Assembly (NCBI GenBank): GCA_044240195.1
Contig: JBIHZX010000001.1
Span: 135,576 to 199,575, forward strand
Length of the DNA: 64,000 nt
From: Candidatus Nanopelagicales bacterium
Lineage (GTDB): Bacteria; Actinomycetota; Actinomycetes; S36-B12
Direction of reading: 5' to 3'
Shown: positions 1 to 64,000 of the stretch, piece after piece
How positions within the stretch are numbered: position 1 is the first letter of the stretch
Layout: each line of letters begins with the position of its first letter
Notes under the pieces: model-generated
Told to the model about the DNA's origin: nothing
Databases searched by the model: none
The model's input: only the letters and a program-made list of their open reading frames with translations
Position numbers and translations under genes: made by a program

Positions 1-380
1 GCTGGCAGATCGACGATTATCGGATTGCCCTCGTGAATTGCCACCTGGACCGTTTGGTTTTCCAAGAGGTACTTTGAGCTGTCTCCAACAATCGAGTCAG
101 GCACAGGAAACTGCTCGTAGGAACTATTGTCCATAAAGACCCAGCTATCCCCATCGCGGTAGAGGTATTGCATGTCTCTTCGATCGACGGAGGCTGTCTC
201 AACTTTGACTCCGGCATTGAATGTTTTATCAACCACCTTGCCGGAGAGCACATTCTTCAACTTACTTCGGACGAATGCTCCACCCTTACCCGGCTTAACG
301 TGCTGAAAGTCAATGACGGTCCATAACTGTCCATCAATATTGAGAACGACGCCATTCTTTAAATCATTACTGGTTGCCAC
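1..380 (-). CDS. efp: Elongation factor P, N-terminal ~126 codons (3' end runs off the window start)
   Basis: Absent from the ORF track because there is no stop codon in the window. A minus-strand GTG at 380 opens (M)[60 protein letters not shown]..., the canonical EF-P N-terminus with the KPGKG loop. It lies downstream of aroQ, as in other Actinomycetota. Confidence 0.9.
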
Positions 381-434
381 CAAGGTGCCCTATCTCTATT
401 TCAAACACTAATCCGACAATTCCTCAGAATCTCT

Positions 435-881
435 CTAAGCCTTGAGCAACAATAGTCGCGCGAGCGCTTGAAGGGCCAATAGGTAGGAATCCACGCCGAA
501 ACCGGCAATCACTCCGGTCGCTGATGGGGTCACTACTGAATGGTGGCGGAACTCTTCACGTGCACCAGGATTGCTGATGTGAACTTCAATAAGGGGTTCA
601 GCTAACATCGCGCAAGCATCTGCGATCGCGTAGGAGTAATGCGTGAATGCTGCAGGATTCATAATCACAGGCAACTTTGACTCGGCCGCGAAATGTAACC
701 ACTCAATTATTTCGCTTTCGCTGTTGCTCTGGCGGATATCAACTTCTAACCCCAATTCAAGGGCCTTCTCCGACACGGTATTGGCGAGTTCGGCGTAGGT
801 GAGGGTTCCATAAATCTCGGGTTCCCTGCTCCCAAGTCGATTCAGATTCGGTCCATTAATCACCAAAACCCGTTGCTTCAT
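435..881 (-). CDS. aroQ: 3-dehydroquinate dehydratase, type II
   Basis: 148 aa. It has the type II dehydroquinase signatures VINGPNLNRLGSREPEIYG and EVHISNP. It is the last gene of the aroC-aroK-aroB-aroQ run. Confidence 0.95.
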   Translation of the reverse strand: MKQRVLVINGPNLNRLGSREPEIYGTLTYAELANTVSEKALELGLEVDIRQSNSESEIIEWLHFAAESKLPVIMNPAAFTHYSYAIADACAMLAEPLIEVHISNPGAREEFRHHSVVTPSATGVIAGFGVDSYLLALQALARLLLLKA

Positions 882-906
882 GGTTTAACCTTACCCAACG
901 TTTTGC

Positions 907-1992
907 CTAAACTGATGATGACAGGTTGCTATAGGCCGAGAAAAGAAGGGATGGATCGGGACCTTCTAAGATCGCTGGTTTTCCAATCCCGTCAAGGACA
1001 ACGAACCGCAAGAGATCCCCCCTGGCCTTCTTGTCCACCTTCATGGTCGAGAGCAACGAATCCCAGCGCCCAGCTGGATAGGTCGTGGGAAGGCCGATCA
1101 CTTCAAGGACATCACGGTGCAGTTGAAGATCTGTATCGGGCAGACGGCCAGCGATATTGGCTAACTCGGCCACAAACATAATTCCAACTGATACGGCAGC
1201 ACCATGGCGCCACCGATAATTCTCAAACTTCTCGACCGCATGCCCAAATGTGTGCCCGTAATTGAGCACTTCACGGCCCAAATCGGGACCACCCTGCTCG
1301 GTGAAATCACGGGAGACTACTGCAGCTTTAACCGCAATCGCCCGTTCAATCAGTGAGGTGACTATTTCCTGCTCGGGGTCAAAACAGTTGTCGCGCTCGG
1401 TCAAAATCGTTTCCAAAATGCTGGGATCACTTGTCAAGCCGACTTTGGCTACCTCGGCCAGTCCTGCGCGCAGGTCATTTTCTGGCAGCGAACTGAGAGC
1501 GTTGACGTCAATTACCACCAAGCTTGGACTGTGGAATGCGCCTACGAGATTCTTGCCGGCATCGTTATTGATACCCGTTTTACCCCCAACAGCCGCATCA
1601 ACCATTCCGAGCAAAGTCGTTGGTACCGCAATCCATTTGATTCCCCTCAACCAGGTAGCAGCAACAAAACCAGCGAGATCCGTTGTGGCTCCCCCACCCA
1701 AGCCAATAATCATGTCTGAGCGCGTAAATTCAGAAGCACCAAGTGCGTTCCAACAGTACTCAAGAACCGCTGCAGTTTTGGAATCCTCGGCTTCAGGAAC
1801 TTCAATCAAGACAACTCGACGACCCGAACCTTCCAACTCAACCTGTAGGGATTCAGCACTCACTCGAAGTGCAACGGGATAGATGATCCCAACTCGAGTC
1901 GCGGTTGATACAGCTTCGTTCAATTCACCAAGAAGTCCACGTCCAATATGAACGTCGTAACTGTGTTCCGCATTAACCGAAATACTTAGCAT
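907..1992 (-). CDS. aroB: 3-dehydroquinate synthase
   Basis: 361 aa. It has the GGGATTDLAGF nucleotide loop and the GHTFGHAVE metal site. Its start overlaps the aroK stop by 7 nt. Confidence 0.95.
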   Translation of the reverse strand: MLSISVNAEHSYDVHIGRGLLGELNEAVSTATRVGIIYPVALRVSAESLQVELEGSGRRVVLIEVPEAEDSKTAAVLEYCWNALGASEFTRSDMIIGLGGGATTDLAGFVAATWLRGIKWIAVPTTLLGMVDAAVGGKTGINNDAGKNLVGAFHSPSLVVIDVNALSSLPENDLRAGLAEVAKVGLTSDPSILETILTERDNCFDPEQEIVTSLIERAIAVKAAVVSRDFTEQGGPDLGREVLNYGHTFGHAVEKFENYRWRHGAAVSVGIMFVAELANIAGRLPDTDLQLHRDVLEVIGLPTTYPAGRWDSLLSTMKVDKKARGDLLRFVVLDGIGKPAILEGPDPSLLFSAYSNLSSSV

Positions 1993-2507
1993 GGGACGCC
2001 GTTCGTGAGTAGGTCAGAGATCTGCTGGGCAAGTTGTTGTGCATCAAGTGTGTTTGCATCAATCCGGTGCGTGGCAAGGCTTGCATAAATGGGGGTTCGA
2101 GTTTCCAACAAAGAAACAAGATTTGCTCTCACATTTCCCACAAGCAGCGGACGAGGGGCCGAAAGCCCAGCCCGACGAAACGCCACTGAACTACTCACTT
2201 CAAGCCAAATGATTGGTGAAGTACTCGCTGTGAGCTCCTTGGCAGTGTTCATATCCATTACAGCGCCACCACCCAAAGACAAGACACCGTCAAACCCGCC
2301 GAGTGCCTGTGTAATTGCTCGGGCTTCCCACTCGCGAAACACCGATTCACCGTGATCAATAAAAATATCCGCAACACTCTGTCCGTGCGCAGCCTCAACT
2401 AGTTGATCTGAATCAGAAAATGAACAACCAAGTCCACCAGCGAGAATTTCGCCGACGGTTGTCTTGCCAGCACCTGGCGCACCAATGAGAATTGCTCGAG
2501 GGGTCAC
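1986..2507 (-). CDS. aroK: Shikimate kinase
   Basis: 173 aa with the P-loop GAPGAGKTTVG. It lies between aroC and aroB. Confidence 0.9.
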   Translation of the reverse strand: MTPRAILIGAPGAGKTTVGEILAGGLGCSFSDSDQLVEAAHGQSVADIFIDHGESVFREWEARAITQALGGFDGVLSLGGGAVMDMNTAKELTASTSPIIWLEVSSSVAFRRAGLSAPRPLLVGNVRANLVSLLETRTPIYASLATHRIDANTLDAQQLAQQISDLLTNGVPC

Positions 2508-2514
2508 AAGAAAC

Positions 2515-3717
2515 CTAGTTAACCAATGGGGCGATCTTAATCGTGAGATTCTCTAGGTAACTCGCAATATTGCGCTGACATTCGCCTAGGGAGTCTCCAC
2601 CAAATTTATCCAGTATTGCTTCCGCGAGAACGAGCGCCACCATGGCCTCTGCAACAATTCCAGCGGCGGGAACCGCGCACACGTCGGATCGTTGGTTGAT
2701 TGCGACTGCGGCTTCACCCGTTGCGGTGTCAATTGTTTGCAGGGCTCGTGGAATTGTAGAAATCGGTTTCATCGCGGCACGGACACGAAGCATTTCCCCG
2801 GTACTCATGCCGCCCTCGGTGCCGCCGGACTTTCCTGAACCGCGCCGAACTTGGTCGCCCTCGGCGAAAATTTCATCTTGGGCTAATGATCCTCGAACCG
2901 CGGCGATATCAAAACCGTCACCTACTTCGACTCCTTTTATCGCTTGAATTCCCATGAGGGCCGCAGCCAACTTCGAGTCGAGTCGGCGGTCCCAATGGGT
3001 GTAGCTTCCTAAGCCGGGTGGCAAACCAACAGCAACCACCTCAACAACCCCACCCAGCGTGTCCCCATCGCGGTGAGCTGCCCCAATTTCTTCTTCCATG
3101 AGTGCACTGACCTGTGGATCAACGCATCGAACGGGGCTAGCGTCAATGACATCTATTTGATCGGGCGTTGGTGCGGGCCCCGTGTACGCCACCGACCCGA
3201 TTCGCACCACATGACTCACTAGTGTGATCCCTGCAACCTGCGCGAGAAAAGCGCGGGCAACGGCCCCCAATGCAACACGAGCTGCAGTTTCGCGGGCGCT
3301 AGCACGCTCCAAAACTGGCCGCGCATCGGAAAAATCAAATTTTTGCATTCCAGCAAGATCCGCATGTCCGGGTCTAGGCCTCGTCAATGGTGCATTTCGA
3401 GCCAGTGCGTCCAAAACATCTTGGTCAACCGGCTCCGGGCTCATGACGGCTTCCCATTTCGGCCATTCGGTATTCCCAATTTCTATGGCAATTGGGCCGC
3501 CCAATGTCTGGCCGTGTCGAACCCCACCGAGGAATCTGACATCGTCTTTCTCAAATTTCATCCGGGCTCCACGACCCGTTCCCAGCCTGCGGCGGGCCAG
3601 ATCTCGATCAAGGTCGGCGGTAGTGATGTGGATTGAAGCGGGCATCCCCTCGACGATCGCCATCAGGGCCGGGCCATGGGATTCACCAGCGGTTAACCAA
3701 CGCAGTCGCGACACCAT
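2515..3717 (-). CDS. aroC: Chorismate synthase
   Basis: 400 aa. The motifs [13 protein letters not shown] and [11 protein letters not shown] are typical of chorismate synthase. Confidence 0.95.
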
Positions 3718-3740
3718 GGGTCAATACTGTCAGATCCGAA

Positions 3741-4223
3741 CTACGCTCCCGCGCTCACACCTGCAGCAATTAATCCCGCTGCAAGAACACCCAGGGCCAT
3801 GAATGGACCAAATGGCACTTTGCGGCTCCTACGGCTGCTGAAGATGAGTGGCAGCACCCACAATCCGGCACTAGCGAAGGAGATCAAGGAGCCAACATAG
3901 ATGTAGGTCCAACCAAGTGATCCAAGATACAGTCCAACGACCGCTGCGTATTTTACATCTCCCATTCCCATACCTCCCAGTAGATGAATGGCCAGATATG
4001 CCAGAGACGCAAGAAGAGATCCCGCAATCGCCATTCCGAGTATCTGCACATCACCGCGAGTAATCGCGACCAGGCAAAATCCGATGAGGCCTCCGAGAAA
4101 TGACACCGCAACGAGTGAATTGGGTAATCGGTGCTCGTGAAGGTCAACTTTGGATAACATCACAGCGGTCACAGCAAACCAAATCCACGTTGCACAATAG
4201 GCAGCCGAACTGAATGTGACCAT
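3741..4223 (-). CDS. Prepilin peptidase, A24 family (short TadV/CpaA-like form)
   Basis: 160 aa and polytopic by hydrophobic profile. It has the GMGMGDVKY (GxGDxK) aspartyl-protease motif. Confidence 0.7.
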   Translation of the reverse strand: MVTFSSAAYCATWIWFAVTAVMLSKVDLHEHRLPNSLVAVSFLGGLIGFCLVAITRGDVQILGMAIAGSLLASLAYLAIHLLGGMGMGDVKYAAVVGLYLGSLGWTYIYVGSLISFASAGLWVLPLIFSSRRSRKVPFGPFMALGVLAAGLIAAGVSAGA

Positions 4224-4267
4224 CTGAGAATTCTCGTTGACAGAAGCCTGCCACCCAAGTTTGATAG

Positions 4268-5110
4268 TCAGGCTGTGGAAAACTCATTTGGTAATGCAGC
4301 CCGCATGGCTTCAACGGGAGCCTTTTCCCCAGTGAACAGCTCAACTTGGGCGCACGCCTGCCACAGCAACATTTCGACACCGCTCAAAACCGCCCCGCCA
4401 TGATGGATCTTCCAGAAACCCGCCAGTTCACTCGGCCACGGGTTGTAGGCAATATCGAGGAGCGCAGCGAGGCTTTGATCTACTGCGATCCTGCTAATAA
4501 TCTGCTTTTGCGCAGAACCGGGGACAGTACTGATCACAATGTCACCCGACAGCACGACGTCACCTTCTAATTTAACCGTCCGCAAATCAACCCCGAGCGA
4601 ATTACTCTGGGAATGAAGCAGCGAGAAAGCTTCACGGTTACGTCCATAACAGGTGATATCCACCACTCCAAGCTCAGCGAGGGCACTCAGTGCGCTGCTC
4701 GCCGTCGCGCCCGAGCCGATAATGCAGGCTGAATTAATGGACCCAAGCCCGGCATGCTCAATTGTTTGCACGATTCCAAAGACGTCAGTATTTTCAAGAG
4801 CCCATTTATGTCCGCCATTTCGAAAAACAGTGTTAGCACAACCTGTTTGAATGACGAGTTGCGATTGTTGGTCAACCAATGCCAGGACATCACGCTTCAA
4901 GGGCATGGTGAGCGAATAACCCAATGAGTTTTCATCTAACTGCGCAATACGTTGTGCGAGCGTTTCCGTGGATGTGTCAATCGCCGAGTAATCAATATCC
5001 AATCCGAGAGCCGCGTACGCCGCACGATGCAAAGTGGGCGAGAGTGAATGTGAAATCGGTGAACCAAGAACGGCCGCTTTCAATGTCATAGCGGACACAT
5101 CATTGTGCAT
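4268..5110 (-). CDS. aroE: Shikimate dehydrogenase
   Basis: 280 aa. It has the GSPISHSLSP substrate loop and the IIGSGATASSA dinucleotide fold. The internal ATG at 5089 is an alternative start. Confidence 0.85.
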   Translation of the reverse strand: MHNDVSAMTLKAAVLGSPISHSLSPTLHRAAYAALGLDIDYSAIDTSTETLAQRIAQLDENSLGYSLTMPLKRDVLALVDQQSQLVIQTGCANTVFRNGGHKWALENTDVFGIVQTIEHAGLGSINSACIIGSGATASSALSALAELGVVDITCYGRNREAFSLLHSQSNSLGVDLRTVKLEGDVVLSGDIVISTVPGSAQKQIISRIAVDQSLAALLDIAYNPWPSELAGFWKIHHGGAVLSGVEMLLWQACAQVELFTGEKAPVEAMRAALPNEFSTA

Positions 5111-6188
5111 CCAAGAAAGCTTGATACTCGGCTTTAAATTTCAAGAATTTTTCATAGGACCTGGCAAACTTCGTTTCCCCCGTATCGGGATTCACGGTAA
5201 CGAAGTACAACCATTTACCTTTAGCGGGCGAAAGCGCGGCTTCAAGCGCAGAATCACCCGGTGAATTTATCGGTGTAGGTGGGAGCCCTATTACCTTATA
5301 AGTGTTGTAGGGCGACTCTGTGTCCAATTGATCTGAAGACAGTTGCAATTCGTCTAGCCCCAATGCGTAGGACACTGTCGAGTCAAACTGTAAGGGCATC
5401 TTGGCTTCTAGTCGGTTGTACACCACGGCTGCGACTTTCGCGAAGTCCTCAGGAACAACTTCCCCCTCCAACAGCGATGCCACCGTCAGGATCTCGTAGG
5501 GACTACGGCCAAGCTGGGCAGCCCGCGCTTCAAGGTCAATACTGGACGCGGACTGCTTGAAACGCTTCACCAGTGCGCTCAGAATTCCCTCAGCATTCTC
5601 ATCTCCGACCAGGTCATAGGTGGCCGGAAACATAAAGCCTTCTGGCCTGCTCTCCGCCCAACTCGGTAGAGAAAGTGCGTCGGGATTAGCCAACACCTCT
5701 TCAAAGTCAGTTGCGGGGAGCCCGCTGGTGCTCGCAGATAATTCAACCGTCTCATTTAGGCGCAAACCCTCAGGTAAAACCAATCGAGAGGCTGCACGTG
5801 AAGCCGGATCCAACATCAAAAGGAGGGCGGACTCACCACTCATTTGCGTCTTCATCGTGTAATTACCTGGACCGATCGTTGCGCTAGCCTCATTGTTGGA
5901 TGCGGCACTAGTAAAACTCTCAACTGATTTGACTACATCGGCAGCCTGCAGCGTGCTACCTATTTTGGTGAGACTCTCGCCCCTGCTCACCGTGATGCTG
6001 ACGCTACCCGTCCCAGAACCGACGTAGTCGTTTGTCTCGCTTCCCCCACCAAAAATTGAGTACATTCCAAAAATGATTGCCAGAGCAGAAATCAATCCCG
6101 CTCCGATCACTACACGCTTGCTCCATGTATTTGCATTTCGTGAGGGTGGCAATGGCTCGTCACTAAGAACCTCATTCAAAAACGTCAC
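5100..6188 (-). CDS. mltG: Endolytic murein transglycosylase (YceG/MltG)
   Basis: 362 aa. An N-terminal TM helix is followed by a YceG domain with the PEGFMFPATY catalytic-Glu motif. The GTG start shares 1 nt with the ruvX stop. Confidence 0.85.
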   Translation of the reverse strand: MTFLNEVLSDEPLPPSRNANTWSKRVVIGAGLISALAIIFGMYSIFGGGSETNDYVGSGTGSVSITVSRGESLTKIGSTLQAADVVKSVESFTSAASNNEASATIGPGNYTMKTQMSGESALLLMLDPASRAASRLVLPEGLRLNETVELSASTSGLPATDFEEVLANPDALSLPSWAESRPEGFMFPATYDLVGDENAEGILSALVKRFKQSASSIDLEARAAQLGRSPYEILTVASLLEGEVVPEDFAKVAAVVYNRLEAKMPLQFDSTVSYALGLDELQLSSDQLDTESPYNTYKVIGLPPTPINSPGDSALEAALSPAKGKWLYFVTVNPDTGETKFARSYEKFLKFKAEYQAFLDAQ

Positions 6189-6625
6189 TAGCTTGAGCCT
6201 TTCATTTGAGCTAACCCGTCGATATAGGCCTGCAAGAATATTGCGGCGGCTGCACTGTCCACTTTGTCACGCATCTGTTTTGTACTTAAACCGCCAGCTC
6301 GCAAGGCTCCTATGGCTTGAATTGTGGTTAATCTTTCATCAATGAGAATAATTGGAATTGATGAAACAAGGGCAAGTTGGCGCGCCCATTCCCGAGCATT
6401 TTCTGTAGATGCCGTGTCATTGCCTTTCAAGTTGCTGGGTAAACCAACAACAATCTCACATGGTTCATACTCGAGAATAAGTGCGAGAGCAGCTGTGATT
6501 GAGTGCTCCCCCCCACCTATTGCAACCTGCGGCGATGCCAAAATTGCATCAAAGTCAGACGTGGCAACCCCTATGCGCACCGTACCGACGTCAAATGCAA
6601 GACGCCGCTGATTAACCCGGGACAT
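6188..6625 (-). CDS. ruvX: Putative pre-16S rRNA nuclease / Holliday junction resolvase-like YqgF
   Basis: 145 aa. The N-terminus RRLAFDVGTVRIGVA is typical of YqgF. There is a TAATG overlap with the alaS stop. Confidence 0.85.
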   Translation of the reverse strand: MSRVNQRRLAFDVGTVRIGVATSDFDAILASPQVAIGGGEHSITAALALILEYEPCEIVVGLPSNLKGNDTASTENAREWARQLALVSSIPIILIDERLTTIQAIGALRAGGLSTKQMRDKVDSAAAAIFLQAYIDGLAQMKGSS

Positions 6626-9297
6626 TATTTATGCGCAACCAACGCCGCTTCAATGCTTGAGATCGCTGCTGGTAGTGCCGCAGCGTTTGTACCTGCTCCC
6701 TGAGCGAAAGCATCCTTGCCCCCACCTTTGCCATCAAGTTGGGTGAGTGCCAGCCGCAGTAATTCTTGAGCTGAAATCCCAGATTCAACGCCGAGTTCAT
6801 TGACGGCCACTACCGCAGAAACTTTTCCATCTACGATCACCGTTGCGAATGCAACGGCCTTCGATGCGTTTACGCCTCGGGAAATCGCCTGCTGGGCTAA
6901 TTCTCGGAGACTATTCGGATCGGTTCCCGTCGGTGCGGCGAAAACCCAAAGATCAACGTCACCCTGACGCACCGGCTCGCCCACGATGCCACTGGCATCT
7001 TTGAGCAAGTTTGCGCGCTTGAATTCAGCAATCTCCTTCTCAGCCACCTTGAGTGCGCCAATCGTTGACTCCAGTCGATCAGTGAGCTGGTCTGCTGGGA
7101 CTTTGAGCATCGAGGTGAGCTTGCTAACCAATACGTGCTCATTCGCCGCGAATTGATAAGCGTCCGAACCCACGAGTGCTTCCACTCTTCTAACGCCGGC
7201 ACCGACGGAGCCCTCTCCCACGAAGTACACCAAGCCAAGTGCTCCTGTTCGCTGCGCATGTGTTCCACCACACAACTCGTGGGCCCAGTCACCGACAGAG
7301 ACAACTCGCACTTCTTTGCCATATTTTTCGCCGAACAGAGCCATGGCTCCCATGTCGAGCGCTTGTTGCTGGGACATCACGTTTGCACTCACTGCCAAGT
7401 CCTCGATAAGCATTGCGTTGACGTATTGCTCGACGTCTCGCAGCACCGCCGGTGAAACGGCTTCCGGACTCGGAAAGTCAAAGCGGAATCGCCCGGGGGA
7501 ATTCTCTGACCCCATTTGAGTCGCAGTTTCTCCAAGTCTTTCACGAAATGCACGATGCACCATGTGAGTGGCCGTGTGGGCCCGCGAGATTGCCTTCCGT
7601 CGCGCAATATCGACGGCACCAATAACTGATTCGCCAACAATGCATTCACCATCCACTACCCGACCACGATGCAGGACAAGTCCCGGGACTGGAGCTTGTA
7701 CGTCATAGATCTCGGTTCGAGATTGTCCTGTTACCGAGGTGATAACACCGTGATCCCCAAGTTGACCGCCTGATTCGGCGTAAAATGGGGTGCGGCTCAG
7801 AATAACTTCAACGTTGTCACCAACACGCGCAGCGAGAACCGAAGTCCCATCAATTACCAGTCCCGTGATCTGCGCCTCGCTCGTGCTCTCCAAGTATCCA
7901 GTGAATTCGGCGCTGCCCCCGACCGTCAAAATCTCTTTATAGGCGGTCGTTGCAGCGAAGTCACTTTTGCGAGCAACAGAGTCAGCCTTCGCCCGATCAC
8001 GTTGCTCTTTCATGAGGACGGAGAAGCGATCCCGGTCAACTGTCAGCCCCGCCTCGGCTGCCATTTCCATTGTCAAATCAATAGGAAAACCGTAAGTGTC
8101 ATGTAGCGCGAAGGCTTTTTCTCCAGAAATCGTTGAACTACCGCTATTTTTCGTTTCGCTTGCGGCGTTCTCGAACAGAGTATTTCCGGTGATCAACGTT
8201 TGAGCAAATGCGTTTTCTTCACCCGTTGCAATGCTGAGGATTCGTTCGCGAGAATCATTGAGCTCGGGGTATTGGGGTGCCATAGCTTCAATCGCCGACT
8301 CGCACAATGTTCGCAGGGTGGGTCCGGAGGCACCCAGGATTCGCATATTCCGAATCACCCGTCGCATTAGGCGCCGCAGTACGTATCCACGTCCTTCATT
8401 GCCGGGAATCACTCCGTCGGAGATCAAAAATACAACCGTTCGTGAGTGATCAGCTACCACGCGCAATGCAATGTCATGTTTCGCATCGACCCCATAAACC
8501 GCCCCCGAAAGTTTCGAAGCTGAATCCAAAATTCCGCGCGTGGTGTCAATTTCATATATGTTGTCGACCCCCTGCAAGATTGCGGCCATGCGCTCGAGAC
8601 CCATTCCCGTATCGATACTTGCAGCGGGTAACGGGCCCAATATGGGAAAGTTGTCTTTGCCCGAACCTTCGCCCCGCTCAAATTGCATGAAGACCAGGTT
8701 CCAGACTTCGAGGTATCGATTTTCATCGGCGATCGGTCCACCTTCAGCACCGAATTCTGGTCCACGGTCGTAGTAGATCTCCGAGCACGGACCACATGGC
8801 CCGGGGACTCCCATCGACCAGTAGTTGTCATCCATGCCACGACGCTGGATCCGCTCTGGTGGCACACCGACAACATCCCGCCAGATGGCTTCACCTTCGT
8901 CATCGTCTTGGTACACCGTGACCCACAAACGCTCAGGATCAAAACCGTAGCCACCATCGTCAATCGAAGATGTGAGCAACTCCCATGCGAGTGGAATTGC
9001 TTCTTCCTTGAAGTAGTCACCAAATGAGAAGTTTCCTGCCATTTGGAAAAAGGAAGCGTGACGGGTGGTTTTGCCGACTTCCTCAATGTCGAGGGTTCGA
9101 ACAACTTTTTGAACACTGGTTGCGCGCAAGTAAGGCGCCGGTGCCTCACCCAAGAAATAAGGTTTGAATGGCACCATTCCAGCATTGACGAAGAGCAGTG
9201 TTGGGTCGTCCAGGAGCAGGGATGCCGAAGGAACGATTTCATGTCCACGTTCCGCAAAAAACGTGAGAAATCGAGTCCGAATTTGCGCGGAATCCAT
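6625..9297 (-). CDS. alaS: Alanine--tRNA ligase
   Basis: 890 aa. It has FVNAGMVPFK, the editing-domain motifs HTATHMVH and CGGTH, and a C-terminal DHHA1-like region. Confidence 0.97.
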   Translation of the reverse strand: MDSAQIRTRFLTFFAERGHEIVPSASLLLDDPTLLFVNAGMVPFKPYFLGEAPAPYLRATSVQKVVRTLDIEEVGKTTRHASFFQMAGNFSFGDYFKEEAIPLAWELLTSSIDDGGYGFDPERLWVTVYQDDDEGEAIWRDVVGVPPERIQRRGMDDNYWSMGVPGPCGPCSEIYYDRGPEFGAEGGPIADENRYLEVWNLVFMQFERGEGSGKDNFPILGPLPAASIDTGMGLERMAAILQGVDNIYEIDTTRGILDSASKLSGAVYGVDAKHDIALRVVADHSRTVVFLISDGVIPGNEGRGYVLRRLMRRVIRNMRILGASGPTLRTLCESAIEAMAPQYPELNDSRERILSIATGEENAFAQTLITGNTLFENAASETKNSGSSTISGEKAFALHDTYGFPIDLTMEMAAEAGLTVDRDRFSVLMKEQRDRAKADSVARKSDFAATTAYKEILTVGGSAEFTGYLESTSEAQITGLVIDGTSVLAARVGDNVEVILSRTPFYAESGGQLGDHGVITSVTGQSRTEIYDVQAPVPGLVLHRGRVVDGECIVGESVIGAVDIARRKAISRAHTATHMVHRAFRERLGETATQMGSENSPGRFRFDFPSPEAVSPAVLRDVEQYVNAMLIEDLAVSANVMSQQQALDMGAMALFGEKYGKEVRVVSVGDWAHELCGGTHAQRTGALGLVYFVGEGSVGAGVRRVEALVGSDAYQFAANEHVLVSKLTSMLKVPADQLTDRLESTIGALKVAEKEIAEFKRANLLKDASGIVGEPVRQGDVDLWVFAAPTGTDPNSLRELAQQAISRGVNASKAVAFATVIVDGKVSAVVAVNELGVESGISAQELLRLALTQLDGKGGGKDAFAQGAGTNAAALPAAISSIEAALVAHK

Positions 9298-9319
9298 CGT
9301 TTTTACTCCTTGAGTGCGA

Positions 9320-9538
9320 TTACGGGGTTATCGAGTCGTGTTGTGTCGGTTGCGCGGTTTGTCTAATTTTTGAAACCTGCTCACCGACACCCACAGCGAA
9401 TACCCGAGCAGAGGCTCCTGCATCCATCAGTGTGAGAACAAGCCCTTTATTCATTGACTCATTCGCCAGCTCTTCCAATTTTCGATAGGCAAGGATTCCT
9501 CCAACGGCCCCCAACGAGACCCAGACCATTCTGCGCAT
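9320..9538 (-). CDS. Small hypothetical protein with N-terminal TM helix
   Basis: 72-aa ORF (MRRMVWVSLGAVGGILAYRKLEEL...) packed tightly between rarA and alaS. I recognise no motif. Confidence 0.5.
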   Translation of the reverse strand: MRRMVWVSLGAVGGILAYRKLEELANESMNKGLVLTLMDAGASARVFAVGVGEQVSKIRQTAQPTQHDSITP

Positions 9539-9541
9539 GGT

Positions 9542-10852
9542 TCAGTCTAGCGATTCACCGCTCCGGAGCTTTCGAAGCCGATCTGCCACGGCCCCAAGGC
9601 GATCCTCCGCTCCGTGGTGAGTGGGTCGGTAGTAGTGAGAGCCCTCCAATTCCAGAGGCAAATACGACTGCTGCGCTACCCCACTTATTTCATCGTGTGG
9701 ATACACGTAGTTGGCACCGTGGCCCAATTCGGATGCACCCGGATAGTGCGAATCGCGCAAGTGCAATGGAACACTTCCCACCCGACCCTGTTGTACATCG
9801 GACATGGCCGCACCTATTGAAGTAACCACACTATTGGACTTAGGCGCAAGCGCCGCCTCCAGCGTTGCGTGCGCCAAGATAATTTGCGCTTCTGGCATTC
9901 CGACCAGCTGCACAGACTGCGCTGCAGCAACCGCTGTTAACAACACTTGCGAAGCCGCTAGACCAATATCCTCACTGGCTAAGATCATGAGTCTTCTTGC
10001 GATGAAACGCGGGTCTTCGCCAGCATGCAACATTCGGGCGAGATAGTGCAGTGCAGCATCAGGGTCACTCCCCCGGACACTCTTGATGAATGCACTGATG
10101 ACGTCGTAGTGGGTGTCTCCGTCTTTGTCATAGCTAATTGCAACCACATTTATTGCATTTTCAACATCTTCGACGGAGATTTCTCGACTTGAGCGAGCAA
10201 GCGTCGCATTTGCTGCCGCCTCGAGAGCTGTCAATGCCCTACGAGCATCACCACTACTCGCGTCAATGAGTGCCTGGGTTGCAGCATCGCTCGCCGTAAC
10301 GCTCGCACCAAGGCCTCGTTCACTTTCCATTGCTTGGATCAACACCGTTCGCAGTGAGACCTGGTCGAGAGGCTCCAACTTCACGACAACACTTCTCGAA
10401 AGTAATGGGGAGACGACTGAGAAACTTGGGTTCTCCGTGGTGGCTGCGACTAGGGTCACCCATCCATTTTCAACCGCGGGAAGCAATGCGTCCTGCTGGG
10501 CTTTATTGAATCGATGCACCTCGTCAATGAAGAGAACCGTCTCACTCCCATACAGGCTTGAATCCTCACGAGCCTTCTCGATCACCTCACGGACATCACG
10601 CACGCCAGCACTAACTGCGGATAGTTCACGGAACTTTCGACCCGTTTGAGCGGAAATCAAGGTCGCGATCGTGGTTTTCCCTGTTCCCGGAGGTCCCCAC
10701 AGAATGATTGAAACGGATCCTGAGCCGGTAAGAAGTAGCTGGAGTGGACTTCCCAGTGTGAGCGCCCGCTCTTGACCGACTAAATCTTCAAAACTCCGTG
10801 GTCGCATTCGAACCGCTAGCGGCCCGACCGAACTTTGCTCAAATAAACTCAC
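9542..10852 (-). CDS. rarA: Replication-associated recombination protein A (MgsA/RarA AAA+ ATPase)
   Basis: 436 aa. It has Walker A GPPGTGKTT, Walker B LFIDEVHRFNK and an MgsA-type C-terminal domain. Confidence 0.9.
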   Translation of the reverse strand: MSLFEQSSVGPLAVRMRPRSFEDLVGQERALTLGSPLQLLLTGSGSVSIILWGPPGTGKTTIATLISAQTGRKFRELSAVSAGVRDVREVIEKAREDSSLYGSETVLFIDEVHRFNKAQQDALLPAVENGWVTLVAATTENPSFSVVSPLLSRSVVVKLEPLDQVSLRTVLIQAMESERGLGASVTASDAATQALIDASSGDARRALTALEAAANATLARSSREISVEDVENAINVVAISYDKDGDTHYDVISAFIKSVRGSDPDAALHYLARMLHAGEDPRFIARRLMILASEDIGLAASQVLLTAVAAAQSVQLVGMPEAQIILAHATLEAALAPKSNSVVTSIGAAMSDVQQGRVGSVPLHLRDSHYPGASELGHGANYVYPHDEISGVAQQSYLPLELEGSHYYRPTHHGAEDRLGAVADRLRKLRSGESLD

Positions 10853-10882
10853 GTCTCAACAATAAGGCGTTGAAATGCAGGA

Positions 10883-12652
10883 TTAGGCCTGTCCTTGAGC
10901 GTTTTCCTCATGCTCATTCTTTTTCGGCTTTGCATCGATGCCAGCCTCCCTACGCTGGGCAACCGTGATTTGGGTTGGCGCACCTGTCAATGGGTCCTGC
11001 CCGCCACCCGTTTTCGGGAACGCGATCACATCTCGTAACGAATTGGCACCGGCAAGCAACATGCAGATTCGATCCCAACCGAATGCGATCCCGCCATGAG
11101 GTGGGGGGCCGAAAGCAAAAGCTTCGAGGAGGAAACCAAATTTTTCGTTGGCTTCGTTTTCGTCGAGTCCAAGAATTCGAAATACCTGGTTTTGAATATC
11201 ACCCTGGTGGATACGAATTGACCCGCCACCGATTTCATTTCCATTACACACCAGGTCATAGGCCCAAGCGAGTGCTTCACCAGGTGACTCGGTGAACGTA
11301 TTGAGCCACTCACCATTCGGCGAGGTGAACGGATGGTGCACGGCTGTCCACGTCCAAGTGCCGGCATCGTCTTGGACTTCCTCGAACATCGGAGCGTCAA
11401 CGATCCAAACAAAGCTCCACACACTTTTATCGATGAGATCGAGACGCTCAGCGACTTCGTTGCGTACTGCACCCAGTAATGCACGTGCATCGCTTGCCCG
11501 GCCGGCTGCGAAAAAGATACAGTCCCCAATCTGTGCTCCGCTGGCAGCGACCAGACCCTCGCGCTCTTGATCGCTGAGGTTCTTGGCGACCGGGCCACCG
11601 AGGCCATCTTCATTCACCGTTACATAAGCCAGTCCCTTGGCGCCGCGTTGTTTAGCCCACTCTTGCCATGCATCAAAGCCTCGGCGTGGTTGATCTGCAC
11701 CACCGGGCATGATGACTGCACCGACGTATTCGGCTTGGAAGACCCGAAATGGTGTCTGTTCAAAGTACGACGTGAGATCAACAAGTTCAAGATCAAAGCG
11801 GAGGTCCGGCTTGTCGCTTCCAAATCTACGCATGGATTCGTGATACGTCATTTGCGGAATTTCGCCGATTGTGTAATTCAAAATTCCTTGCCACACAGAG
11901 CGAATGACTCGCTCTCCAACAGCCATAACGTCATCTTGATCAACGAAACTCATCTCGATGTCAAGTTGAGTGAATTCCGGTTGACGATCGGCCCGGAAAT
12001 CTTCATCTCGATAGCAGCGGGCGATCTGGAAGTATTTTTCCATGCCGGCAACCATGAGCAACTGCTTGAATAACTGCGGTGACTGAGGCAGCGCGTACCA
12101 ATTACCTGGTTGCAGCCGGACAGGAACCAAAAAATCGCGTGCACCCTCGGGAGTTGAACGAGTAAGTGTTGGCGTTTCAATCTCAATGAAGTCATCGTCT
12201 ATCAAAACACTACGAGCGATGTGGCTCACTTTGGAGCGCATACGCAAAATATCTCCAGCACTTTTACGGCGCAGGTCGAGGTAACGGTGACGCAAACGAA
12301 CTTCGTCATTCACAGTTGTGCGGTCATCAATCGGGAAAGGAAGGGGGGCGGACTTGGAGAGAACCTCCAGATTGGTGGTGATTAATTCGATGTCACCGGA
12401 AGCCAAATCTGGGTTGGCGTTACCTTCTGGTCGTTCTTCAACGGTGCCCGTGACCGCGATGCAATATTCATCACGCAAGTCGTGCGCCATTGACGTATCT
12501 CGCACTACGACCTGGGCAACCCCCGTTGAGTCACGAAGATCGAGGAAAGCAACCCCACCGTGATCCCGTCGGCTGGCGATCCAACCTGCCAATGTCACTT
12601 CGCGTCCGATATCTGCGCGAGTTAACGCACCTGCTTGAGCCGTGCGAATCAC
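10883..12652 (-). CDS. aspS: Aspartate--tRNA ligase
   Basis: 589 aa with [17 protein letters not shown] and GGGSIRIH. Confidence 0.95.
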
Positions 12653-13950
12653 GATTGGTCCTCTTTCCTAGTTTCTGCCGGTAAATTGCGTAATGTTTCC
12701 TGCATTGCGGGAATCAGGGTTCCGTGATCGCCAGAGAGTGAGTGCTGTTCGCCGCTGGACATGTTTTTGACCAGAACGCTCGATGAAGACAACTCGTCGG
12801 GTCCAAGAATTATGACCAGCGGTGCATTCGTGCTGTTGGCGGCTTTCATTGCACTTTTGATGCTTCGATTATCAACACATACATCAGTTGCGATTCCAGC
12901 TGCTCTCAACGCATTGAGTAAGGACACGGCTGGTCCACGACTTTGATCCCCGACTGGAACAATGAAAACATCAAGAATCCGCGCACTGAACGGAGTCAAC
13001 CCTTCGGCTTCGCATGCGAGAAGCGTTCGGTCTACACCAAGCCCGAATCCAATCCCGGAGAGTTCACTACCGCCAAGCTCAGCCATGAGGCCGTCGTAGC
13101 GGCCACCTCCACCAATCCCAGACTGCGCACCAAGTCCAGGATGAACAAATTCAAATGTTGTCCGCGTGTAGTAGTCCAGCCCGCGAACCATCCGTGGCGC
13201 CTCATTCCACTGTACGCCGAATAGACGCAGGAATTCGCGCACTTGATCGTAATGTTCTTGGCATTGATCACAGAGCGAATCAATCATCAGCGGCGCGTCA
13301 ACTAATTGCGATGAAACGATTTCGCGCCTGTCATCGAGTACCCGCAATGGATTGAGCTCTGCCCTCTCCCTAGTTTCCTGATCAAGATCGCAGGTACCAA
13401 GAAACTCTTGAAGCTTGATTCGATAAGCCGGTCGACACTGAGAACATCCCAATGAAGTCAGATCAAGATGAAAGTCCTTCAGACCCAACGAGCGATAGGC
13501 CTGGTCCGCAAGGGCTATAACTTCGGCATCAATTATCGGATCAACTGAACCGATTGCCTCAACACCGACTTGTTGCAATTGTCGGTATCGGCCGTGCTGG
13601 GGTCGCTCGGCCCGGAAAAACGGTCCGCGGTACCAAAGCTTGACCGGGAGCGCCCCTTTATCTAATCGATTCTCAATAACTGCTCGCATGACACCCGCCG
13701 TGCCTTCTGGTCGGAGTGTGATTGAGCGATCACCACGGTCAGTGAAGGTATACATCTCTTTCTGAACCACGTCAGTACTTGCCCCCACACCTCGTTCAAA
13801 AAGTTCGGTCGCTTCAAATACGGGCAACTCAATGTACTCATAACCACTTCTGCGAGCCGAAAAACTGAGTTGTTCCTGTACACGCAGAAAGTCTCTACTC
13901 CGGGGTGGCACGTAGTCGGGGACACCTTTAGGTGCGTTGATGGTGGTCAC
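12649..13950 (-). CDS. hisS: Histidine--tRNA ligase
   Basis: 433 aa. It has class II motif 2 ([20 protein letters not shown]) and GGGGRYDGL. There is a 4-nt overlap with the aspS start. Confidence 0.95.
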
Positions 13951-13953
13951 GGA

Positions 13954-14634
13954 TTACAAACCTTTACCGGTCGAAAGAAATGGATTTGTCGCTCGCTCCA
14001 CACCGATTGTTGTACTTGGACCATGGCCGGGGTAGACACGCGTGTGATCGGGCATTGGCAAAATCACATTTTCTAATGAATGAGTCATAGCCGACAAACT
14101 CCCGCCAGGTAGGTCTGTTCGGCCGATTGATCCCGCAAAGAGGACATCCCCGCTAAAAACGATCGGTTCACCGCCACCCTGCGTGCTGATCACCATGGAG
14201 CCTTCCGTGTGTCCTGGGGCATGGATGAATTCCCAGTCCAATCCCGCGATACTAAGGGACTTGTTGTGCTCGATTATTTCAATGTCATCGGGTTCAGTGA
14301 GCTCTAGCTCGCCCTTGGTCATTGCTAGTAACTGTTCCCGTGCGGCCGCGAAGCTACTTCCTGCCGGATCCGCGAGGCGATACCGGTCATCAACATGAAT
14401 TAACGCGGGAATACCAAAATCTGCGCTCACTGGCGCAACACTCCAAATATGGTCAATATGACCATGGGTCAAGATAACCGCCGCCGGTGTGAGACGGTTT
14501 TCCCTCACAATTTCCTTGATTCCTTCAATGGAGTCCTGGCCCGGGTCGATAATGATCGCCGGCTCACCCGGACCTGCGGAGACAACATAGGCATTCGTGG
14601 CCCAAGAGCCCGCGGGGAAACCTTTGATCAACAT
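13954..14634 (-). CDS. MBL-fold metallo-hydrolase (glyoxalase II-like)
   Basis: 226 aa with the zinc motif ILTHGHIDH. Confidence 0.85.
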   Translation of the reverse strand: MLIKGFPAGSWATNAYVVSAGPGEPAIIIDPGQDSIEGIKEIVRENRLTPAAVILTHGHIDHIWSVAPVSADFGIPALIHVDDRYRLADPAGSSFAAAREQLLAMTKGELELTEPDDIEIIEHNKSLSIAGLDWEFIHAPGHTEGSMVISTQGGGEPIVFSGDVLFAGSIGRTDLPGGSLSAMTHSLENVILPMPDHTRVYPGHGPSTTIGVERATNPFLSTGKGL

Positions 14635-14695
14635 AAGGGTCTCAGCCTATCCATGAGTATCCTTACCCACCTATCACCACAAAGCTAACGAGCCC

Positions 14696-15484
14696 TTGGA
14701 GAGCCACAGGATGTCGACACAAAAGCGTGAACGCGATCTAGCGCGTGCCAAATACGAGCGCCAGCAGGCCAAACGATCCGAACGAGCCCAGCATGCCAAA
14801 CGAAATCAGCGGATTACCGCGATCGTCGTTGTTATTGCCCTTGTTTTTGCTGGAGTTGGATTTGCCGTTTTCAACGCGACCAACGGTGACCCGGCTACCC
14901 CTGCACTAGACGCACAGACCGAGGCGGTTGCTCTTGATTGCGCACCAATCGGGACCCCCCGCGCAAACGACATGACCTACCCCGATGGCCCCGTTCCTCT
15001 GGAGAGCACACCCACCACTCTGACCCTGGATACAAATTGTGGGCAGATCGTGATTGCCCTCGATGCTAAAGCCCAAAAAACCGTTGAATCAGAGGCATTT
15101 CTTGCCGATAGCGGCTTCTATAACAACACGTCTTGTCACCGACTCACCACCGAGGGCATCTTTGTGTTGCAATGCGGTGACCCTCAAGGTGATGGAACCG
15201 GTGGCCCCGGTTACTCAGTACCCGATGAAAATCTACCAACACCAGGGGAAACTAATTACCCTGCTGGAACGATCGCCATGGCAAACGCTGGCCCTGGGAC
15301 CAGCGGTTCCCAGTTCTTCATCGTCTACGCCGACACGACCCTGCCCGGTGACTACTCAATCTGGGGCACGGTGACCAGTGGCCTAGACATCGTGCAAGAA
15401 GTGGCCTCGGTCGGCGTCAAGGGGGGCCTCACCGATGGGGTTCCGGCCCAGCCAGTCTTTATCAATACGGCAACAGTTTCCTAA
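14696..15484 (+). CDS. Peptidyl-prolyl cis-trans isomerase, cyclophilin type, membrane-anchored
   Basis: 262 aa. A basic N-terminus and one TM helix precede a cyclophilin core (VLQCGDPQGDGTGGPGY, GTIAMANAGPGTSGSQFFIVY). The start codon is TTG. Confidence 0.85.
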   Translation: MESHRMSTQKRERDLARAKYERQQAKRSERAQHAKRNQRITAIVVVIALVFAGVGFAVFNATNGDPATPALDAQTEAVALDCAPIGTPRANDMTYPDGPVPLESTPTTLTLDTNCGQIVIALDAKAQKTVESEAFLADSGFYNNTSCHRLTTEGIFVLQCGDPQGDGTGGPGYSVPDENLPTPGETNYPAGTIAMANAGPGTSGSQFFIVYADTTLPGDYSIWGTVTSGLDIVQEVASVGVKGGLTDGVPAQPVFINTATVS

Positions 15485-15609
15485 CATTGTTGGCAAACCC
15501 GCAGTAAAAGCGTCAAAATGTAGGAAAGTAGGGTTACGTCCGATTCACATGCATTCACAGTGCTGCAACCTTTGTAGCCGACCGACCAGGTTCCCGCGAG
15601 AGGCCCGCC

Positions 15610-16944
15610 ATGACCGAAACTCCATCTTCTACAGTCTCCACGAGCTCAACTTCTACCCCCTTGATTCCGACTCCAGGATCCCTTAAACAACCTGTACGCC
15701 CAGCAATTTCACAGGCGTCACAGTGGGGGCGCGTTAGCGAAGATGGCACGGTTTATCTCAACGCACCCGAGGGTGAAGTTATTGTGGGTCAATACGCCGC
15801 TGGAACTCCGCAGCAGGGCTTAACCTTTTATGCCCGCAAATACGACGATTTGGTTGTTGAAATTGATGTGATTTCAACCCGCGTTGCCGAAGGAAAAACC
15901 TCAGCTGATGCAGCTTCCCAAGTGGTCAAAAGAGTACGCGAAACGTTATCCAAACGCTCATTTGTTGGCGATATCGCAACACTTGATGCTCGCTGCAACA
16001 CAGTTGACACATTGATTGAGGAAAAGAGGCTAGGCGAGCGGGCACGTAAAGCCGCACAGAAGGAGAGTGCCCACGCGGCTCGACTCGTCCTCGTGGAGGA
16101 GGCCGAAAAGATGTCTGATTCGGGTTCCTGGAAAACGACAACAGAGCGCTACACCGAAATCGTAGAAGAATGGAAGACTCTCCCAAGGGTTGATCGCTCC
16201 GCCGAGCAAGAACTCTGGAAACGCCTGAGCAACGCTCGGACATCTTTCGACAAAAGGCGTCGAGCTCATTTCCATGAGCTTGATGCCGTCCGCAAGGACG
16301 CCTTGAGCGCCAAGCGTGATCTGATCACCCGAGCTCAAGCAGCAGCGGGCACCGCCGATGCGAAAGCGGGGATCAAGAAGTTCAAGGATCTTATGGAGGA
16401 TTGGAAGAGAGCTCCACGCGGTAGCCGTGCAGACGAAGACAAACTGTGGAAGCGATTCAAAGCCGCTCAAGACGAGTTCTATGAAAAGCTCAAAGCGGGA
16501 GAGGCTGCCGAGGAAGAAAAATTGGTCCCGAATGTGGCGCTCAAAGAGGAACTTGCCGTCAAGATTGAAGCTCTTCTACCCGTTGATCTTAAGAACCTGA
16601 AGAATCAAAAATCTCAATTGCGCGATCTACAGATTGCTTGGGAGAAAATTGGCGAACTCCCCAAGAAGGATCGTGCGCGACTTGATTCCCGCGTGAAAAA
16701 AGTCGAAGACGCGTTCCGGGCCGTTGAAGAGACCAAATGGACTGCCTCAAACCCTGAAGCTTTGGCTCGGGCAGAAGACACCGCTAATGCATTTGCCGGC
16801 GGCTTATCAAAATACGAGCGTCAACTCGAACAAGCTTTGGCCAAGGGTGACACGAAGACTGCGGCACAGCTCGAGGAGTCAATCAAAAGCCTGCGCGCGT
16901 TGCTGGGCGCCGTAGAAAGCACCGCAGCAGATCTCAGTTCTTAA
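15610..16944 (+). CDS. DUF349-repeat protein
   Basis: 444 aa and Lys/Glu-rich. It has repeated helical units such as EQELWKRLSNARTSFDKRR and EDKLWKRFKAAQDEFYEK. Confidence 0.75.
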   Translation: MTETPSSTVSTSSTSTPLIPTPGSLKQPVRPAISQASQWGRVSEDGTVYLNAPEGEVIVGQYAAGTPQQGLTFYARKYDDLVVEIDVISTRVAEGKTSADAASQVVKRVRETLSKRSFVGDIATLDARCNTVDTLIEEKRLGERARKAAQKESAHAARLVLVEEAEKMSDSGSWKTTTERYTEIVEEWKTLPRVDRSAEQELWKRLSNARTSFDKRRRAHFHELDAVRKDALSAKRDLITRAQAAAGTADAKAGIKKFKDLMEDWKRAPRGSRADEDKLWKRFKAAQDEFYEKLKAGEAAEEEKLVPNVALKEELAVKIEALLPVDLKNLKNQKSQLRDLQIAWEKIGELPKKDRARLDSRVKKVEDAFRAVEETKWTASNPEALARAEDTANAFAGGLSKYERQLEQALAKGDTKTAAQLEESIKSLRALLGAVESTAADLSS

Positions 16945-16965
16945 CCATTTCAGTTCTTAACCATC
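16934..16965. repeat. 16-nt tandem duplication (tcagttcttaaccat x2) spanning the stop codon of the DUF349 gene
   Basis: The 15-mer tcagttcttaaccat occurs at 16934-16948 and again at 16950-16964. The first copy contains the TAA at 16942-16944. Confidence 0.75.
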
Positions 16966-16971
16966 ACAGTC

Positions 16972-19251
16972 CTAAACGCGATACGCGTCAAAGACACCTT
17001 CGACCCCACGCACGGCTTTGATTACTGAACCAAGATGTTTTGGATCCGCCATCTCAAAAGTGAAGCGAGATGTAGCAATTCGATCCCGCGTAGTGGAAAC
17101 AGAAGCACTGAGAATATTGACATGCGTGTCTGAGAGCGCTCTGGTGACATCGGCCAGCAAACGGGCCCGGTCCAGTGCTTCAACCGCGATGTTGACCAAA
17201 AACATGCTATTAGGAGTGGGCGCCCACGAAACCTCCACCAGTCGCTCAGGCTGAGACATGAGTGAATCCACATTCACGCAGTCCCCACGATGCACCGAAA
17301 CTCCGGAACCGCGTGTCACAAATCCAAAAATTGAATCGCCCGGAACCGGTGTACAGCACCGAGCCAATTTGACCCAAACATCGTCAGCACCATTGACCAG
17401 TACTCCAACATCGTGATTTCGTGACTTTGTGGCCGTGCCAAATGTCGGCCGGAATGCTTCTGCTGTGTCATCGGCCGCACCGTCAACACCACCAGAAACG
17501 TCGATGAGCCGAGCCACAATCGTTTGAGCAGAAATTCTCCCCTCACCAACGGATGCATAAAGAGCCGTTACATCTGCCTGATGCAGTCCTGCAGCGATAC
17601 TCGTCAACGCCGCATTCGTCATCATGCGTTGGAGCGGCAGTCCTTGCCGGCGAACAGCACGCACAATCTGATCTTTGCCATTGTCAACCGCCTCATCGCG
17701 TCGTTCCTTGGAAAACCACGCTTTTATCTTGCTCTTGGCCCGAGCAGAGACAACGAAATTCAACCAATCTCGACTGGGCCCCGAACCATCGGATTTCGAG
17801 GTAAAGATCTCAACAACATCGCCATTTTTAAGTTCTGATTCCAGCGGTACGAGCTTTCCATTGACTCGTGCGCCAACGCAACGATGTCCAACTTCTGTGT
17901 GCACGGTGTAGGCAAAATCAACCGGCGTTGAGGCCACGGGCAGTGAGAAAACGTCGCCTTTGGGCGTGAAGATATAAACTTCGGAGGTACCCAGGTCATA
18001 TCGCAAAGAGTCCATGAACTCACTTGGATCGGCGGTCTCTCGTTGCCAATCGACGAGCTGGCGTAGCCACGCAAAGTCGTCGGTCTTTACTTCAGAACCC
18101 TGTTTGTAACGCCAATGCGCCGCGACTCCATATTCGGAGGCCCGATGCATATCGTGCGTCCGAATCTGCACTTCAACAGGTTTTCCATCAGGACCAATCA
18201 CCGTGGTATGCAGTGATTGATACATATTGAACTTTGGCATTGCAATGAAATCTTTGAACCGACCCGGCACCGGACTCCAGTGGGCGTGGATTGTTCCCAA
18301 TGTTGCGTAACAGTCGCGAATCGAGTCGACCAAAATTCGAACGCCAATCAAGTCGTAGATGTCATTGAAGTCTCGACCACGCACAATCATTTTTTGGTAA
18401 ATTGAGTAATAGTGTTTGGGTCGTCCAGTTACCTGACCCTTTATTTTGCTGTTGCGCAAGTCGTCATTTAGTTGATCAATTATGAGATTTAGATTTCGTT
18501 CGCGTGAAGGTGCCCGCTGTTCGACCAATGAATCAATTTCTGCGAACATTTTCGGGTGCAGCGTCCCGAAAGCAAGATCTTCCAACTCCCATTTGATGGC
18601 ATTCATGCCGAGACGGTGCGCAAGAGGTGCATAAATTTCGAGGGTTTCGCGTGCTTTCTTTTCCTGTTTCGCATCGGGTAAATACCGCAGCGTTCGCATA
18701 TTGTGAAGTCGATCTGTCAACTTTATGACAAGCACTCGAATGTCACGTGCCATCGCGACCACCATTTTTCGCACGGTCTCCGCCGCCGTTGCATCACCGT
18801 AAGTGACCTGGTCGAGCTTCGTTACTCCGTCCACCAAAAGTGCTATTTCATCCCCAAAATCTTCCCTCAAAGCGTCAAGGGAATAACCACAATCTTCCAC
18901 TGTGTCGTGTAGTAGAGCTGCCGCCAAGGTAGCTGAAGTCATACCAAGATCTGCTAAAATTTCGGCAACGGCGACTGGATGGGTGATGTAGTCCTCGCCC
19001 GATCGTCGTTTTTGATCACGATGTAAATGTCGGGCCATTTCATAGGCCCGCTCAACAACTTTGGTATCGGACTTCGGGTGGTACTTACGCAATGTCCGCA
19101 GTAACGGTTCAATCTCCGATGGGCTCGATCGATTCGGGCCAAAGCGAGAGAGTCGAGAGCGTATTCCACTTTCGGTATTCGGTGTCCCGGTGCCTGAGCC
19201 GGACAGCGTCGGTGTCGGGGTAACTACGTCTTCTGACATATGCCCTCCCAC
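16972..19251 (-). CDS. relA: Bifunctional (p)ppGpp synthetase/hydrolase
   Basis: 759 aa. It has an HD domain (HPVAVAEIL...LLHDTVED), a synthetase domain ([22 protein letters not shown]), and TGS and ACT domains. The ATG at 19239, behind GGGAGGG, is a plausible alternative start. Confidence 0.95.
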
Positions 19252-19310
19252 TGAACGCGACCAATAAACCTATTCTATGCTCGCACGGCAGCGGGTGCTC
19301 AGATCCCAAC

Positions 19311-20399
19311 TCATTTGCGTTTTGAGCGCGGCACCTTTCGAGGCTGGGTTCGCTCAACGGGATCGAGATTCCGGGGAATCGTTAACTCTTCCGTTGACAG
19401 CTCCCCCTGTCCCGTCTCAACACTTTTTCGCTGTACCTGGGCCCTACGAGCATGTACCCGTGCTGACAGCGCTTTCATCTCCGGTGTTGCAGACTTCAAC
19501 TGGGCTAAAACGGGCGTCGCAATAAAGATGGACGAGAAAGTACCGACGGTCATACCGATAGCAAGAACAACGGCCAAGTCAAGCAATGTTCCCGCGCCGA
19601 GAAGCAACGCTCCGACGAAAATGATCGAGAAAACCGGTAACAGTGCAACGACAGACGTGTTGATAGACCTCACCAGGGTTTGGTTCACCGCAAGGTTTGC
19701 CGCCTCGTTGTAGGTGAGAACCGACTGTCCGGTTAGGCCGCGAGTGTTCTCCTTGACTTTGTCAAATACGACCACCGTGTCGTAGAGCGAATAACCCAAA
19801 ATTGTCAAAAGCCCAATCACCGACGCCGGCGTGACTTCGAGACCAATCAGGGCATAAATTCCAATTGTGATGATCAAGTCATGGGCGAGTGCGACCAATG
19901 CACCGACCGCCATTCGCCACTCAAAATAGAGTGTCAAGAAAAGGGTGACCAAGAGGATGAACACGATGAGGCCTTGTAATGCCTTCGCGGAAATCTCCGC
20001 TCCCCAGGTCGGTCCAACTACCTGGTACTTGACATCTTCTTTTGCAATTCCACACGCATCAGCCAGTTGACCCGCAAGAACTGATGACTCTGCCGGGGTA
20101 AGTGTTTGCGTTTGAACTCGGATAGTCCCCGATCCGCTAACGGTCACAATACTTTGCGCACCCGTTTGCGTTTCTGCAACACCCCGTGCTTCTTCGACTG
20201 AGCATGTGGCTGCGGGGAGTGAGAAATCCGCGCCACCTTTGAACTCAATACCGAGATTTAGCCCCCGACCTAACAATGCACCGACGCTGATCAGCAAAAG
20301 GATTCCACCAATTATGTACCACGTTTTCCAGCGCCCGACGAAATTAATTGTGACATCGCCTTGATACAGGCGCTGACCAATCTTTGACAGTTTGCTCAT
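19311..20399 (-). CDS. secF: Protein translocase subunit SecF
   Basis: 362 aa with the SecF TM topology. There is a 4-nt overlap with the secD stop. Confidence 0.9.
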   Translation of the reverse strand: MSKLSKIGQRLYQGDVTINFVGRWKTWYIIGGILLLISVGALLGRGLNLGIEFKGGADFSLPAATCSVEEARGVAETQTGAQSIVTVSGSGTIRVQTQTLTPAESSVLAGQLADACGIAKEDVKYQVVGPTWGAEISAKALQGLIVFILLVTLFLTLYFEWRMAVGALVALAHDLIITIGIYALIGLEVTPASVIGLLTILGYSLYDTVVVFDKVKENTRGLTGQSVLTYNEAANLAVNQTLVRSINTSVVALLPVFSIIFVGALLLGAGTLLDLAVVLAIGMTVGTFSSIFIATPVLAQLKSATPEMKALSARVHARRAQVQRKSVETGQGELSTEELTIPRNLDPVERTQPRKVPRSKRK

Positions 20400-21973
20400 G
20401 CTGATGCATCCCTTCGCTTGCGGCGGGATTTACCCGCGAGTGCGTCGGCCACGCTGACTCCGCCAAGACGACTGGGATCCAGTCCCGTCCAGCGTGATCC
20501 ATTCTGCATGAATTTTGTGCGCCCAAGCAGAACCGTCACCGGATGGGTGAACCAGAATGCAACCAAAACATCTATGACCGTGATCAATCCCAAAACGAAC
20601 GCAAAACCTCGAACGCTACCCACGGAGAGTAGATAGAGAACAACCGCAGCCAAGAAGGAGACAAAGTCAGCCGCAAGCAGTGTGCGCCTTGCTCGGATCC
20701 AACCAGTGTCGCACGCCTGTCGGAGTGACTTACCGTCGCGGATTTCGTCACGGATTCGCTCAAAGTAAACGATGAATGAGTCGGCTGTGATACCAATTGC
20801 AACGATCGCACCTGCAACACCCGCGAGGGTCAAAGTGAGACCAATGGTCTTACTCAGTACGACGAATATGACGTAAACCAGCCCGCCAGCGACCACGAGC
20901 GAAAGTCCAGCCACGATACCGAGAAGCCGGTAGTAGAACAGCAGGTACAACATGACCAGCAGTAACCCGATTCCACCTGCAATCAATCCAGCAACGAGTT
21001 GATCATTACCAACCGTGGGTGAAATTGTCGTGACATCAACCGGATCCAATGTTATGGGAAGTGCTCCAAATTTGAGAATACTCGCTAAATCTCTAGCCTC
21101 TTGGGCGGTGAAGCTACCTTCAATCTGGGCCTGGCCGCCAAGAATCGGCTCATTGAACCGTGGGGCCGAGACGACAACTCCGTCAAGGACAATTGCGAAG
21201 GCATTACACGGCTGCGCGCCCGTACCACACTCAGGCAGAGCGCTTAACTCGGTTGATGCAGCCGACAATGCCGAGGCACCTTCTGAATCAAATTCAAGGC
21301 TGACGACCCATGTGACTCCACTTTGCGGAAGTTCAGCCGTTGCGTTAGTGACATTTGTTCCTTTTATAAATGCCGGCTGCAGTGAATACTTAGAAGCGCC
21401 GCTCTGTTCACACGTTCCCAGCCATTTCTCTGGATCATCGGGGGTTCCTCCGGCGAGAACGGTGGGATCCGTGCAGTCGAGTGCCGCAAGTTCGCCTTGA
21501 AACTCTGGTGAATTTTCAGGAGCCTGTACCGGGGGCACCGCTGTTACCGCTGCGGCACCCTCCGCTGGAGGTGCAGGGGTCGGAGCATAAATGTCCCATA
21601 CGGGTCGGAAGTTGAGCAGTGCGGTTTGCTGCACTAATTCAACAATTCGATCCTGATTCACACCGGGAACCGATACAACGATTGCCGCCCCGTCACCCGA
21701 TCCCTGTGTTGTGACCTCAGCCTCAGCTACACCTAATCCGTTCACTCGAGCACGAAGAATCTCAACCGTTTGTGTCAACTGCTCGTCGGTGATTTCAGCG
21801 CCTTCAGTAACCGCCTCGGGGATGAGAATTACTTGTGTTCCACCCTGGAGATCCAACCCGAGCCTGATCGTGTTGTCTGAGCCTGGAAAGAGCGCCCAAA
21901 CACTGAAGCCGACGAGGACGACGACTAAAAGTGATAGCAGGCGCCAAGGGCGCGCTTTTGCTGATACTGCCAC
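20396..21973 (-). CDS. secD: Protein translocase subunit SecD
   Basis: 525 aa. An N-terminal TM helix and a large periplasmic domain are followed by 5 C-terminal TM helices. Confidence 0.9.
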   Translation of the reverse strand: MAVSAKARPWRLLSLLVVVLVGFSVWALFPGSDNTIRLGLDLQGGTQVILIPEAVTEGAEITDEQLTQTVEILRARVNGLGVAEAEVTTQGSGDGAAIVVSVPGVNQDRIVELVQQTALLNFRPVWDIYAPTPAPPAEGAAAVTAVPPVQAPENSPEFQGELAALDCTDPTVLAGGTPDDPEKWLGTCEQSGASKYSLQPAFIKGTNVTNATAELPQSGVTWVVSLEFDSEGASALSAASTELSALPECGTGAQPCNAFAIVLDGVVVSAPRFNEPILGGQAQIEGSFTAQEARDLASILKFGALPITLDPVDVTTISPTVGNDQLVAGLIAGGIGLLLVMLYLLFYYRLLGIVAGLSLVVAGGLVYVIFVVLSKTIGLTLTLAGVAGAIVAIGITADSFIVYFERIRDEIRDGKSLRQACDTGWIRARRTLLAADFVSFLAAVVLYLLSVGSVRGFAFVLGLITVIDVLVAFWFTHPVTVLLGRTKFMQNGSRWTGLDPSRLGGVSVADALAGKSRRKRRDASA

Positions 21974-22067
21974 GTGGCTCCTTTATCGGCGCACCTAGTG
22001 CGGTGCGTACAAACAAACGTACAGACTAAATCTGGGTGCAGGTTCCCTTCACCTCAAGATAGGAAAT

Positions 22068-22352
22068 CTACTCCGCGTCATCCATTGGGGACAAAGTCGG
22101 GTGGATAACCTTTGAAACTGCGCCGGGAAGAATTCGAATCACAGTTCCTGGGGCAATCTCTAAACTAAGCGCTTCGTCACTGACTTCGCGGACAGTTCCG
22201 AAGATCCCGGCAGTTGTCATGACCTCGGTTCCCGGCGCAACGGCGCTCACCATTTCAGCATGCTTCTTTTGGCGATTCTTTTGGGGACGGATCAGTAGAA
22301 AATAAAATGCGACAACAAGCAGCAGTATTGGGGCAAGGCTCAAGATATCCAT
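22068..22352 (-). CDS. yajC: Preprotein translocase subunit YajC
   Basis: The start is moved to the ATG at 22352 (MDILSLAPILLLVVAFYFLLIRPQKNRQKKH...). The track ORF extends to 22394. Confidence 0.8.
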   Translation of the reverse strand: MDILSLAPILLLVVAFYFLLIRPQKNRQKKHAEMVSAVAPGTEVMTTAGIFGTVREVSDEALSLEIAPGTVIRILPGAVSKVIHPTLSPMDDAE

Positions 22353-22409
22353 GAAGCTCCTAAGGGTTGATTGTCGCCCAAGGTTATCTGCCACCCTGGG
22401 AATCGTGCT

Positions 22410-23447
22410 TTACAGGGGCAATTCAAAACTTTCCTGACCCATGACATCCTTCGGTGCCCCGAGCACTCCCAAGTGTTTCCAGGCGGCGGCGGTGGCTACG
22501 CGGCCTCGGGGCGTGCGGGCGAGCAGGCCCAGTCGAACGAGGAAAGGTTCACAGACTGACTCGACCGTTTCGGGTTCCTCGGCCACAGCAACGGCCAAAG
22601 TCGAAAGTCCTACGGGACCACCATCGAAACGATTGATTAACACGTCAAGGATCGCCCGATCAATCCGATCGAGACCCAATGTGTCGACTTCATACAGTTC
22701 CAATGCCTTTTGTGCAGCATCGAGATCAACCACGCCTGTGCCATGCACTTGAGCCCAGTCCCTAACTCGGCGCAACAGACGATTCGCAATTCGAGGAGTT
22801 CCTCGGCAACGCCCTGCCAATTCGGCAGCGCCCTCTGTTGTTAGTTCCACCCCGAGCAGGCGCGCACTTCGGTCAATAATTGTTGCCAAGTCAGAACTCT
22901 CATAGAAGTCGAGGTGCGCGGTGAACCCGAATCGGTCACGCAACGGTGAAGGAAGCATGCCGGCTCGGGTGGTAGCCCCAACCAGAGTGAATGGGGCAAT
23001 ATCGATGGGGATAGCAGTTGCCCCGGGGCCTTTTCCGACCATCACATCAACGCGAAAATCCTCCATGGCCAAGTAGAGCATTTCCTCGGCTGCACGGGCT
23101 GTTCGGTGAATCTCGTCCAAAAATAAGACTTCCCCCGGTTGCAAGCTTGATAGAACAGCTGCTACATCACCTGCATGTTGCAGAGCTGGCCCCGATGTTA
23201 AACGAACAGGTGCGCCAAGTTCCGTAGCGATGATCGTGGCGAGAGTGGTTTTACCCAAACCTGGTGGACCGCTAAGAAGCACATGATCACACACTCCGCC
23301 GCGACGATTTGCAGCCTCAAGCACCAGCCCCAATTGTGATTTGACTCGATCCTGGCCGATGAATTCCTTCAAACTAGTCGGCCTTAATGCCCCTTCAACC
23401 TCAAAATCGTCGTCATTTGATTCAGCGAAAACAAGTGATTCACTCAT
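22410..23447 (-). CDS. ruvB: Holliday junction branch migration ATPase RuvB
   Basis: 345 aa with Walker [10 protein letters not shown] and LFLDEIHR. There is an ATGA overlap with the ruvA stop. Confidence 0.95.
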
Positions 23448-24058
23448 GAGCGGTCCAATGACCGAAGTGATGCTTTTAGCAATTCGCCAACATCGGGCTC
23501 CGCAAGGGCGACCAAATCTGGATAGTTTTCGGCGACCGCATCCATTGCGGCTTCGGATTCACGGGCGGTCCACCCTAAAGAAGAAAGCCCGGCTCCGACC
23601 GCCACACGCCAACTTTGCGCGCGTTTGGCTCGAGTTCCGGTTGTTGCGTTGCCTCCGGATGCGATCACTTTGTCCTTGAGTTCAAGCACCATACGAGAAG
23701 CACCCTTTTTGCCAATTCCGGAGATGGACATCAACGCATCCAAGTCTTCGGAGAGTATCGATTGAGAAAACTCTACGGGTGAAAGACTCGCTACGACGCC
23801 CAAAGCAATTCGTGGCCCAATTCCCGTGACCGTTTGCACCAGATCAAACATCGCGCACTGGTCCTCTTGGGCAAAGCCGTAGAGCGTCCATGAATCTTCC
23901 CGCACGATTAATGACGTATGAAGAAAAACGGGATCACCAACGCGCAGACTCAGCGCTGTGGCCGGCGGACACAGGACTTTGATTCCTTGATCTCCGGTAT
24001 CAATGACCACGAAATCAGGCCCCGACTTCCAGACCTCGCCACGAATAAATGTGATCAC
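23444..24058 (-). CDS. ruvA: Holliday junction DNA helicase RuvA
   Basis: The GTG at 24058 gives (M)ITFIRGEV..., the usual RuvA N-terminus, and forms a GTGA overlap with the ruvC stop. The track ORF (to 24112) would overlap ruvC. Confidence 0.9.
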
Positions 24059-24570
24059 TTTGCGTGGGCCTTTCGAGCAGCTTCGTATTTTGCTTCGGCA
24101 ATTCCACGCCAAGCGGCGGTGATCGCAATTGCAAGCGCATCGGCTGCATCCGCTGGCTTTGGTGCCACTTTCAGTTGCGCAATTTTCGTAACCATGAGTG
24201 TTACTTGATTCTTATCGGCCCTTCCATTGCCCGTGACAGCGGCCTTCACTTCAGTCGGGGTGTGCATCCCAACTCGAATTCCGCGCTGGCCCGCAAGGAG
24301 TAATCCAATACCGGCGGCTTGCGCTGTTGACATTGCAGATCGAACATTTTGTTGGCTAAAAACACGTTCAATGGCAATGACTTCCGGGGAATATTTATCG
24401 ATGATCAGCGACAATTCTGCATGTAAAGTAGCTAATCGATCACAGAGATCGCTCTCTGCGGGTGTGGTAATCACTCCGACGAAGTGCGCCTGAACGGGTC
24501 GACCAGGGGTGCCGTCAATCACGGCTACACCGCAACGGGTCAGCCCTGGATCAATCCCCAGAACACGCAT
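24055..24570 (-). CDS. ruvC: Crossover junction endodeoxyribonuclease RuvC
   Basis: The ATG at 24570, behind the RBS AAAGAGGA, gives [14 protein letters not shown].... The track ORF is over-extended to 24666. Confidence 0.9.
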
Positions 24571-24646
24571 AAATCCTCTTTCACTCCAATGAACAGGGCC
24601 ACCCTCAACCAATCCGTGAAACCCAATCTGGCTTAAAGTTGTGCCA

Positions 24647-26050
24647 TTACAGAGTATCGCCCGCATGGGTTACCGCATGGAAGCCCGCGCGGAGATCATG
24701 CATCAATTCAGCATGATCACCAATTGCACGATCGTCAGTAGAAACACCGATGAACGCCTTGGAATCGTATGTCACCATGGTGACATTGACCGCCGCACCG
24801 ATTGTGGCCACCAGTGGGTAAACGGCAATCATGCGACTGCCTGCGAGATAAATCGGAATCGGTGGACCAGGAACGTTACTTGTCGTGATGTCAGAGGCGC
24901 GGGCCACCGACGCCAGCATGGGTACCGGAACAAACCAGCTGACTTCAGCGAGCGGGTCGGCCAGTCGCATCGCAGGCTCACGCCTCCATTGATCTACCAA
25001 TTCGTGGGCCTGCTGCATCAATTCAAGGGTTGATTTTCCCGCTACCTGCATGGGGAATCGGGCAATTGCCACAGCATTCGCAGCCTGACCACTGCGGTCA
25101 CCGGCATCGCCCCTTAACGAAATCGGCACGTTGACGCGCAGTGATTCCGCGGAACTGCCATGGCGAGCGTGATAAACCTGCATTCCGGTCATCACGGCAG
25201 CCATGAATGCGTCGTTGATGCTCAAATCACGTAACTTTGCGGCATTGCGTATTTCGGCGAATGGCATTTCCAAGGTGCCAAATGTGTACGTGGTGCCCCG
25301 CGCGGTCAAGATTGGGGAAAGTGGCGCGTCATAAACCGTCGTCGCGCGGGTTATCGACCCGATCGTTTCCACAGTCTTCTCATACGCCAAGGCGGGGTCC
25401 GTTAGCGATGTCTTTGCCAAGCGCAGTGCCGTCCCGAAAAGTCCTTTTGCGCCGTCAGCAACCCGCACCAAGTTGTCCAGGGAATTTGCTAATAGAAGAT
25501 CCTGCCAACTGACATCAACACCTACCGGGGCAGCCGGCGGCTCGGGCTCATCAGGATTTGTTTCGGTACCGAATTCAAAAAGTGTCAGCGCGATCATGAC
25601 TGTTGCCGCGCCGTCGGCAATTGAGTGATGTAATTTGAGTAAGAACGCACTGTGACCGCCTGGTAGACCTTCGATCAGCGTTGCTTCCCACAACGGTCGA
25701 TTGTGATCAAAGTCCCCCAAACTAATCCTGCGAGCATCAGACAACAAGTCATTCCAGCCGCCGCCTTCGGGAAGTCGATAGCGACGCACGTGAAAATCTA
25801 AATCAAAATCCGGATCAATGCTCAGTCGTGGAGCAGAGAAACCAATGGCACTGTATAGCGGGCGCATCCGGAGTTCAGGGACGAATAGTGTCAGTCGCTC
25901 AAGTCGCGACCGAAGTCGTTTCCAATCAGGTGCCGAGTCCAAGATGGCCATAGCAACAACCGTGGAACGCATCGTTGGATCTCCGCTGGCCGTTCGAAAG
26001 GTTGCCGCGTCCCAACCTCTGAGTTGCTTGCCGACAGAGTCCGTCGTCAT
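24647..26050 (-). CDS. Wax ester synthase / diacylglycerol acyltransferase (WS/DGAT) family protein
   Basis: 467 aa with the HHxxxDG active-site motif ([12 protein letters not shown]). Confidence 0.8.
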
Positions 26051-26052
26051 GC

Positions 26053-26814
26053 CTAACCGACCGCATCCATGATTTCATCAGATACGTCAAAGTTCGCGTA
26101 GACGTTTTGGACATCATCGCTGTCCTCAAGAGCTTCCAACATGCGAAAGAGTTGCGTTGCACCCTCTTCATCCATGGGCACGGTCATGCTCGGCATGAAC
26201 GTGGCTTCGGCGGATTCATAGTCGATTCCTGCACCCTGTAGAGCCTTGCGCACTGCGACGAAATCGGTGGCTTCGGAAACGATCTCGAATGATTCCCCAT
26301 GGTCGTTTACTTCCTGCGCGCCAACCTCCAAAACTGCATCAAGAATCTGATCTTCGGAGACCTCCCGGCCCTCTGAGACTTTGTTGACAATCACAACCCC
26401 CTTACGACCGAAAAGATATGACACACTTCCGGGATCGGCCATTGAGCCGCCATTGCGCGTCATTGCAACCCGAACCTCCGAGGCTGCTCGATTACGATTG
26501 TCGGTAAGACATTCGACGAGAACTGCCACACCCCCAGGCCCGTAGCCCTCGTACATGATGGTTTGCCAATCGGCTCCACCTGTTTCAGCACCAGACCCAC
26601 GTTTGAGCGCCCGCTCAATGTTATCCAGCGGCACAGAGCTCTTACGTGCCTTTTGGACGGCATCAAAGAGCGTGGGGTTTCCTTCAAGGTCTCCCCCTCC
26701 TTGCCGAGCTGCAACCTCAATATTTTTAATCAGCTTGGCAAAAAGCTTTGCCCGACGGCCGTCAATGACCGCCTTCTTGTGTTTGGTGGTTGCCCATTTG
26801 GAATGACCACTCAT
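26053..26814 (-). CDS. YebC/PmpR family DNA-binding regulator
   Basis: 253 aa starting [15 protein letters not shown]. Confidence 0.95.
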
Positions 26815-27422
26815 GAATTCCTCACCATTTCTACAAACAATTCATGGACCCGAGGGTCCGCGGTTAATTCCGGGTGAAATGAGGTAGCCATCAACGTGTC
26901 ATTTCGCACCCCGACGATCCTACCCTCGTGTGGGCCTGCACTTATCCTCGCAATTACCTCGGTGGACCCACCTGCCTCAATTACCCACGGGGCACGAATA
27001 AAAACACCCTCAAATTCCCGATCTGGCTCCCGGATACCCCCAATGACAATCCCGGTTTCAAAAGACTCTGTCTGCGAGCCAAATGCATTGCGCTCAACCG
27101 ACATGTCAAGGCCACCGATTGACTCTTGACCCTCAATACCCCCGACAATTTGGTCTGCCAGCATGATCATCCCGGCACATGAACCAAACATCGGCAATCC
27201 GCCCGCTCGCGCTTCCCGAAGGGGCTCCATCAAGCCGAAAGTGCGCGCCAACTTGTCCATGGTGCCTGACTCTCCGCCAGGAATGACGAGGCCGTCAACC
27301 CCGCTGAGTTGCTCGCGCGTTTTCACCGAAATGGAATTTGCGCCCGCCAATTCAAGCGCCCGTAGATGCTCGCGAACTCCACCTTGAATGGCCAGCACCC
27401 CAATTGTGGGAACTGGCTGCAT
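26811..27422 (-). CDS. pdxT: Pyridoxal 5'-phosphate synthase, glutaminase subunit
   Basis: 203 aa. It has [13 protein letters not shown], the catalytic Cys in GSCAGMIML, and FHPEL. Confidence 0.93.
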
Positions 27423-27428
27423 TAAGAC

Positions 27429-28322
27429 CTACCAGCCACGATCTTCAAGACGGTGGTGAACGGGAATGTCCGCAACGTTGATGCCGACCATGGCCTCGCC
27501 CAGTCCGCGGCTCACCTTTGCTACAACATCTGGGTTGTCATAATGCATGGTTGCCTGCACTACCGCACTGGCGCGCTCGGCCGGGTTGCCTGATTTGAAA
27601 ATTCCGCTACCGACAAAGACACCGTCAGCTCCCAACTGCATCATGAGTGCGGCGTCGGCTGGTGTTGCAATTCCACCTGCGGTGAAGAGAACCGTTGGAA
27701 GTGATCCCGTGCGGGCGACCTCAGCCACTAGATCGTAGGGAGCCTGTAACTCCTTGGCTGCGACGAAGAGTTCGTCGGGAGCCATTGACGACAGACGTAG
27801 AACTTCGGAACGAATCTTGCGCATGTGCGTGACAGCATTAGAAACATCACCCGTACCCGCTTCACCCTTAGAACGAATCATCGCGGCGCCCTCGGTGAGT
27901 CGGCGCAGTGCCTCGCCTAAGTTGGTAGCCCCGCAGACGAATGGCACGGTGAACTTCCACTTATCAATATGATTTGCATAGTCAGCGGGTGACAAAACTT
28001 CAGACTCGTCAATGTAGTCAACACCGAGTGATTCCAAAATCTGGGCTTCAGCGAAATGACCGATTCGCACCTTGGCCATAACGGGAATGCTCACCGCTGC
28101 TCGAATGGCATCGATCATGTCCGGATCTGACATGCGGCTGACGCCGCCCTCAGCACGAATGTCCGCTGGAACACGTTCAAGTGCCATGACGGCAACGGCG
28201 CCTGCATCTTCAGCTATTTTCGCCTGTTCAACGTTGACCACATCCATGATCACGCCACCCTTGAGCATTTCGGCCATTCCACGCTTGACGCGGCTAGTGC
28301 CGGTGCTGATTTCAGTTGACAT
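27429..28322 (-). CDS. pdxS: Pyridoxal 5'-phosphate synthase, lyase subunit
   Basis: The start is set at the ATG at 28322, with AAGGA 8 nt upstream. Motifs are [18 protein letters not shown] and VGSGIFKS. The track ORF extends to 28394. Confidence 0.93.
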
Positions 28323-28444
28323 ACTTGCCATCCTTAACAAATTGATCATCGTGGGGCGACTCACCTCATGAGATGCCCCATGATAGGGGAACACTTCCTC
28401 CTAGGCATTTCCACCCATACCGGCCTACTCGCGGCACCGGTAAT

Positions 28445-28993
28445 CTAACTTCGGTCCGAGATCTCGACATGGTCATAAATCTCACGTGTTTGAGGAAGTG
28501 GTGTGTGCCCGGCCAGGTGAAACCATCGGGCGGAACGCTGCTGCCGCAATTGCACGCAAGCCCGGACTGCATCATTAAGAAATCTTCGAGAAAGTTCAAC
28601 CCTTCGAGAGGCGGCCAAACACTCGTCAAGGATCTCTTGACCTCCAATTTCACCCTGGATGAGCTCAATTTCCTCGGTGTCAAGAACAGCGTTTAAGGCC
28701 GTAGTAAGTTCAGACTCTGCGCGATCACGTTGGGTTGACGACAGATCCGTAGATAACCGTGCTGCGTGAGCCGCTTCAGAAATCAAGACCGATGAAGCAG
28801 GATCCAAGAAGCCACTTGATGCAAGTTCCAATGTGACTCCGGAGCGACGCAGTAGGTGGGAATCCAATGAAATCATCGCTATGTCGATTCGACGGTGCAG
28901 ACGGTCAATTCTCCCAGCCGTCATACCTAGATAGAGAATGAAAAAAGCAGCGAGCAAAATGAAGACCACGGCTAAGACAATCCATAAAGCCAC
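28445..28993 (-). CDS. Hypothetical membrane-anchored protein
   Basis: 182 aa. An N-terminal TM helix (MALWIVLAVVFILLAAFFILYLG) is followed by a helical soluble part. I recognise no catalytic motif. Confidence 0.6.
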   Translation of the reverse strand: MALWIVLAVVFILLAAFFILYLGMTAGRIDRLHRRIDIAMISLDSHLLRRSGVTLELASSGFLDPASSVLISEAAHAARLSTDLSSTQRDRAESELTTALNAVLDTEEIELIQGEIGGQEILDECLAASRRVELSRRFLNDAVRACVQLRQQRSARWFHLAGHTPLPQTREIYDHVEISDRS

Positions 28994-28995
28994 GT

Positions 28996-30180
28996 TTAAT
29001 CCTCGCTTAATCGAATTGATCTGCCCGCAAACCTACCGACGACCTGCCCCCGCAAATCCTCTTCCACCTTTTCACCTTCGGTATGTACCGCTTCATAGAC
29101 CGCGATGACATCTTGCACGACGTGATCCCAATCAAAGTCCATCACTCGAATATTTCCTGCATCAACTAGCGCCTGACGCTGATCTGTGTCGGTCAACAAC
29201 TCAATAATTGCTAATCCCAACGCTTGTGAGTCACCAACGGGGAAAATTTTTCCAGCCTTCCCCGATTGCAACACTCGATTAAATGCCGGCAGATCAGATG
29301 CGACCACCGCTGTTCCTGCCGCCATGGCCTCTGCCAGCACGATTCCAAATGATTCACCGCCAATGTGCGGAGCGACATACAGATCCGCTTGGTTCAAGGT
29401 TCGTCGTTTTTCTTCATCAGAAAGGACTCCCACAAACCTCACCCGATCACCCCAACTCGGGTCGACGAACTCTTGGAATTCGGCTGGGTCGCCGGGACCG
29501 GCAATGATCAATTCGCAACGATCGAGCGCCGAAAAAACTTCTGGCATAGCGCGTAGGAGTACTTCAAGGCCTTTGCGCGGTTCGTCGATCCGTCCCAGAA
29601 ACAAGATCTTTTGGGTGCCTTCAACCGTCACGCTTTCTTGATCTCGAAATTCAGCCACGCGAACTCCATTAGGAATTAAGACGGCATCGCCGCCAATATG
29701 GCGAACAAGGGTTTCCCGGGCCGCTTCACTCACGGCAATCCGCCCGCGGATTTTCTCCATTGCGGTTTGGGCGACGTAATAACCCGCGGAAAGTATGCGT
29801 GATCTCTCATTGGAGGAATGCCAAGTAGCTACCAAAGGACCTCTCGCTGCCCAACATGTCAAAAGCGAAGAACTTGGTGCCACAGGTTCGTGAATGTGCA
29901 CGATGTCAAAATTGCCCTCACGAATCCATTGACGAACCCGTCTCGTTGCCCGAACACCGAAACTCAATCGGGAAACAGCTCCGTTATATGAGACAGCGAT
30001 TGGGCGTCCTCCGTCGAATACGTAGTCGGGCAAGGTATCGGGGTCCTCAACCGGTGCGAGGACACTTACTTCATAACCCTTGCTTTGCAGTGTCAAGGCC
30101 AGATCAGCCACGTGACTACGGACTCCCCCCGGTACATCCCATGAATATGGGCATACGATTCCAATTCGTTGAATGCTCAC
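28996..30180 (-). CDS. pimA: GT4 glycosyltransferase, phosphatidylinositol mannosyltransferase PimA-like
   Basis: 394 aa with the EX7E motif ESFGIVLAEAM. It lies next to an HX4D acyltransferase and pgsA, as in the mycobacterial PIM locus. Confidence 0.8.
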   Translation of the reverse strand: MSIQRIGIVCPYSWDVPGGVRSHVADLALTLQSKGYEVSVLAPVEDPDTLPDYVFDGGRPIAVSYNGAVSRLSFGVRATRRVRQWIREGNFDIVHIHEPVAPSSSLLTCWAARGPLVATWHSSNERSRILSAGYYVAQTAMEKIRGRIAVSEAARETLVRHIGGDAVLIPNGVRVAEFRDQESVTVEGTQKILFLGRIDEPRKGLEVLLRAMPEVFSALDRCELIIAGPGDPAEFQEFVDPSWGDRVRFVGVLSDEEKRRTLNQADLYVAPHIGGESFGIVLAEAMAAGTAVVASDLPAFNRVLQSGKAGKIFPVGDSQALGLAIIELLTDTDQRQALVDAGNIRVMDFDWDHVVQDVIAVYEAVHTEGEKVEEDLRGQVVGRFAGRSIRLSED

Positions 30181-31082
30181 CGAGGCTTCCGATCCGCTAG
30201 CCAGACCCTCTGCAACATGTGCCAGTCCTCAGGGTGCTTGGCAATTCCGATTTCAAAAGCCCGAGCAATCTGTTGGGTCATGTGCGCCACACGTTCACTT
30301 TTTGGCAGTGATTCCGGTATTTCAACTCGATCGTGAACTACCCCGATCGACATGGGGCCCTCAAAATGCATTGTGACAGGGTATAGCGGAGCACCTGTGA
30401 GAAGCGCCAAAGTTGCCGGCCCAGCAGGAAAACCCGCCTTCTCTCCAAAGAAATCAACCCCGATCCCTCGACCGGATATGTCACGGTCGCCTAAAAGTGC
30501 AACTAGCCCACCTGATTTCAATCTTTCCACGAGACTGCGTATGACATCAGAATCACCCAAGGGCAAAACTTCCATGCCGAGTGTTTCTCGATATTGCAAA
30601 AATTGATCAAAAAGTTTCTCGGGTTTCAGGCGTTCGGCAACAGTCGTAACGCGGCCATATCGTTGAGCTCCCCACGCTCCCGCCAGATCCCAGTTGGCCA
30701 TGTGCCCGGGAATCATCAGGACACCTTTTCCTGCTTCCATCCCTTGATCGAGTAACTCGACCCCCCGCAATTGGAATTGGGTCGAAAAGTACTCGGGGGA
30801 CATTGTCGGTAATCGAAATGCCTCACACCAGTAGCGCATGTAACTTCGCATTCCTTTTCGCGTGAGGTCCCTCAATTCATGCGCATCAAGATCTGGGCAG
30901 ACCCGGGCCAAGTTCTTGGATAACTGATCAGCACCCCCGGCGTCCTGCCGCCATAGGGCATCGGCCCCTGTTTGAAACATTCGTTGAGCAGCGCGCTCAG
31001 GTAGCCGCTTAGTCGCCGCCCAACCTGCGCTGTACGCCCAATTCGTAACGGAATCAGCGACGTGCCATTTATCGCTCATCAA
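30177..31082 (-). CDS. Phosphatidylinositol mannoside acyltransferase (LpxL/HtrB-type lysophospholipid acyltransferase family)
   Basis: 301 aa with the HX4D motif PGHMANWD. There is a GTGA overlap with the pimA start. Confidence 0.8.
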   Translation of the reverse strand: MMSDKWHVADSVTNWAYSAGWAATKRLPERAAQRMFQTGADALWRQDAGGADQLSKNLARVCPDLDAHELRDLTRKGMRSYMRYWCEAFRLPTMSPEYFSTQFQLRGVELLDQGMEAGKGVLMIPGHMANWDLAGAWGAQRYGRVTTVAERLKPEKLFDQFLQYRETLGMEVLPLGDSDVIRSLVERLKSGGLVALLGDRDISGRGIGVDFFGEKAGFPAGPATLALLTGAPLYPVTMHFEGPMSIGVVHDRVEIPESLPKSERVAHMTQQIARAFEIGIAKHPEDWHMLQRVWLADRKPR

Positions 31083-31088
31083 GAACCA

Positions 31089-31712
31089 CTACGGGGTTTC
31101 AGAGCGTGGCTTGAGTTGCTTTCGTACGTGAATGACTCGCTGAATCACCGTGGCTAGACCCAAAACTGCCAAAGCCCATACGACAATGTCCAATACCCAT
31201 GGAACTCCGACACCGGTAAGAAACAAGGCGGCCAAGATTGCCATGAGGCGCTCAGCCCTTTCAACAAGTCCCACGTTTGCATCAGCGCCCACCGCTTCAG
31301 CCCGGGCTTTTGTGTAGCTCGTGACCTGGCCGGCAACAAGTGCTATCAAAGCCCCCGCGGTCAGCCACAATTCATCGTTACTTGCTGACCAGAAAACAAC
31401 TGAGCCAAATATGGCTCCGTCAGCAACCCGGTCCAAAGACGCATCTAAAAAATTCCCCCAAGGACCGCTCGTACCCTTTATCCGAGCCATAGTTCCGTCA
31501 AGTAGGTCAGCAACCGCGAAAACCATAATTCCCAAAACCCCAACCACGAAACTTCCACGCGCGATAAACACCACTGCACATAAGACTGCCCCAAGCGTTC
31601 CTACGAGGGTGACTGCATCGGGTGAGACGTGCAGACGCAAAAGCAGCCTTGCGGGCGGGTCTACTAGTCCGCTCACCGCTCGGCGTGCTCTGGGATTGTT
31701 CAACATTGGCAT
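31089..31712 (-). CDS. pgsA: CDP-alcohol phosphatidyltransferase (phosphatidylinositol phosphate synthase-like)
   Basis: It has the motif DLLDGTMAR...GNFLDASLD (Dx2DGx2AR...Gx3Dx3D). The start is chosen at the ATG at 31712; 31706 and 31748 are alternatives. Confidence 0.85.
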   Translation of the reverse strand: MPMLNNPRARRAVSGLVDPPARLLLRLHVSPDAVTLVGTLGAVLCAVVFIARGSFVVGVLGIMVFAVADLLDGTMARIKGTSGPWGNFLDASLDRVADGAIFGSVVFWSASNDELWLTAGALIALVAGQVTSYTKARAEAVGADANVGLVERAERLMAILAALFLTGVGVPWVLDIVVWALAVLGLATVIQRVIHVRKQLKPRSETP

Positions 31713-31729
31713 GATGCTACCGTCCGACC

Positions 31730-32794
31730 GTGCCAATCCATGCATCAATCGCAGTGCTGGCGACCGATTGCGATCTCGCCAAAGTAGTTGCCCAACAGAT
31801 AGGCCAGCACCAGAGTTTTATCGCTCACAATCATGCCGACAACAATGAGGCTGACCCGGCAATCACTTTCGGGAGTATCTCCACACTCGCTGCGTTCGCG
31901 GCAGAACCCGAGTTGTTCGATCCACCCCAGCTCGGTTCCTATTTGGCTTGGGGTGCCGACATTGCGCTGCTGGTCGTCAACAGCTCAATAGGTCTTGATG
32001 GCGCAACAATCAAGTACGCCCAGGAGGTCTCACAACTCCACCCACTGATGGTTGCAATAACTGGGCTGGATTCCCCGCGATCAAACTTTGATGAAACCCT
32101 GGCAGTGATCTCACGCGTGATGGATCAGCACCACCACGCCGTTGCAATGACGTTGCCCGTCCTCTCAGAGTCTGGATCCTTGGCTGACTCTGACGTCGGC
32201 GGGATCCTTGACCTAGTGGACTTGGAGATCAGGGTTCCAGGGCCAGATGGTGGATCGATTTCACATGAACTTGAGCAAGGACACTATGACTTGATTGAAT
32301 CACACTTAGAAGCGCTCACAAATGCTGTCGTCGTTACCAGCACAGATGAAAGTTTGATTCATTCGATTCTTGACCATGGCTTTGAATCCGCTGATCAATT
32401 GCGCGAGCAGCTTCTCAATGCAACAGCCCGTCGCGAGATAATTCCCGTTTTTGCAATCGCTGACTCAATCGGAATTCACGAAGTTGCCAAATTCGCATGT
32501 GAATTAAACTGTGAACCTTGGACGCCAGCACCTGTTCGTGGCGAAGAGTTTCTCGCCTCGATGTTAGGGAACGGGCGCGTACGTGTTTGGCAAGGCGAAC
32601 TTACAACTGGTGCCCATTTTGCTGACAATGTGAAAATTGAGATCACCGAGATTCGCACGCTTAGTGGAGCAAAGAAAGCGACCTCATTCGCTGGCGAGAT
32701 AGTCGAAATTTTGGCCGATCCAGAGGCGCCCGCAGGTAGCACAATTAGTTCCGAGAAATCCAACCCTCTAGTAATAAATCACGTGTTTGAGTAA
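31730..32794 (+). CDS. EF-G-like protein, truncated (G/G' and domain II only) with degenerate GTPase motifs
   Basis: 354 aa. LLVVNSSIGLDGATIKYAQEVSQLHPLMVAITGLD and GRVRVWQGELTTGAHF...AGEIVEI resemble the EF-G G domain and domain II. The P-loop position reads VLATDCDLAKV and NKxD reads TGLD. See findings. Confidence 0.6.
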   Translation: MPIHASIAVLATDCDLAKVVAQQIGQHQSFIAHNHADNNEADPAITFGSISTLAAFAAEPELFDPPQLGSYLAWGADIALLVVNSSIGLDGATIKYAQEVSQLHPLMVAITGLDSPRSNFDETLAVISRVMDQHHHAVAMTLPVLSESGSLADSDVGGILDLVDLEIRVPGPDGGSISHELEQGHYDLIESHLEALTNAVVVTSTDESLIHSILDHGFESADQLREQLLNATARREIIPVFAIADSIGIHEVAKFACELNCEPWTPAPVRGEEFLASMLGNGRVRVWQGELTTGAHFADNVKIEITEIRTLSGAKKATSFAGEIVEILADPEAPAGSTISSEKSNPLVINHVFE

Positions 32795-33248
32795 GTAGCT
32801 GGGGAAGCACCTTTGTCTCACCGATAACCGGCATGAAGTTCGCATCCCCTCCCCAACGTGGAACAACATGTTGATGAAGGTGGCCGGCAATCCCGGCTCC
32901 TGAGATTGAACCTTGGTTCATCCCTAGATTAAAACCTTGTGCACCAGAAATAGCACGCAAAGTCTCCATTGCTTCTTGAGTGAGCACGGCGATTTCACCG
33001 CGCTCAATATCGGTCAACTCCGTGTAATCGGCTACGTGCCGATACGGGCAAATCAACAGGTGACCTGCGTTATACGGGTACAGATTAAGAACGACATAGG
33101 CCACTTCTCCGCGGTGAGCAATCAGATCCAACTCACCAGTCCCGTCAAGTTCCGGCGCAACACAAAACGGGCAGGCATCAGGATTGTTGCCCCCACGCAA
33201 ATACTCCAACCGGTGGGGCGTGTAAATCCGATCCCAGGACTGTGTCAC
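32745..33248 (-). CDS. HIT family protein (Ap4A phosphorylase-like)
   Basis: The in-frame GTG at 33248 lies 1 nt after the thrS stop. It has the histidine triad GHLHQHVVPRW. The track ORF (to 33374) would overlap thrS. Confidence 0.85.
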   Translation of the reverse strand: MTQSWDRIYTPHRLEYLRGGNNPDACPFCVAPELDGTGELDLIAHRGEVAYVVLNLYPYNAGHLLICPYRHVADYTELTDIERGEIAVLTQEAMETLRAISGAQGFNLGMNQGSISGAGIAGHLHQHVVPRWGGDANFMPVIGETKVLPQLLTQTRDLLLEGWISRN

Positions 33249-33249
33249 T

Positions 33250-35256
33250 TCAGACCTGCACGCGATTAGCGATCGCCGAAACAATCTCGTCAATGGCGTC
33301 GGCGATAGCAACGCCATTCTTTTGAGTTCCATCACGGTACCGGAATGACACCGCTCCAGCAGCAACATCCTCATCGCCAGCGATCAGCATGAAAGGCACC
33401 TTCTGTTTTTGAGCATTGCGAATCTTTTTCTGCATGCGGTCATCGGATGAATCAACGTCGATTCGGATCCCGTGCGAACGCATTTGCCCAGCGATTCCCT
33501 CAAGATAATCAACATGTGCATCAGAAATGGGGATACCTTCAACCTGCACGGGGGCCAGCCACGGTGGGAACGCGCCTGCGTAATGCTCAAGCAGGACCGC
33601 AAAAAAGCGTTCAATAGAGCCAAACAGCGCACGGTGCACCATGATCGGTCGCTGCTTTGTTCCGTCGGAGCCTTGATACTCCAAATCAAATCTTTGTGGC
33701 AATTGGAAATCCACCTGAATGGTAGACATTTGCCAGGTCCGACCGATGGCATCTTTAGCTTGAACCGAAATCTTTGGTCCATAGAAGGCTGCGCCGCCTT
33801 CGTCGAGAACCAATTCCAAATTTTGTTTTTCCGCAGCCAATCGGAGAAACTCCGTGGCTACTTCCCACTCCTCATCGGTGCCAACACATTTTTCCGGGTT
33901 CTTGGTAGAAAGTTCGAGATAAAAATCCGTAAGTCCGTAATCACGGAGCAGACCCAAGACAAAGTCCAACAGGGAATTCAATTCCCCGGGTAATTGTTCA
34001 AGGGTGCAATAAATGTGGGCGTCGTCTTGGGTGAAACCGCGAGCGCGAGTCAAGCCATGAACAACGCCTGATTTCTCATACCGATAGACAGTTCCAAATT
34101 CAAAGAGGCGCAATGGAAGTTCACGGTACGAGCGTCCGCGGGCCGAGAAAATCAAGTTATGCATCGGGCAGTTCATCGGCTTTAGGTAATAGTCAGCACC
34201 TTGGCGTTTCACCTGTCCGTCAGGGTGATATTCCGCGTCCAGGTGCATCGGTGGATACATGCCGTCCGAGTACCAGTCGAGGTGACCAGATTTCTCGAAC
34301 AGTGCGCCTTTGGTGATGTGAGGGGTGTTAACAAATTCGTAGCCTGCTTCTTCATGCCGCCGACGGGAATAGTCCTCCATTACTCGACGAACAACTCCAC
34401 CTTTCGGGTGGAAAACAGCAAGCCCTGATCCGACTTCTTCGGGAAATGAAAACAAATCCAATTCGGAACCGAGCTTGCGGTGATCGCGCTTCTCAGCCTC
34501 GGACAAAAACTCTAAATAACCGCGCAGTTCCTCTTTACTCGGCCAGGCAGTTCCATAAAGCCTCTGCATGGATTCCTGTTTTTGATCTCCCAACCAGTAC
34601 GCGGCTGAGGATCGCATAACTTTTATCGCGTTTTGCGGAATATACGAAGTATCGGGCACGTGAGGTCCACGGCACAGATCACTCCAACAGGTCTCACCTG
34701 TTTTTGCATCAACGTTGTCATAGATCGTGAGATCAGCACCCCCTACTTCCATCACATCGGGGTCAAGAACCTGCGCGCCCGTGTCTGATCCAATCAAGCG
34801 CAACTTAAACGGCTCACTCGCGAGTTCAATAACAGCTTCATCGCGTGACACAACTCGCCGGCTAAAGCGCTGGCGAGATTTAATGATGCTCACCATCTCT
34901 TTTTCAATCGCCTCAAGATCTTCCGGCTTGAAGGGCTCGGGCACGTCAAATTCGTAATAGAAACCGTCGGTGATGGGTGGACCTATTCCCAATTTGGCAC
35001 TTGGAATCAACTTTTGGGTGGCCTGCGCGGCAACGTGCGCGGCTGAGTGGCGCAGGATCGCTAAACCTTCAGGGCTGCCAATGTGAACTCCTGAGACCGT
35101 GTCGCCCTCGTGTAGGGGCGCCGAAAGATCAACGATCACTCCGTTTACAACAGCAGCTACCACCCCGCTTTGCTTAGGAAACAAATCGGCTGAGCTAGCC
35201 CCAGCGGGAAGATCACCGATGCGCGAATCGGGTCCTTCAACAACTGTGACCTGCAC
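33250..35256 (-). CDS. thrS: Threonine--tRNA ligase
   Basis: 668 aa. It has a TGS domain and an editing domain, class II core motifs ([11 protein letters not shown]) and an anticodon-binding C-terminus. Confidence 0.95.
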
Positions 35257-35298
35257 TGGGCTCCTTCAATGAATTCGGCACAACATCTACGGTTTCGG

Positions 35299-35370
<72 letters not shown>

Positions 35371-35547
35371 GAAACTGCGCCTAACCGTACTACTTGGGAG
35401 CGTTGTCGGGCTTTTGGCCGTGCGCCGACGAGAATCCTCGCCTATTCAGGGCGTGAATACAGGTCTTTCCCGGACTTTGGGTCTACCGTGGTGGATACGA
35501 GAACGATTCGCCACCTGTGTTTACAACACACCCGAAGGAGTTATTCC

Positions 35548-37053
35548 ATGCAAATTTCCCCCCGATTACGCCGCACCATTGGTGTGCTGGCAAGCGTGAC
35601 CCTGGCAATGGGAGCGATTACAGTCGCAAGCCCTGCGGCACACGCCGACACGACACTCAGCGGTCCTTCGACCGCCAATATCTCCCAGTCCGTAACCTTC
35701 GTATTTACGTTACCGCCAGAGGGTCAGCTGCAGCTCCAGGACAACACCGGGCAAGTTTGGTCATCCGTAACAACAGGGGTTGGCTATTCGAGTGTGAACT
35801 TTAGTTTCACAACACCCGCTTCAGCCGCGACACTTTCACTCTCGGTGTGGAATGTGAGCACACAAGCTTTCATCTCGAATTCTGTCCCCTTAGTAGTTGG
35901 TGGTGCTGTTTCAACTACAACCACCATCAGCGCCCCGAATACTGCAACCATTGGTCAGTCAACGACGATCAATGTCAATGTGACGAGCGGCGGGGGTAGC
36001 CAATACACCCCAGCCGGTCAAGTTCGTTTGACCGACGCCAGTGGGGCTCAGTACGTCATAATGAATCTCACTGCTGGACCAGCTGCCGGGCAATCCTTCG
36101 CCTACTATCGCTGGACACCAGCAACCGCAGGAACCTTCCTCTTCATTGCAACCTTTGTTCCTGCAGCAGGAAGCCAAGCATCGGCTTCAACATCCGTACA
36201 AGACGCAGTACTCGCAACGCCCTCGGGTAATACGATTTCCCTAACGGCTCCGCCCAATTTGAGTGTGGGTGTACCGATTACTTTGGTTGCGAACGTTTAC
36301 CCGGCAAATACCCAAGGATCAGTTGGATTCAACGTCAATGGCGCTTGGATCAGTGCTTCGATTCCCCTAGTGAATGGACGAGCTACATTCTCGTGGACGC
36401 CAACAACTGCTGGATCAGTAACGCTTGGCGCGAGTTACACGACAAATACTGGCGGATCCGGTTCTACAACTGATGTCGTCACTGTGAACGCCCCGACGTC
36501 AACGGATGTAATCACTCTTGTGCAACCAGGTTGGGGCAACTGGTCAAATGGCGGTAGTTACAACATGGGCAACGGTTCCAATTTTGCCTTCCAGGCAAGT
36601 ACCCTTTCCGGCGCTCCTGTAACACTCAGTGAGAATGGCCCATGCCAAATCTCCGGGTTGACACTTTCGGTGAATTCGGGATCCGGCAACTGCATCATGA
36701 AGGCGGTATCACCGGGCGGCAATGGTTATGCGGGTGTCACATACACCTACAACATTAATCTTGTCCCAGGAACCCAAACGGCTAATATCGCAGCTCCTCC
36801 TTCCGGTTCATACAAAACTGGTCGAGCCTTGGTACTGGAGTCACCTAATGCAACTGATACCAACGCGGGGCAAAACATCATTTGGGTAATCAAAAAGGGT
36901 GGCAAGAAGCATTGCGCTCTTCTCTACCCAAGCTCGGGAGCAGTTACCTTGAGAATTAAGAACAGGGGAACCTGCACCGTGATTGGAAATGCTCCCGGAG
37001 TTGCCGGCCAATGGCAGCCATTCCAAACAGCCCGCAACTACACGGGTCGTTAA
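35548..37053 (+). CDS. Secreted Ig-like domain repeat protein
   Basis: The start is set at the ATG at 35548, behind GAAGGAG. The signal peptide is MQISPRLRRTIGVLASVTLAMGAITVASPAAHA. The rest is Thr/Ser/Gly-rich beta-repeat units with recurring W.P..AG patterns. Confidence 0.75.
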   Translation: MQISPRLRRTIGVLASVTLAMGAITVASPAAHADTTLSGPSTANISQSVTFVFTLPPEGQLQLQDNTGQVWSSVTTGVGYSSVNFSFTTPASAATLSLSVWNVSTQAFISNSVPLVVGGAVSTTTTISAPNTATIGQSTTINVNVTSGGGSQYTPAGQVRLTDASGAQYVIMNLTAGPAAGQSFAYYRWTPATAGTFLFIATFVPAAGSQASASTSVQDAVLATPSGNTISLTAPPNLSVGVPITLVANVYPANTQGSVGFNVNGAWISASIPLVNGRATFSWTPTTAGSVTLGASYTTNTGGSGSTTDVVTVNAPTSTDVITLVQPGWGNWSNGGSYNMGNGSNFAFQASTLSGAPVTLSENGPCQISGLTLSVNSGSGNCIMKAVSPGGNGYAGVTYTYNINLVPGTQTANIAAPPSGSYKTGRALVLESPNATDTNAGQNIIWVIKKGGKKHCALLYPSSGAVTLRIKNRGTCTVIGNAPGVAGQWQPFQTARNYTGR

Positions 37054-37070
37054 ACACAATCACCCAAGTC

Positions 37071-37113
37071 AACTGGGCGAAGCTCCTACGGGAGTTTCGC
37101 CCAGTTTTCTTTG
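37071..37113 (+). terminator. Intrinsic terminator after the Ig-like gene (16-bp stem, TACG tetraloop, T-tract)
   Basis: aactgggcgaagctcc-tacg-ggagtttcgcccagtt pairs fully (one G-U pair) and is followed by ttctttg. The right arm and loop also encode the last codons of the convergent pabC-like gene. Confidence 0.55.
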
Positions 37114-37901
37114 TCCAGCGCAACGCGAATCTCATAACCGGCCACAATCTCACGCAATGTTTCATCCGCTGAATTCAATTCTCTATCAACAAATAACTCA
37201 ATTGGTTGGATACCACGAGTGCTGGAAAGCAGTGCAGCAGCATTAGCGCTACCCAGTAAGACCTCATCGATTGATACTTCCCGCACCGAACATGACTCCA
37301 GTACCACTTGGCGAGTAATACCAGGCAGACAACCTGAACTTAAAGGTGGCGTAATTGCTTCACCGTCGACAACGATCACGATGTTGCTTGTTGCCGCCTC
37401 AGAAAGTTGACCAGCATTATCAAAGAAAAGGGTTTCGGAGAAATTCATTCCTCTTGCCCAACTAAGCGCGACCGCATTCTCAGCGTAGGAAGCAGACTTA
37501 GCGCCAGTGATCGTCGAATTCACATTTCGAGTCCATGGTGAGATATTTACGCTGACGCGTGCTGGCCATGGAGTGAACTCGACCAATGACAACAGTAATT
37601 GCGGTTTGGGCACCCCGCCATAAAGTGTGATTCGTAAACGACCAAGTGCGTCATGATGCGATCCGAGCAGTTGCCTAATGCCAGTTGTGATCCCATCAGA
37701 ATCCGGCGGAACAATTCCTAGGATCTCACATGAATTTTTTAGTCGTGCAAGGTGCAAATCAAGAAATTGTGGCACCTCCTCTTTGACCAAGATCGTTTCA
37801 AATACACCCTGGCCCGTTAAAACTTCATGGGTTGCCTCAAGGGATGAATGCTCTTCCCAGTTTCCACTTCGGAAAACAATGGTTGTCATGATGGATTCCA
37901 A
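37086..37901 (-). CDS. pabC: Aminodeoxychorismate lyase-like class IV aminotransferase
   Basis: 271 aa with the class IV fold pattern (TSNIVIVVDGEAITPPLSSGCLPGITRQ). There is a 16-nt overlap with the end of pabB. Confidence 0.7.
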   Translation of the reverse strand: MESIMTTIVFRSGNWEEHSSLEATHEVLTGQGVFETILVKEEVPQFLDLHLARLKNSCEILGIVPPDSDGITTGIRQLLGSHHDALGRLRITLYGGVPKPQLLLSLVEFTPWPARVSVNISPWTRNVNSTITGAKSASYAENAVALSWARGMNFSETLFFDNAGQLSEAATSNIVIVVDGEAITPPLSSGCLPGITRQVVLESCSVREVSIDEVLLGSANAAALLSSTRGIQPIELFVDRELNSADETLREIVAGYEIRVALDKENWAKLP

Positions 37902-38932
37902 TTTTGCTCAGCAATACTGGAAAGATGTCGCGCCTTCAATTGCGTTTCCTCCCACTCAGTTTGTGGATTCGAACCCCACGTGATTCCCGCTCCCGTTCCA
38001 AACTTAAGCAACCCAGAATCAACCCAGAAAGTTCTAATGGCGACGGCGAGGCGTGCGGTTTTTTTATCTGCATCGATCCACCCAAACGCCCCGCAATAGG
38101 GGCCGCGATCCTCAGGTTCAAGTGAATCAATAATGTCAAGGGCAGCGATTTTTGGTGCCCCGGCAATTGAACCGGGCGGAAACGTTGCCTCAATAATTTT
38201 TGACCATTCGAAGTGCTGTGATACTTCTCCCTGTACCGTTGAAACAAGATGTACCAATCCCGGGTGCTGTTGGACTTCGAGTAGGTCAACAGCCTTAACG
38301 CTTCCAACATCACAGCACCGCGAAAGATCGTTGCGAACTAAATCGACGATCATGATGTTCTCCGCGCGATCCTTGTCCAACAACCCGCTGGCGCTTACAG
38401 CGGTTCCCTTGATGGGCTTTGACACCAACCGTGCACCCTCCCTAGAGAGGTAAAGTTCAGGGCTCGCGCAAGCAATGTGAACTCCCACCTCGGCGATGCG
38501 TAGTGCGCCCGCAAAAGGCGCATAATTCCCGCCGGCGAGTAGTGCATCGAGTGCCATAATGTCTGAGTGTGGATCACACACATTGCTTCTGATCCGACAA
38601 ATATTGACTTGATATACGTTTCCTCGTGAAATCGCGCTTCGAGTGGTTTCAACGGCCTTCTCATACAATTCTTGATCCATTGACGTGGTCCACGTTGAAC
38701 TATCAACACCTAACCAAGAACCAATCGTTGCTTCCCGAGGCTCACTCTCCCACGATGCAAAGCGGGCGAAGACTGGTTCTCCCGAAAAGGGAATCATTAC
38801 TGCCCAACGACCGCCACCTTGGATTGACTCGATGTCGTGGCTGAGTTCAGCCAGGTCATAGGCGTATTCGTCCCCAAATCGAGCCATTGGTATCGCGGTT
38901 GCGCCCAAATTCGGTGCACCTGGCTCGTTCAT
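37886..38932 (-). CDS. pabB: Aminodeoxychorismate synthase component I (chorismate-binding enzyme)
   Basis: It has the chorismate-binding C-terminal motifs GAPKIAALDIIDSLEPEDRGPYCGAFGWI and GAGITWGSNPQTEWEE. The start is set at the ATG at 38932, because the track ORF runs into tRNA-Gly. Confidence 0.8.
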   Translation of the reverse strand: MNEPGAPNLGATAIPMARFGDEYAYDLAELSHDIESIQGGGRWAVMIPFSGEPVFARFASWESEPREATIGSWLGVDSSTWTTSMDQELYEKAVETTRSAISRGNVYQVNICRIRSNVCDPHSDIMALDALLAGGNYAPFAGALRIAEVGVHIACASPELYLSREGARLVSKPIKGTAVSASGLLDKDRAENIMIVDLVRNDLSRCCDVGSVKAVDLLEVQQHPGLVHLVSTVQGEVSQHFEWSKIIEATFPPGSIAGAPKIAALDIIDSLEPEDRGPYCGAFGWIDADKKTARLAVAIRTFWVDSGLLKFGTGAGITWGSNPQTEWEETQLKARHLSSIAEQNWNPS

Positions 38933-39034
38933 GACGATAGCCTGCCCGGGTCCTCTAGAGCCCTCCGCTTTGGGCCTGTCATTCGTAATCAGATAGTGTT
39001 TGATCTCGCTTGTTGGGCACATGCCCGTGAGTGT

Positions 39035-39107
39035 GCGGACGTAGCGCAGCTGGTAGCGCATCACCTTGCCAAGGTGAGGGTCGCGGGTTCGAATCCCGTC
39101 GTCCGCT
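39035..39107 (+). tRNA. tRNA-Gly (anticodon GCC)
   Basis: 73-nt cloverleaf: GCGGACG acceptor, anticodon arm TCACC-TTGCCAA-GGTGA, T arm GCGGG-TTCGAAT-CCCGT. Confidence 0.9.
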
Positions 39108-39138
39108 CGAAGGGTTAGCGAGTATCACAAACCCGTCT

Positions 39139-39209
39139 GGTGGAGTGGCCGAGAGGCGAGGCAACGGCCTGCAAAGCCGTGTACACGGGTTCAAATCCCG
39201 TCTCCACCT
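39139..39209 (+). tRNA. tRNA-Cys (anticodon GCA)
   Basis: 71-nt cloverleaf: GGTGGAG acceptor, anticodon arm ACGGC-CTGCAAA-GCCGT, T arm ACGGG-TTCAAAT-CCCGT. Confidence 0.9.
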
Positions 39210-39247
39210 CTCACAAGCAAGACCACAACTGAATTCACCACCGCAAC

Positions 39248-39320
39248 GGGCGATTGGCGCAGGGGTTAGCGCGCTTCCTTGACATGGAAGAGGTCACAGG
39301 TTCGATTCCTGTATCGCCCA
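39248..39320 (+). tRNA. tRNA-Val (anticodon GAC)
   Basis: 73-nt cloverleaf: GGGCGAT acceptor, anticodon arm CTTCC-TTGACAT-GGAAG, T arm ACAGG-TTCGATT-CCTGT. Confidence 0.9.
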
Positions 39321-39325
39321 CTTAC
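39301..39325 (+). repeat. attL-like direct repeat (T-loop to 3' end of tRNA-Val(GAC) plus 5 nt)
   Basis: ttcgattcctgtatcgcccacttac matches 49929-49953 at 23 of 25 positions in direct orientation. Confidence 0.65.
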
Positions 39326-39690
39326 AGCCAGCCTTGAGGCACCGCTGGGGCCTAAAATCCTCCCATAGTCGTGTGCGTAATAATTGCGCTTGATTAAACC
39401 CCGGCTATTCGCAATCCAAAAGCTTTCAATAGGTTGTACCGAATACTGGAATTCTTCCAGATTAGAAATGAAACTTCTTAGGCTGGGTCTCACAGGGGAG
39501 TCGAGGCTATTGAACCGCGCTCTCTCGAGTTAAGCAACCAACGGCAGCACAAAATTGAACTAAACATCCTCGGGATCCATACAGACGCGTAAGGTCCTTG
39601 CATCGCTTCCATAGCAACCCATGGCAATTGAAGTAGAACAAACAAGGGACTAACCAAAGATTCAGTTTGGCTCATTGCGATATCAAAAAG

Positions 39691-39699
39691 TGACATAAT
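39691..39699 (+). promoter_or_regulatory. Candidate extended -10 element (tgaCATAAT) for a leaderless PucR-family regulator transcript
   Basis: A TGn + CATAAT element ends 6 nt before the GTG start at 39706. There is no Shine-Dalgarno sequence upstream of that start. Confidence 0.3.
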
Positions 39700-39705
39700 G
39701 CATTT

Positions 39706-40926
39706 GTGTCAAGTAGCGCATTCCATGACGAACCCGCGCTTGAAACTCATGAATTTCAACGTGATATTTTCGCCTTTGCTAACCACCTTGCATGGCACGT
39801 GGGCGGGCCGATAACTATTGAAGACCCATCTTGGCGAATAATTGCCTACTCAACGATCCATCAACGCATCGATGAGGCACGCCGCCGCACGATTCTCAGT
39901 CACGAAGTCCCTAAGGAATATCAAACTCTCCTCGATCAACATGGCGTTGCTAAGAGATTTCTGGCCGGAGACAATGCCGTGGAGATTCCGGCAGACTCTG
40001 ATCTGGCTTTCGCCCGACGAATAGCAGTCCCAGTAAGAATTCAAGGCGTTGTCGTCGGATCAATCTGGGTGGCGGAGTCCAACAACGATCTCAGTCCGGA
40101 CGCTACTGAGTTTCTCCAGGCGGCCTCCGGGCCTGCAAGTTACTTCTTCCGAGTTGAAAGCCACGCCCGTCAGAGAGAGTCGGAAGTATTTCTTAAGATG
40201 CTGGTCGACGGGACTGATGACAACATCTTCCTTGCAGAATATTTCGGTTTCAACTCAAAATCCAGCACACGCGTCCTCGCTGTTTGGCATGGCGGAGACT
40301 TGGGTCTTCGCGATCAATTAATCCACATCGCAGAGGTCGCTAGTCGGGAAGTCGGAATAGACACGCTATCGCTAACCCAAGGCAAAACCGCGTACTTCGT
40401 TGCCTACATGATGCACGCTAAAGATGACTTCGAGGAGTGCACGGAAAAAGTTGCATCTAGGCTGTCAAGTGTTGCAGAAAATCTAGTTGTGGGCCTTGGA
40501 GTCACCGTGTCCCAAGTGCAAGACATCCCGAGATCGAGACAAGAGGCGGATCTTGTCGTTACCTACCTCAGGCACCAATCCAAGGAACGTGTCGCGAGCA
40601 TGGACTCAGTTCGCACCGGAGTCACTCTGATGCTCGTTGCCGAAGTCTTGCGCAATCAATTGAAACCTATGCTTGGTCTGCAGGCATTTTCTAATTTGGG
40701 GGCAGCTGACCGCGAAGAAGTATTAAGTACCTTAGATCTGTTTTTTGAGCACATGGGTAACGCTGCCGAAGCGGCCCGGCGATTACACCTTCATCCAAAC
40801 TCATTTCGCTATCGACTGAACAAGATCTCGGACATTCTCAATGTCGATCTAAGCGACAGGAAGACACGACAGTTACTGGAACTACAAATACTTCTCGAAG
40901 CCTACTCAGACCTAAGTGATGGATGA
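39706..40926 (+). CDS. PucR-family transcriptional regulator
   Basis: 406 aa. The C-terminal PucR-type HTH reads AAEAARRLHLHPNSFRYRLNKISDIL, and the N-terminal part looks like a GAF-like sensor domain. Confidence 0.8.
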   Translation: MSSSAFHDEPALETHEFQRDIFAFANHLAWHVGGPITIEDPSWRIIAYSTIHQRIDEARRRTILSHEVPKEYQTLLDQHGVAKRFLAGDNAVEIPADSDLAFARRIAVPVRIQGVVVGSIWVAESNNDLSPDATEFLQAASGPASYFFRVESHARQRESEVFLKMLVDGTDDNIFLAEYFGFNSKSSTRVLAVWHGGDLGLRDQLIHIAEVASREVGIDTLSLTQGKTAYFVAYMMHAKDDFEECTEKVASRLSSVAENLVVGLGVTVSQVQDIPRSRQEADLVVTYLRHQSKERVASMDSVRTGVTLMLVAEVLRNQLKPMLGLQAFSNLGAADREEVLSTLDLFFEHMGNAAEAARRLHLHPNSFRYRLNKISDILNVDLSDRKTRQLLELQILLEAYSDLSDG

Positions 40927-42030
40927 CCTCGTAATAGTGAGCCGGGAACGCTCCCTTTCTCGGAGTACTTCCGGTATTACATCTACACCTATTCCAGGGC
41001 CCTGCGGGACGCGTAGATAGCCGTCCTCAAGGACAAAGGGGGCAGTTAGGTCCTCGTGAAAGTAACGAGCTGAAGCGGAAGTGTCATTAGGAAGAGAGAA
41101 CCCAGGTAAGCCTGCTAGGGCAATGTTTGCCGCCCGGCCTACCCCCGTCTCAAGCATCCCCCCGCACCATACTGGAATGCTTCGTTCCTGACAGACATCG
41201 TGTATGCGACGAGACTCGAGATACCCCCCAACGCGTCCTGGCTTAATGTTCACTATGGAACACGCCCCGCGTTCAATGGCGTTCAGGGCAACCTGAGCAG
41301 AAGTTATCGACTCGTCAAGGCAGATGGGAGTGGTTGTCATACTGGCCAACCTCATGTGTTGCTCGAGATCATCTTCAGGATACGGCTGCTCAATCATTAA
41401 AAGATTGAACTGCTCTAAAAGGAGAAGCCTGTTCGTTGTTGTTTCGTCGTAAGCCGTATTGGCATCGACACTGAGAAGTAGGTCGCTCCCGAATTCTTCG
41501 CGTACGGATCTCACCGGTTCCAGATCCCAATTAGGGCGAATCTTCAACTTAATTCGGCGGTAACCTTCTTCAATGTATCCACGAACCTCCTCCATAAGTA
41601 CCGGAACCGATTGGGCAATCCCCACTGAAACTCCGCAAGCCACTTTCTCCCTAGTAGCACCGAGGAAAGCTCCGAGAGAAATGCCTTCAGCCCGCAGGTA
41701 GGCATCGATCACAGCTGTCTCCACGGCAGCCTTTGCCATACGATGGCCAACAATTCCTGCAAACACTCTGCCCAACTCATGCACGTTGACTTCATCCAAC
41801 CGCAGGACCAAGGGGGCTAGGTAGCGTTCGATGACAATCTGGGCACTATCAACAAATTCATTCGTATAGAACGGATCTGCGAGCGCCACACACTCTGCCC
41901 ATCCAACACTGGTCGCTGTACGTACTCGCACAAGAAGGACCTGACGCACGGATTGCGTGCCAAATGAGGTCGTGAAAGCTCGCACCAATGGCATCTCGAC
42001 ACGGATCAATGAAATCTCATCGACTCTCAT
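40912..42030 (-). CDS. Enolase-superfamily N-succinylamino acid racemase / o-succinylbenzoate synthase family protein
   Basis: 372 aa. It resembles, from memory, Amycolatopsis N-acylamino acid racemase. Motifs are KxK RIKLKI, VDAN, IEQP, LDES, NIKPGRVGG and VWCGGMLETGVGRAAN. Confidence 0.9.
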   Translation of the reverse strand: MRVDEISLIRVEMPLVRAFTTSFGTQSVRQVLLVRVRTATSVGWAECVALADPFYTNEFVDSAQIVIERYLAPLVLRLDEVNVHELGRVFAGIVGHRMAKAAVETAVIDAYLRAEGISLGAFLGATREKVACGVSVGIAQSVPVLMEEVRGYIEEGYRRIKLKIRPNWDLEPVRSVREEFGSDLLLSVDANTAYDETTTNRLLLLEQFNLLMIEQPYPEDDLEQHMRLASMTTTPICLDESITSAQVALNAIERGACSIVNIKPGRVGGYLESRRIHDVCQERSIPVWCGGMLETGVGRAANIALAGLPGFSLPNDTSASARYFHEDLTAPFVLEDGYLRVPQGPGIGVDVIPEVLRERERSRLTITRSSIT

Positions 42031-42803
42031 GACCCAAGATCCCCATGATTAGTAAACACGTACACTCCTTCATCCCATAATGGTCGATGACCCTTAGCGA
42101 ATTCCACGGCAAACACATCGCGAATGCGAATCCTCAACTCAAGAGCCTCGGCCATGTTGGAGGCGCGAAGGCCTTCTATATCTGGAGGGATCTCTATTCT
42201 CGTATTCCTTCTATCTTTTTGGCCGTCAAGATCGTGGTCTATGCCTACCTCACCATTCAATTGCCAAGAGACTTCGAATCGATCCGTTCGATCCCCCGCG
42301 TTGATCTTGTCATCCATTCCTAGGTAAAAATCGGGGTGAAAAGCAACAACGCGAGCGCCTAACTTGATCAAGTTGAAATAGGCGTTGCGTGCTACCAGCG
42401 GGTCGTAGGTCCAGCGGATTTCAGTCACTCCATGTTCAAGGCAAAGTGCCCGCTGGGCGAGCTTCAAAGCGTATCCCACACCCGAAGAGGCGACCCCCGG
42501 TGAAACTGCCGTCATGTGGGAATGGAGGTGCAAACTACCCGCCCATCCCATGTACCCAAATGCAAATCCGACTGCTACCCCAGATTTTCGTGCAAGTAGT
42601 AAAGAATTTCCCGCATGTGCAATTCCTCTTAGTAAGTTGGAGGGACTAACTTGATCGGGTCCCCATACCTGATCTATTAGCATCTCAATCTCTCTTACAT
42701 CCGTCCCGTTTAGATTGTCTATAACAACCCCGGCACGAGCGCTGGCCGACAACGATTCTTCACGCGCAGCTGACACATGCGACTCATTCACAGCATGAAT
42801 CAT
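42027..42803 (-). CDS. GNAT-superfamily acyltransferase (COG3375-like)
   Basis: The start is set at the ATG at 42803 (MIHAVNES...), in an ATGA overlap with the deacylase stop. The acyl-CoA loop reads SSGVGYALKLAQR. The stop is in an ATGA overlap with the racemase start. Confidence 0.7.
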   Translation of the reverse strand: MIHAVNESHVSAAREESLSASARAGVVIDNLNGTDVREIEMLIDQVWGPDQVSPSNLLRGIAHAGNSLLLARKSGVAVGFAFGYMGWAGSLHLHSHMTAVSPGVASSGVGYALKLAQRALCLEHGVTEIRWTYDPLVARNAYFNLIKLGARVVAFHPDFYLGMDDKINAGDRTDRFEVSWQLNGEVGIDHDLDGQKDRRNTRIEIPPDIEGLRASNMAEALELRIRIRDVFAVEFAKGHRPLWDEGVYVFTNHGDLGS

Positions 42804-44389
42804 GTCGAATTCCTCACTAACCTGCGCCCCCTTCGGGCACCTGCATATGATCCGGCGACCACAACCTCGGACCCGTTCAGCATCACCCACGGAATACCCG
42901 TCGGGGTTTGCACAGGATTCTCAAATGTCGCCGTATCTTGCACCCCCCTCTGATCGAAAGCGACAAGGTCAGCTTTCATGCCAGCTGCGATCCTGCCGCG
43001 ATCGTGTAAACCAAAGGTGTCTGCGGGCAGAGAGGTCATTCGGCGAACTGCCTCTTCCATCGATAGAACTCCTAGCTCTCTTGCAAAACGTCCAAGAATC
43101 CGTGGGAAAGTCCCATAAAGTCTGGGGTGGGGTTTGCCCCCCGTACCAGGCGGCAAACCATCGGAACCAATCATTGTTTGCGGATGACTTAGGGCCGTCG
43201 TTACATCGGCTTCACTCATCTGGTGAACGGTCATCGTTGCCTGAAGCTCCTCGTCAATTAGCACCATGCATAGGGCCGCGCAGGGCTCAATGTCATATTC
43301 GATGGCAATCTCTGCCAAGGATTGCCCCTCAAATCTGTGGTCGCCAGTACTCGCGACCACAATGCCCTCCCACCCGGCGCCCATCACCATATTTTCCCAC
43401 TCAAGACTTATTACTGAGAGACTCTCTTCGAGTTCGCGTATTGCCTGAGCATCACGAAGTCGTCGCAAAACGCCTTCGTTTCCACCTTCCTGAAACCATG
43501 GAGGAAGGCAGGCCGTCAGCATTGTGCTTCCCGCGGTGTAGGGATAAATATCCTGGCGAACATCAACTCCACGTGCACGAGCACTATCGATCAAGTCCAA
43601 GGCCTCCTGCATCCTCCCCCAGTTATAGCGACCCGCGACCTTCAAATGGGAAATCTGTACCCGTCGCCCAGTGGCCTCTCCAACAGCGAGTGCTTCTTCG
43701 ATGCTTTGAAAAACTTGCGCCCCCTCTCCACGCATATGCGTCGCGTAGAGGATGCCCGAGGGAAGTCGCCCTACGAGTTTGGATATCTCCGTATGGCCCG
43801 CAAAAACACCGGGTGGATAAATCAGGCCTGTTGACATGCCGAAGATTCCAGCGTCAACCGACTCATCTAACGCCCTACCCATGGCAGATTCCTCACCCAG
43901 TGAGGGATTACGATTTTCCATGCCCATGGCCAGAATGCGAAGCGTGTGATGACCAACCATCGGCGCGTAGTTGGTCACGTAGCCGCGCATATCTAGTGCT
44001 TCAAAAAAATCGCCCATTGATGTCCAGCCCCAGTCCAAGGGCGGAAAGATTCGAGTGGCATATTCCCGCATAATATCCTCGTGCTGATATTGAAGAGGAG
44101 CCAAACTAAACCCACAGTTACCGACAACCTCTGTAGTGACACCTTGCATTATTTTAGAGACGTCGTCTTCATCCAAAAGTGGAGCGTTGTCAGCGTGTGA
44201 ATGAACGTCAATAAATCCCGGCGCAACAACGAGTCCGGTTAAATCAATTGGAGAGCAGTCTCCGGGTATTCCAGCACCATCGGGGATGACTGCCTCGATC
44301 AAATCCCCATCCAAGATCAAAGTGCCCTTGCGCGCTGAGTCTCCTGATCCGTCTGCAATTAAGGCATTAAGTATCGCTATTCGTGTCAT
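42800..44389 (-). CDS. N-acyl-D-amino-acid deacylase (D-aminoacylase) family amidohydrolase
   Basis: 529 aa. It has the metal motif GFIDVHSHAD and VVGNCGFS, whose Cys matches the Cys ligand of characterised D-aminoacylases. Confidence 0.85.
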   Translation of the reverse strand: MTRIAILNALIADGSGDSARKGTLILDGDLIEAVIPDGAGIPGDCSPIDLTGLVVAPGFIDVHSHADNAPLLDEDDVSKIMQGVTTEVVGNCGFSLAPLQYQHEDIMREYATRIFPPLDWGWTSMGDFFEALDMRGYVTNYAPMVGHHTLRILAMGMENRNPSLGEESAMGRALDESVDAGIFGMSTGLIYPPGVFAGHTEISKLVGRLPSGILYATHMRGEGAQVFQSIEEALAVGEATGRRVQISHLKVAGRYNWGRMQEALDLIDSARARGVDVRQDIYPYTAGSTMLTACLPPWFQEGGNEGVLRRLRDAQAIRELEESLSVISLEWENMVMGAGWEGIVVASTGDHRFEGQSLAEIAIEYDIEPCAALCMVLIDEELQATMTVHQMSEADVTTALSHPQTMIGSDGLPPGTGGKPHPRLYGTFPRILGRFARELGVLSMEEAVRRMTSLPADTFGLHDRGRIAAGMKADLVAFDQRGVQDTATFENPVQTPTGIPWVMLNGSEVVVAGSYAGARRGRRLVRNST

Positions 44390-44400
44390 ATTTGACTCTC

Positions 44401-45300
44401 TCAGGCTCGTGAAATGGGATTAACGACAGGGCAATCGCCCATGGATTCAGGCCACCAGGCGCGTAGAATCGCCCTACCTATTAATCCATTCGCAACATCG
44501 CCTTCCGATTCGGTAAGGAAAGTAAGGTCACTTCCTTCATGGTTCGCTACGCAGTAAGTGAATCCGCCCTGCCCGGGGAATCGAATAATCCCTGCATCGA
44601 CTCTGGTGCCCAAGAAGAATCCAGTCTTGTTGGCCACCATGATTTCCGGAATTTGACCGAGCTCTCTCCAATAAGGGGTGACGCGCATATACCTTGGAAA
44701 CTGGTTGAGATACTGCTGCTGTTCCAAGATTGACTCCATCTCTTCGCACAGCCTTGCATCGACAATAGACCGAAGAGCGATCATTTCCATCAAGGTGCGG
44801 AGGTCTCTTGGGCTCGCCACGCCAAGCCTTCGAATATCATCGCCGATTGCCTCGAAATCGATTCGGTTGTTGAGTCGAACTGTTGCTAGACCCAAGCCGT
44901 CCATTGCTGCATTGACAGTCGCAACGTCGCCCCCAAAGGCATCCAGCACCATGTTGGTCGCGGTGTTGTCGCTGAGCACCACCATTAGGGTTGCAACATC
45001 ACGAACAGTTGGCTCCAGGCCTGATTCAAAAACCTTGAGTATTCCCGATCCACCACGTTTATCAGAATCCTCAAGGGTCAATCGAGAATCCAGTGAGACC
45101 TTACCCAAAGCGGCTAATTCATAAAGTGCAACCAATATTGGGACCTTGATTACGCTTGCCATGGGAAAAACTAAATCAGAATCAATGTCTACCTCCTGCA
45201 TCCCGCTCAGACTCCGAGCAGAAACTGCCATGATTCCTGAGAACTCTCCAATAATTTCGTTAAGTTCGTTTTCCAGCTCACGGGTCATTGCGTACTCCAT
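44401..45300 (-). CDS. Class A beta-lactamase-fold serine hydrolase, no signal peptide
   Basis: 299 aa. It has SxxK (ASVIKV), SDN (LSDNTATN) and KTG (ANKTGF). The N-terminus MEYAMTRELENELNEIIGEF is acidic and not secretory. Confidence 0.8.
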   Translation of the reverse strand: MEYAMTRELENELNEIIGEFSGIMAVSARSLSGMQEVDIDSDLVFPMASVIKVPILVALYELAALGKVSLDSRLTLEDSDKRGGSGILKVFESGLEPTVRDVATLMVVLSDNTATNMVLDAFGGDVATVNAAMDGLGLATVRLNNRIDFEAIGDDIRRLGVASPRDLRTLMEMIALRSIVDARLCEEMESILEQQQYLNQFPRYMRVTPYWRELGQIPEIMVANKTGFFLGTRVDAGIIRFPGQGGFTYCVANHEGSDLTFLTESEGDVANGLIGRAILRAWWPESMGDCPVVNPISRA

Positions 45301-45340
45301 ATTCCAAGTGCATAAACAGTGAATGAATTTGGCTGGGCGT

Positions 45341-45381
45341 GCGGCTGACCCTGATAAAGCGAATCAATCAAGGTCAGCCGC
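45341..45381 (-). other. Intercistronic stem-loop (10-bp perfect stem) between the transporter and enzyme genes
   Basis: gcggctgacc...(21 nt)...ggtcagccgc. No U-tract follows on the transcribed strand. Confidence 0.45.
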
Positions 45382-45407
45382 AACAACTAATCTTTACGGC
45401 CTAATTG

Positions 45408-46613
45408 CTATAGCCCTTCGACGTTGCCTACAACTTGAAGGAAGCCTCCTTTAGAAAGCCATTCATTGTCAGGAACCAGCGCAGGAAGCAACTTGGGCTT
45501 AGTGCTTCCAACGTCGTAATAGTTACCAACGGTGTCCTTGCTCAACACCTGTTGCGGGAACGGGGTCACTTTGACAGTAGGAGTGACACCCAACGCACGG
45601 GCTTGAGCTGCTGCAATTGCATATTGCCCCCAGTAGGAGATGAAAATATCTCCTTCAGCGACCCAACGAGGATCATCGCGAAGTGCATTTAGTCCGCCTT
45701 CGTCACCGCCCAAGCCGCCCACAAGCGTATCGTCATCTCCACCACGGCCGGCATCTTCCATAGCTCGTAGAGCGCCCATGGTTGAGTCGTTATTGACCGT
45801 GTACAAAATGATGTTATTGCCTTCGGGAATACTTGGAATAATATTCTTCACAGCATCAAAACTTGGCTGCAACGTTGACTGTCCATCAAATTGGATCGCA
45901 TTGGCTCCAATCTTTGTAGTCTTTGGAGTAATGGTTGTTGGATCCACCTCTTCCATTCCTAGCATCGGTGCAATCGTCGTGTAAAAGTAGCGGACACAGT
46001 CATTGACCTGCTCGCCGGCCGCTGCGTTCTGACCTATGAGGATCGTTGTGTTGGATGCGTTCCATCCACGATCCTTCGCAATGGCACCAATGATATTCGC
46101 CGACTCTTCGCCAAGTTTCCGATTATCGATATTGAGGAAAGTGCATTCAGCGACGTCTAGATTCATGGCAACGCAAGGGATTCCGCTCTCTCCTAGCATT
46201 TTTCCGACACCCTTGGTCGCTGTCGAGACCGGGTAAATAACGATAGCTGCAGGATTGTCCGCGATCTGGAGTTGAACATTTTCCAGCATCTTTGCTGGAT
46301 CTCCCGCATTGTCGTACCACTTGACTTCCACACCCGTGGCATTGTCCGCAATTTGTTGGTCCAGATTCTTGTGAATTACCTGGAAAAGCGGCGCCGCCTC
46401 CGTATAGATCGACATACTCACGTTGAACGGGTCTGGCAATTGTGCTGTAGCAGCAGTCGGAGACTCCACTGGGGCACTCGACTCAGTGGTGACGTCGGCG
46501 CTGCTGGAAGCAGCGGAAGTGGTTTCCCCTCCTGAGTTTCCGCCACAGGCAGTCACTGTCAGAGCACTCACAGCGATTAGTACACCTAGTTCAATAATCC
46601 TATTTTTTTTCAT
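45408..46613 (-). CDS. ABC transporter substrate-binding lipoprotein (type I periplasmic binding protein, sugar/RbsB-like)
   Basis: 401 aa. A lipobox (LTVTAC) is followed by a Ser/Thr/Ala-rich linker and a PBP type I fold pattern. The RBS is GGTGAGGTGA. Confidence 0.85.
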   Translation of the reverse strand: MKKNRIIELGVLIAVSALTVTACGGNSGGETTSAASSSADVTTESSAPVESPTAATAQLPDPFNVSMSIYTEAAPLFQVIHKNLDQQIADNATGVEVKWYDNAGDPAKMLENVQLQIADNPAAIVIYPVSTATKGVGKMLGESGIPCVAMNLDVAECTFLNIDNRKLGEESANIIGAIAKDRGWNASNTTILIGQNAAAGEQVNDCVRYFYTTIAPMLGMEEVDPTTITPKTTKIGANAIQFDGQSTLQPSFDAVKNIIPSIPEGNNIILYTVNNDSTMGALRAMEDAGRGGDDDTLVGGLGGDEGGLNALRDDPRWVAEGDIFISYWGQYAIAAAQARALGVTPTVKVTPFPQQVLSKDTVGNYYDVGSTKPKLLPALVPDNEWLSKGGFLQVVGNVEGL

Positions 46614-46676
46614 TCACCTCACCTGACCTTCCTTGAATAATCTGTCGGATCCGTTGTTAGAACCGACCTTAATTGG

Positions 46677-47669
46677 CTACACCTTCTTCAGTACTTTCTT
46701 TGTTCTTCGAAACTGACTCAATAACACCGCAATAAGTAAGACAACGCCCGTGGCCATTGTTTGGTAGAAAGAGGGAATGCTCAGCATCGCCATCCCATTG
46801 GACAGAACCCCAAGGAGTAGAACACCCACCAGTGTGCCCGAGACGACACCGACGCCACCTGTCAATGCAGCACCCCCAAGAATGACTGCAGCGATTGATT
46901 GAAGAGCTGAATTGATTCCTGCGGTACCGGAACCTGTAAGCAACTGGCTCGCGAGGATCGCTCCAGCCAGTCCAGCTAACGCTGCTGAAGTCAGATATAC
47001 GGCAAGCGTCACCATATTGACCGGGATGCCAGCGAGTCGCGCCGCTTCGCGATTTCCACCCACCGCATAAAGAGAACGCCCGAAGATCGTATATCTCAAC
47101 ACGAGTGAGGTAACTAGGCAAAGGCCCAAAAACACCCAAATCTGATTGTTCAAACCAAAAATTGATCGACTCGTCAGAATTCCGTCATCGGCATTAACGA
47201 ATGGGATCTGAATTCCACCCGATAAAGTTAGGGCAAGCCCGCCAGATAAATACCAAGTGCCGAGCGTGGCAATGAGCGGGCTTACCTTGGTGTAACCAAC
47301 GAGAACACCATTAATCAATCCGAAAATCCCCGTCGATGCCATTGCCACCAACAACGCCAATGGCATCGTCCACCCAGAATTTAACAGCATTGCAAAAATA
47401 ACTCCGCCCAGCGGTACGGTCCCACTCACTGAAAGGTCAAAGCCCCCAGAGACAATGACTAGCAGCTGGCCCAGAGAAATAACTCCGATAACCGCCGAGT
47501 TTGCAAGTACATTCGTGAGGTTATTAGGCGATATCGATGAACCACCAGTCTGCCACCAAAAAACGCAGATGAGAAGCAAAAGGAATACCAGCAGCATGAG
47601 CGCGCGTCCATTAGTCTCACTCACGACAAACTTATTCTTGGGAATTTCAACTTTAGCGGACTCAATCAT
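46677..47669 (-). CDS. ABC transporter permease (RbsC/CUT2 type)
   Basis: The start is set at the ATG at 47669, 14 nt after the ATPase stop. It is polytopic with the RbsC-like pattern. The track ORF (to 47768) would overlap the ATPase by 86 nt. Confidence 0.85.
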   Translation of the reverse strand: MIESAKVEIPKNKFVVSETNGRALMLLVFLLLLICVFWWQTGGSSISPNNLTNVLANSAVIGVISLGQLLVIVSGGFDLSVSGTVPLGGVIFAMLLNSGWTMPLALLVAMASTGIFGLINGVLVGYTKVSPLIATLGTWYLSGGLALTLSGGIQIPFVNADDGILTSRSIFGLNNQIWVFLGLCLVTSLVLRYTIFGRSLYAVGGNREAARLAGIPVNMVTLAVYLTSAALAGLAGAILASQLLTGSGTAGINSALQSIAAVILGGAALTGGVGVVSGTLVGVLLLGVLSNGMAMLSIPSFYQTMATGVVLLIAVLLSQFRRTKKVLKKV

Positions 47670-47682
47670 CTGCGTGTGCCTT

Positions 47683-49200
47683 TCATAGTAATCCCCCAGC
47701 GGCTTGTAGGGCTTCGACCTGCGAGTCTTCGGTCGGGTTGCAAATTTCATGCACGATTCTTCCCTCACGGAAGATTAGGAGTCGGTCACAAATTGTTACT
47801 GCTTCCTCAATATCTGAGGTCACTACAAGTTGACCGGTACCAGCATCTGCCATTTGGCGCAGGATGTTGTGAAGTTCCACCCGGGCGCCAACGTCAACAC
47901 CACGCGTCGGTTCATGCAGAACGAGCGCAGCAGGTGCCAAGGCAATGCGACTGCCCATCAGCACCTTTTGCTGATTTCCACCAGAGAGTTCAGACACCGC
48001 TTGATTCAGACTCCTGGAACGGAGCAGAGTGACCTTAGCGAGAGTGCGCGCCAGCTCATCCTCTTTCTTCAGGCGCAAAAAACCGAGCCTTGCTAGAGAC
48101 CGCATGACCAATAATGAATATGAGGATTTCACACTCATGATAGAGATGAGCCCTTGAATCTTTCGATCAGCAGGCATGTAGCCGATGGACGCCTTTAATG
48201 CGTCACGAGGTGATTTAGGGACGGGAACTGATCTACCCGCAACCGTAAGGCCGCCACGAACACTCGAGTGCAAACCCCCAAGTGTTTCAGCGAGTGTCCC
48301 AGCCCCGGAGCCCGAAAGTCCATAAACTCCAACAATCTCATTTTTGCCAACAGTAAGAGATATGCCTCGAAGTTGTGGATAATCATCGCGCACCAAAGAC
48401 AACACTTCCAAAATCGGCACGTCTGTAGCTACAGTTGCTGAACTCACTTGCCGTACAGTTTCCTCCCGCCCGAGAATGTGGCTAATTACTTCTGACGGTC
48501 TCGTATCCGAAACGCTTCCCGAAAAAACTAGAGAGCCATTGCGAAGAACCTGCACATGGGAGCAGGCCCGGAATACCTCATCGAGTCGATGAGAGATATA
48601 GACGATTGATGTGCCACTAGCGGCTACACTCTGCATGAGGTCGAGGAGACGCTCACTTTGATCACTATTAAGTGCAGCCGTTGGTTCATCGAGTATGATC
48701 AATTTAGAGCGTCGAGACATCGCTTTCACTATCTCTACAGCCTGCTGGTCGGCAAAACTCAGCGAATACATTTCCGCCCTCATAGGCAAGTCAAATCCCA
48801 GACGCGCAGACTCTTCCGCAGAAGACCTGAGTATTCGTTTGTTCGTAGTCATGAACCCTGAACGCGGCCATCGCCCCAAGCAAATATTCTCAGCGACTGT
48901 CATGCGAGGAACGTAGATCAATTCTTGTGGAATGAGCGAAAACCCATTTATCAATGCCTCTCGAGGAGAGTCAAACCGCAGGCGATCCTCGCCAATGAAA
49001 ATCTCTCCACTATCAGGTTCAACTGCGCCGGCCAAGATCTTGGCTAGAGTTGATTTTCCTGCACCGTTTTCGCCTAGTAAAGCCGTAATCTGGCCGGGCA
49101 ATAAGGAGAAACTCACTTCGTTAAGAACGCTCTGTCCACCATATGACTTGCTCAACTGCCGAAGTTCGATAGGGGGTCTCATGAGCTGGTTATCGTTCAC
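47683..49200 (-). CDS. ABC transporter ATP-binding protein, duplicated ATPase domains (RbsA/CUT2 type)
   Basis: 505 aa. It has a first Walker A GENGAGKST, LSGGNQQK-type signatures and a degenerate second P-loop GLSGSGAGT. The GTG start lies behind GGGGGAGG. Confidence 0.9.
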   Translation of the reverse strand: MNDNQLMRPPIELRQLSKSYGGQSVLNEVSFSLLPGQITALLGENGAGKSTLAKILAGAVEPDSGEIFIGEDRLRFDSPREALINGFSLIPQELIYVPRMTVAENICLGRWPRSGFMTTNKRILRSSAEESARLGFDLPMRAEMYSLSFADQQAVEIVKAMSRRSKLIILDEPTAALNSDQSERLLDLMQSVAASGTSIVYISHRLDEVFRACSHVQVLRNGSLVFSGSVSDTRPSEVISHILGREETVRQVSSATVATDVPILEVLSLVRDDYPQLRGISLTVGKNEIVGVYGLSGSGAGTLAETLGGLHSSVRGGLTVAGRSVPVPKSPRDALKASIGYMPADRKIQGLISIMSVKSSYSLLVMRSLARLGFLRLKKEDELARTLAKVTLLRSRSLNQAVSELSGGNQQKVLMGSRIALAPAALVLHEPTRGVDVGARVELHNILRQMADAGTGQLVVTSDIEEAVTICDRLLIFREGRIVHEICNPTEDSQVEALQAAGGLL

Positions 49201-49928
49201 GGCACCTCCCCCTTGAAGCTATTGATTGGAAATTAGCACTGAGACGACCAGTTGTCTATGTTGCAAACTCCAAATTATCCGATACAAAAATTGCACAAGC
49301 CCCAGACAGAGGACGTCTGCTGACTCAGCTTTAACTTCAAGTCAATTCAATTATGATCACGATTCGATAGTTGACTCCTCTTCAACCGCCCCTACGTTTG
49401 CTAATCCACAGAGTGAAGCAGTGTTCCGATCACCCCCAACTTGCGCAGCCACTTGTCGACACGGAGCATCGGCACCTCGAACCCGTGACCATCGATAGCG
49501 TTTGAGCACTTGAGTTCTGGGTATTGAATGTTCTTGCTCAATGAAACCAGCTGAGTCAACCAGATGCGAGTTGCCGCTGCCGTGGCCCAATCACGCCTAA
49601 AGTTCCCCCAAGTTCATTCGCCTCAAAAAGTTGAGACAGCTTCATTCAGCAAGTGGGCGGGGCTACCTCCTATCTGGCTGGGCTGATTCAGGTAAGGGTC
49701 ACAGGGAACTCCAGCATCGAGCAGCGTTACAAGAAGGAAAGTGCAATTTTTGGGTTATCATCGCGCCGCAACGGTATCGCTGTGGCGACCGCCGGAGTGC
49801 ATTTCGGGGCGCTTGTACTGTAGGGGCGTTCCAACCTTTCCAGCACTGGACAGATCGGCTCATTTTCCGTCATTAAACGCTCACAACAAGGGGAAAAACT
49901 TCCAACATAAATAATAACGGAATACATT
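49201..49928. other. 728-nt stretch with no convincing ORF at the distal end of the island (operon promoter region and possible gene debris)
   Basis: All six frames are broken by stops. Only 60-90-aa ORFs with atypical composition are present. Confidence 0.4.
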
Positions 49929-49953
49929 TTCGAATCCTGTATCGCTCACTTAC
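49929..49953 (+). repeat. attR-like displaced tRNA-Val 3' fragment
   Basis: ttcgaatcctgtatcgctcacttac. It has no D arm or anticodon arm upstream, so it is not a tRNA gene. It matches 39301-39325 at 23 of 25 positions. Confidence 0.65.
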
Positions 49954-50071
49954 CTGAGTTTCCCTGAAACGGATGATGCCTCGGAGTACATTGAATCCCT
50001 TTAGTCTTCTCCTGTGGCAAGCCCCACAGTCATGCGGCACCGATCTGGAAGCCGCGGTTCACCGGTGACTG

Positions 50072-50326
50072 TCATTGCTCGCGCTCTGGTAAAGCATGTG
50101 TAGAGGGCTTTGCTTCAGGCATCATCCATTCCTGAGTCTTGGTCAAATAGGGGTCATTCACATAAGCGTCATAGAGTGAATGCGCTTCTTCATACAGTTG
50201 AGAATCATAGGGGCTGGCTGCGATCCGTTCGAGGAGTTCATCGGCATGCTTCGCCTGAGCCACCGCGCCATTTCTTTGAACTTCACGCAGCTGGTTCACG
50301 GGATCCACAGCCAAAGTCTTCCACAC
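50072..50326 (-). CDS. Hypothetical small protein (weak call)
   Basis: 84-aa ORF with ordinary composition. It has no well-spaced RBS and no motif I recognise. Confidence 0.3.
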   Translation of the reverse strand: MWKTLAVDPVNQLREVQRNGAVAQAKHADELLERIAASPYDSQLYEEAHSLYDAYVNDPYLTKTQEWMMPEAKPSTHALPEREQ

Positions 50327-50390
50327 CTTTCAAACATAGTGATCTACCTCCGATCGGTCGTGTCTGGCCTGATCTGCTTTCCAGTACTCT

Positions 50391-51488
50391 GTGATCGTGG
50401 TAACCAATGATTCATCTCTGCCACTTGCCGGGGTAGTGGTTGTTGACCTCTCATCCAATATTGCCGCACCCTTCGGCTCAGCGATTCTGGCTGATTTAGG
50501 TGCCGAGGTTGTCCATATTGAACCCCCAGCTGGTGACGACAGTCGTCGCATGTCGCCAACAAAAGGTAGCGGCTCAGCTTTTTTCTACGTGGTGAATCGA
50601 AATAAGTCATTTGTCACATTGGACCTGCGACTGGACACGGATCAGGAAACCCTTTTCGAGATGCTCACCGCAGCTGATGTCTTAGTGAGTAACCTACGAC
50701 CATACAAGCTTGCAGAACTGGGATTAGACGCTCCGACCCTTGCTGTAACTTTGCCCGGCTTGATCACCGCCTATCTCAATGCCTACGGACCGCATCCAGA
50801 TGAATTAGATCAGGCCGGTTACGACGGTGTAATCCAGGCAAGGACCGGCATTATCGGAGTAACCGGAGCCACTGAACCGGCGCGTGCGGGAGTTTCGATC
50901 CTGGACATGGGTTCGGGAATGTGGCTTGCGATTGGGGTGCTCTCGGCCCTCTATCAAAAGTCGATAACGGGACTTGGATCAAGCGTTTCCACGTCACTGT
51001 TTGAGACGGGAGTGAACTGGAGCGCGTATCACCTGCTCGCCCATCAATTCACGGGAGAGGCGTCAACTCGCGCCGGAACCGGCCACCCTGCTTTTGCTCC
51101 CTATGGACTGTTCCCAACAAGCGATGGCCAAGTCATGATCGGCGTTGGTGGTGACGCCGTTTTCGCACGGCTTGTCAACAGTATTGGTCTGCCGGAACTA
51201 CTGACCGACTCACGCTTTGCTACCAATAGCGCCCGGGTGGCACACCAAACCGAATTGAAGGAAACGCTTTCACAGGCTTTTGCGAACTTTTCCAGCACCG
51301 AACTCATCACAGTTCTACGAAACGCAGACGTGCCTTCAGATCTTCTTGCCTTGCCAGAAGACCTACTCGATGACCCAGCCGCGCACGAACAACTAACGAA
51401 AATTGTTGTGAGCGGACAAAACTCAAGGATGCCTTCACTCCCACTAAGAATTAATGGCGAATACCCGCCAATTAGGTTCCCTTCCTAA
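50391..51488 (+). CDS. Family III CoA-transferase (CaiB/BaiF type)
   Basis: 365 aa. The N-terminal pattern is PLAGVVVVDLSSNIAAPFGSAILADLGAEVVHIEPPAGDDSR. Confidence 0.85.
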   Translation: MIVVTNDSSLPLAGVVVVDLSSNIAAPFGSAILADLGAEVVHIEPPAGDDSRRMSPTKGSGSAFFYVVNRNKSFVTLDLRLDTDQETLFEMLTAADVLVSNLRPYKLAELGLDAPTLAVTLPGLITAYLNAYGPHPDELDQAGYDGVIQARTGIIGVTGATEPARAGVSILDMGSGMWLAIGVLSALYQKSITGLGSSVSTSLFETGVNWSAYHLLAHQFTGEASTRAGTGHPAFAPYGLFPTSDGQVMIGVGGDAVFARLVNSIGLPELLTDSRFATNSARVAHQTELKETLSQAFANFSSTELITVLRNADVPSDLLALPEDLLDDPAAHEQLTKIVVSGQNSRMPSLPLRINGEYPPIRFPS

Positions 51489-51723
51489 AGGCAGCCGCCA
51501 CGATTGCAACCAGAATGGTCGCAATCAGGATTTGGGTTCCGAAGGTGAGCCAGAAACCCCATTGCGCCGCATTGCCGATCAGCGCCCCTCCCGCTCCACC
51601 GACGACACCGATTAAAACCGTGACGAAACACCCAATGGGCTGCATGCTCGGTACCAAGATTCGAGCAATAAGGCCGATAACTATTCCAACAAAGAGGCCG
51701 CTGATGAGGCCGGAAATTTCCAT
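51472..51723 (-). CDS. GlsB/YeaQ/YmgE family (transglycosylase-associated) small membrane protein
   Basis: The start is set at the ATG at 51723 (MEISGLISGLFVGIVIGLIARILVP...). It has three Gly-rich TM helices. Confidence 0.75.
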   Translation of the reverse strand: MEISGLISGLFVGIVIGLIARILVPSMQPIGCFVTVLIGVVGGAGGALIGNAAQWGFWLTFGTQILIATILVAIVAAAFRKGT

Positions 51724-51727
51724 AGCC

Positions 51728-52744
51728 CTACTCAACCATTACTGCACCCAATTGGGCAAGAGCGGCGAGCCGAGAAAGAGCACGAAAATACTTCTTCCGA
51801 TAGCCACCCCTGAGCATTGAGTCGGTGAAGATGCTCGTGATATCCAACCCGCTGTTCACTATTGGTACTGAACGGTCATAGAGCCGGTCAACCAGACTCA
51901 CAACTCGCAGAGCTTGGTTTTCATTTCGAACCACATTCACATCTTGCAAACCCAACAAAGATAAGTTTTCAACCATGGGTCCGTATTGAGCCGGGTGAAC
52001 CTTGGATAGGTGATCCAATAGCCCTTGCCATTCGTCCATCGCCGCATGAATAGTCGCTGCGCAGAATTTCTCGACTTCCGAGTGCGTGAATACTTTCTGG
52101 TTCAGATCAAGATTGCGCTGACGGTAATCGGGGCCTTCGATTCGGATCACGTCGAAGTGAGCCGACAACCCTTGAATTTCGCGCAGAAAATTATCCGCTG
52201 CAAAACGCTCTTCACCCAAGCGGTCCGGTAGCGTATTGGATGTCGCGGCGACACGGACTCCTCGATCAACAAGCTCATTGAGAAATGTTGACATAAGGAC
52301 TGTATCCCCAGGATCATCCAGTTCAAATTCGTCGATGCACACAAGCTTGCGATTCGCGAATTGCTCGACGGCCTTTCGAAAACCGAGGAGCCCGATCACA
52401 TTCGTGTACTCAACGAAGGTACCGAAAGATTTTGGCTGAGGCGACGCATGCCAGAGGGCGGCTAGTAAGTGAGTTTTGCCGACACCGAATCCTCCGTCGA
52501 GGTAGACCCCTGGGCGACCTTCAGGCGCCTTATTCTTTTTAAAGAATCCCTTTGGTACAGGTGCTCCCACCCGTTGCGCGAACACGTCAACGCCTTCGCG
52601 CGCAGCAACTTGGGTCGGTTCATCTGGACTGGGGATGTAGTTCGAGAAACTTGAATCAGCAAACTGCTGTGGCGGGATCAATTCTGCAACTATCTGGCTC
52701 GCACTGACCGAAGGGAACACGTCTACGAGTCGCTGCACCCCCAT
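51728..52744 (-). CDS. zapE: Cell division protein ZapE (AFG1-like ATPase)
   Basis: 338 aa with Walker A GGFGVGKTHLL and Walker B LVCIDEFELDD. Confidence 0.85.
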   Translation of the reverse strand: MGVQRLVDVFPSVSASQIVAELIPPQQFADSSFSNYIPSPDEPTQVAAREGVDVFAQRVGAPVPKGFFKKNKAPEGRPGVYLDGGFGVGKTHLLAALWHASPQPKSFGTFVEYTNVIGLLGFRKAVEQFANRKLVCIDEFELDDPGDTVLMSTFLNELVDRGVRVAATSNTLPDRLGEERFAADNFLREIQGLSAHFDVIRIEGPDYRQRNLDLNQKVFTHSEVEKFCAATIHAAMDEWQGLLDHLSKVHPAQYGPMVENLSLLGLQDVNVVRNENQALRVVSLVDRLYDRSVPIVNSGLDITSIFTDSMLRGGYRKKYFRALSRLAALAQLGAVMVE

Positions 52745-52769
52745 ACTTTAGGCCCAGTAGGGTTCATTC

Positions 52770-53057
52770 GTGAGTATCGCAACCGAGACCGTCGTATTCT
52801 TTGCCATCGCCTTTTTCATATTTGGGCTTGTCTTCGTGCTACTGGGTTTGTCCAGTGAGCGAGGCTACTGGTCCCAACGCGATCCTTCCGGTGATGCACG
52901 CAGGGCTGCCACAGGTTTTCACACGATTTACCACCGGGCATTCTCCATCGCTGCAGGCGAGTACCGGGCACCTCTTCGTATTGCCGCGATTGGTGTGGTG
53001 TTGTGGTACTTCGCCATTGCTTCGCTCGTCATTGCCGTCATCATGGCCGTGATTTAA
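52770..53057 (+). CDS. Hypothetical membrane protein (2 TM helices)
   Basis: 95 aa with a GTG start. It has hydrophobic N- and C-terminal helices. Confidence 0.5.
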   Translation: MSIATETVVFFAIAFFIFGLVFVLLGLSSERGYWSQRDPSGDARRAATGFHTIYHRAFSIAAGEYRAPLRIAAIGVVLWYFAIASLVIAVIMAVI

Positions 53058-53081
53058 GCCTTCGTAACCGGACCATCTTTG

Positions 53082-53155
53082 TCGGGCTGACAGGACTTGA
53101 ACCTGCGGCCTTCCGGCCCCCAGCCGGACGCGCTACCAAACTGCGCCACAGCCCG
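53082..53155 (-). tRNA. tRNA-Pro (anticodon GGG)
   Basis: 74-nt cloverleaf: CGGGCTG acceptor, anticodon arm TCCGG-CTGGGGG-CCGGA, T arm GCAGG-TTCAAGT-CCTGT. Confidence 0.9.
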
Positions 53156-53205
53156 CGACACGAGTCGCAACCCTATCTCATGATTGCGAAACCAATTGAG
53201 CACCT

Positions 53206-54753
53206 CTAGCGGCGAGACCGCTTTTCGCGGACGCGCATGACGATTCGGATGGGAGTGCCATCAAACCCAAAATCCTCACGCAACCGTCGTTCGATAAATC
53301 TGCGGTATCCCGCCTCTAGGAACCCGGTAGTAAACAGAGCGAATGTTGGCGGTGACGCGGAAACTTGGGTACCAAAGAGGATGCGGGGCTGCTTGCCACC
53401 ACGAAGTGGATGGGGGTGCGCTGCCGTTAAGTCTGCGATAAACCGGTTCAATGCACCCGTTGGAATGCGCGAATCCCAGTTGTCCAAAGCCAATTCGAGC
53501 GCGGGCGCCAATTTTTCCACGTGACGCTTCGTTTTCGCCGAGATATTGACTGTAGGAGCCCAAGCGACTGACGCTAAATCCCGATCGATCTCTTTTGCTA
53601 GGTATCCCCGCCGATCCTCATCTGTCAGATCCCACTTGTTAAAAGCGATAACCAGAGCCCGCCCCGACTCAATCACCATGGTGATTATTCGCTGATCCTG
53701 CTCGCTCAATGGTTCAGACGCATCAACGAGAACGATTGCTACCTCAGCACGATCAAGTGCCGCTTGGGTTCTCAGTGTCGCGTAATACTCATGACCGGAA
53801 GCTTCCTTCGCACGACGCCGAATCCCTGCTGTGTCAACAAACCACCAAAGTCGGTCTTTGATTTCAACCAGTTCATCAACAGGGTCAACCGTTGTCCCCG
53901 CTACGTCATCGACCACAACTCGATTTGAGCCAGCGAGAGCGTTGAGTAGTGAAGACTTCCCCACATTTGGTTTGCCCAGCAATGCAACCCTTCGGGGCGC
54001 CCCTTCCTTGCTTTGACCCGAACCTGTCTCAGGCAGCACTCTCACGATTGCATCAAGAAGGTCTCCCGAGCGTCGGCCGTGCAGGCCCGACACCGGATGC
54101 GGCTCCCCCAGCCCGAGTCCCCACAGTGCAGTTGCTTCGAGTTCAGCATTGTGATCATCGGCTTTCGTGGCAACCAGGATTGCAGGCTTACCGGATTTGC
54201 GAATTACTTCCACAACATATTCATCAGATGTCGTCGCACCGACCATTGCATCAACGACGAACACGACGACATCGGATTCATTAATGGCGCGCTCGGCCTG
54301 AGCTGCAATCTGGGCGTGAATACCCCGCGTGTTGCGCTCCCAGCCGCCAGTGTCCATCACAAGGAACTTTCGGCCATTCCACTCAGCTTCGTAACTCACC
54401 CGATCACGCGTCACACCGGGCACGTCTTCCACAACGGCTTCCCGGCGACCAATCATGCGGTTCACCAGGGTTGATTTGCCCACGTTAGGACGACCCACAA
54501 TCGCCACAACGGGAAGATTCGCGGTTGAAGCTAAATCCGCTAGGTCGCCATCAAAATCGCCGAACTCCTCACGAACTGCAATGAGCGCAGCGGTGAGTAG
54601 GGCATCCTCATCCATCGGTTCAAAATCGGAATCATCATCGATTAAACCTGCCGGATCATTCGGTCCAAATTCGTATTCATCCATGTCGCGCCCGCTCGCC
54701 TTCACATTTCGATCGATTTCACTTACTTCCGCGCCACTGCGACGACTCCCCAA
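53206..54753 (-). CDS. der: Ribosome biogenesis GTPase Der (EngA) with acidic N-terminal extension
   Basis: It has two GTPase domains ([17 protein letters not shown] and [17 protein letters not shown]) plus a KH-like C-terminus. The start is uncertain; the ATG at 54684 is an alternative. Confidence 0.9.
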
Positions 54754-54802
54754 AGTACACAGGTGCGCTGCTCGAGCGCGCAGAGGGCTTCTGAATGTGC
54801 AT

Positions 54803-55480
54803 TCACGAATACGTTTTGTGAACCCACAGGACCAACTGATCCACCACTTCTTCCAGGCTCAGTTCACTCGTGTCCAGGATGTGAGAGTCCAGTGCTGGCT
54901 TCAAAGGTGAGTGCTCACGGCCGGAATCCTTAGCATCACGGCGCTGCAAATCCTTCTGGGTTTGGGCAATCGTCTGGATATCGGCTTGCGGGTCCACCTC
55001 GAGGCTGCGTCTTTTTGCTCGGGACTCGGGGGAAGCGGTCAGGAACACCTTGAGTTTGGAATCAGGTAGGACAACGGTGCCGATATCGCGTCCCTCAATC
55101 ACTATCCCAAAGGGTGAATGTGTTACCGCCTCACGCTGCAGTTGGACAAGGAGTTCTCGCACCTCAGGCACCGCACTTACCGCACTGACAGCGGCCGTCA
55201 CCTCTGGTGAGCGAATTGCACGAGTGACATCTTCACCGTTTGCCGAGATACTGAAAATCTCTGGATCCGTCGTGATCTCGATTACCGTGCTCAACGCTCG
55301 CTGCGCAACCGCCTCCTGGTCCTGGAGATCAATATTGGCGTGAAGCACAGCCCAAGTGATTGCTCGATACATTGCGCCGGTATCCAGCATGACCCAGCCA
55401 AGACGTTGAGCAACTGCCCGACTCACGGAGGACTTTCCTGACCCTGCCGGACCGTCGAGGGCAAGCGTCTTTGTCGTCAT
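54803..55480 (-). CDS. cmk: Cytidylate kinase
   Basis: 225 aa with the P-loop [11 protein letters not shown]. There is an ATGA overlap with the tyrA stop. Confidence 0.9.
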
Positions 55481-56535
55481 TGCCGTCCTCGGGTATCAAA
55501 ACCCTGATCCTGCAGTCCCCGATCGAGGGCTTCTGATTGCCCTGTCGGCACATAAAGCTGCACGATTCCGCTTGGTGCGCCCATGACGTGCTCTATTCGC
55601 ACATCTTCGAGGTTAATGTTGAGTGAGCCGACACCGGAAAATAGTTCAGCGAGTGCACCCGGCTGATCGGAGATCATGACATTTACCGATTCAAATCGAT
55701 TCTGCCCGGTTCCATGCTTGCCCGGAATCCGCAGCTTTCCTTCATTCCCTGCTCGAAGTGTGAGTTCAACCCGTTCCCGGTCATGTGTCTCGAGTGCTGT
55801 GGACAACTCGGCAAGTTCAATGCTCACTTTGCGAAGTACCCGCGATATTTCCGCTGCATTACCTTGCAAAATATCACCCCACAATTGGGGATCCGATCCG
55901 GCGATGCGGATTGCATCGGCCAACCCTGCGCCTGAGATGGATAGATCGACTTGATCGGCATCCAATAGCTGGGCTGCAAGGGTGCTTGAGACGAGTTGCG
56001 GGACATGTGAGATCAGGGCAACCGCGCGATCGTGATCCTCAGGGTGCATAGTGACAACCGCGCCACCCATGTGGGTGACAAGTTCGGTCGCTTGCGCCTG
56101 TGACTCGGCGTTACCCTGCGTCAAAACCCATGTTCTATTTTGGAAGAGATCAGCACGAGCAGCACCGGGACCTGCAACTTCACGGCCCGCCATTGGATGG
56201 GCGCCCATAACCCGACCGCTCTGGGTTAACTCAACATCAAGTTCGGCAATGATCGAATTACGAACTGAACTAACATCAAGTAGCAATGAATCCCCGTAAT
56301 TGCGGAAAGCTTCATTGAGGGTCTGGGCTGCCGCACTTGGTGGAACACAGACGAAAACAATTTCTGGTCGCTGCTGCTTCACGGCGGCAAGTTCAGGCAG
56401 CCCCATGTGCAGAGCTTGCCTGACGTGATCCGAGTTGATGTCCTCAATGCTCACGGAGTAACCGCATTTGTTCAGGGATAGAGCGATTGATGTGCCGATG
56501 AGTCCACAACCAATAATGTGGACACTAGGCACCAT
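55477..56535 (-). CDS. tyrA: Prephenate dehydrogenase with C-terminal ACT domain
   Basis: It has the Rossmann motif IIGCGLIGTSIAL. The start is set at the ATG at 56535, with AGGA 5 nt upstream. The track start is 56550. Confidence 0.85.
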   Translation of the reverse strand: MVPSVHIIGCGLIGTSIALSLNKCGYSVSIEDINSDHVRQALHMGLPELAAVKQQRPEIVFVCVPPSAAAQTLNEAFRNYGDSLLLDVSSVRNSIIAELDVELTQSGRVMGAHPMAGREVAGPGAARADLFQNRTWVLTQGNAESQAQATELVTHMGGAVVTMHPEDHDRAVALISHVPQLVSSTLAAQLLDADQVDLSISGAGLADAIRIAGSDPQLWGDILQGNAAEISRVLRKVSIELAELSTALETHDRERVELTLRAGNEGKLRIPGKHGTGQNRFESVNVMISDQPGALAELFSGVGSLNINLEDVRIEHVMGAPSGIVQLYVPTGQSEALDRGLQDQGFDTRGRQ

Positions 56536-56914
56536 GACTGTCCTTGTCATGCGATTTTGTGAGGTCCGCCCTCAATACTTCAGCACCGCGCAGGTACACA
56601 TGATCCACTTCGCCGCGGCTTTGATCAGTTTCTACTTGCGCCATGATTCGGATAACGCGCTCTAATGCTCCATCAACATTCATCTCCTGAGCACACATCA
56701 GTGGCACGTCGGTGAGGCCGTGAATCCGAATTCCGGCAGCCGGAAATGCACAGGTGAGATCAGGTGTCCCGGTAAGAAAAATGCTGATGACAGCGTCCTC
56801 AGAGATCTTGTTGCGATTGAGCATTTGGTCAATCAACTCCGCAACCGCCTCGTTCATTTCTTCAACATTATTCGCACTGAGGCAGGTGGCACCTCTGATC
56901 GCTCGTATCGCCAT
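56525..56914 (-). CDS. aroH: Chorismate mutase, AroH class
   Basis: 129 aa. MAIRAIRGATCLSANNVEEM... is the typical AroH N-terminus. Confidence 0.85.
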   Translation of the reverse strand: MAIRAIRGATCLSANNVEEMNEAVAELIDQMLNRNKISEDAVISIFLTGTPDLTCAFPAAGIRIHGLTDVPLMCAQEMNVDGALERVIRIMAQVETDQSRGEVDHVYLRGAEVLRADLTKSHDKDSHGA

Positions 56915-56936
56915 TGTTGGAGTCTAATCAGGTGGT

Positions 56937-57665
56937 TTATAGACCGGCAGCGGTATAAAGGGCTCGCAACTGTGGCCCGCTAATGACCCTGAGAATCCCG
57001 GGTCTTTGCTGTCCTAATGCCACCGGGCCTATTTTTGTGCGGACGAGGGCTGTTACCGGAGATCCGACCGCGTCAAACATACGGCGCACGATTCGATTTC
57101 GACCCTCATGAATGACCACCTCGACCATCACGGAATTTTTTGTTCTATCAATTATCCGAGCTTTGGTGGCCTGTGCCGTTCCATCGTCCAATGAAACTCC
57201 ACTCGTCAACTCGGCGAGTGCCTTGTTCGTAAACTCTTTGACGGTGGCAATGTAGGTTTTGTCTACTCCAAAACTTGGATGAATCAGTCGATTTGCCAAC
57301 TCACCGTCATTGGTGAGAAGGAGCAATCCTTCGGTGTCGGCATCGAGTCTGCCCACGTGGAAAACTCGTTGTTCCAGTTCAGTGACGTAGTCGCCAACAC
57401 ATGCGCGCCCTTGGTCATCAACCATGGTGGTCAACACGCCTTTTGGCTTATTTAATGCGTACACCACGACCTCTGCCTTTGTTTGGAGTCGTTCGCCGTC
57501 GACATGAATGATGTCGACTTCAGGGTCCACCCGACGACCCTGCTCACGCACAGGTTCGCCATTAATGCTGACGCGTCCCTGGTCAATCAGGATTTCACAT
57601 GAGCGGCGACTCCCGATCCCGGCGGCGGCCAACACCTTCTGAAGTCTGATTTCGGTATCAGTCAC
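56937..57665 (-). CDS. rluB: Pseudouridine synthase (RluB/RsuA family)
   Basis: The GTG at 57665 overlaps the scpB stop by 8 nt. It has an S4 domain (RLQKVLAAAGIGSRRSCEILIDQGRVSING) and the catalytic motif HVGRLDADTEGLLLLTNDG. Confidence 0.88.
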   Translation of the reverse strand: MTDTEIRLQKVLAAAGIGSRRSCEILIDQGRVSINGEPVREQGRRVDPEVDIIHVDGERLQTKAEVVVYALNKPKGVLTTMVDDQGRACVGDYVTELEQRVFHVGRLDADTEGLLLLTNDGELANRLIHPSFGVDKTYIATVKEFTNKALAELTSGVSLDDGTAQATKARIIDRTKNSVMVEVVIHEGRNRIVRRMFDAVGSPVTALVRTKIGPVALGQQRPGILRVISGPQLRALYTAAGL

Positions 57666-58275
57666 CGGATGCGACCGACTCCAACACCGCGTCCAGGTCT
57701 GCGAGGTCAGGGATGTGTTCTGCAAGTGGCGGCAAATCTTCTAGTGAGGAGATACCGAGGCGCTCGAGGAAGAAAGATGTTGTTTTATAAAAAATTGCCC
57801 CGGATTCATTTTCGGTTCCGGCCTCTTGGATAAGACCTCGCGTGAGAAGGGTTTTTATAACACCGTCCACATTCACTCCACGGACGGCACTCACCCGGCC
57901 ACGTGTGACCGGCTGACGGTAGGCAATCACGGACAGAGTTTCCAGTGCTGCCTGGGTCAATTTTGCCTGCTGTCCGTCAACAACCCAGCGTTCAATTAAC
58001 GGTGAGCACTCGCTGCGAGTATAAAAGCGCCACCCACCGGCAACCTCTCGCAAATCAAATCCACGCATTGCTTCGGTGTATTGCGCCGACAAATCTTTGA
58101 GTGTTTGTTCAACATCAGGAAGAGGCTCTTTTGTTATTTGAGCTAGTTCCATCGCAGGCATGGGCTCGTCGGTGAGCAACAAAAGTGCCTCTATTGCGGC
58201 ACCCAGGCTAGGAGCACCGAGTTCTGGAGCATCCTCATAAACCTCTTCGGTGACTTCTTCGACTGACTCACTCAT
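57658..58275 (-). CDS. scpB: Segregation and condensation protein B
   Basis: The start is set at the ATG at 58275, an 8-nt overlap with the scpA stop. It has the ScpB pattern AIEALLLLTDEPM. Confidence 0.85.
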   Translation of the reverse strand: MSESVEEVTEEVYEDAPELGAPSLGAAIEALLLLTDEPMPAMELAQITKEPLPDVEQTLKDLSAQYTEAMRGFDLREVAGGWRFYTRSECSPLIERWVVDGQQAKLTQAALETLSVIAYRQPVTRGRVSAVRGVNVDGVIKTLLTRGLIQEAGTENESGAIFYKTTSFFLERLGISSLEDLPPLAEHIPDLADLDAVLESVASGD

Positions 58276-59146
58276 CGACTTCTCCTGATTCTTGTAGTGC
58301 AATATCTTCGACTTCTGTTTCTGCATCAACGTCACGCTCGACGTCAAATTCATCGGTTACATCGATGTCGCCCTCATTTTGTCCGACCCACCGTACAGTG
58401 AGATCTCCTAGCGGGGAGATTTGTTCGAACAGCACTACCTGCTCCCGGTATAACTCAAGCAATGCGAGGAAACGGCCAACAATTAGCAGCGTGGTGTCGC
58501 AGTCTTGGGTGAGCGCCCGAAATGTGGTAGTTCCCACTCGCCGAAGTCTTTCAACAATGATTGCCGCCTGCTCACGAACACTCACCCGCTGAACATGGAT
58601 GTGCCCAAGACCAACTTCCTCGATGGGTTTGGGGGCAAGCGCAAGTGCAGCCATGGCCGCGAACTGATCGGGGCCGATCCCCAACAAGACTTCGGGGAGT
58701 AATTCTGCGAATTGTGGTTCAAGTCCCACCGTGCGAGGAAAGGATTTACTCGCCGTTCCCATCATTTGAGTGAACAGAACGGTGATTTCTTTGTAGGCCC
58801 GATATTGCAAAATGCGAGCAAATAACAAATCTCTCGCTTCGAGTAATGCTAAATCTTCTTCGTCTTCCACTTCGCCGCGCGGAAGAAGCCTGGCCGCCTT
58901 GAGATCAAGCAGCGTTGCGGCAACGACAAGGAAACTACTGGTTTCGTCGAGGTCCCAGTTTTCACCCTGTCCACGAATATGGGAGATGAATTCGTCGGTA
59001 ACCGTATGGAGGGCCAATTCGGTTACTTCAAGTTTGTGTTTGGAAATAAGTGAGAGCAAGAGGTCAAATGGACCCTCAAAGTCGCCAACGCGTACGGAGA
59101 AACCTTCTTTTAGAGTGATGCTTTCATCGACGACTTCAGTACTCAC
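58268..59146 (-). CDS. scpA: Segregation and condensation protein A
   Basis: 292 aa with the ScpA N-terminal pattern FEGPFDLLLSLISKHKLEVTEL. Confidence 0.85.
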   Translation of the reverse strand: MSTEVVDESITLKEGFSVRVGDFEGPFDLLLSLISKHKLEVTELALHTVTDEFISHIRGQGENWDLDETSSFLVVAATLLDLKAARLLPRGEVEDEEDLALLEARDLLFARILQYRAYKEITVLFTQMMGTASKSFPRTVGLEPQFAELLPEVLLGIGPDQFAAMAALALAPKPIEEVGLGHIHVQRVSVREQAAIIVERLRRVGTTTFRALTQDCDTTLLIVGRFLALLELYREQVVLFEQISPLGDLTVRWVGQNEGDIDVTDEFDVERDVDAETEVEDIALQESGEVDE

Positions 59147-59154
59147 CTAACAAT

Positions 59155-60015
59155 TCACCTGGCAAGCACCTCGCGCGCCAACCTGCGGTACGCCTGTGCT
59201 CCGCTGCTGCTTGGTGCAAATGTCGTGATGGGTTCGCCCGCAACAGCTGAGTCAGGGAATTTCACAGTTCGATTTATTGTTGTTGAAAAAACCGTCTCAC
59301 CGAACGCCTCCGTGACTGACTCCAGAACCTCTCGACTGTGCAATGTGCGCGGGTCATACATGGTTGGTAACACACCGACTATTCGAAGGTCCGGGTTGAG
59401 CCGTGTTACGACCTTCTCGACGGTGTCCTTAAGCATGGCCACACCGCGTAATGCAAAGTACTCACACTCCATAGGGATGATCACTTCGGTGCTTGCGGTA
59501 AGTGCATTGAGGGTTAGCAGGCCCAGAGATGGCTGACAATCAATGAGAACGAAGTCGTAGTCATCGATGATGGGTGCGATCACCCTTTGAAGTGAGTATT
59601 CTCGGCCGACTTCGCTCACCAGTTGAACTTCAGCTGCCGATAGGTCAATGTTGCTCGGGACAAGGTCAAGACCCGGCACGCGAGTATTCACGATTACGTC
59701 ACCAATATGACAATCTTTCTGGGTCAGCAGGTTGTAGATCGAGAGTTCCATCTCATTTGGATTCATGCCTAAAGCGACGGAAAGGGCACCTTGTGGATCG
59801 AAGTCAACGAGGAGCACATTACGACCATAACCAGCCAAGGCCGCCCCTAGGGACACGGTTGATGTCGTTTTACCAACACCACCTTTTTGGTTGACCATGG
59901 AAATCACTCGAGCTGGGCCATGTTTTTTCAACGTGGGTGGCTCCGGGATGACCGCCAATTTGACGTCTTCAAATTCCTCGCTCATGATGGGATCAAGCCT
60001 ACTGTGTCGGGACAT
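59155..60015 (-). CDS. ParA/Soj-family partition ATPase
   Basis: 286 aa with the deviant Walker A NQKGGVGKTTS. Confidence 0.85.
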   Translation of the reverse strand: MSRHSRLDPIMSEEFEDVKLAVIPEPPTLKKHGPARVISMVNQKGGVGKTTSTVSLGAALAGYGRNVLLVDFDPQGALSVALGMNPNEMELSIYNLLTQKDCHIGDVIVNTRVPGLDLVPSNIDLSAAEVQLVSEVGREYSLQRVIAPIIDDYDFVLIDCQPSLGLLTLNALTASTEVIIPMECEYFALRGVAMLKDTVEKVVTRLNPDLRIVGVLPTMYDPRTLHSREVLESVTEAFGETVFSTTINRTVKFPDSAVAGEPITTFAPSSSGAQAYRRLAREVLAR

Positions 60016-60048
60016 TTATTCCCCCGATTGGCATGGCCGACCACGCCC

Positions 60049-60096
60049 ATCAGTGATGGCAGGGCAGATCAGTGACGGCCAGGGCAGATCAGTGAG
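60049..60096. repeat. About 20-nt tandem repeat (2 full copies plus a partial) across the xerD stop codon and the xerD-parA spacer
   Basis: The 16-mer cagggcagatcagtga occurs at 60060-60075 and 60080-60095. A partial copy, atcagtga, lies at 60049-60056. The second full copy contains the xerD stop (60089-60091). Confidence 0.75.
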
Positions 60097-60979
60097 CCCT
60101 TGGGTGCGACGCGGCATAGATTTCTCGAAGAGTATCGACGGTCACCAGGGTGTACACCTGCGTGGTGGTCACCGAGGCGTGCCCCAGGAGTTCCTGGACC
60201 GTTCGGACATCGGCTCCACGCTCGAGCAGGTGGGTGGCGTAACTATGTCGAAGGCTATGTGGACTAACGCCCACGATGTCGGCACGTAGTGCAGCTTGGT
60301 GGACACATTCCCAGGCGCTTTGGCGAGAGATTGGTTTTCCACGACGGTTCAAGAAGAGCTTGTGGCTCCCTGGCCCTTTGCCCACTAAGTCTTGTCTCTC
60401 CCCTTGGACATATTTTTTGATGGCCTCAATCGCATAGGTGCCGACAGGGATCAATCGCTGCTTATTACCCTTTCCCGTCACGACCACAGTTCCTGAATCC
60501 GGATCAATATCATCGATACTTAAATTCGTTAGCTCTGAAATACGCATTCCTGTTCCGTAAAGCAATTCCATGATTGCTCTATCACGATGTGGAAGATCAC
60601 TTGAATCAGTTCCTTCGATGAGGAGCAGGATCGACTCATATGGCATCGCTTTTGGTAGTCGGCGCGGTATCGAAACGGGGTGGACATCAACAGCCGGATT
60701 TGCCACAGTCCAGTCTTCAGAGACACAAAACTTGTGGAAACCCCGAACAGATACCACTGTTCTGGCTGCACTTGCAGCACTAAGGTGAGGGGAAAGTGAC
60801 GTTGCGAAATCACTTATCGCGTTGGTATCAATGTCATCAAGTGTTACGAGGTCGTGCTCTTGACACCAATTTTGATAGCGACCCAAATCACGTGTGTAGG
60901 CGCTGACAGTGTTGGCGGAAAGACCTCTCTCAATACTGACATGATCGAGGTAGCCACGTATTGCCCGCTCTACGTTCAG
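60089..60979 (-). CDS. xerD: Tyrosine recombinase XerD (start probably non-canonical CTG at 60979)
   Basis: The C-terminal catalytic region is HSLRHSYATHLLERGADVRTVQELLGHASVTTTQVYTLV. The in-frame region upstream of the track start (TTG at 60886) encodes the conserved N-terminus VERAIRGYLDHVSIERGLSANTVSAYTRDL. The only start-like codon before it is a CTG overlapping the ald stop. Confidence 0.8.
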   Translation of the reverse strand: MNVERAIRGYLDHVSIERGLSANTVSAYTRDLGRYQNWCQEHDLVTLDDIDTNAISDFATSLSPHLSAASAARTVVSVRGFHKFCVSEDWTVANPAVDVHPVSIPRRLPKAMPYESILLLIEGTDSSDLPHRDRAIMELLYGTGMRISELTNLSIDDIDPDSGTVVVTGKGNKQRLIPVGTYAIEAIKKYVQGERQDLVGKGPGSHKLFLNRRGKPISRQSAWECVHQAALRADIVGVSPHSLRHSYATHLLERGADVRTVQELLGHASVTTTQVYTLVTVDTLREIYAASHPRAH

Positions 60980-62091
60980 GCGAGTACCTCAGCGATATTG
61001 ACAAGTGGGTAGGCGAAAGATTCAGCAACCGCTGCGTAGGTGACTTTATGGTTGTGGACGTTTAAGCCCAATGCCAATGCAGGATCCTCAATTAAGGCCC
61101 GCTTCCAACCCTTATCAGCGAGGGCAACTGCATAGGGCAGGGTCACATTTGTTAACGCATAGGTTGAAGTGTGGGGCACGGCACCTGGCATATTGGCTAC
61201 GCAGTAAAACACCGAGTTGTGCACCTCATAGGTGGGTTCCGCATGTGTCGTTGGACGGGAATCCTCAAAGCATCCACCTTGGTCGATCGCGATATCAACC
61301 AAAACTGATCCTGGTTTCATGCGTGACACAAGATCATTGGAGACCAACTTTGGCGCTTTGGTTCCGGGCACGAGTACAGCACCGATGACCATGTCGGCAT
61401 CGAGGACTGCTTGTTCAATCTCGAAAGCATTTGAGGCAATTGTCTGCATATGACCTTGATAAATGGCATCGACTTGACGCAAGCGAGCAATGTTTTTGTC
61501 CAATAGCAGAACTTCTGCTTGCATGCCGAGGGCAATTGCCGCTGCATTCATCCCCGCAACACCTGCTCCGAGAACGACGACCTTGGCTGCAAAAACACCA
61601 GAGACGCCACCCATCAACACCCCGCGGCCACCGTGTGCGCGCATCAGCGAATGGGCACCTACTTGCGGCGCAAGCCGTCCAGCGACCTCCGACATGGGCG
61701 CTAGCAGCGGTAGCGACCCGTCAGCAAGTTCGACAGTTTCATAGGCGATGGCGGTCGCCCCGGATGCTATGAGTGCGTCGGTGCATTCCTTTGATGCGGC
61801 AAGGTGGAGGTAGGTAAAGATGACTTGGCCCTCACGCATGCGGTGATACTCCGGTGCAATGGGCTCCTTGACCTTGAGGATCATGTCCGCGGTTTCCCAC
61901 ACTGCATCTGCGGTGTCGAGCATGACCGCTCCAGCATTGATGTAGGACGTGTCGGGAATTGACGAGCCGATTCCAGCGCCAACCTCGATGACGACTTCGT
62001 GGCCGAGGGTCACAAGTTCGTGCACGCCGGCCGGAGTGATTGCTACCCGGTACTCGTGGTTCTTGATCTCCTTGGGGATTCCAATGCGCAC
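60976..62091 (-). CDS. ald: Alanine dehydrogenase
   Basis: 371 aa with MRIGIPKEIKNHEYRVAITPAGV and the NAD fold VVVLGAGVAGMNAA. Confidence 0.93.
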   Translation of the reverse strand: MRIGIPKEIKNHEYRVAITPAGVHELVTLGHEVVIEVGAGIGSSIPDTSYINAGAVMLDTADAVWETADMILKVKEPIAPEYHRMREGQVIFTYLHLAASKECTDALIASGATAIAYETVELADGSLPLLAPMSEVAGRLAPQVGAHSLMRAHGGRGVLMGGVSGVFAAKVVVLGAGVAGMNAAAIALGMQAEVLLLDKNIARLRQVDAIYQGHMQTIASNAFEIEQAVLDADMVIGAVLVPGTKAPKLVSNDLVSRMKPGSVLVDIAIDQGGCFEDSRPTTHAEPTYEVHNSVFYCVANMPGAVPHTSTYALTNVTLPYAVALADKGWKRALIEDPALALGLNVHNHKVTYAAVAESFAYPLVNIAEVLA

Positions 62092-62130
62092 AGTCGCCTC
62101 TTTTTCCTAATTGTGATCGTTTATACGAAT

Positions 62131-62796
62131 CTACACGGGTGGAAGCCTGCCAATTGATTTCAGCCCCTCTCGAGCATTCCAATCCGCATTCGCCTCACGC
62201 AGTTTTCGGCGCGAGTCCGAACGCCAAGCCCATGCGGCCAAAATGCCAACTACCGCGGTGGGGTTTCCCAACTCCCCTTCCAATACCAAATCCACGGCCT
62301 TCTCCAGAGGAAGCCAGACGCATGGAAGGTCAAGTTCTTCGGCCTCCCCCGTGTCTACGCGCCCTTCGGTGAGTTCAGAGATCTCGCGCGCAAGATAAAT
62401 TCGAATAGCTTCACTAGATCCACCGGGAGAGTTGTAGAAATCAACCAGTGTGTCCCATCGGTCTGCCCGAACCCCTGCTTCCTCAGCTAACTCGCGTTGG
62501 GCAGCATCGAGCGGATTCTCACTAGGAATATCAAGTAACCCTGCCGGCGTCTCAAAAAGGAACATGCCCAAGGCTTGCCGGTATTGGCGAATGAGAAGCA
62601 CTTCATCACGGTCATTGAGAACGAGTACTGCCACGGCGCCGGGGTGAATAACGATATCGCGCTTGACCCGTTGCCCTGCAATGTCGACAGTCTCTACATC
62701 GACCTTCCACTTTCCACCAATATGAACTGTTTCGCTATCAACGAGAACGGCCGGCTCTAACAAATCTTTTACCGGGGCACTCCAAAAAGTGAGCAC
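62131..62796 (-). CDS. NUDIX hydrolase (ADP-ribose pyrophosphatase-like)
   Basis: It has the Nudix box GLLDIPSENPLDAAQRELAEEAGV. The exact start is uncertain. Confidence 0.8.
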   Translation of the reverse strand: MLTFWSAPVKDLLEPAVLVDSETVHIGGKWKVDVETVDIAGQRVKRDIVIHPGAVAVLVLNDRDEVLLIRQYRQALGMFLFETPAGLLDIPSENPLDAAQRELAEEAGVRADRWDTLVDFYNSPGGSSEAIRIYLAREISELTEGRVDTGEAEELDLPCVWLPLEKAVDLVLEGELGNPTAVVGILAAWAWRSDSRRKLREANADWNAREGLKSIGRLPPV

Positions 62797-62805
62797 GTGC
62801 TAGAC

Positions 62806-64000
62806 CTAGGCGTCTGCCGCAGAGAATTCCTGTTGCAGCGCATGTGCCCTGGCAATCCCCGCCTCAATGAGGCCAATAAACAGTGGGTGGGCGCGTGTTG
62901 GGCGGGAGCGCAATTCAGGATGGGCCTGGGTTCCGATGTAATACGGGTGAATGTCGGCCGGCAACTCTACGAATTCGACAAGACGACCATCAGGTGAGGT
63001 GCCGGAGAAATTCAAGCCAGCATTGCTCAATTGATCCCGGTACTGATTCGCCACTTCAAAACGATGACGGTGGCGCTCTTCAATGTAGGGAGTCCCATAC
63101 ACCTTGTAGGCAACCGATCCATGCGTCAGTTTCGCGGGGTATAACCCCAAGCGCATAGTGCCGCCCATATCGCGATCACCCGAGACAACATCACGTTGGT
63201 CTGCCATCGTCGAAACAACCGGGTATGGCGTCGACTCATCAAACTCAACCGAGTTGGCATTTTCCAAGCCCACGACTGTCCGCGCGTATTCGATCACCAT
63301 ACATTGCAGACCCAGACACAATCCAAGTGTTGGAATCAAATTTTCGCGGGCATACGTCAAAGCGCCGAGTTTTCCTTCAATCCCCCGAACGCCAAACCCG
63401 CCAGGAACACAAATGGCGTCAAGATCTGAAAGATTTTTAGCCGCACCTTCGGGTGTTGCGCAATCGTCACTTGAAACCCAACGGATATTCACACGACAGT
63501 TATTGTGGAAGCCACCGGCACGCAAGGCCTCCGTCACCGAGAGATAGGCATCGGGCAAGTCAATATATTTACCAACTAAACCAACAGTTACCTCATATTT
63601 TGGATGATGCACGCGCTCCAATAATTGATCCCATTGAGCCCAATTCACATCGCGGAATGGCAGGTCAAGTCGCCGCACAACGTATGCGTCTAATCCCTCA
63701 GAATGAAGTACTTTCGGAATGTCGTAGATACTGGGAGCATCGACCGCCGCAACAACTGCCTGGGCATCAACGTCACACATCATCGAGATCTTTTGCTTGA
63801 TGGAATCAGGGACGGGTCGATCCGCGCGCAAAACAATTGCATCCGGTTGGATACCGATATTGCGCAGGGCTGCAACGGAATGCTGAGTTGGCTTGGTTTT
63901 CAATTCACCCGATGGGCCAATGTAGGGCAGGAGTGAAACGTGCAAGAAGAATACGTTTTCTCGACCAACTTCATGTCGAATCTGCCGGACGGACTCTAAA
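62806..64000 (-). CDS. pyrG: CTP synthase, C-terminal ~397 codons (5' end lies beyond the window)
   Basis: The frame is open to position 64000. It has the GATase domain motifs [10 protein letters not shown] and HRHRFEV. The track's TTG at 63945 is only an internal codon. Confidence 0.95.

Follow-up and report, generated by a model that had tools for sequence, protein, structure and literature searches.

Prochlorococcus genomes reportedly contain islands flanked by tRNA genes, tycheposons among them, and tycheposons are defined by recombinase families of their own beside the tRNA. The locus described here resembles these elements in lying next to a tRNA gene, in its partial tRNA repeat and in its nutrient-acquisition cargo; mobility genes are often decayed in the Prochlorococcus elements as well. 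Unlike tycheposons, it has no recombinase, and no excised form was seen.

Two further kinds of island offer a close comparison. In Islander (Hudson, Lau and Williams 2015, PMC4383910), an island is required to contain a tyrosine integrase gene, and islands that do so are deemed putatively active. The additive flexible genomic islands of streamlined freshwater bacteria (for example fGI-2; PMC10872708) have repeats in varying numbers, hold different content in the same chromosomal slot in related species, and differ in content between strains of one species. Nanopelagicales strains, moreover, diversify their carbohydrate transporters (PMC10872708).

We analysed a 64-kb stretch of DNA, referred to below as the window, in which the 3′ end of tRNA-Val(GAC) recurs downstream and encloses 10.6 kb with eight genes (Table 1). 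As in Islander islands, the two end points are marked by an intact tRNA and, displaced downstream in the same direction, a 3′ fragment cognate to it; the size is close to the typical ~10 kb, and none of the cargo relates to mobility. The interval is also absent from relatives, and synteny with the closest of them breaks at the tRNA end and ~170 bp past the distal copy. No tyrosine integrase lies inside it. Because Islander requires one, the island would be filtered out there, and beside the Islander islands it would stand as a degraded, inactive example. It shares with additive flexible genomic islands a slot that holds different content in related species, but it has one distal copy, and its content is the same in four of four informative contigs. 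We consider it likely that the repeat is a fossil attL/attR pair around an immobilised island.

Table 1 Features of the tRNA-Val(GAC) locus, in window coordinates.
Feature	Position	Strand	Evidence or remark
Intact tRNA-Val(GAC)	39248-39321 (ARAGORN) / 39320 (Rfam)	+	putative integration target, attB side; 3′ end would form attL
Proximal repeat copy, putative attL core	39301-39325	+	T-loop to 4-5 nt past tRNA end
Non-coding, tRNA to regulator gene, 380 bp	39326-39705		no integrase; its expected place by analogy with phage contigs
PucR/CdaR-family transcription regulator	39706-40926	+	Pfam HTH_30 1.4e-17, GGDEF_2
Enolase-superfamily enzyme, MR/MLE type	40912-42030	-	Pfam MR_MLE_C 1.3e-50
258-aa protein, no assigned function	42027-42803	-	faint GNAT acetyltransferase signal; kept in cassette elsewhere
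N-acyl-D-amino-acid deacylase (D-aminoacylase) family amidohydrolase	42800-44389	-	Pfam Amidohydro_3; homolog source names
Class A beta-lactamase-like serine hydrolase	44401-45300	-	Pfam Beta-lactamase2 8.4e-52
Periplasmic/lipoprotein substrate-binding protein, ABC importer	45408-46613	-	Pfam Peripla_BP_4
ABC importer permease, monosaccharide type	46677-47768	-	Pfam and NCBIfam
ABC importer ATPase, two ATP-binding domains, AraG/RbsA-like	47683-49200	-	first gene of minus-strand operon
Non-coding, operon upstream to distal repeat, 728 bp	49201-49928		no recognisable gene relic
Distal repeat copy, putative attR	49929-49953	+	displaced tRNA-Val 3′ fragment, without tRNA body
Older accessory layer outside repeat	50072-51488		orf84 and CoA-transferase
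orf84	50072-50326	-	common to L006
Family III CoA-transferase	50391-51488	+	in L006, 83-aa C-terminal remnant only
87-aa membrane protein	51472-51735	-	first right-side gene conserved across the order

The two copies of the repeat, TTCGATTCCTGTATCGCCCACTTAC (39301-39325) and TTCGAATCCTGTATCGCTCACTTAC (49929-49953), lie on the same strand and match at 23 of 25 positions. The first-pass annotation had reported this direct recurrence of the tRNA 3′ end, and both a pattern search and shuffled controls confirmed it. At up to three mismatches the two copies were the only matches in the 64-kb window, and none of 100 dinucleotide shuffles gave a second match. For the window's other four tRNAs, the 3′ 25-mer did not recur even when five mismatches were allowed. 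A repeat finder placed the same block at the top of the region's direct repeats, as 30 nt at 87% identity (39296-39325 and 49924-49953), and the block is sharply bounded: outside it, local alignment scores upstream and downstream were at or below the shuffled level. The target tRNA (39248-39321) scores 69 bits against the Rfam tRNA model, is the last gene in a Gly-Cys-Val cluster, and shares 100% identity with tRNA-Val in the relative L006. The original description of the repeat as the last 20 nt of the tRNA plus 5 nt downstream holds for the tRNA end predicted by Rfam; with the ARAGORN end, the division becomes 21 + 4.

The mismatches in the distal copy fall where they had been placed, one in the T-loop (position 59) and one in the acceptor stem (position 71). 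Neither ARAGORN nor Rfam called a tRNA or tRNA-like body there, and the side and orientation are correct for the displaced 3′ fragment that had been proposed. Rfam at E≤1 over 33-56 kb returned five tRNAs and nothing else. A 17-nt inverted match between the T-arm of tRNA-Gly and 49477-49493 was judged to be chance because no T-arm is formed.

Could the distal copy instead be all that survives of another tRNA-Val gene? Such a gene might have come from tandem or segmental duplication, or with the cassette, and then decayed or been cut short by a deletion. tRNA genes do duplicate, and the two differences, read from the sequence, would fit a functional variant: position 59 is a variable T-loop position, and the change at position 71 turns G2-C71 into G2-U71, both tolerable in a tRNA. 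However, the 92% identity over 25 nt falls abruptly to random in the 5′ direction instead of decaying gradually, and it also takes in the 4-5 nt after the tRNA (CTTAC), at which even the nearest relative reads CAAGG. A second tRNA-Val(GAC) near the locus is present in none of the relatives. We regard such an origin as improbable.

Environmental phages indicate that this tRNA serves as an attachment site. In the phage contig L109, a tyrosine integrase (PF00589, 1.5e-30) is followed 83 bp on by a 43-nt 3′ half of tRNA-Val(GAC), with no full tRNA, and the same layout is present in L168, L143, L170, L111, and L134. Phages with an integrase beside such a fragment imply that this tRNA is indeed used as an attachment site in bacteria of this kind. 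The temperate actinophages L109, L168, L143, and L170 share with the island the target tRNA and the use of its 3′ half; in them the tyrosine integrase lies directly beside the fragment, and the identity blocks span 43-46 nt from the anticodon loop, whereas the block in the window spans 25-30 nt. As a whole, the phage attP blocks are 32-46 nt long and begin at either the anticodon loop or the variable loop. For the island, we considered and rejected a longer repeat, now decayed, that would have extended to the anticodon loop as it does in the phages, the upstream similarity being at shuffle level. The tRNA-Val phages also carry an HNH endonuclease, a tail-fibre chaperone domain and a Cro/C1 repressor, whereas the window has no phage genes. 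One could imagine an ‘att-only’ cassette that never had an integrase of its own and that was inserted, and is still excisable, in trans by an L109-type actinophage integrase, but we consider this a long shot.

The interval itself contains no integrase, excisionase or transfer gene, and no relic of one, according to Pfam scans of the eight genes and of the six-frame translated ends and to tblastn. With the L109 integrase as query, the sole tblastn match was XerD, 10 kb away; the window has no tyrosine recombinase other than this housekeeping XerD (60089-60886). Stop-free pieces of at least 25 aa from 39322-39705 and 49201-50071 yielded nothing in Pfam at E≤10, and the non-coding ends matched none of the fetched loci and nothing in the phage collection except the tRNA itself. 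These results bear out the first-pass annotation, which had found no mobility gene and had described the element as immobilised, and they extend to both non-coding ends (39321-39705 and 49201-49928; six-frame Pfam and tblastn). Phage structural or lysis, replication, FtsK-like transfer, int and xis genes are likewise missing from the eight genes, which encode a regulator, enzymes and transporter parts. By gene content, the interval is neither a prophage nor an integrative conjugative element, including the actinomycete type (AICE).

Instead, the interval is one functional module, comprising a regulator, enzymes and a sugar-type ABC importer. The MR/MLE enzyme scores 297.6 bits against NCBIfam TIGR01928, above the cutoff, placing it in the o-succinylbenzoate synthase / N-succinylamino-acid racemase group, and the beta-lactamase-like hydrolase scores below the NCBIfam beta-lactamase cutoffs. 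The module probably imports an N-acylated D-amino-acid-like compound and deacylates or racemises it. The permease gene was called as 330 aa in metagenome contigs, ending at ~47669. Through a larger protein database, we found a six-gene cassette elsewhere at 55-78% amino acid identity, in three other genomic contexts with a GC content of 0.50-0.73. The nearest of these copies are ~65% identical, none of the three contexts has a tRNA-Val beside the cassette, and in L107 a homolog of the PucR/CdaR regulator adjoins it. A scan of metagenome contigs for the D-aminoacylase gave only matches of at most 55% identity, without the cassette.

The closest genome is the metagenome-assembled genome L006, at ~80% DNA identity. 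Its homology to the window covers 33374-39321, ends exactly at the last base of the tRNA and resumes inside orf84 at ~50120; the flanking genes are 81-98% identical. All eight interval genes are absent at the locus in L006 and in seven more distant relatives (L010, L012, L014, L015, L016, L017, and L023), as expected of the accessory region that had been proposed. The right flank, by comparison, is not the conserved housekeeping segment that the first-pass annotation had described. Both orf84 and the CoA-transferase are absent from L014, L017, and other distant relatives, and the CoA-transferase is truncated in L006; the two are therefore an older accessory layer.

Seven of these eight relatives have different genes in the slot that extends from tRNA-Val to the membrane-protein/AFG1 genes. 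In the remaining one, L017, the slot is empty, with ~150 bp separating tRNA-Val and the conserved membrane-protein gene. The slot downstream of the tRNA cluster changes content throughout the actinobacterial order. The insert in L006 is 3.35 kb long and lacks the repeat, and no integrase was found in the slot in any relative examined; gene turnover here therefore need not always leave att scars, and perhaps also proceeds without needing them.

It is very unlikely that the region is ancestral, with a chance or convergent repeat and with the operon lost from the relatives. Such a history would agree with the host-like GC at codon positions and with the lack of an empty site within the species, but it would have to accommodate a repeat that no shuffled sequence reproduced, an operon missing at the locus in eight relatives spanning the order (none of the repeat-less relatives has the same genes at the same place), and a divergence of the nearest other cassettes, in other contexts, far beyond that of the flanks from L006.

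Within the species, all four informative contigs (hfMNX4FJ, L001, L002, and L178, from four metagenomes, a small sample) are occupied, and L001 is 99.9% identical to the window; the distal copy was found in L001, L002, and L086. The island appears to be fixed in the species. Exact look-ups of the orf84 and CoA-transferase proteins each returned a single 2.2-kb contig identical to the window, and that of an 83-aa membrane protein returned ten contigs, every informative one of them occupied. The first-pass annotation had suggested looking for an empty site, which would read GGTTCGATTCCTGTATCGCCCACTTAC followed directly by CTGAGTTTCCCTGAAACGG, and comparison with relatives did not produce one: L006 is not an empty site because a different insert is present, and the species offers none because four of four informative contigs carry the island. 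We found no empty attB or circular junction. An exact-pattern scan with TTCGAWTCCTGTATCGCYCACTTAC gave no match in metagenome contigs and none in viral contigs, in collections without this species, as is evident because L001 and L002 do carry attR.

Composition sets the interval apart only mildly. Its GC content is 1.7 points lower (p=0.012), and of all 5-kb windows in the 64 kb, the six with the most atypical tetranucleotide usage fall in 39-50 kb, with z no higher than 2.6, but its GC3 is indistinguishable from that of the rest of the window. A host-like GC3 would suit a composite origin, in which the 10.6 kb did not at any time move as a single unit: the repeat would be the scar of an earlier, deleted element, such as an L109-like prophage, and the operon would have arrived separately by hot-spot recombination. 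The same history would account for a cargo that is a single ordinary operon plus regulator, chromosomal elsewhere, for the non-coding ends of 380 and 728 bp, which could not be assigned, and for a slot whose metabolic genes differ from relative to relative and are accompanied by neither integrases nor repeats, the L006 insert being one example. We nevertheless find it doubtful. The interval holds one coherent module and no remnant of another element, the tetranucleotide deviation covers the whole interval, and swapping the interior of a prophage while keeping both att cores would take at least two extra events.

If the repeat is a fossil attL/attR pair, as we think likely, a tyrosine-integrase element whose attP copied the T-loop-to-3′-end segment of tRNA-Val(GAC) would have recombined with the chromosomal gene. 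Recombination would have regenerated an intact tRNA proximally and displaced the 3′ fragment 10.6 kb downstream, leaving the island atop the older accessory layer of orf84 and CoA-transferase. The integrase, along with whatever transfer or phage genes the element carried, would later have been lost without recognisable trace, and with them the island's mobility. We infer that an integrase made this particular repeat and that the cargo travelled with the element that left the scar. The repeat, its orientation, the accessory interval and the missing integrase fit the attL/attR footprint as first described; the right flank proved to be accessory, no empty site was found, and the composition is only mildly atypical.

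Some features of the locus run counter to a fossil att pair. The right synteny break lies ~170 bp off the repeat, GC3 is host-like, the phage blocks are longer, no integrase or excisionase relic is present, and no empty attB or circle was seen.

A scar of this kind is ordinary for bacterial genomes, and it leaves the knowledge of tRNA-gene integration unchanged. The locus provides a base-precise case of a streamlined uncultured freshwater actinobacterium, of a Nanopelagicales-like lineage of metagenome-assembled genomes, gaining an operon for nutrient uptake at a tRNA hot spot, and it links that hot spot to environmental phages with a matching attachment site. It may be of use in annotating flexible genomic islands in such genomes and in assigning phages to hosts by attP/tRNA matching. 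If the ‘att-only’ history were true, phage integrases would drive the exchange of metabolic cassettes at tRNA hot spots in freshwater Actinobacteria with streamlined genomes.

The island beside tRNA-Val(GAC) is probably bounded by a fossil attL/attR pair: an element would have integrated by a tyrosine integrase into the segment from the T-loop to the 3' end of this tRNA gene, its mobility genes would subsequently have been lost, and its cargo would have become fixed. The proximal repeat copy spans the T-loop to 4–5 nt beyond the tRNA end, within a Gly-Cys-Val tRNA cluster called by ARAGORN, with which Rfam agrees. The distal copy lies on the same strand, and neither tool detected a tRNA-like feature there. 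At ≤3 mismatches, the 25-mer matched the 64-kb window just twice, at the two copies, and a second match arose in none of 100 dinucleotide-preserving shuffles; we consider a chance match, or an ancestral region, effectively excluded. A repeat finder ranked the pair first among the direct repeats of the region and lengthened the block to 30 nt (87% identity). For the four remaining tRNAs of the window, no second copy of the 3' 25-mer turned up even with ≤5 mismatches allowed. Pattern matching, shuffling, ARAGORN and Rfam thus confirm what the first-pass annotation had described, a direct 25-nt repeat of the tRNA 3' end with no distal tRNA body.

The distal copy could instead be a truncated duplicate of the tRNA. 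Similarity beyond the repeat block on either side did not exceed that of shuffled sequence, so the block is sharply bounded and not a decayed whole gene. The full CCA end is encoded by tRNA-Val(GAC) neither in the window (ACTTAC) nor in the closest genome, L006 (ACAAGG), and more distant relatives (L010, L014, L016) encode ACC or ACCA. The bases just past the discriminator base are thus specific to the lineage, and the CTTAC common to both copies is for that reason informative. Given the abrupt boundary, and an identity that runs on beyond the tRNA end into bases at which L006 differs, a truncated duplicate fits poorly and seems very improbable. The intact tRNA-Val gene and its L006 counterpart are 100% identical. 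Both mismatches in the distal copy fall at positions that tRNAs tolerate (variable T-loop position 59, and G2-C71 to G2-U71); being just two, they may reflect either attP/attB differences or later decay.

The interval comprises one regulator and a seven-gene minus-strand operon, set off from the repeat copies by non-coding DNA. The cargo (39706-49200) is an unusual pairing that points to no obvious substrate: a monosaccharide-type (CUT2-like) ABC importer stands alongside a D-aminoacylase, a racemase-type enolase enzyme, a beta-lactamase-like hydrolase and a faintly GNAT-like protein. A near-perfect inverted repeat just past the substrate-binding-protein gene, before the beta-lactamase-like gene, is possibly an intra-operon stabiliser or attenuator hairpin of the kind often found after binding-protein genes.

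Features of the tRNA-Val(GAC) island and its surroundings
Feature	Position	Strand	Remark
Gly(GCC)-Cys(GCA)-Val(GAC) tRNA cluster	39035-39321	+	
Proximal repeat copy	39301-39325	+	TTCGATTCCTGTATCGCCCACTTAC
Non-coding end	39326-39705		380 bp
PucR/CdaR-family regulator	39706-40926	+	
MR/MLE enolase-superfamily enzyme	40912-42030	-	o-succinylbenzoate synthase / N-succinylamino-acid racemase model, above cutoff
258-aa unknown protein	42027-42803	-	faint GNAT signal
N-acyl-D-amino-acid deacylase family amidohydrolase	42800-44389	-	
Class A beta-lactamase-like hydrolase	44401-45300	-	
Inverted repeat	45340-45382		16 bp, 11-nt loop
Substrate-binding protein	45408-46613	-	
Permease	46677-47768	-	monosaccharide-type ABC importer
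Two-domain ATPase	47683-49200	-	monosaccharide-type ABC importer
Non-coding end	49201-49928		728 bp
Distal repeat copy	49929-49953	+	TTCGAATCCTGTATCGCTCACTTAC
orf84	50072-50326	-	
Family III CoA-transferase	50391-51488	+	365 aa, full
XerD-type tyrosine recombinase	60089-60886	-	

The best genome match to the right-flank AFG1-ATPase was L006, a 'Candidatus Nanopelagicales' MAG (87% amino-acid identity); the remaining matches, from actinobacterial MAGs and Streptomyces-like genomes, reached at most 59%. DNA homology to L006 (~80% identity) covers 33374-39321, ending at the final tRNA-Val base, and restarts at 51235. At the protein level, L006 has an orf84 homolog, and of the CoA-transferase it keeps an 83-aa C-terminal remnant, so homology restarts inside orf84 near 50120, ~170 bp past the distal copy. 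In L006 (11257-11717) this remnant abuts the orf84 homolog, pointing to a ~0.85-kb deletion that inactivated the CoA-transferase. L006 is not the empty site to be looked for in close relatives: homology does stop at the tRNA end, but between orf84 and the tRNA L006 has 3.35 kb of other sequence, with genes for a secreted 501-aa protein and an Hsp20 (L006 11997-14595), and the tRNA end is not repeated there. At its C-terminus, the secreted protein is 35% identical to the C-terminus of an Ig-like protein of 521 aa whose gene (35488-37053) lies to the left of the tRNA cluster in the window. The longest PabB-like ORF overlaps tRNA-Gly (38933-39064, minus strand); comparison with L006 puts its start at ATG 38932, giving a 348-aa product that is absent from the exact-protein index.

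In more distant relatives the gene order tRNA-Pro, AFG1, 87-aa membrane protein, tRNA-Val-Cys-Gly, PabB, PabC is retained, and the slot between the membrane-protein gene and tRNA-Val varies. It is empty (~150 bp) in L017 and holds a quinone oxidoreductase in L014, a GMC oxidoreductase in L010, an SDR and two unknown proteins in L015, an alcohol dehydrogenase and an alpha/beta hydrolase in L016, sulfite reductase, CysG and others in L012, and ABC transporter genes and others in L023; none of these seven slots contains an integrase. The eight interval genes are therefore accessory, as first proposed, and lineage-specific. The right flank had been taken for conserved housekeeping genes, which does not hold for 49954-51488, where orf84 and the CoA-transferase make up an older layer of accessory genes; the slot as a whole has long been a hot spot. 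Its recombinational turnover, seen in every relative, speaks for the main rival explanation, that the repeats are the scar of an earlier element and the operon arrived separately through such turnover; we regard this as possible but unlikely.

Integration at tRNA-Val(GAC), the reading we prefer, has parallels among phages. An IMG/VR scan with the tRNA 3' end recovered contig L109 (IMGVR_UViG_3300032236_000643), which encodes a 371-aa tyrosine integrase (PF00589, 1.5e-30). On the other strand, 83 bp past this gene, lies a 43-nt segment from anticodon loop to 3' end, identical to relatives' tRNA-Val(GAC), with no full tRNA there; integrase and fragment together lie at 12018-13258. Neighbouring genes encode a Cro/C1 repressor, an HNH endonuclease and a protein with a tail-fibre-chaperone domain. 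Contig L134 has the same layout, three others (L168, L143, L170) carry integrase homologs (E 1e-47 to 1e-69) within ~100 bp of 44–46-nt fragments, and the fragment in L111 measures 32 nt. In bacteria of this kind tRNA-Val(GAC) does serve as an attachment site, and the phage fragments (32–46 nt, without a full tRNA) are probably attP sites. Going by this layout, an integrated element would have its integrase right after the regenerated tRNA, and in the window exactly this position is occupied by 380 bp of DNA that could not be assigned.

The interval contains no integrase, excisionase, replication, transfer or phage genes, and none of the stop-free six-frame pieces of both non-coding ends had a Pfam match at E≤10. 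A tblastn search of the window with a phage integrase matched only its sole tyrosine recombinase, the XerD-type gene, whose ParA-like, ScpA and ScpB neighbours mark it as housekeeping; it is unrelated to the island. The reported lack of integrase, excisionase and transfer genes between the copies therefore stands. A prophage, an ICE/AICE and a tycheposon were rejected on gene content.

The closest non-self D-aminoacylase homologs are ~65% identical. The three contigs that encode them (L106-L108; GC 0.50-0.73) share with the island a six-gene cassette of ATPase, permease, binding protein, beta-lactamase-like hydrolase, D-aminoacylase and 258-aa protein, with a PucR homolog beside it in L107. 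Their contexts differ from one another and none adjoins tRNA-Val, so the cargo is a coherent, patchily distributed functional module. Since the flanking core genes are 81–98% identical to L006 and the cassette has no close relative, its distribution is consistent with horizontal acquisition. The expected compositional signal appeared in part. GC3 is equal (0.511 for island genes vs 0.518 for the rest of the window, p=0.30), but overall GC is slightly lower (0.513 vs 0.530, p=0.012) and the island is where tetranucleotide distance from the window mean is greatest, the six top 5-kb windows of the 64 kb all falling within 39-50 kb (z 1.6-2.6). The deviation is genuine yet mild, as would suit either a donor with a composition like that of the host or DNA that has resided in this genome for a long time.

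Exact-protein look-ups recovered same-species contigs from several lake metagenomes. All four that were long enough (hfMNX4FJ, L001, L002, L178) contain the island, L001 being 99.9% identical to the window. These four yielded neither an empty site nor a circular form, so the island looks fixed. The att pattern had no match in metagenome and viral collections, which do not contain the host species.

The anatomy matches that of Islander-type tDNA islands (PMC4383910), except that the integrase required there is missing. The island also resembles the additive flexible islands of freshwater Methylophilaceae, which lack an integrase and can be recognised by repeated copies of the final 20 nt of tRNA-Lys (PMC10872708); unlike those, it shows no strain-to-strain variation in the four contigs. 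Its value lies mainly in annotating flexible islands and phage-host links in uncultured freshwater Actinobacteria, where the putative attP fragments could be used to assign phages to Nanopelagicales-like hosts.

What the first reader, a model, noticed from the sequence alone, without database searches (positions are those of the whole stretch)
40912..49200. Candidate new pathway: sugar-type ABC importer fused to beta-lactamase-fold hydrolase, D-aminoacylase, GNAT and NSAR-type racemase
Seven co-directional minus-strand genes run from 49200 down to 40912. They are an RbsA-like ATPase, an RbsC-like permease and a lipoprotein SBP, then a stem-loop. Next come a cytosolic class A beta-lactamase-fold serine hydrolase, a D-aminoacylase-family amidohydrolase, a COG3375-like GNAT and an NSAR/OSBS-type enolase. 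The last three are joined by ATGA start/stop overlaps, which implies translational coupling. The pathway I recall as characterised, from Geobacillus kaustophilus, combines a GNAT succinyltransferase, NSAR and an L-specific desuccinylase for irreversible D-to-L amino-acid conversion. Here the hydrolase partner belongs to the D-specific deacylase family. A penicillin-recognising-fold enzyme and a CUT2 (ribose-type) importer are added, all next to a PucR-family regulator. I know of no characterised system with this composition. My working hypothesis is uptake and stereochemical recycling of D-amino-acid-containing or N-acylated compounds, for example peptidoglycan- or DOM-derived ones.
Basis: inference. 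Interest (0 to 1): 0.8.

Follow-up and report, generated by a model that had tools for sequence, protein, structure and literature searches.

The report
D-amino-acid uptake and stereoinversion operon
This is a real seven-gene operon, conserved in Actinobacteria, that most likely imports a small compound containing a D-amino acid, frees the D-amino acid and converts it to the usable L-form; it is an untested extension of a known pathway, not a wholly new one.

Summary
All seven minus-strand genes, the hairpin, both ATGA overlaps and the PucR-family regulator are present as described.

- **Racemase:** 56% identical, without gaps, to Amycolatopsis N-succinylamino-acid racemase (NSAR), with every catalytic residue kept.
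- **Acyltransferase (GNAT):** same family as the one paired with NSAR in Lysinibacillus, Bacillus, Deinococcus and Sulfitobacter.
- **Conservation:** among 80 genomes carrying this GNAT, 52 have NSAR beside it. Twenty also have the M20 deacylase of the known D-to-L pathway. Ten have the D-aminoacylase and beta-lactamase-fold genes upstream.
fuller relatives (Kribbella, Pseudonocardia, Geodermatophilus, Modestobacter) encode both the D-aminoacylase and M20. The D-aminoacylase is therefore an added front-end enzyme, not a substitute for M20. The window's clade has lost M20.
- **D-amino-acid theme:** elsewhere the transporter and hydrolase genes sit beside other D-amino-acid enzymes. A Bacillus plasmid joins NSAR, GNAT and M20 to a peptide importer and a related class-A-like hydrolase.

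Best reading: uptake, release and stereoinversion of D-amino acids. The transported ligand and the missing final deacylase are unknown. No paper describing the extended cluster was found. I rate it a new variant of a known kind, of moderate interest.

The parts
47683..49200 (-). Fused double-domain ABC ATPase of the CUT2 (ribose/arabinose) type. GTG start with a GGGGGAGG Shine-Dalgarno sequence 5 nt upstream.
   Evidence: Two ABC_tran domains. Best NCBIfam matches are AraG and RbsA, all far below the equivalog cut-offs. 57-65% identical orthologues sit in the same position in L006, L010, L013, L019, L022, L031, L092 and L093.
46677..47669 (-). Single CUT2-type permease (BPD_transp_2), 330 aa from the ATG at 47669.
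   Evidence: Pfam and NCBIfam: AraH E 2e-60, RbsC E 5e-48, both below cut-off. Public gene calls on identical metagenome contigs give 330 aa.
45408..46613 (-). Lipoprotein substrate-binding protein with the ribose-binding-protein fold. It belongs to a narrow, strongly conserved family whose ligand is unknown.
   Evidence: - Signal peptide plus LTAC lipobox, read from the sequence.
- Peripla_BP_4, 52 bits.
- Only one weak PDB sequence hit.
- AlphaFold2 pLDDT 88.9. Foldseek's top hits are RbsB-type proteins at 14-20% identity.
- Only 118 homologues were found, most 55-79% identical.
45340..45382 (-). 16-bp hairpin in the SBP to hydrolase spacer, with no U tract. It is probably an mRNA-stabilising or partial-termination element that favours SBP expression.
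   Evidence: MFE -41.6 kcal/mol for the 121-nt spacer region, z -3.1, and 0 of 200 shuffles fold as well. It is not conserved as a spacer: in Kribbella the SBP stop and hydrolase start are 4 nt apart.
44401..45300 (-). Cytosolic class-A-beta-lactamase-related serine hydrolase, PBP-A-like. Predicted to be a D-stereospecific peptidase, amidase or esterase.
   Evidence: - Beta-lactamase2, E 8e-52.
- The NCBIfam class A model scores 71.8 against a cut-off of 200.
- SVIK, SDN and KTG motifs are present. The Glu166 position is Ile, aligned with Leu158 of PBP-A.
- No signal peptide.
- 28% identity, E 2e-33, to the class-A-related hydrolase in the Bacillus sp. F19 NSAR cluster.
42800..44389 (-). N-acyl-D-amino-acid deacylase (D-aminoacylase) family amidohydrolase.
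   Evidence: - PDB: 1m7j E 1.8e-83; N-acyl-D-Glu deacylase 3gip E 7e-74; OngB 9kb1 E 2e-63.
- The HxH, GNCG Cys, THMR His, ISHLK His, GSDG Asp and YPY motifs all align.
42027..42803 (-). GNAT-fold acyl-CoA:amino-acid N-acyltransferase. It belongs to the family that is paired with NSAR across phyla. Its start overlaps the D-aminoacylase stop (ATGA).
   Evidence: - No Pfam, NCBIfam or PDB sequence hit.
- 2083 homologues, named 'predicted GNAT superfamily acetyltransferase' by JGI.
- AlphaFold2 pLDDT 80. Foldseek probability 1.0 to GNATs, including the amino-acid N-acetyltransferases ArsN, YncA and PAT.
- 30% identity, E 1e-22, to the GNAT of the Lysinibacillus M20-GNAT-NSAR operon.
40912..42030 (-). 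N-succinylamino-acid racemase (NSAR/OSBS subfamily, enolase superfamily). Its start overlaps the GNAT stop (ATGA).
   Evidence: - 56% identical over 362 residues, without a gap, to Amycolatopsis NSAR 1sja (E 6e-132).
- K161/K163, D189, E214, D239, K263, R266, F19, F23 and Y55 are all conserved.
- TIGR01928 scores above its cut-off.
39706..40926 (+). PucR-family transcription regulator, convergent with the operon, with a 15-bp overlap of the 3' ends.
   Evidence: - HTH_30 plus GGDEF_2 domains.
- The N-terminal part resembles AdeR, E 6e-27, below cut-off.
- A PucR-family gene is kept next to NSAR or GNAT in L006, L009, L010, L011, L013, L016, L019, L022, L031, L037, L088, L093 and S. rimosus.

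Best explanation
The locus is a salvage and catabolic operon for exogenous compounds that contain a D-amino acid. The proposed steps are as follows.

1. The lipoprotein SBP and the CUT2-type ABC importer take up a small polar conjugate of a D-amino acid. This could be a short D-peptide, an N-acyl-D-amino acid, or a D-aminoacyl ester or amide. Its exact identity is unknown.
2. Two D-directed hydrolases free the D-amino acid in the cytoplasm. The PBP-A-like serine hydrolase would cut a D-aminoacyl (D-D peptide, ester or amide) bond. The D-aminoacylase would cut an acyl-D-Xaa or L-Xaa-D-Xaa bond.
3. The GNAT N-acylates the free D-amino acid, with succinyl-CoA by analogy with Geobacillus.
4. NSAR racemises the N-acyl-D-amino acid to the L form.
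5. An L-specific deacylase releases the L-amino acid. In most relatives this is the M20 enzyme encoded between GNAT and NSAR. In the window's clade it must be encoded elsewhere or be replaced.

The PucR-family protein is the likely regulator. The hairpin after the SBP gene probably raises SBP output relative to the enzymes.

**What is shown:** gene identities, intact catalytic residues, predicted folds, and conserved linkage.

**What is inferred:** every substrate, the acyl donor, the direction of flux, single-transcript organisation, and regulation.
For: 1. **Enzymes look active.** NSAR keeps all catalytic and specificity residues, including R266. The D-aminoacylase keeps all metal ligands and the catalytic Asp. 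The hydrolase keeps SxxK, SDN and KTG but lacks Glu166, like the DD-peptidase PBP-A (PMC11189452).
2. **GNAT and NSAR are coupled.** They are adjacent in 52 of the 80 genomes carrying this GNAT, and M20 lies between them in 20. The same GNAT family is paired with NSAR in Lysinibacillus, Bacillus, Deinococcus (including D. radiodurans MP1), Sulfitobacter and Streptomyces. This composition matches the characterised D-to-L pathway (bioRxiv 10.1101/2022.03.03.481873; PMC12006748).
3. **The full set is conserved.** The order ABC-hydrolase-DAA-GNAT-M20-NSAR with PucR is kept in Kribbella, Pseudonocardia, Geodermatophilus, Modestobacter and MAGs. In Herbiconiux the same genes are arranged as two convergent units.
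4. **The core repeatedly sits next to uptake systems of different classes.** These are a polar amino-acid ABC importer (Sulfitobacter) or its binding protein (Deinococcus), an Opp-type peptide ABC importer (Bacillus sp. F19) and a peptide MFS transporter (Lysinibacillus). It also sits next to D-peptide-type hydrolases: an M19 dipeptidase plus a PF00144 serine hydrolase in S. rimosus, and an S9 peptidase, a beta-lactamase-family protein and a class-A-related hydrolase (E 2e-33 to the window's) in Bacillus.
5. **The transporter-hydrolase module also sits next to other D-amino-acid enzymes.** L089 has a D-amino-acid-transaminase-like gene, D-Glu cyclase and 5-oxoprolinase. L092 has a PLP enzyme like D-Thr aldolase or D-Ser dehydratase.
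6. **No sugar genes.** No sugar kinase, isomerase, dehydratase or aldolase accompanies the SBP family in the roughly 15 contexts inspected.
Against: - The transporter is of the monosaccharide (CUT2) type. The SBP has a ribose-binding-protein fold with many conserved Asn, Asp, Gln and Trp residues, which does not suggest a peptide or acyl-amino-acid ligand.
- The window and its nearest relatives lack the L-deacylase, so the pathway as written is incomplete here.
- If the D-aminoacylase accepted the GNAT product, the two enzymes would form a futile cycle.
- GNAT survives without NSAR in L012 and L013, and NSAR survives without GNAT in L092.
- There is no biochemical or expression evidence of any kind.
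- Known NSARs prefer hydrophobic side chains. The L089 context points to D-Glu instead.
Confidence: 0.55

Rival explanations
1. The operon catabolises a sugar-amino-acid or oxidised amino sugar, for example N-acetyl-D-glucosaminate from oxidised chitin. The CUT2 importer takes up a sugar acid or its lactone or lactam. The beta-lactamase-fold enzyme opens the ring. The D-aminoacylase-family enzyme removes the N-acetyl group, as OngB does.
For: - The SBP has a ribose-binding-protein fold and sugar-like conserved polar and aromatic residues.
- The D-aminoacylase family includes the carbohydrate de-N-acetylase OngB (9kb1, E 1.8e-63; PMC9537276).
Against: - The window enzyme is closer to classical D-aminoacylases (E 1.8e-83) than to OngB.
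- No deaminase, sugar kinase, dehydratase or aldolase occurs in any variant of the cluster.
- This reading gives no role to GNAT, NSAR and M20, which are the most consistently linked genes.
Confidence: 0.12
2. In the clade without M20, flux runs the other way, as a natural dynamic kinetic resolution. N-acyl-L-amino acids, either imported or made by the GNAT, are racemised by NSAR. The D-aminoacylase pulls the equilibrium towards free D-amino acids for the cell wall or a secondary metabolite.
For: - The window, L093, the GCA_041445565 contig and L092 keep NSAR and the D-aminoacylase but have no M20.
- NSAR plus D-acylase is the industrial route to D-amino acids (PMC12149444).
Against: - The ancestral-looking clusters carry both deacylases.
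- The link to importers and to D-amino-acid-degrading enzymes points to catabolism.
- Sulfitobacter also lacks M20, yet pairs NSAR and GNAT with an amino-acid importer.
- No biosynthetic consumer of D-amino acids lies nearby.
Confidence: 0.12
3. The neighbours are unrelated. The ABC system is an ordinary sugar importer, the enolase is the menaquinone OSBS (menC) as public annotation says, and the other genes are adjacent only by chance.
For: Public annotations call these genes 'ribose transport system' components and 'o-succinylbenzoate synthase'. NSAR/OSBS enzymes usually retain OSBS activity (PMC12006748).
Against: - The same gene set recurs across genera and in rearranged form.
- Gaps between genes are 4 nt or overlapping.
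- There are no men genes in the 64-kb window.
- Amycolatopsis-type NSARs are regarded as biological racemases (PMC12006748).
Confidence: 0.04
4. The operon takes up and degrades beta-lactams or other lactam antibiotics. The beta-lactamase-fold enzyme opens the ring and the amidohydrolase removes the side chain.
For: The protein has the class A beta-lactamase fold with SxxK, SDN and KTG motifs. An amidase lies next to it.
Against: - There is no Glu166 equivalent and no signal peptide.
- It scores 71.8 bits against the 200-bit cut-off of the class A model.
- Penicilloic acids are not N-acyl-D-amino acids (my own knowledge).
- This reading gives no role to GNAT and NSAR.
Confidence: 0.03

Closest known systems
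[quoted passage not shown] 2006, as summarised in bioRxiv 10.1101/2022.03.03.481873 and PMC12006748)
   Same: - The NSAR/OSBS-subfamily racemase has all catalytic residues.
- A GNAT is translationally coupled to it, and it is homologous to the GNAT of the Lysinibacillus and Bacillus M20-GNAT-NSAR operons.
- Most actinobacterial relatives also have the M20 gene between the two.
   Different: - The window has no M20 anywhere in its 64 kb.
- The operon adds an importer, a class-A-like serine hydrolase and a D-aminoacylase upstream.
- The M20 of the relatives is carboxypeptidase-G2-like.
- The acyl donor and the amino-acid specificity are untested.
Amycolatopsis N-acylamino-acid racemase / NSAR (PDB 1sja)
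   Same: 56% identity over 362 residues without a gap. K163, K263, D189, E214, D239 and R266 are conserved, as are the hydrophobic pocket residues F19, F23 and Y55.
   Different: M50 is Leu and I293 is Leu. Activity is not measured. The genomic context described here has not been reported for the Amycolatopsis enzyme in the papers I could read.
Alcaligenes faecalis D-aminoacylase (1m7j) and Bordetella N-acyl-D-glutamate deacylase (3gip)
   Same: Same amidohydrolase subfamily. All metal-binding and catalytic residues and the YPY motif are conserved.
   Different: The window protein is about 45 residues longer, with a divergent insertion domain (residues about 293-379) that did not align. The side-chain specificity could therefore not be read.
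PBP-A (Tll2115) of Thermosynechococcus, a DD-carboxy/endopeptidase closely related to class A beta-lactamases (PMC11189452)
   Same: Same fold and same SxxK, SDN and KTG motifs. Both have a hydrophobic residue in place of the beta-lactamase general base Glu166.
   Different: The relationship is distant (E 2e-19). The window protein has no signal peptide or membrane anchor, so it acts in the cytoplasm. It is closer to a Bacillus plasmid 'class A beta-lactamase-related serine hydrolase' encoded beside NSAR, GNAT and M20 (E 2e-33).
CUT2 monosaccharide ABC importers (RbsABC, AraFGH)
   Same: Fused double ATPase, a single BPD_transp_2 permease, and a Peripla_BP_4 SBP with the RbsB fold.
   Different: - All components score far below the equivalog cut-offs.
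- The SBP is only 14-20% identical to solved sugar binders.
- The SBP family is always encoded next to amide hydrolases or amino-acid enzymes, never next to sugar-catabolic genes.
DgcN/DgcA D-glutamate catabolism: N-acetylation followed by racemisation of N-acetyl-D-Glu (recalled from memory; NCBIfam NF042940 names DgcA)
   Same: The same logic of acylate, racemise, then deacylate, using an enolase-superfamily racemase.
   Different: The window racemase scores only 83.8 bits against the 400-bit DgcA cut-off, so it is not a DgcA orthologue.

Membership tests
NSAR/OSBS subfamily (enolase superfamily, MLE subgroup) | KxK motif (K161/K163), metal ligands D189/E214/D239, second catalytic Lys K263, and Arg266, the NSAR specificity determinant | tested here: met
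   Gap-free alignment to 1sja; all residues are identical. TIGR01928 scores 297.6 bits against a cut-off of 200.65.
NSAR/OSBS subfamily (enolase superfamily, MLE subgroup) | N-succinylamino-acid racemase activity as the biological function, rather than OSBS | not testable with these tools
   Context only: no men genes in the window, and the gene is paired with a GNAT as in the known NSAR operons.
[quoted passage not shown] | A GNAT N-succinyltransferase encoded with NSAR | tested here: met
   - GNAT fold: AlphaFold2 pLDDT 80, Foldseek probability 1.0.
- Homologous to the GNATs of the Lysinibacillus and Bacillus M20-GNAT-NSAR operons (E 1e-22).
- ATGA overlap with NSAR.
- Use of succinyl-CoA is not testable here.
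[quoted passage not shown] | An L-specific M20 desuccinylase encoded in the same cluster | tested here: not met
   tblastn with the Kribbella M20 finds nothing in the 64-kb window (best E 0.49). M20 is present in 20 of the 80 related genome loci.
N-acyl-D-amino-acid deacylase (amidohydrolase superfamily) | HxH, Cys96, His220 and His250 zinc ligands, catalytic Asp366, and the YPY ligand-binding motif | tested here: met
   All align with 1m7j and 3gip. D-stereospecific activity is not testable here.
Class A beta-lactamase | SxxK, SDN and KTG motifs | tested here: met
   SVIK, SDN and KTG are seen in the alignments.
Class A beta-lactamase | Glu166 general base in the omega loop, secretion signal, and a score above the curated family cut-off | tested here: not met
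   - The position aligned with PBP-A Leu158, which is the Glu166 equivalent, is Ile.
- There is no signal peptide: the N-terminus aligns from residue 9 with residue 3 of the Bacillus sp. F19 homologue, leaving no room for one in either protein.
- NF033103 scores 71.8 bits against a cut-off of 200.
CUT2 sugar ABC importer | Fused two-domain ATPase, single 10-TM-type BPD_transp_2 permease, and a Peripla_BP_4 SBP | tested here: met
CUT2 sugar ABC importer | A monosaccharide as the transported ligand | tested here: inconclusive
   The fold and conserved residues look sugar-like. However, every conserved neighbour is an amide hydrolase or an amino-acid enzyme, and no equivalog cut-off is reached.
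PucR-family regulator | C-terminal PucR HTH (HTH_30) with a GGDEF-like middle domain | tested here: met
   HTH_30 E 1.4e-17 and GGDEF_2 E 2.4e-08.

The most novel reading that the evidence does not exclude
A narrow family of ribose-binding-protein-fold SBPs with their CUT2 importers has been recruited in Actinobacteria to take up an as yet unidentified D-amino-acid conjugate, possibly a glyco-conjugate or an ester. A cytosolic PBP-A-like serine hydrolase would be the first catabolic enzyme. This would define a new substrate class for 'sugar' ABC importers, a first physiological role for cytosolic class-A-beta-lactamase relatives, and the natural source of the D-amino acids that feed the NSAR pathway. 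In the clade without M20, the route would end in a different, unknown way.
Probability: 0.3. Interest if true: 0.7.

Novelty: new variant of a known kind. Interest (0 to 1): 0.55.

Why it matters
- **Source of the substrate.** The biological role of NSAR-type racemases is known from one biochemically studied operon and otherwise only from gene context. Where their D-amino-acid substrates come from has not been settled. This operon, and the cross-phylum pattern found here, join the stereoinversion core to importers and to D-directed hydrolases. That gives a concrete, testable picture of how bacteria scavenge D-amino acids from peptidoglycan debris, nonribosomal peptides or dissolved organic matter.
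- **Misleading annotations.** Three annotation classes are flagged as probably wrong here: 'ribose ABC transporter', 'beta-lactamase class A' and 'o-succinylbenzoate synthase'.
- **Enzymes of practical interest.** It supplies a natural NSAR plus D-aminoacylase pair, which is the enzyme couple used industrially to make D-amino acids.

Tried and rejected
- **M20 elsewhere in the window:** none found.
- **CN_hydrolase remnant:** I looked in the 1.2-kb gap at 49201-50390, because the nearest relatives carry such a gene on that side. None was found.
- **Structured RNA:** the Rfam scan of 38000-52000 found only three tRNAs, so no riboswitch.
- **Promoter and terminator scans:** fewer hits than in shuffled sequence, so uninformative.
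- **SBP ligand:** sequence search of the PDB gave one weak hit. The fold search gave only generic sugar binders at 14-20% identity, so the ligand could not be assigned.
- **D-aminoacylase specificity:** I tried to read it from the Bb3285 Arg295 position, but the insertion domain does not align.
- **Adjacent CoA-transferase:** I considered that it recycles succinyl-CoA, but it is not conserved in any relative, so it is left out of the system.
- **Microbacteriaceae contexts of the GNAT:** the neighbours are an MFS transporter, PAP2, a saccharopine-dehydrogenase-like protein, a DAO-like oxidase and Trk (by eye from the sequences). These gave no clear functional hint.
- **Organism:** cluster look-up gave no taxon names. 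From gene content it is an actinobacterium (PIM, WS/DGAT and housekeeping synteny) with about 52% GC.
- **Papers:** the two Odokonyero papers on NSAR genome context are not held.

Full report
**Observation**

| Gene | Coordinates | Main evidence |
|---|---|---|
| Fused double ABC ATPase | 47683-49200 | Two ABC_tran domains; AraG/RbsA-like |
| Permease | 46677-47669 | BPD_transp_2, AraH/RbsC-like |
| Lipoprotein SBP | 45408-46613 | Peripla_BP_4; LTAC lipobox |
| Beta-lactamase-fold hydrolase | 44401-45300 | Beta-lactamase2 fold, no signal peptide |
| D-aminoacylase-family amidohydrolase | 42800-44389 | E 1.8e-83 to 1m7j |
| GNAT-like protein, 258 aa | 42027-42803 | No sequence-profile hit |
| NSAR/OSBS enolase | 40912-42030 | E 6e-132 to 1sja |

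All transporter components score far below the NCBIfam equivalog cut-offs. I read both ATGA start/stop overlaps directly in the sequence. The spacer between the SBP gene and the hydrolase gene holds a 16-bp hairpin. The 121-nt spacer region folds at -41.6 kcal/mol with z -3.1, and there is no U tract after the stem. A PucR-family regulator gene (39706-40926) converges on the racemase gene with a 15-bp overlap.

**The individual proteins**

*Racemase.* It aligns with Amycolatopsis NSAR (1sja) over 362 residues without a gap, at 56% identity. K161/K163, D189, E214, D239 and K263 are kept, as is the specificity determinant R266 and the hydrophobic pocket residues F19, F23 and Y55. It is 43% identical to the D. 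radiodurans racemase gene product.

*D-aminoacylase-family protein.* It keeps the HxH, Cys, two His and Asp catalytic set and the YPY motif of 1m7j and 3gip.

*Beta-lactamase-fold protein.* It has the SVIK, SDN and KTG motifs. At the position of the general base Glu166 it has Ile, aligned with Leu158 of PBP-A. PBP-A is a DD-carboxy/endopeptidase (PMC11189452). The window protein has no signal peptide. It scores 71.8 bits against the 200-bit class A cut-off. So it is a cytosolic class-A-related serine hydrolase, not a beta-lactamase.

*GNAT-like protein.* It has no Pfam, NCBIfam or PDB sequence match but has 2083 homologues. An AlphaFold2 model (pLDDT 80) matches GNATs with probability 1.0. The matches include enzymes that acetylate amino-acid amino groups, namely ArsN, YncA and PAT.

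*SBP.* The model is confident (pLDDT 88.9) and has the ribose-binding-protein fold, but at only 14-20% identity to any solved binder. The family is narrow, with 118 hits, and tightly conserved.

**Conservation**

I built an alignment of GNAT homologues and scanned one genome per species with it. It returned 318 relatives, of which the best 80 loci were analysed.

| Feature among the 80 loci | Count |
|---|---|
| NSAR just downstream of the GNAT | 52 |
| M20 peptidase between GNAT and NSAR | 20 |
| D-aminoacylase and hydrolase upstream | 10 |

- The full order ATPase-permease-SBP-hydrolase-DAA-GNAT-M20-NSAR, with a convergent PucR gene, occurs in Kribbella alba, Pseudonocardia aurantiaca, Geodermatophilus, Modestobacter and an Actinomycetota MAG (L010). 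Two contigs cut short on the transporter side, from an Actinomycetota MAG (L011) and a Euzebyaceae MAG (L007), carry the part from the hydrolase onwards.
- In Kribbella the SBP and hydrolase genes are 4 nt apart.
- In Herbiconiux daphne the same genes form two convergent units: PucR-ABC-hydrolase facing DAA-M20-GNAT-NSAR.
- The window itself has no M20 anywhere in its 64 kb.
- Its nearest relatives (proteins 55-79% identical, GNAT lowest: L093, a GCA_041445565 contig, and L092) share the M20-less layout.
- Two freshwater MAGs (L012, L013) have also lost NSAR. L092 has lost the GNAT and carries a frameshifted D-aminoacylase gene.
- Decayed remnants of the cluster occur in G. pulveris and P. acidicola.

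The D-aminoacylase does not replace the L-desuccinylase. Where the cluster is most complete, both are present. The D-aminoacylase belongs with the transporter and the serine hydrolase as an upstream module. GNAT-(M20)-NSAR is the known D-to-L conversion core, made of a GNAT succinyltransferase, NSAR and an M20 L-desuccinylase (bioRxiv 10.1101/2022.03.03.481873; PMC12006748). The latter paper notes that the Amycolatopsis mediterranei enzyme had already been annotated as an NSAR from its operon context.

**Cross-phylum evidence for function**

I searched annotated plasmids with the window GNAT. The same family lies next to 'menC' (NSAR) in each of the following.

| Organism | Neighbouring genes |
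|---|---|
| D. radiodurans MP1, D. ficus | Amino-acid-type SBP; also M20 in D. ficus only |
| Sulfitobacter | Complete polar amino-acid ABC importer, no M20 |
| Lysinibacillus | Peptide MFS transporter and M20 |
| Streptomyces rimosus | M19 dipeptidase, M20, PF00144 serine hydrolase, PucR-type regulator |
| Bacillus sp. F19 | Opp-type peptide ABC importer, M20, S9 peptidase, beta-lactamase-family protein, class A beta-lactamase-related serine hydrolase |

The class-A-related hydrolase in Bacillus sp. F19 is 28% identical (E 2e-33) to the window's hydrolase.

Distant members of the SBP family tell a similar story.

| Locus | Genes beside the SBP |
|---|---|
| L089 | Hydrolase, ABC, DAA, then a D-amino-acid-transaminase-like gene, D-Glu cyclase and 5-oxoprolinase |
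| L092 | A PLP enzyme like D-Thr aldolase or D-Ser dehydratase |
| L086, L091 | An M20 amidohydrolase, DUF1028 and L-serine dehydratase |
| L087 | The hydrolase alone |

None of these contexts contains a sugar kinase, isomerase or aldolase.

**Mechanism proposed (inferred)**

1. The ABC system imports a small D-amino-acid conjugate.
2. The PBP-A-like hydrolase and the D-aminoacylase release the D-amino acid.
3. The GNAT N-acylates it.
4. NSAR racemises the product.
5. An L-deacylase finishes the conversion. This is M20 in the relatives and is unknown in the window.

The conserved hydrophobic NSAR pocket suggests hydrophobic side chains, although the L089 context points to D-Glu for that variant.

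Three weak points remain:
- the sugar-type fold of the SBP;
- the missing deacylase in the window's clade;
- the need for the D-aminoacylase to reject the GNAT product, since otherwise the two would form a futile cycle.

**Rivals**

- Catabolism of a sugar-amino-acid, such as an OngB-type substrate (PMC9537276). It lacks any supporting sugar genes and gives GNAT and NSAR no role.
- An L-to-D route in the M20-less clade. It is not excluded, but it fits the importer and catabolic contexts less well.
- Chance adjacency with menC function. The conserved synteny contradicts it.
- Beta-lactam degradation. The missing Glu166 and the cytosolic location contradict it.

**Setting**

The window is otherwise a housekeeping actinobacterial region. 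On one side lie aro genes, alaS, aspS, hisS, relA, secDF, ruvABC, pdxS, PIM genes, thrS and pabBC. On the other lie der, cmk, tyrA, scpAB, parA, xerD, ald and pyrG. There are no men genes. Identical copies of the cluster occur on several JGI and Logan metagenome contigs. No taxon name was obtainable.

**Novelty and verdict**

I found no paper describing the extended cluster. Two key context papers could not be read. The core is known, and the association with importers and D-peptide-type hydrolases turns out to be a general pattern. The CUT2-type importer, the cytosolic class-A-like hydrolase and the M20-less form are the new elements. I rate it a new variant of a known kind, interest 0.55.

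Noticed in passing
window 49201-50390: A 1.2-kb stretch with no long ORF lies between the ATPase start and the divergent CoA-transferase gene. The closest relatives (L092, L093, a GCA_041445565 contig) carry a CN_hydrolase gene on that side instead. No remnant of it and no Rfam family was detected. Public gene calls place small ORFs of 84 and 56 aa there.
   Followed up: partly
window 50391-51488 (+): A family III CoA-transferase (CaiB/oxalate/succinate-glutarate type, below equivalog cut-offs) lies divergent to the operon. It could in principle regenerate succinyl-CoA from the succinate released. It is absent from every related locus, so it was not counted as part of the system.
   Followed up: partly
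window 39035-39321 (+): A cluster of tRNA-Gly(GCC), tRNA-Cys(GCA) and tRNA-Val(GAC) sits immediately beside the PucR gene. The operon lies between this and the der/cmk housekeeping block. It might be an insertion point, but there is no compositional break.
   Followed up: no
L089 724-15370: A distant variant (SBP 38% identical) has this order: unknown 456-aa protein, class-A-like hydrolase, ABC importer, D-aminoacylase-family enzyme. These are followed by a D-amino-acid-transaminase-like gene, two D-glutamate-cyclase-type genes and the 5-oxoprolinase genes PxpABC. It looks like a D-glutamate-directed version of the same front end.
   Followed up: partly
L086 6412-14335 and L091 790-8707: SBP-family relatives (45-49% identical) are encoded with a TIGR01891 M20 amidohydrolase, DUF1028, L-serine dehydratase and an HTH-cupin regulator. 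This may be an N-acyl-serine or Ser-conjugate uptake system that uses the same 'sugar-type' importer.
   Followed up: partly
L084 6548-10561; L016 7843-9805: Geodermatophilus pulveris and Pseudonocardia acidicola carry truncated fragments of the ATPase, SBP or hydrolase genes next to the GNAT. The front end is therefore decaying in some lineages.
   Followed up: partly
L098 (Bacillus sp. F19 plasmid) 1-12593: An eleven-gene cluster: Opp-type peptide ABC importer, NSAR, GNAT, M20 aminoacylase, S9 peptidase, beta-lactamase-family protein and class-A-related serine hydrolase. It is a Firmicute analogue of the window's operon and appears equally uncharacterised.
   Followed up: partly
window 60976-62091 (-) and 39706-40926 (+): An alanine dehydrogenase gene lies 20 kb from the operon. 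The N-terminal half of the PucR-family regulator resembles AdeR, the B. subtilis activator of ald (E 6e-27, below cut-off). No link between the two was tested.
   Followed up: no
window 31730-32794 (+): A 354-aa ORF with no Pfam match lies on the strand opposite to its neighbours (PIM-synthesis genes and thrS). It was not examined further and may not be a real gene.
   Followed up: no

Follow-up and report, generated by a model that had tools for sequence, protein, structure and literature searches.

The window analysed here, a stretch of 64,000 nucleotides taken at its full length, contains a gene for a D-aminoacylase-type amidohydrolase immediately upstream of genes for a GNAT-fold acyltransferase and a racemase of the NSAR/OSBS subfamily. 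Why should a D-acylase be encoded where an L-specific desuccinylase would be expected? The original prediction treated this as a stereochemical puzzle with two possible solutions: either the three enzymes drive L-to-D conversion, the reverse of the known pathway, or the amidohydrolase frees D-amino acids from imported N-acyl derivatives, to be re-acylated and racemised. The relevant features are as follows.

39248..39321, forward strand: tRNA-Val(GAC), the island integration site
39296..39325, forward strand: proximal copy of a 30-nt direct repeat, at the tRNA-Val 3' end
39706..40926, forward strand: PucR-family regulator, convergent with the NSAR gene and found beside the cluster in relatives too
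40912..42030, reverse strand: NSAR of the NSAR/OSBS subfamily (P0003), 372 aa, assigned from its 1SJA match and residues
42027..42803, reverse strand: COG3375-type GNAT-fold acyltransferase, 258 aa, assigned from a fold model and the NSAR neighbourhood
42800..44389, reverse strand: D-aminoacylase-family amidohydrolase (P0001), 529 aa, assigned from residues, 1M7J match and Foldseek
44401..45300, reverse strand: class A beta-lactamase-fold serine hydrolase, PBP-A-like, 299 aa, with SVIK at 49, SDN at 110 and KTG at 225
45408..46613, reverse strand: Peripla_BP_4 type-I substrate-binding lipoprotein of a CUT2-type ABC importer
46677..47768, reverse strand: AraH/RbsC-type ABC permease, start codon uncertain
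47683..49200, reverse strand: AraG/RbsA-type tandem-domain ABC ATPase
49924..49953, forward strand: distal repeat copy at the far island end, sharing 87% identity with the proximal one across 30 nt

The family assignment of the amidohydrolase stands: the open reading frame, the motifs GFIDVHSHAD (residues 58-67) and GNCG (residues 90-93), and a sequence-search match to the D-aminoacylase of Alcaligenes faecalis (1M7J, E 1.8e-83) all agree. P0001 scores 106.5 bits against PF07969, for which the cut-off is 29.7 bits, and 166.6 bits against NCBIfam NF006560, under the 340-bit cut-off of that model. In an alignment with the Alcaligenes enzyme (AfDam), H63, H65, C92, H218 and H248 occupy the positions of the metal-site residues H67, H69, C96, H220 and H250. 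Also kept are T289, the catalytic aspartate D410, and the acetamido and alpha-carboxylate anchors Y282 (the YPY tyrosine), R423 and K250; D410, Y282, R423 and K250 are invariant across 32 subfamily members (residue roles from PMC12017989). P0001 is therefore a genuine D-aminoacylase-type enzyme. The conserved residues, at 30-36% identity to characterised enzymes, further suggest that it would be active and specific for D-configured N-acyl (or aminoacyl) amino acids, which is part of our best explanation of the locus.

The structural comparison with the Alcaligenes enzyme that the original prediction proposed gives a consistent picture. An AlphaFold model of P0001 (pLDDT 88) has a predicted (beta/alpha)8 barrel, a beta-domain and an insertion domain following strand 7, and aligns by Foldseek with 1M7J at a TM score of 0.90 (E 1.7e-44); the best matches are 1M7J, 3GIP and 9G5M, with the next fold class about 27 orders of magnitude worse. 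Both 1M7J and the N-acyl-D-glutamate deacylase Bb3285 of Bordetella bronchiseptica (3GIP), at TM 0.88-0.90, share with P0001 the catalytic Asp, a subtype-V metal site that includes a Cys ligand, and anchoring Tyr, Arg and Lys residues. They differ from it in sequence, at 33-36% identity, and in an insertion domain that is about 45 aa longer in P0001 than in any solved D-acylase relative. This domain shapes the side-chain pocket, where an alignment-level comparison shows two further changes from AfDam, F191 to Ile190 and M254 to Ala252. The longer insert and the two changed residues suggest that the substrate may differ from a simple N-acetyl-D-amino acid, and the 529-aa subfamily, with its enlarged specificity domain, is a candidate for substrate profiling.

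Both translational couplings proposed for the operon can be read directly in the sequence, as ATGA overlaps of the D-acylase stop with the GNAT start (...GACATGATT... at 42803-42800) and of the GNAT stop with the racemase start (...GTCATGAGA... at 42030-42027). The GNAT start is consequently the ATG at 42803 rather than the GTG at 42890. The GNAT itself scores 18.2 bits against PF00583, under the Pfam cut-off of 20.7 bits, and finds no match in a sequence search against solved structures, even at E 10. Nonetheless, its model (pLDDT 84.8) has a clear GNAT fold by fold search, and the closest structures are the amino-acid N-alpha-acetyltransferases ArsN, PAT/BAR and YncA. Of 59 related loci, 47 have an NSAR gene adjoining the GNAT gene, and at least seven of the other 12 end at a contig edge. 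Joined to the NSAR gene by an overlap, folded as a GNAT and paired with NSAR in most related loci, the protein is probably an amino-acid N-acyl (succinyl) transferase.

The racemase P0003 matches the NSAR of Amycolatopsis (1SJA, E 6e-132) and keeps K161, K163, D189, E214, D239, K263 and R266. We considered whether P0003 might instead be the OSBS of menaquinone synthesis; this is ruled out by a separate menB-menC-menD set on another contig (C119), the central menC being of the actinobacterial type, so that P0003 is not needed as an OSBS.

The island itself contains no M20 gene. The D-acylase nevertheless does not stand in the place of the L-desuccinylase as had been supposed. Five sister clusters (L023 from Kribbella alba, L024, L026, L027, and L032 from Pseudonocardia aurantiaca) have the order ATPase, permease, substrate-binding protein, beta-lactamase-fold hydrolase, D-acylase, GNAT, M20 and NSAR, with a divergent PucR gene. 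The D-acylases of these clusters share 54-58% identity with P0001, as well as its motifs and its long insert. Orthologous D-acylase and M20 thus coexist in the same operons, which argues that the D-acylase is an extra enzyme and not a substitute. More broadly, M20 is the hydrolase that recurs with GNAT-NSAR in the sampled loci of Nanopelagicales-related congeners, Pseudonocardiaceae and Dormibacterota, some of which have no M20 within 9 kb; its gene is divergent in the congeners, upstream in Pseudonocardiaceae, and between GNAT and NSAR in Dormibacterota and Kribbella. Clusters without M20 are found again in metagenome contigs (L101-L105), and an entire clade has therefore stably lost M20 from its operon. 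In Pseudonocardiaceae, D-acylase-like amidohydrolases of the PRK09061 type precede (M20-)GNAT-NSAR in layouts built from non-orthologous parts. Odokonyero et al. 2018 is reportedly a published genome-context analysis of NSAR operons; in the literature that we searched, which excluded that study, we found no description of a D-acylase linked to NSAR operons.

As the original prediction had suggested might be worth checking, an M20 hydrolase is encoded elsewhere in the genome: an intact gene on contig C108, whose product (P0376) is 70-81% identical to the M20 of congeners and has the same synteny. In congeners, the native locus consists of GNAT-NSAR with a divergent M20 gene; here, a scar of alignable remnants between P0376 and the next gene is what is left of the native GNAT-NSAR pair after its deletion. 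Pairwise dN/dS between P0376 and the congeners' M20 (0.10-0.14) falls inside the range that congeners show among themselves or slightly exceeds it, which is weak evidence of continued function because the deletion of the native pair is undated. With a predicted L-specific hydrolase encoded in trans, most of the stereochemical puzzle dissolves, and we infer that the unlinked P0376 serves the island enzymes.

The island comprises 10.6 kb with eight genes at tRNA-Val, bounded by the direct repeat, and in a congener (G021) the matching flanking genes lie 4.4 kb apart with the cluster absent. A homologue of P0001 was not found in the 21 same-genus and three same-family genomes searched, and in an NSAR tree the window copy lies far from the native clade. 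On the evidence of the repeat borders, the absence from these 24 relatives and the NSAR tree, the island is a mobile element of horizontal origin. A family III CoA-transferase gene (50391-51488) was considered as a further module member; it lies outside the repeat-bounded island, with a remnant in G021, and was set aside. Fewer promoter and terminator sites were predicted in the island than in shuffled sequence, so we make no claim about operon substructure. The lineage is judged from GroEL relatives at 96-97% identity, which are labelled Candidatus Nanopelagicales. The locus is an instance of xenologous replacement in a planktonic actinobacterium with a small genome, in which a foreign GNAT-NSAR pair came on a tRNA island, and the native pair was deleted while the native third enzyme was retained.

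Comparative evidence favours the second of the two solutions, and we consider it somewhat better than an even bet that the sugar-type ABC importer, serine hydrolase and D-acylase release D-amino acids, which GNAT, NSAR and the unlinked M20 convert to the L-form. In this scheme, for which we infer all substrates and stereospecificities, the acyl donor and the imported ligand, an N-blocked or peptide-bound D-amino-acid compound would be taken up, and the serine hydrolase and D-acylase would release the free D-amino acid. The nearest solved relatives of the serine hydrolase are 4EWF and Tll2115 (PBP-A), PBP-A being a DD-peptidase-like relative of class A beta-lactamases; no signal peptide was seen by eye, and we therefore judge it to be cytoplasmic. 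The free D-amino acid would then be N-acylated by GNAT, probably with succinyl-CoA, the N-succinyl amino acid would be racemised by NSAR, and the L-form would be cleaved by M20 acting in trans from contig C108, pulling flux to the L-amino acid. The D-acylase should discriminate against N-succinyl-D-amino acids, since it would otherwise form a futile cycle with GNAT. A sugar-type importer is odd for amino-acid derivatives, and the M20-less clade, the long insert and the changed pocket residues also count against this reading.

Other substrates and other directions of flux have to be weighed against the same observations. Imported racemic or D-enriched N-acyl amino acids might be racemised directly by NSAR, with the D-acylase and M20 L-acylase as enantio-complementary exits and GNAT merely recapturing freed D-amino acid. 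NSARs accept several N-acyl groups, and a Modestobacter locus (L108) couples a P0001 orthologue directly to an M20 sharing 61% identity with that of the cluster, while neither GNAT nor NSAR is close by. Most of this model coincides with our best explanation, the entry point being the one difference; GNAT and NSAR are strictly paired, which indicates that acylation of the free amino acid is the main entry, and we regard direct racemisation as fairly unlikely. Alternatively, the sugar-type importer could supply P0001 with an N-acyl 2-amino sugar acid of D configuration, or with a comparable glyco-conjugate, to deacylate. The precedent is the N-acetyl-D-glucosaminate deacetylase PpOngB (9KB1), which belongs to the P0001 fold family (TM 0.89, 31% identity) with the same anchoring residues, and is likewise linked to carbohydrate-type uptake. 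Members of this family are distinguished by the side-chain pocket alone (PMC12017989), the P0001 insertion domain is unusually long, and importers of carbohydrate type recur: CUT2 here and in L109, where a P0001 orthologue is found with PucR and an Asp/Glu-type racemase, and CUT1 in a Pseudonocardiaceae locus (L150) with a PRK09061-type amidohydrolase and GNAT-NSAR. However, P0001 is closer to AfDam than to OngB and has at T289 the D-aminoacylase-type Thr, where OngB has S292, and profile matches of the island genes revealed none of the downstream functions (sugar-acid kinase, deaminase or aldolase) expected of a GlcN1A-type linkage. We consider a sugar-acid substrate improbable.

The reverse route, in which GNAT would acylate L-amino acids, NSAR would racemise them and the D-acylase would complete a net L-to-D conversion in M20-less clusters, has in its favour three coupled genes with no L-hydrolase between them, an M20-less layout that is a stable clade and not a one-off deletion, and a Pseudonocardiaceae locus (L142) in which amidohydrolase, GNAT and NSAR genes occur with no M20 found within 9 kb. 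If true, it would mirror the one NSAR pathway that has been characterised, and nature would have its own version of the industrial process described below. We found no positive support for it here. It is difficult to reconcile with D-acylase orthologues that have identical motifs in five sister operons also encoding M20, since a pair of opposed terminal hydrolases there would be futile; with the importer and the catabolic-type PucR of a module that encodes no consumer of D-amino acids in the island; or with a native M20 left intact after the loss of its partners. We therefore think this first solution very unlikely.

Release of bound D-amino acids, followed by their conversion to the L-form, remains our preferred reading, and it would make the island arrangement a variant of the known D-to-L pathway formed by GNAT, NSAR and M20. 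In that pathway, reported in 2006 and summarised in bioRxiv 10.1101/2022.03.03.481873 and PMC12006748, a GNAT-NSAR pair is present as it is on the island. The likeness extends to an NSAR that is not required for menaquinone synthesis and to M20, conserved in relatives as the third member and encoded in the genome here. The differences are that M20 is unlinked, that the GNAT is COG3375-type, that an importer, a PBP-A-like hydrolase and a D-acylase have been added, and that the module sits on a tRNA-Val island. The D-to-L pathway has so far had no known natural substrate source. The island, together with similar layouts built from non-orthologous parts, suggests one: D-acylase-family hydrolases and dedicated importers may supply bound D-amino acids to GNAT-NSAR-M20. 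Aquatic dissolved organic matter holds a large pool of the likely sources, which are N-acyl-D-amino acids or debris of the peptidoglycan type. Two of the enzyme families also meet in the industrial "amidohydrolase process", which pairs NSAR with a D-acylase (PMC12149444). That process is an artificial dynamic kinetic resolution yielding D-amino acids, whereas the pairing on the island is natural; its association with GNAT and an importer, and with M20 in relatives, points to the opposite net direction.

Seven same-direction genes on the minus strand occupy positions 40912-49200 of the window, and they lie next to a regulator gene and a tRNA gene:

47683-49200, minus strand: tandem-domain ABC ATPase
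46677-47768, minus strand: AraH/RbsC-type permease
45408-46613, minus strand: binding lipoprotein (Peripla_BP_4)
44401-45300, minus strand: class-A beta-lactamase-fold protein carrying SVIK, SDN and KTG motifs; no signal peptide is visible by eye
42800-44389, minus strand: 529-aa amidohydrolase (P0001)
42027-42803, minus strand: GNAT-like protein, 258 aa
40912-42030, minus strand: enolase-superfamily racemase (P0003)
39706-40926, plus strand: PucR-family regulator, convergent with the racemase gene
39248-39321: tRNA-Val(GAC)

The four final enzyme genes are spaced by 11, -4 and -4 nt, and the ATGA overlaps described in the original prediction, deacylase/GNAT and GNAT/racemase, are both present in the sequence. 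The final 30 nt of the tRNA-Val gene recur at 49924-49953 with 87% identity, bounding a 10.6-kb island that contains exactly the PucR regulator gene and the seven genes; we found no integrase gene within the island, and no credible ORF in the 728 nt from the ATPase start to the distal repeat. The same flanking genes lie 4.4 kb apart, without the cluster, in the congener G021, and no homologue of P0001 was found among 21 same-genus and three same-family genomes (the genome studied here, whose GroEL relatives with 96-97% identity carry the label Candidatus Nanopelagicales, is 1.93 Mb and 93.5% complete). The tRNA-Val gene is part of a tRNA-Gly, tRNA-Cys, tRNA-Val array (39035-39325). Positions 37086-39064 encode a PabB-PabC-like pair, in which the gene for a chorismate-binding enzyme overlaps that for a class IV aminotransferase by 16 nt; the long ORF call for the chorismate-binding enzyme enters tRNA-Gly, so its true start must be further downstream. 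Just beyond the island is a family III CoA-transferase gene (50391-51488), of which G021 keeps only an 83-aa remnant at the same place.

P0001 matches Alcaligenes faecalis D-aminoacylase (1M7J; E = 1.8e-83) and Bordetella N-acyl-D-glutamate deacylase (3GIP; E = 7e-74) in sequence, and in alignment it retains H63 and H65 (HxH), C92, H218, H248, K250, Y282 (YPY), T289, D410 and R423. This set comprises the metal ligands, the catalytic Asp and the acetamido and alpha-carboxylate anchors, the last described for all members of the D-acylase family (PMC12017989). The original prediction had proposed a structural comparison with the Alcaligenes enzyme; a model built with 32 homologues as input (pLDDT 88, pTM 0.90) matches 1M7J with a TM score of 0.90, followed in the fold search by 3GIP, the Klebsiella D-acylase and the N-acetyl-D-glucosaminate deacetylase OngB, with the E-value of the next fold class ~27 orders of magnitude weaker. 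By contrast, the insertion domain, which is known to shape specificity (PMC12149444), exceeds that of solved relatives by ~45 residues, and the pocket residues F191 and M254 of the A. faecalis enzyme align with Ile190 and Ala252. Judged by sequence and model, P0001 is a member of the D-acylase clade; given the longer insert and the two changed pocket residues, its substrate may be something other than a simple N-acetyl-D-amino acid.

P0003 matches the Amycolatopsis N-succinylamino-acid racemase (NSAR; E = 6e-132), with K161, K163, D189, E214, D239, K263 and R266 numbered identically in both proteins. It is not required for OSBS activity, since menB, an actinobacterial-type menC and menD are present separately on contig C119. 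The GNAT-like protein scores under the Pfam threshold, and a sequence search found no solved-structure relative; its model (pLDDT 84.8) has a GNAT fold, the nearest structures being amino-acid N-alpha-acetyltransferases (ArsN, phosphinothricin acetyltransferases and YncA/PA4866). Its family is common across Actinomycetota and Dormibacterota, and an NSAR gene adjoins it in 47 of 59 genome loci. The closest solved structures to the beta-lactamase-fold protein are 4EWF and Tll2115 (named PBP-A).

The premise that a D-acylase takes the place of an expected L-desuccinylase does not stand. Five related loci (L023, Kribbella alba; L024, Euzebyaceae; L026; L027; L032, Pseudonocardia aurantiaca) have the order ATPase, permease, binding lipoprotein, beta-lactamase-fold protein, D-acylase, GNAT, M20, NSAR, with a divergent PucR gene; in all five, a 375-aa M20 metallohydrolase is encoded between GNAT and NSAR. 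Since D-acylase and M20 occur together, the former is no replacement for the latter, which would be the counterpart of the published pathway's L-desuccinylase (summarised in bioRxiv 10.1101/2022.03.03.481873). The D-acylases of these loci have 54-58% identity to P0001, all of its motifs and its long insert. Metagenome contigs L101-L105 also have the M20-less layout, with all eight genes repeated in L102, and in the NSAR tree the M20-less loci are a clade sister to the M20-containing one.

A search for an M20 enzyme elsewhere in the genome, also proposed originally, found an intact one of 371 aa (P0376; contig C108, L082 7620-8735, minus strand). NSAR is present in 17 of 21 congeners, just 52-60% identical to P0003, and the native locus in four examined congeners (L089-L092) consists of an XPB helicase gene, a divergent M20 gene, GNAT, NSAR and a gene for a 626-aa protein. 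C108 has the same synteny, yet only 275 bp separate M20 from the 626-aa gene (L082 8736-9010). This gap is a deletion scar of the native GNAT-NSAR pair, because it aligns to both ends of the pair in G021, namely the 5' part of the GNAT region and the 3' end of NSAR. P0376, which adjoins the scar, is 70-81% identical to the M20 proteins of congeners and 44% identical to that of the Kribbella-type operon, with which it shares an M20 subfamily, and its metal and catalytic motifs are kept. Compared pairwise with congeners, P0376 has a dN/dS of 0.10-0.14, as against 0.06-0.11 for computable congener pairs, synonymous sites being partly saturated. The simplest history is that the island brought a foreign GNAT-NSAR pair and that the genome lost its own pair but went on using its own M20. 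Another M20-family gene, on contig C6 (50067-51057), has one TGA interruption, and may be a pseudogene or reflect a frameshift. Many Nanopelagicales-type planktonic actinobacteria (L089-L092, L045-L081) have a native GNAT-NSAR pair, with a divergent M20 gene beside it in the four examined congeners L089-L092 and in L061. This distribution suggests that such small freshwater and brackish genomes commonly have D-to-L amino-acid conversion.

Similar combinations recur with other parts. Most of 20 Pseudonocardiaceae NSAR loci examined have M20-GNAT-NSAR, often with PucR, and in four of the 20 a PRK09061-type amidohydrolase (650 bits against NF006560), which belongs to a separate D-acylase-like branch, is encoded directly upstream of (M20-)GNAT-NSAR, as at L142 10937-12427; at L150 12155-18270 a MalEFG-like CUT1 sugar-type ABC importer precedes the amidohydrolase. 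This layout is independent of, but analogous to, that in the window. Orthologues of P0001 also occur with a CUT2 ABC importer, PucR and a divergent Asp/Glu-type racemase (59% identity; L109 1475-9602), possibly an alternative solution via a cofactor-independent racemase; with a peptide ABC importer and MlrC-type peptidases (L110); and, in Modestobacter sp., with an AMP-dependent ligase and an M20, all tightly linked (55% identity; L108 6292-10717). The M20 gene of L108 is coupled to the P0001 orthologue, and its product has 61% identity to the M20 of the cluster; no GNAT or NSAR gene was found nearby. All three contexts look catabolic.

We slightly favour, as the most economical model, a route in which a bound D-amino acid would be imported, the serine hydrolase and D-acylase would free it, and GNAT, NSAR and M20 would then convert it to the L-form. 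This matches the part of the original prediction in which freed D-amino acids are re-acylated and racemised. The opposite direction, L-to-D conversion by GNAT, NSAR and D-acylase, is very improbable: the sister operons, which have both D-acylase and M20, would then be futile, and nothing in this reading accounts for the importer, the regulator or the retained M20. The main alternative is that P0001 acts on a sugar acid or glyco-conjugate, as the carbohydrate-type importers linked to the clusters and the enlarged specificity domain might indicate; we consider this unlikely, since at the position of the OngB Ser P0001 carries the Thr that is characteristic of D-aminoacylases (PMC12017989).

In the literature covered by our searches, we found no published description of the extension by D-acylase, PBP-A-like protein and importer. 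The cluster in the window is a variant of a known pathway rather than a new kind of system.
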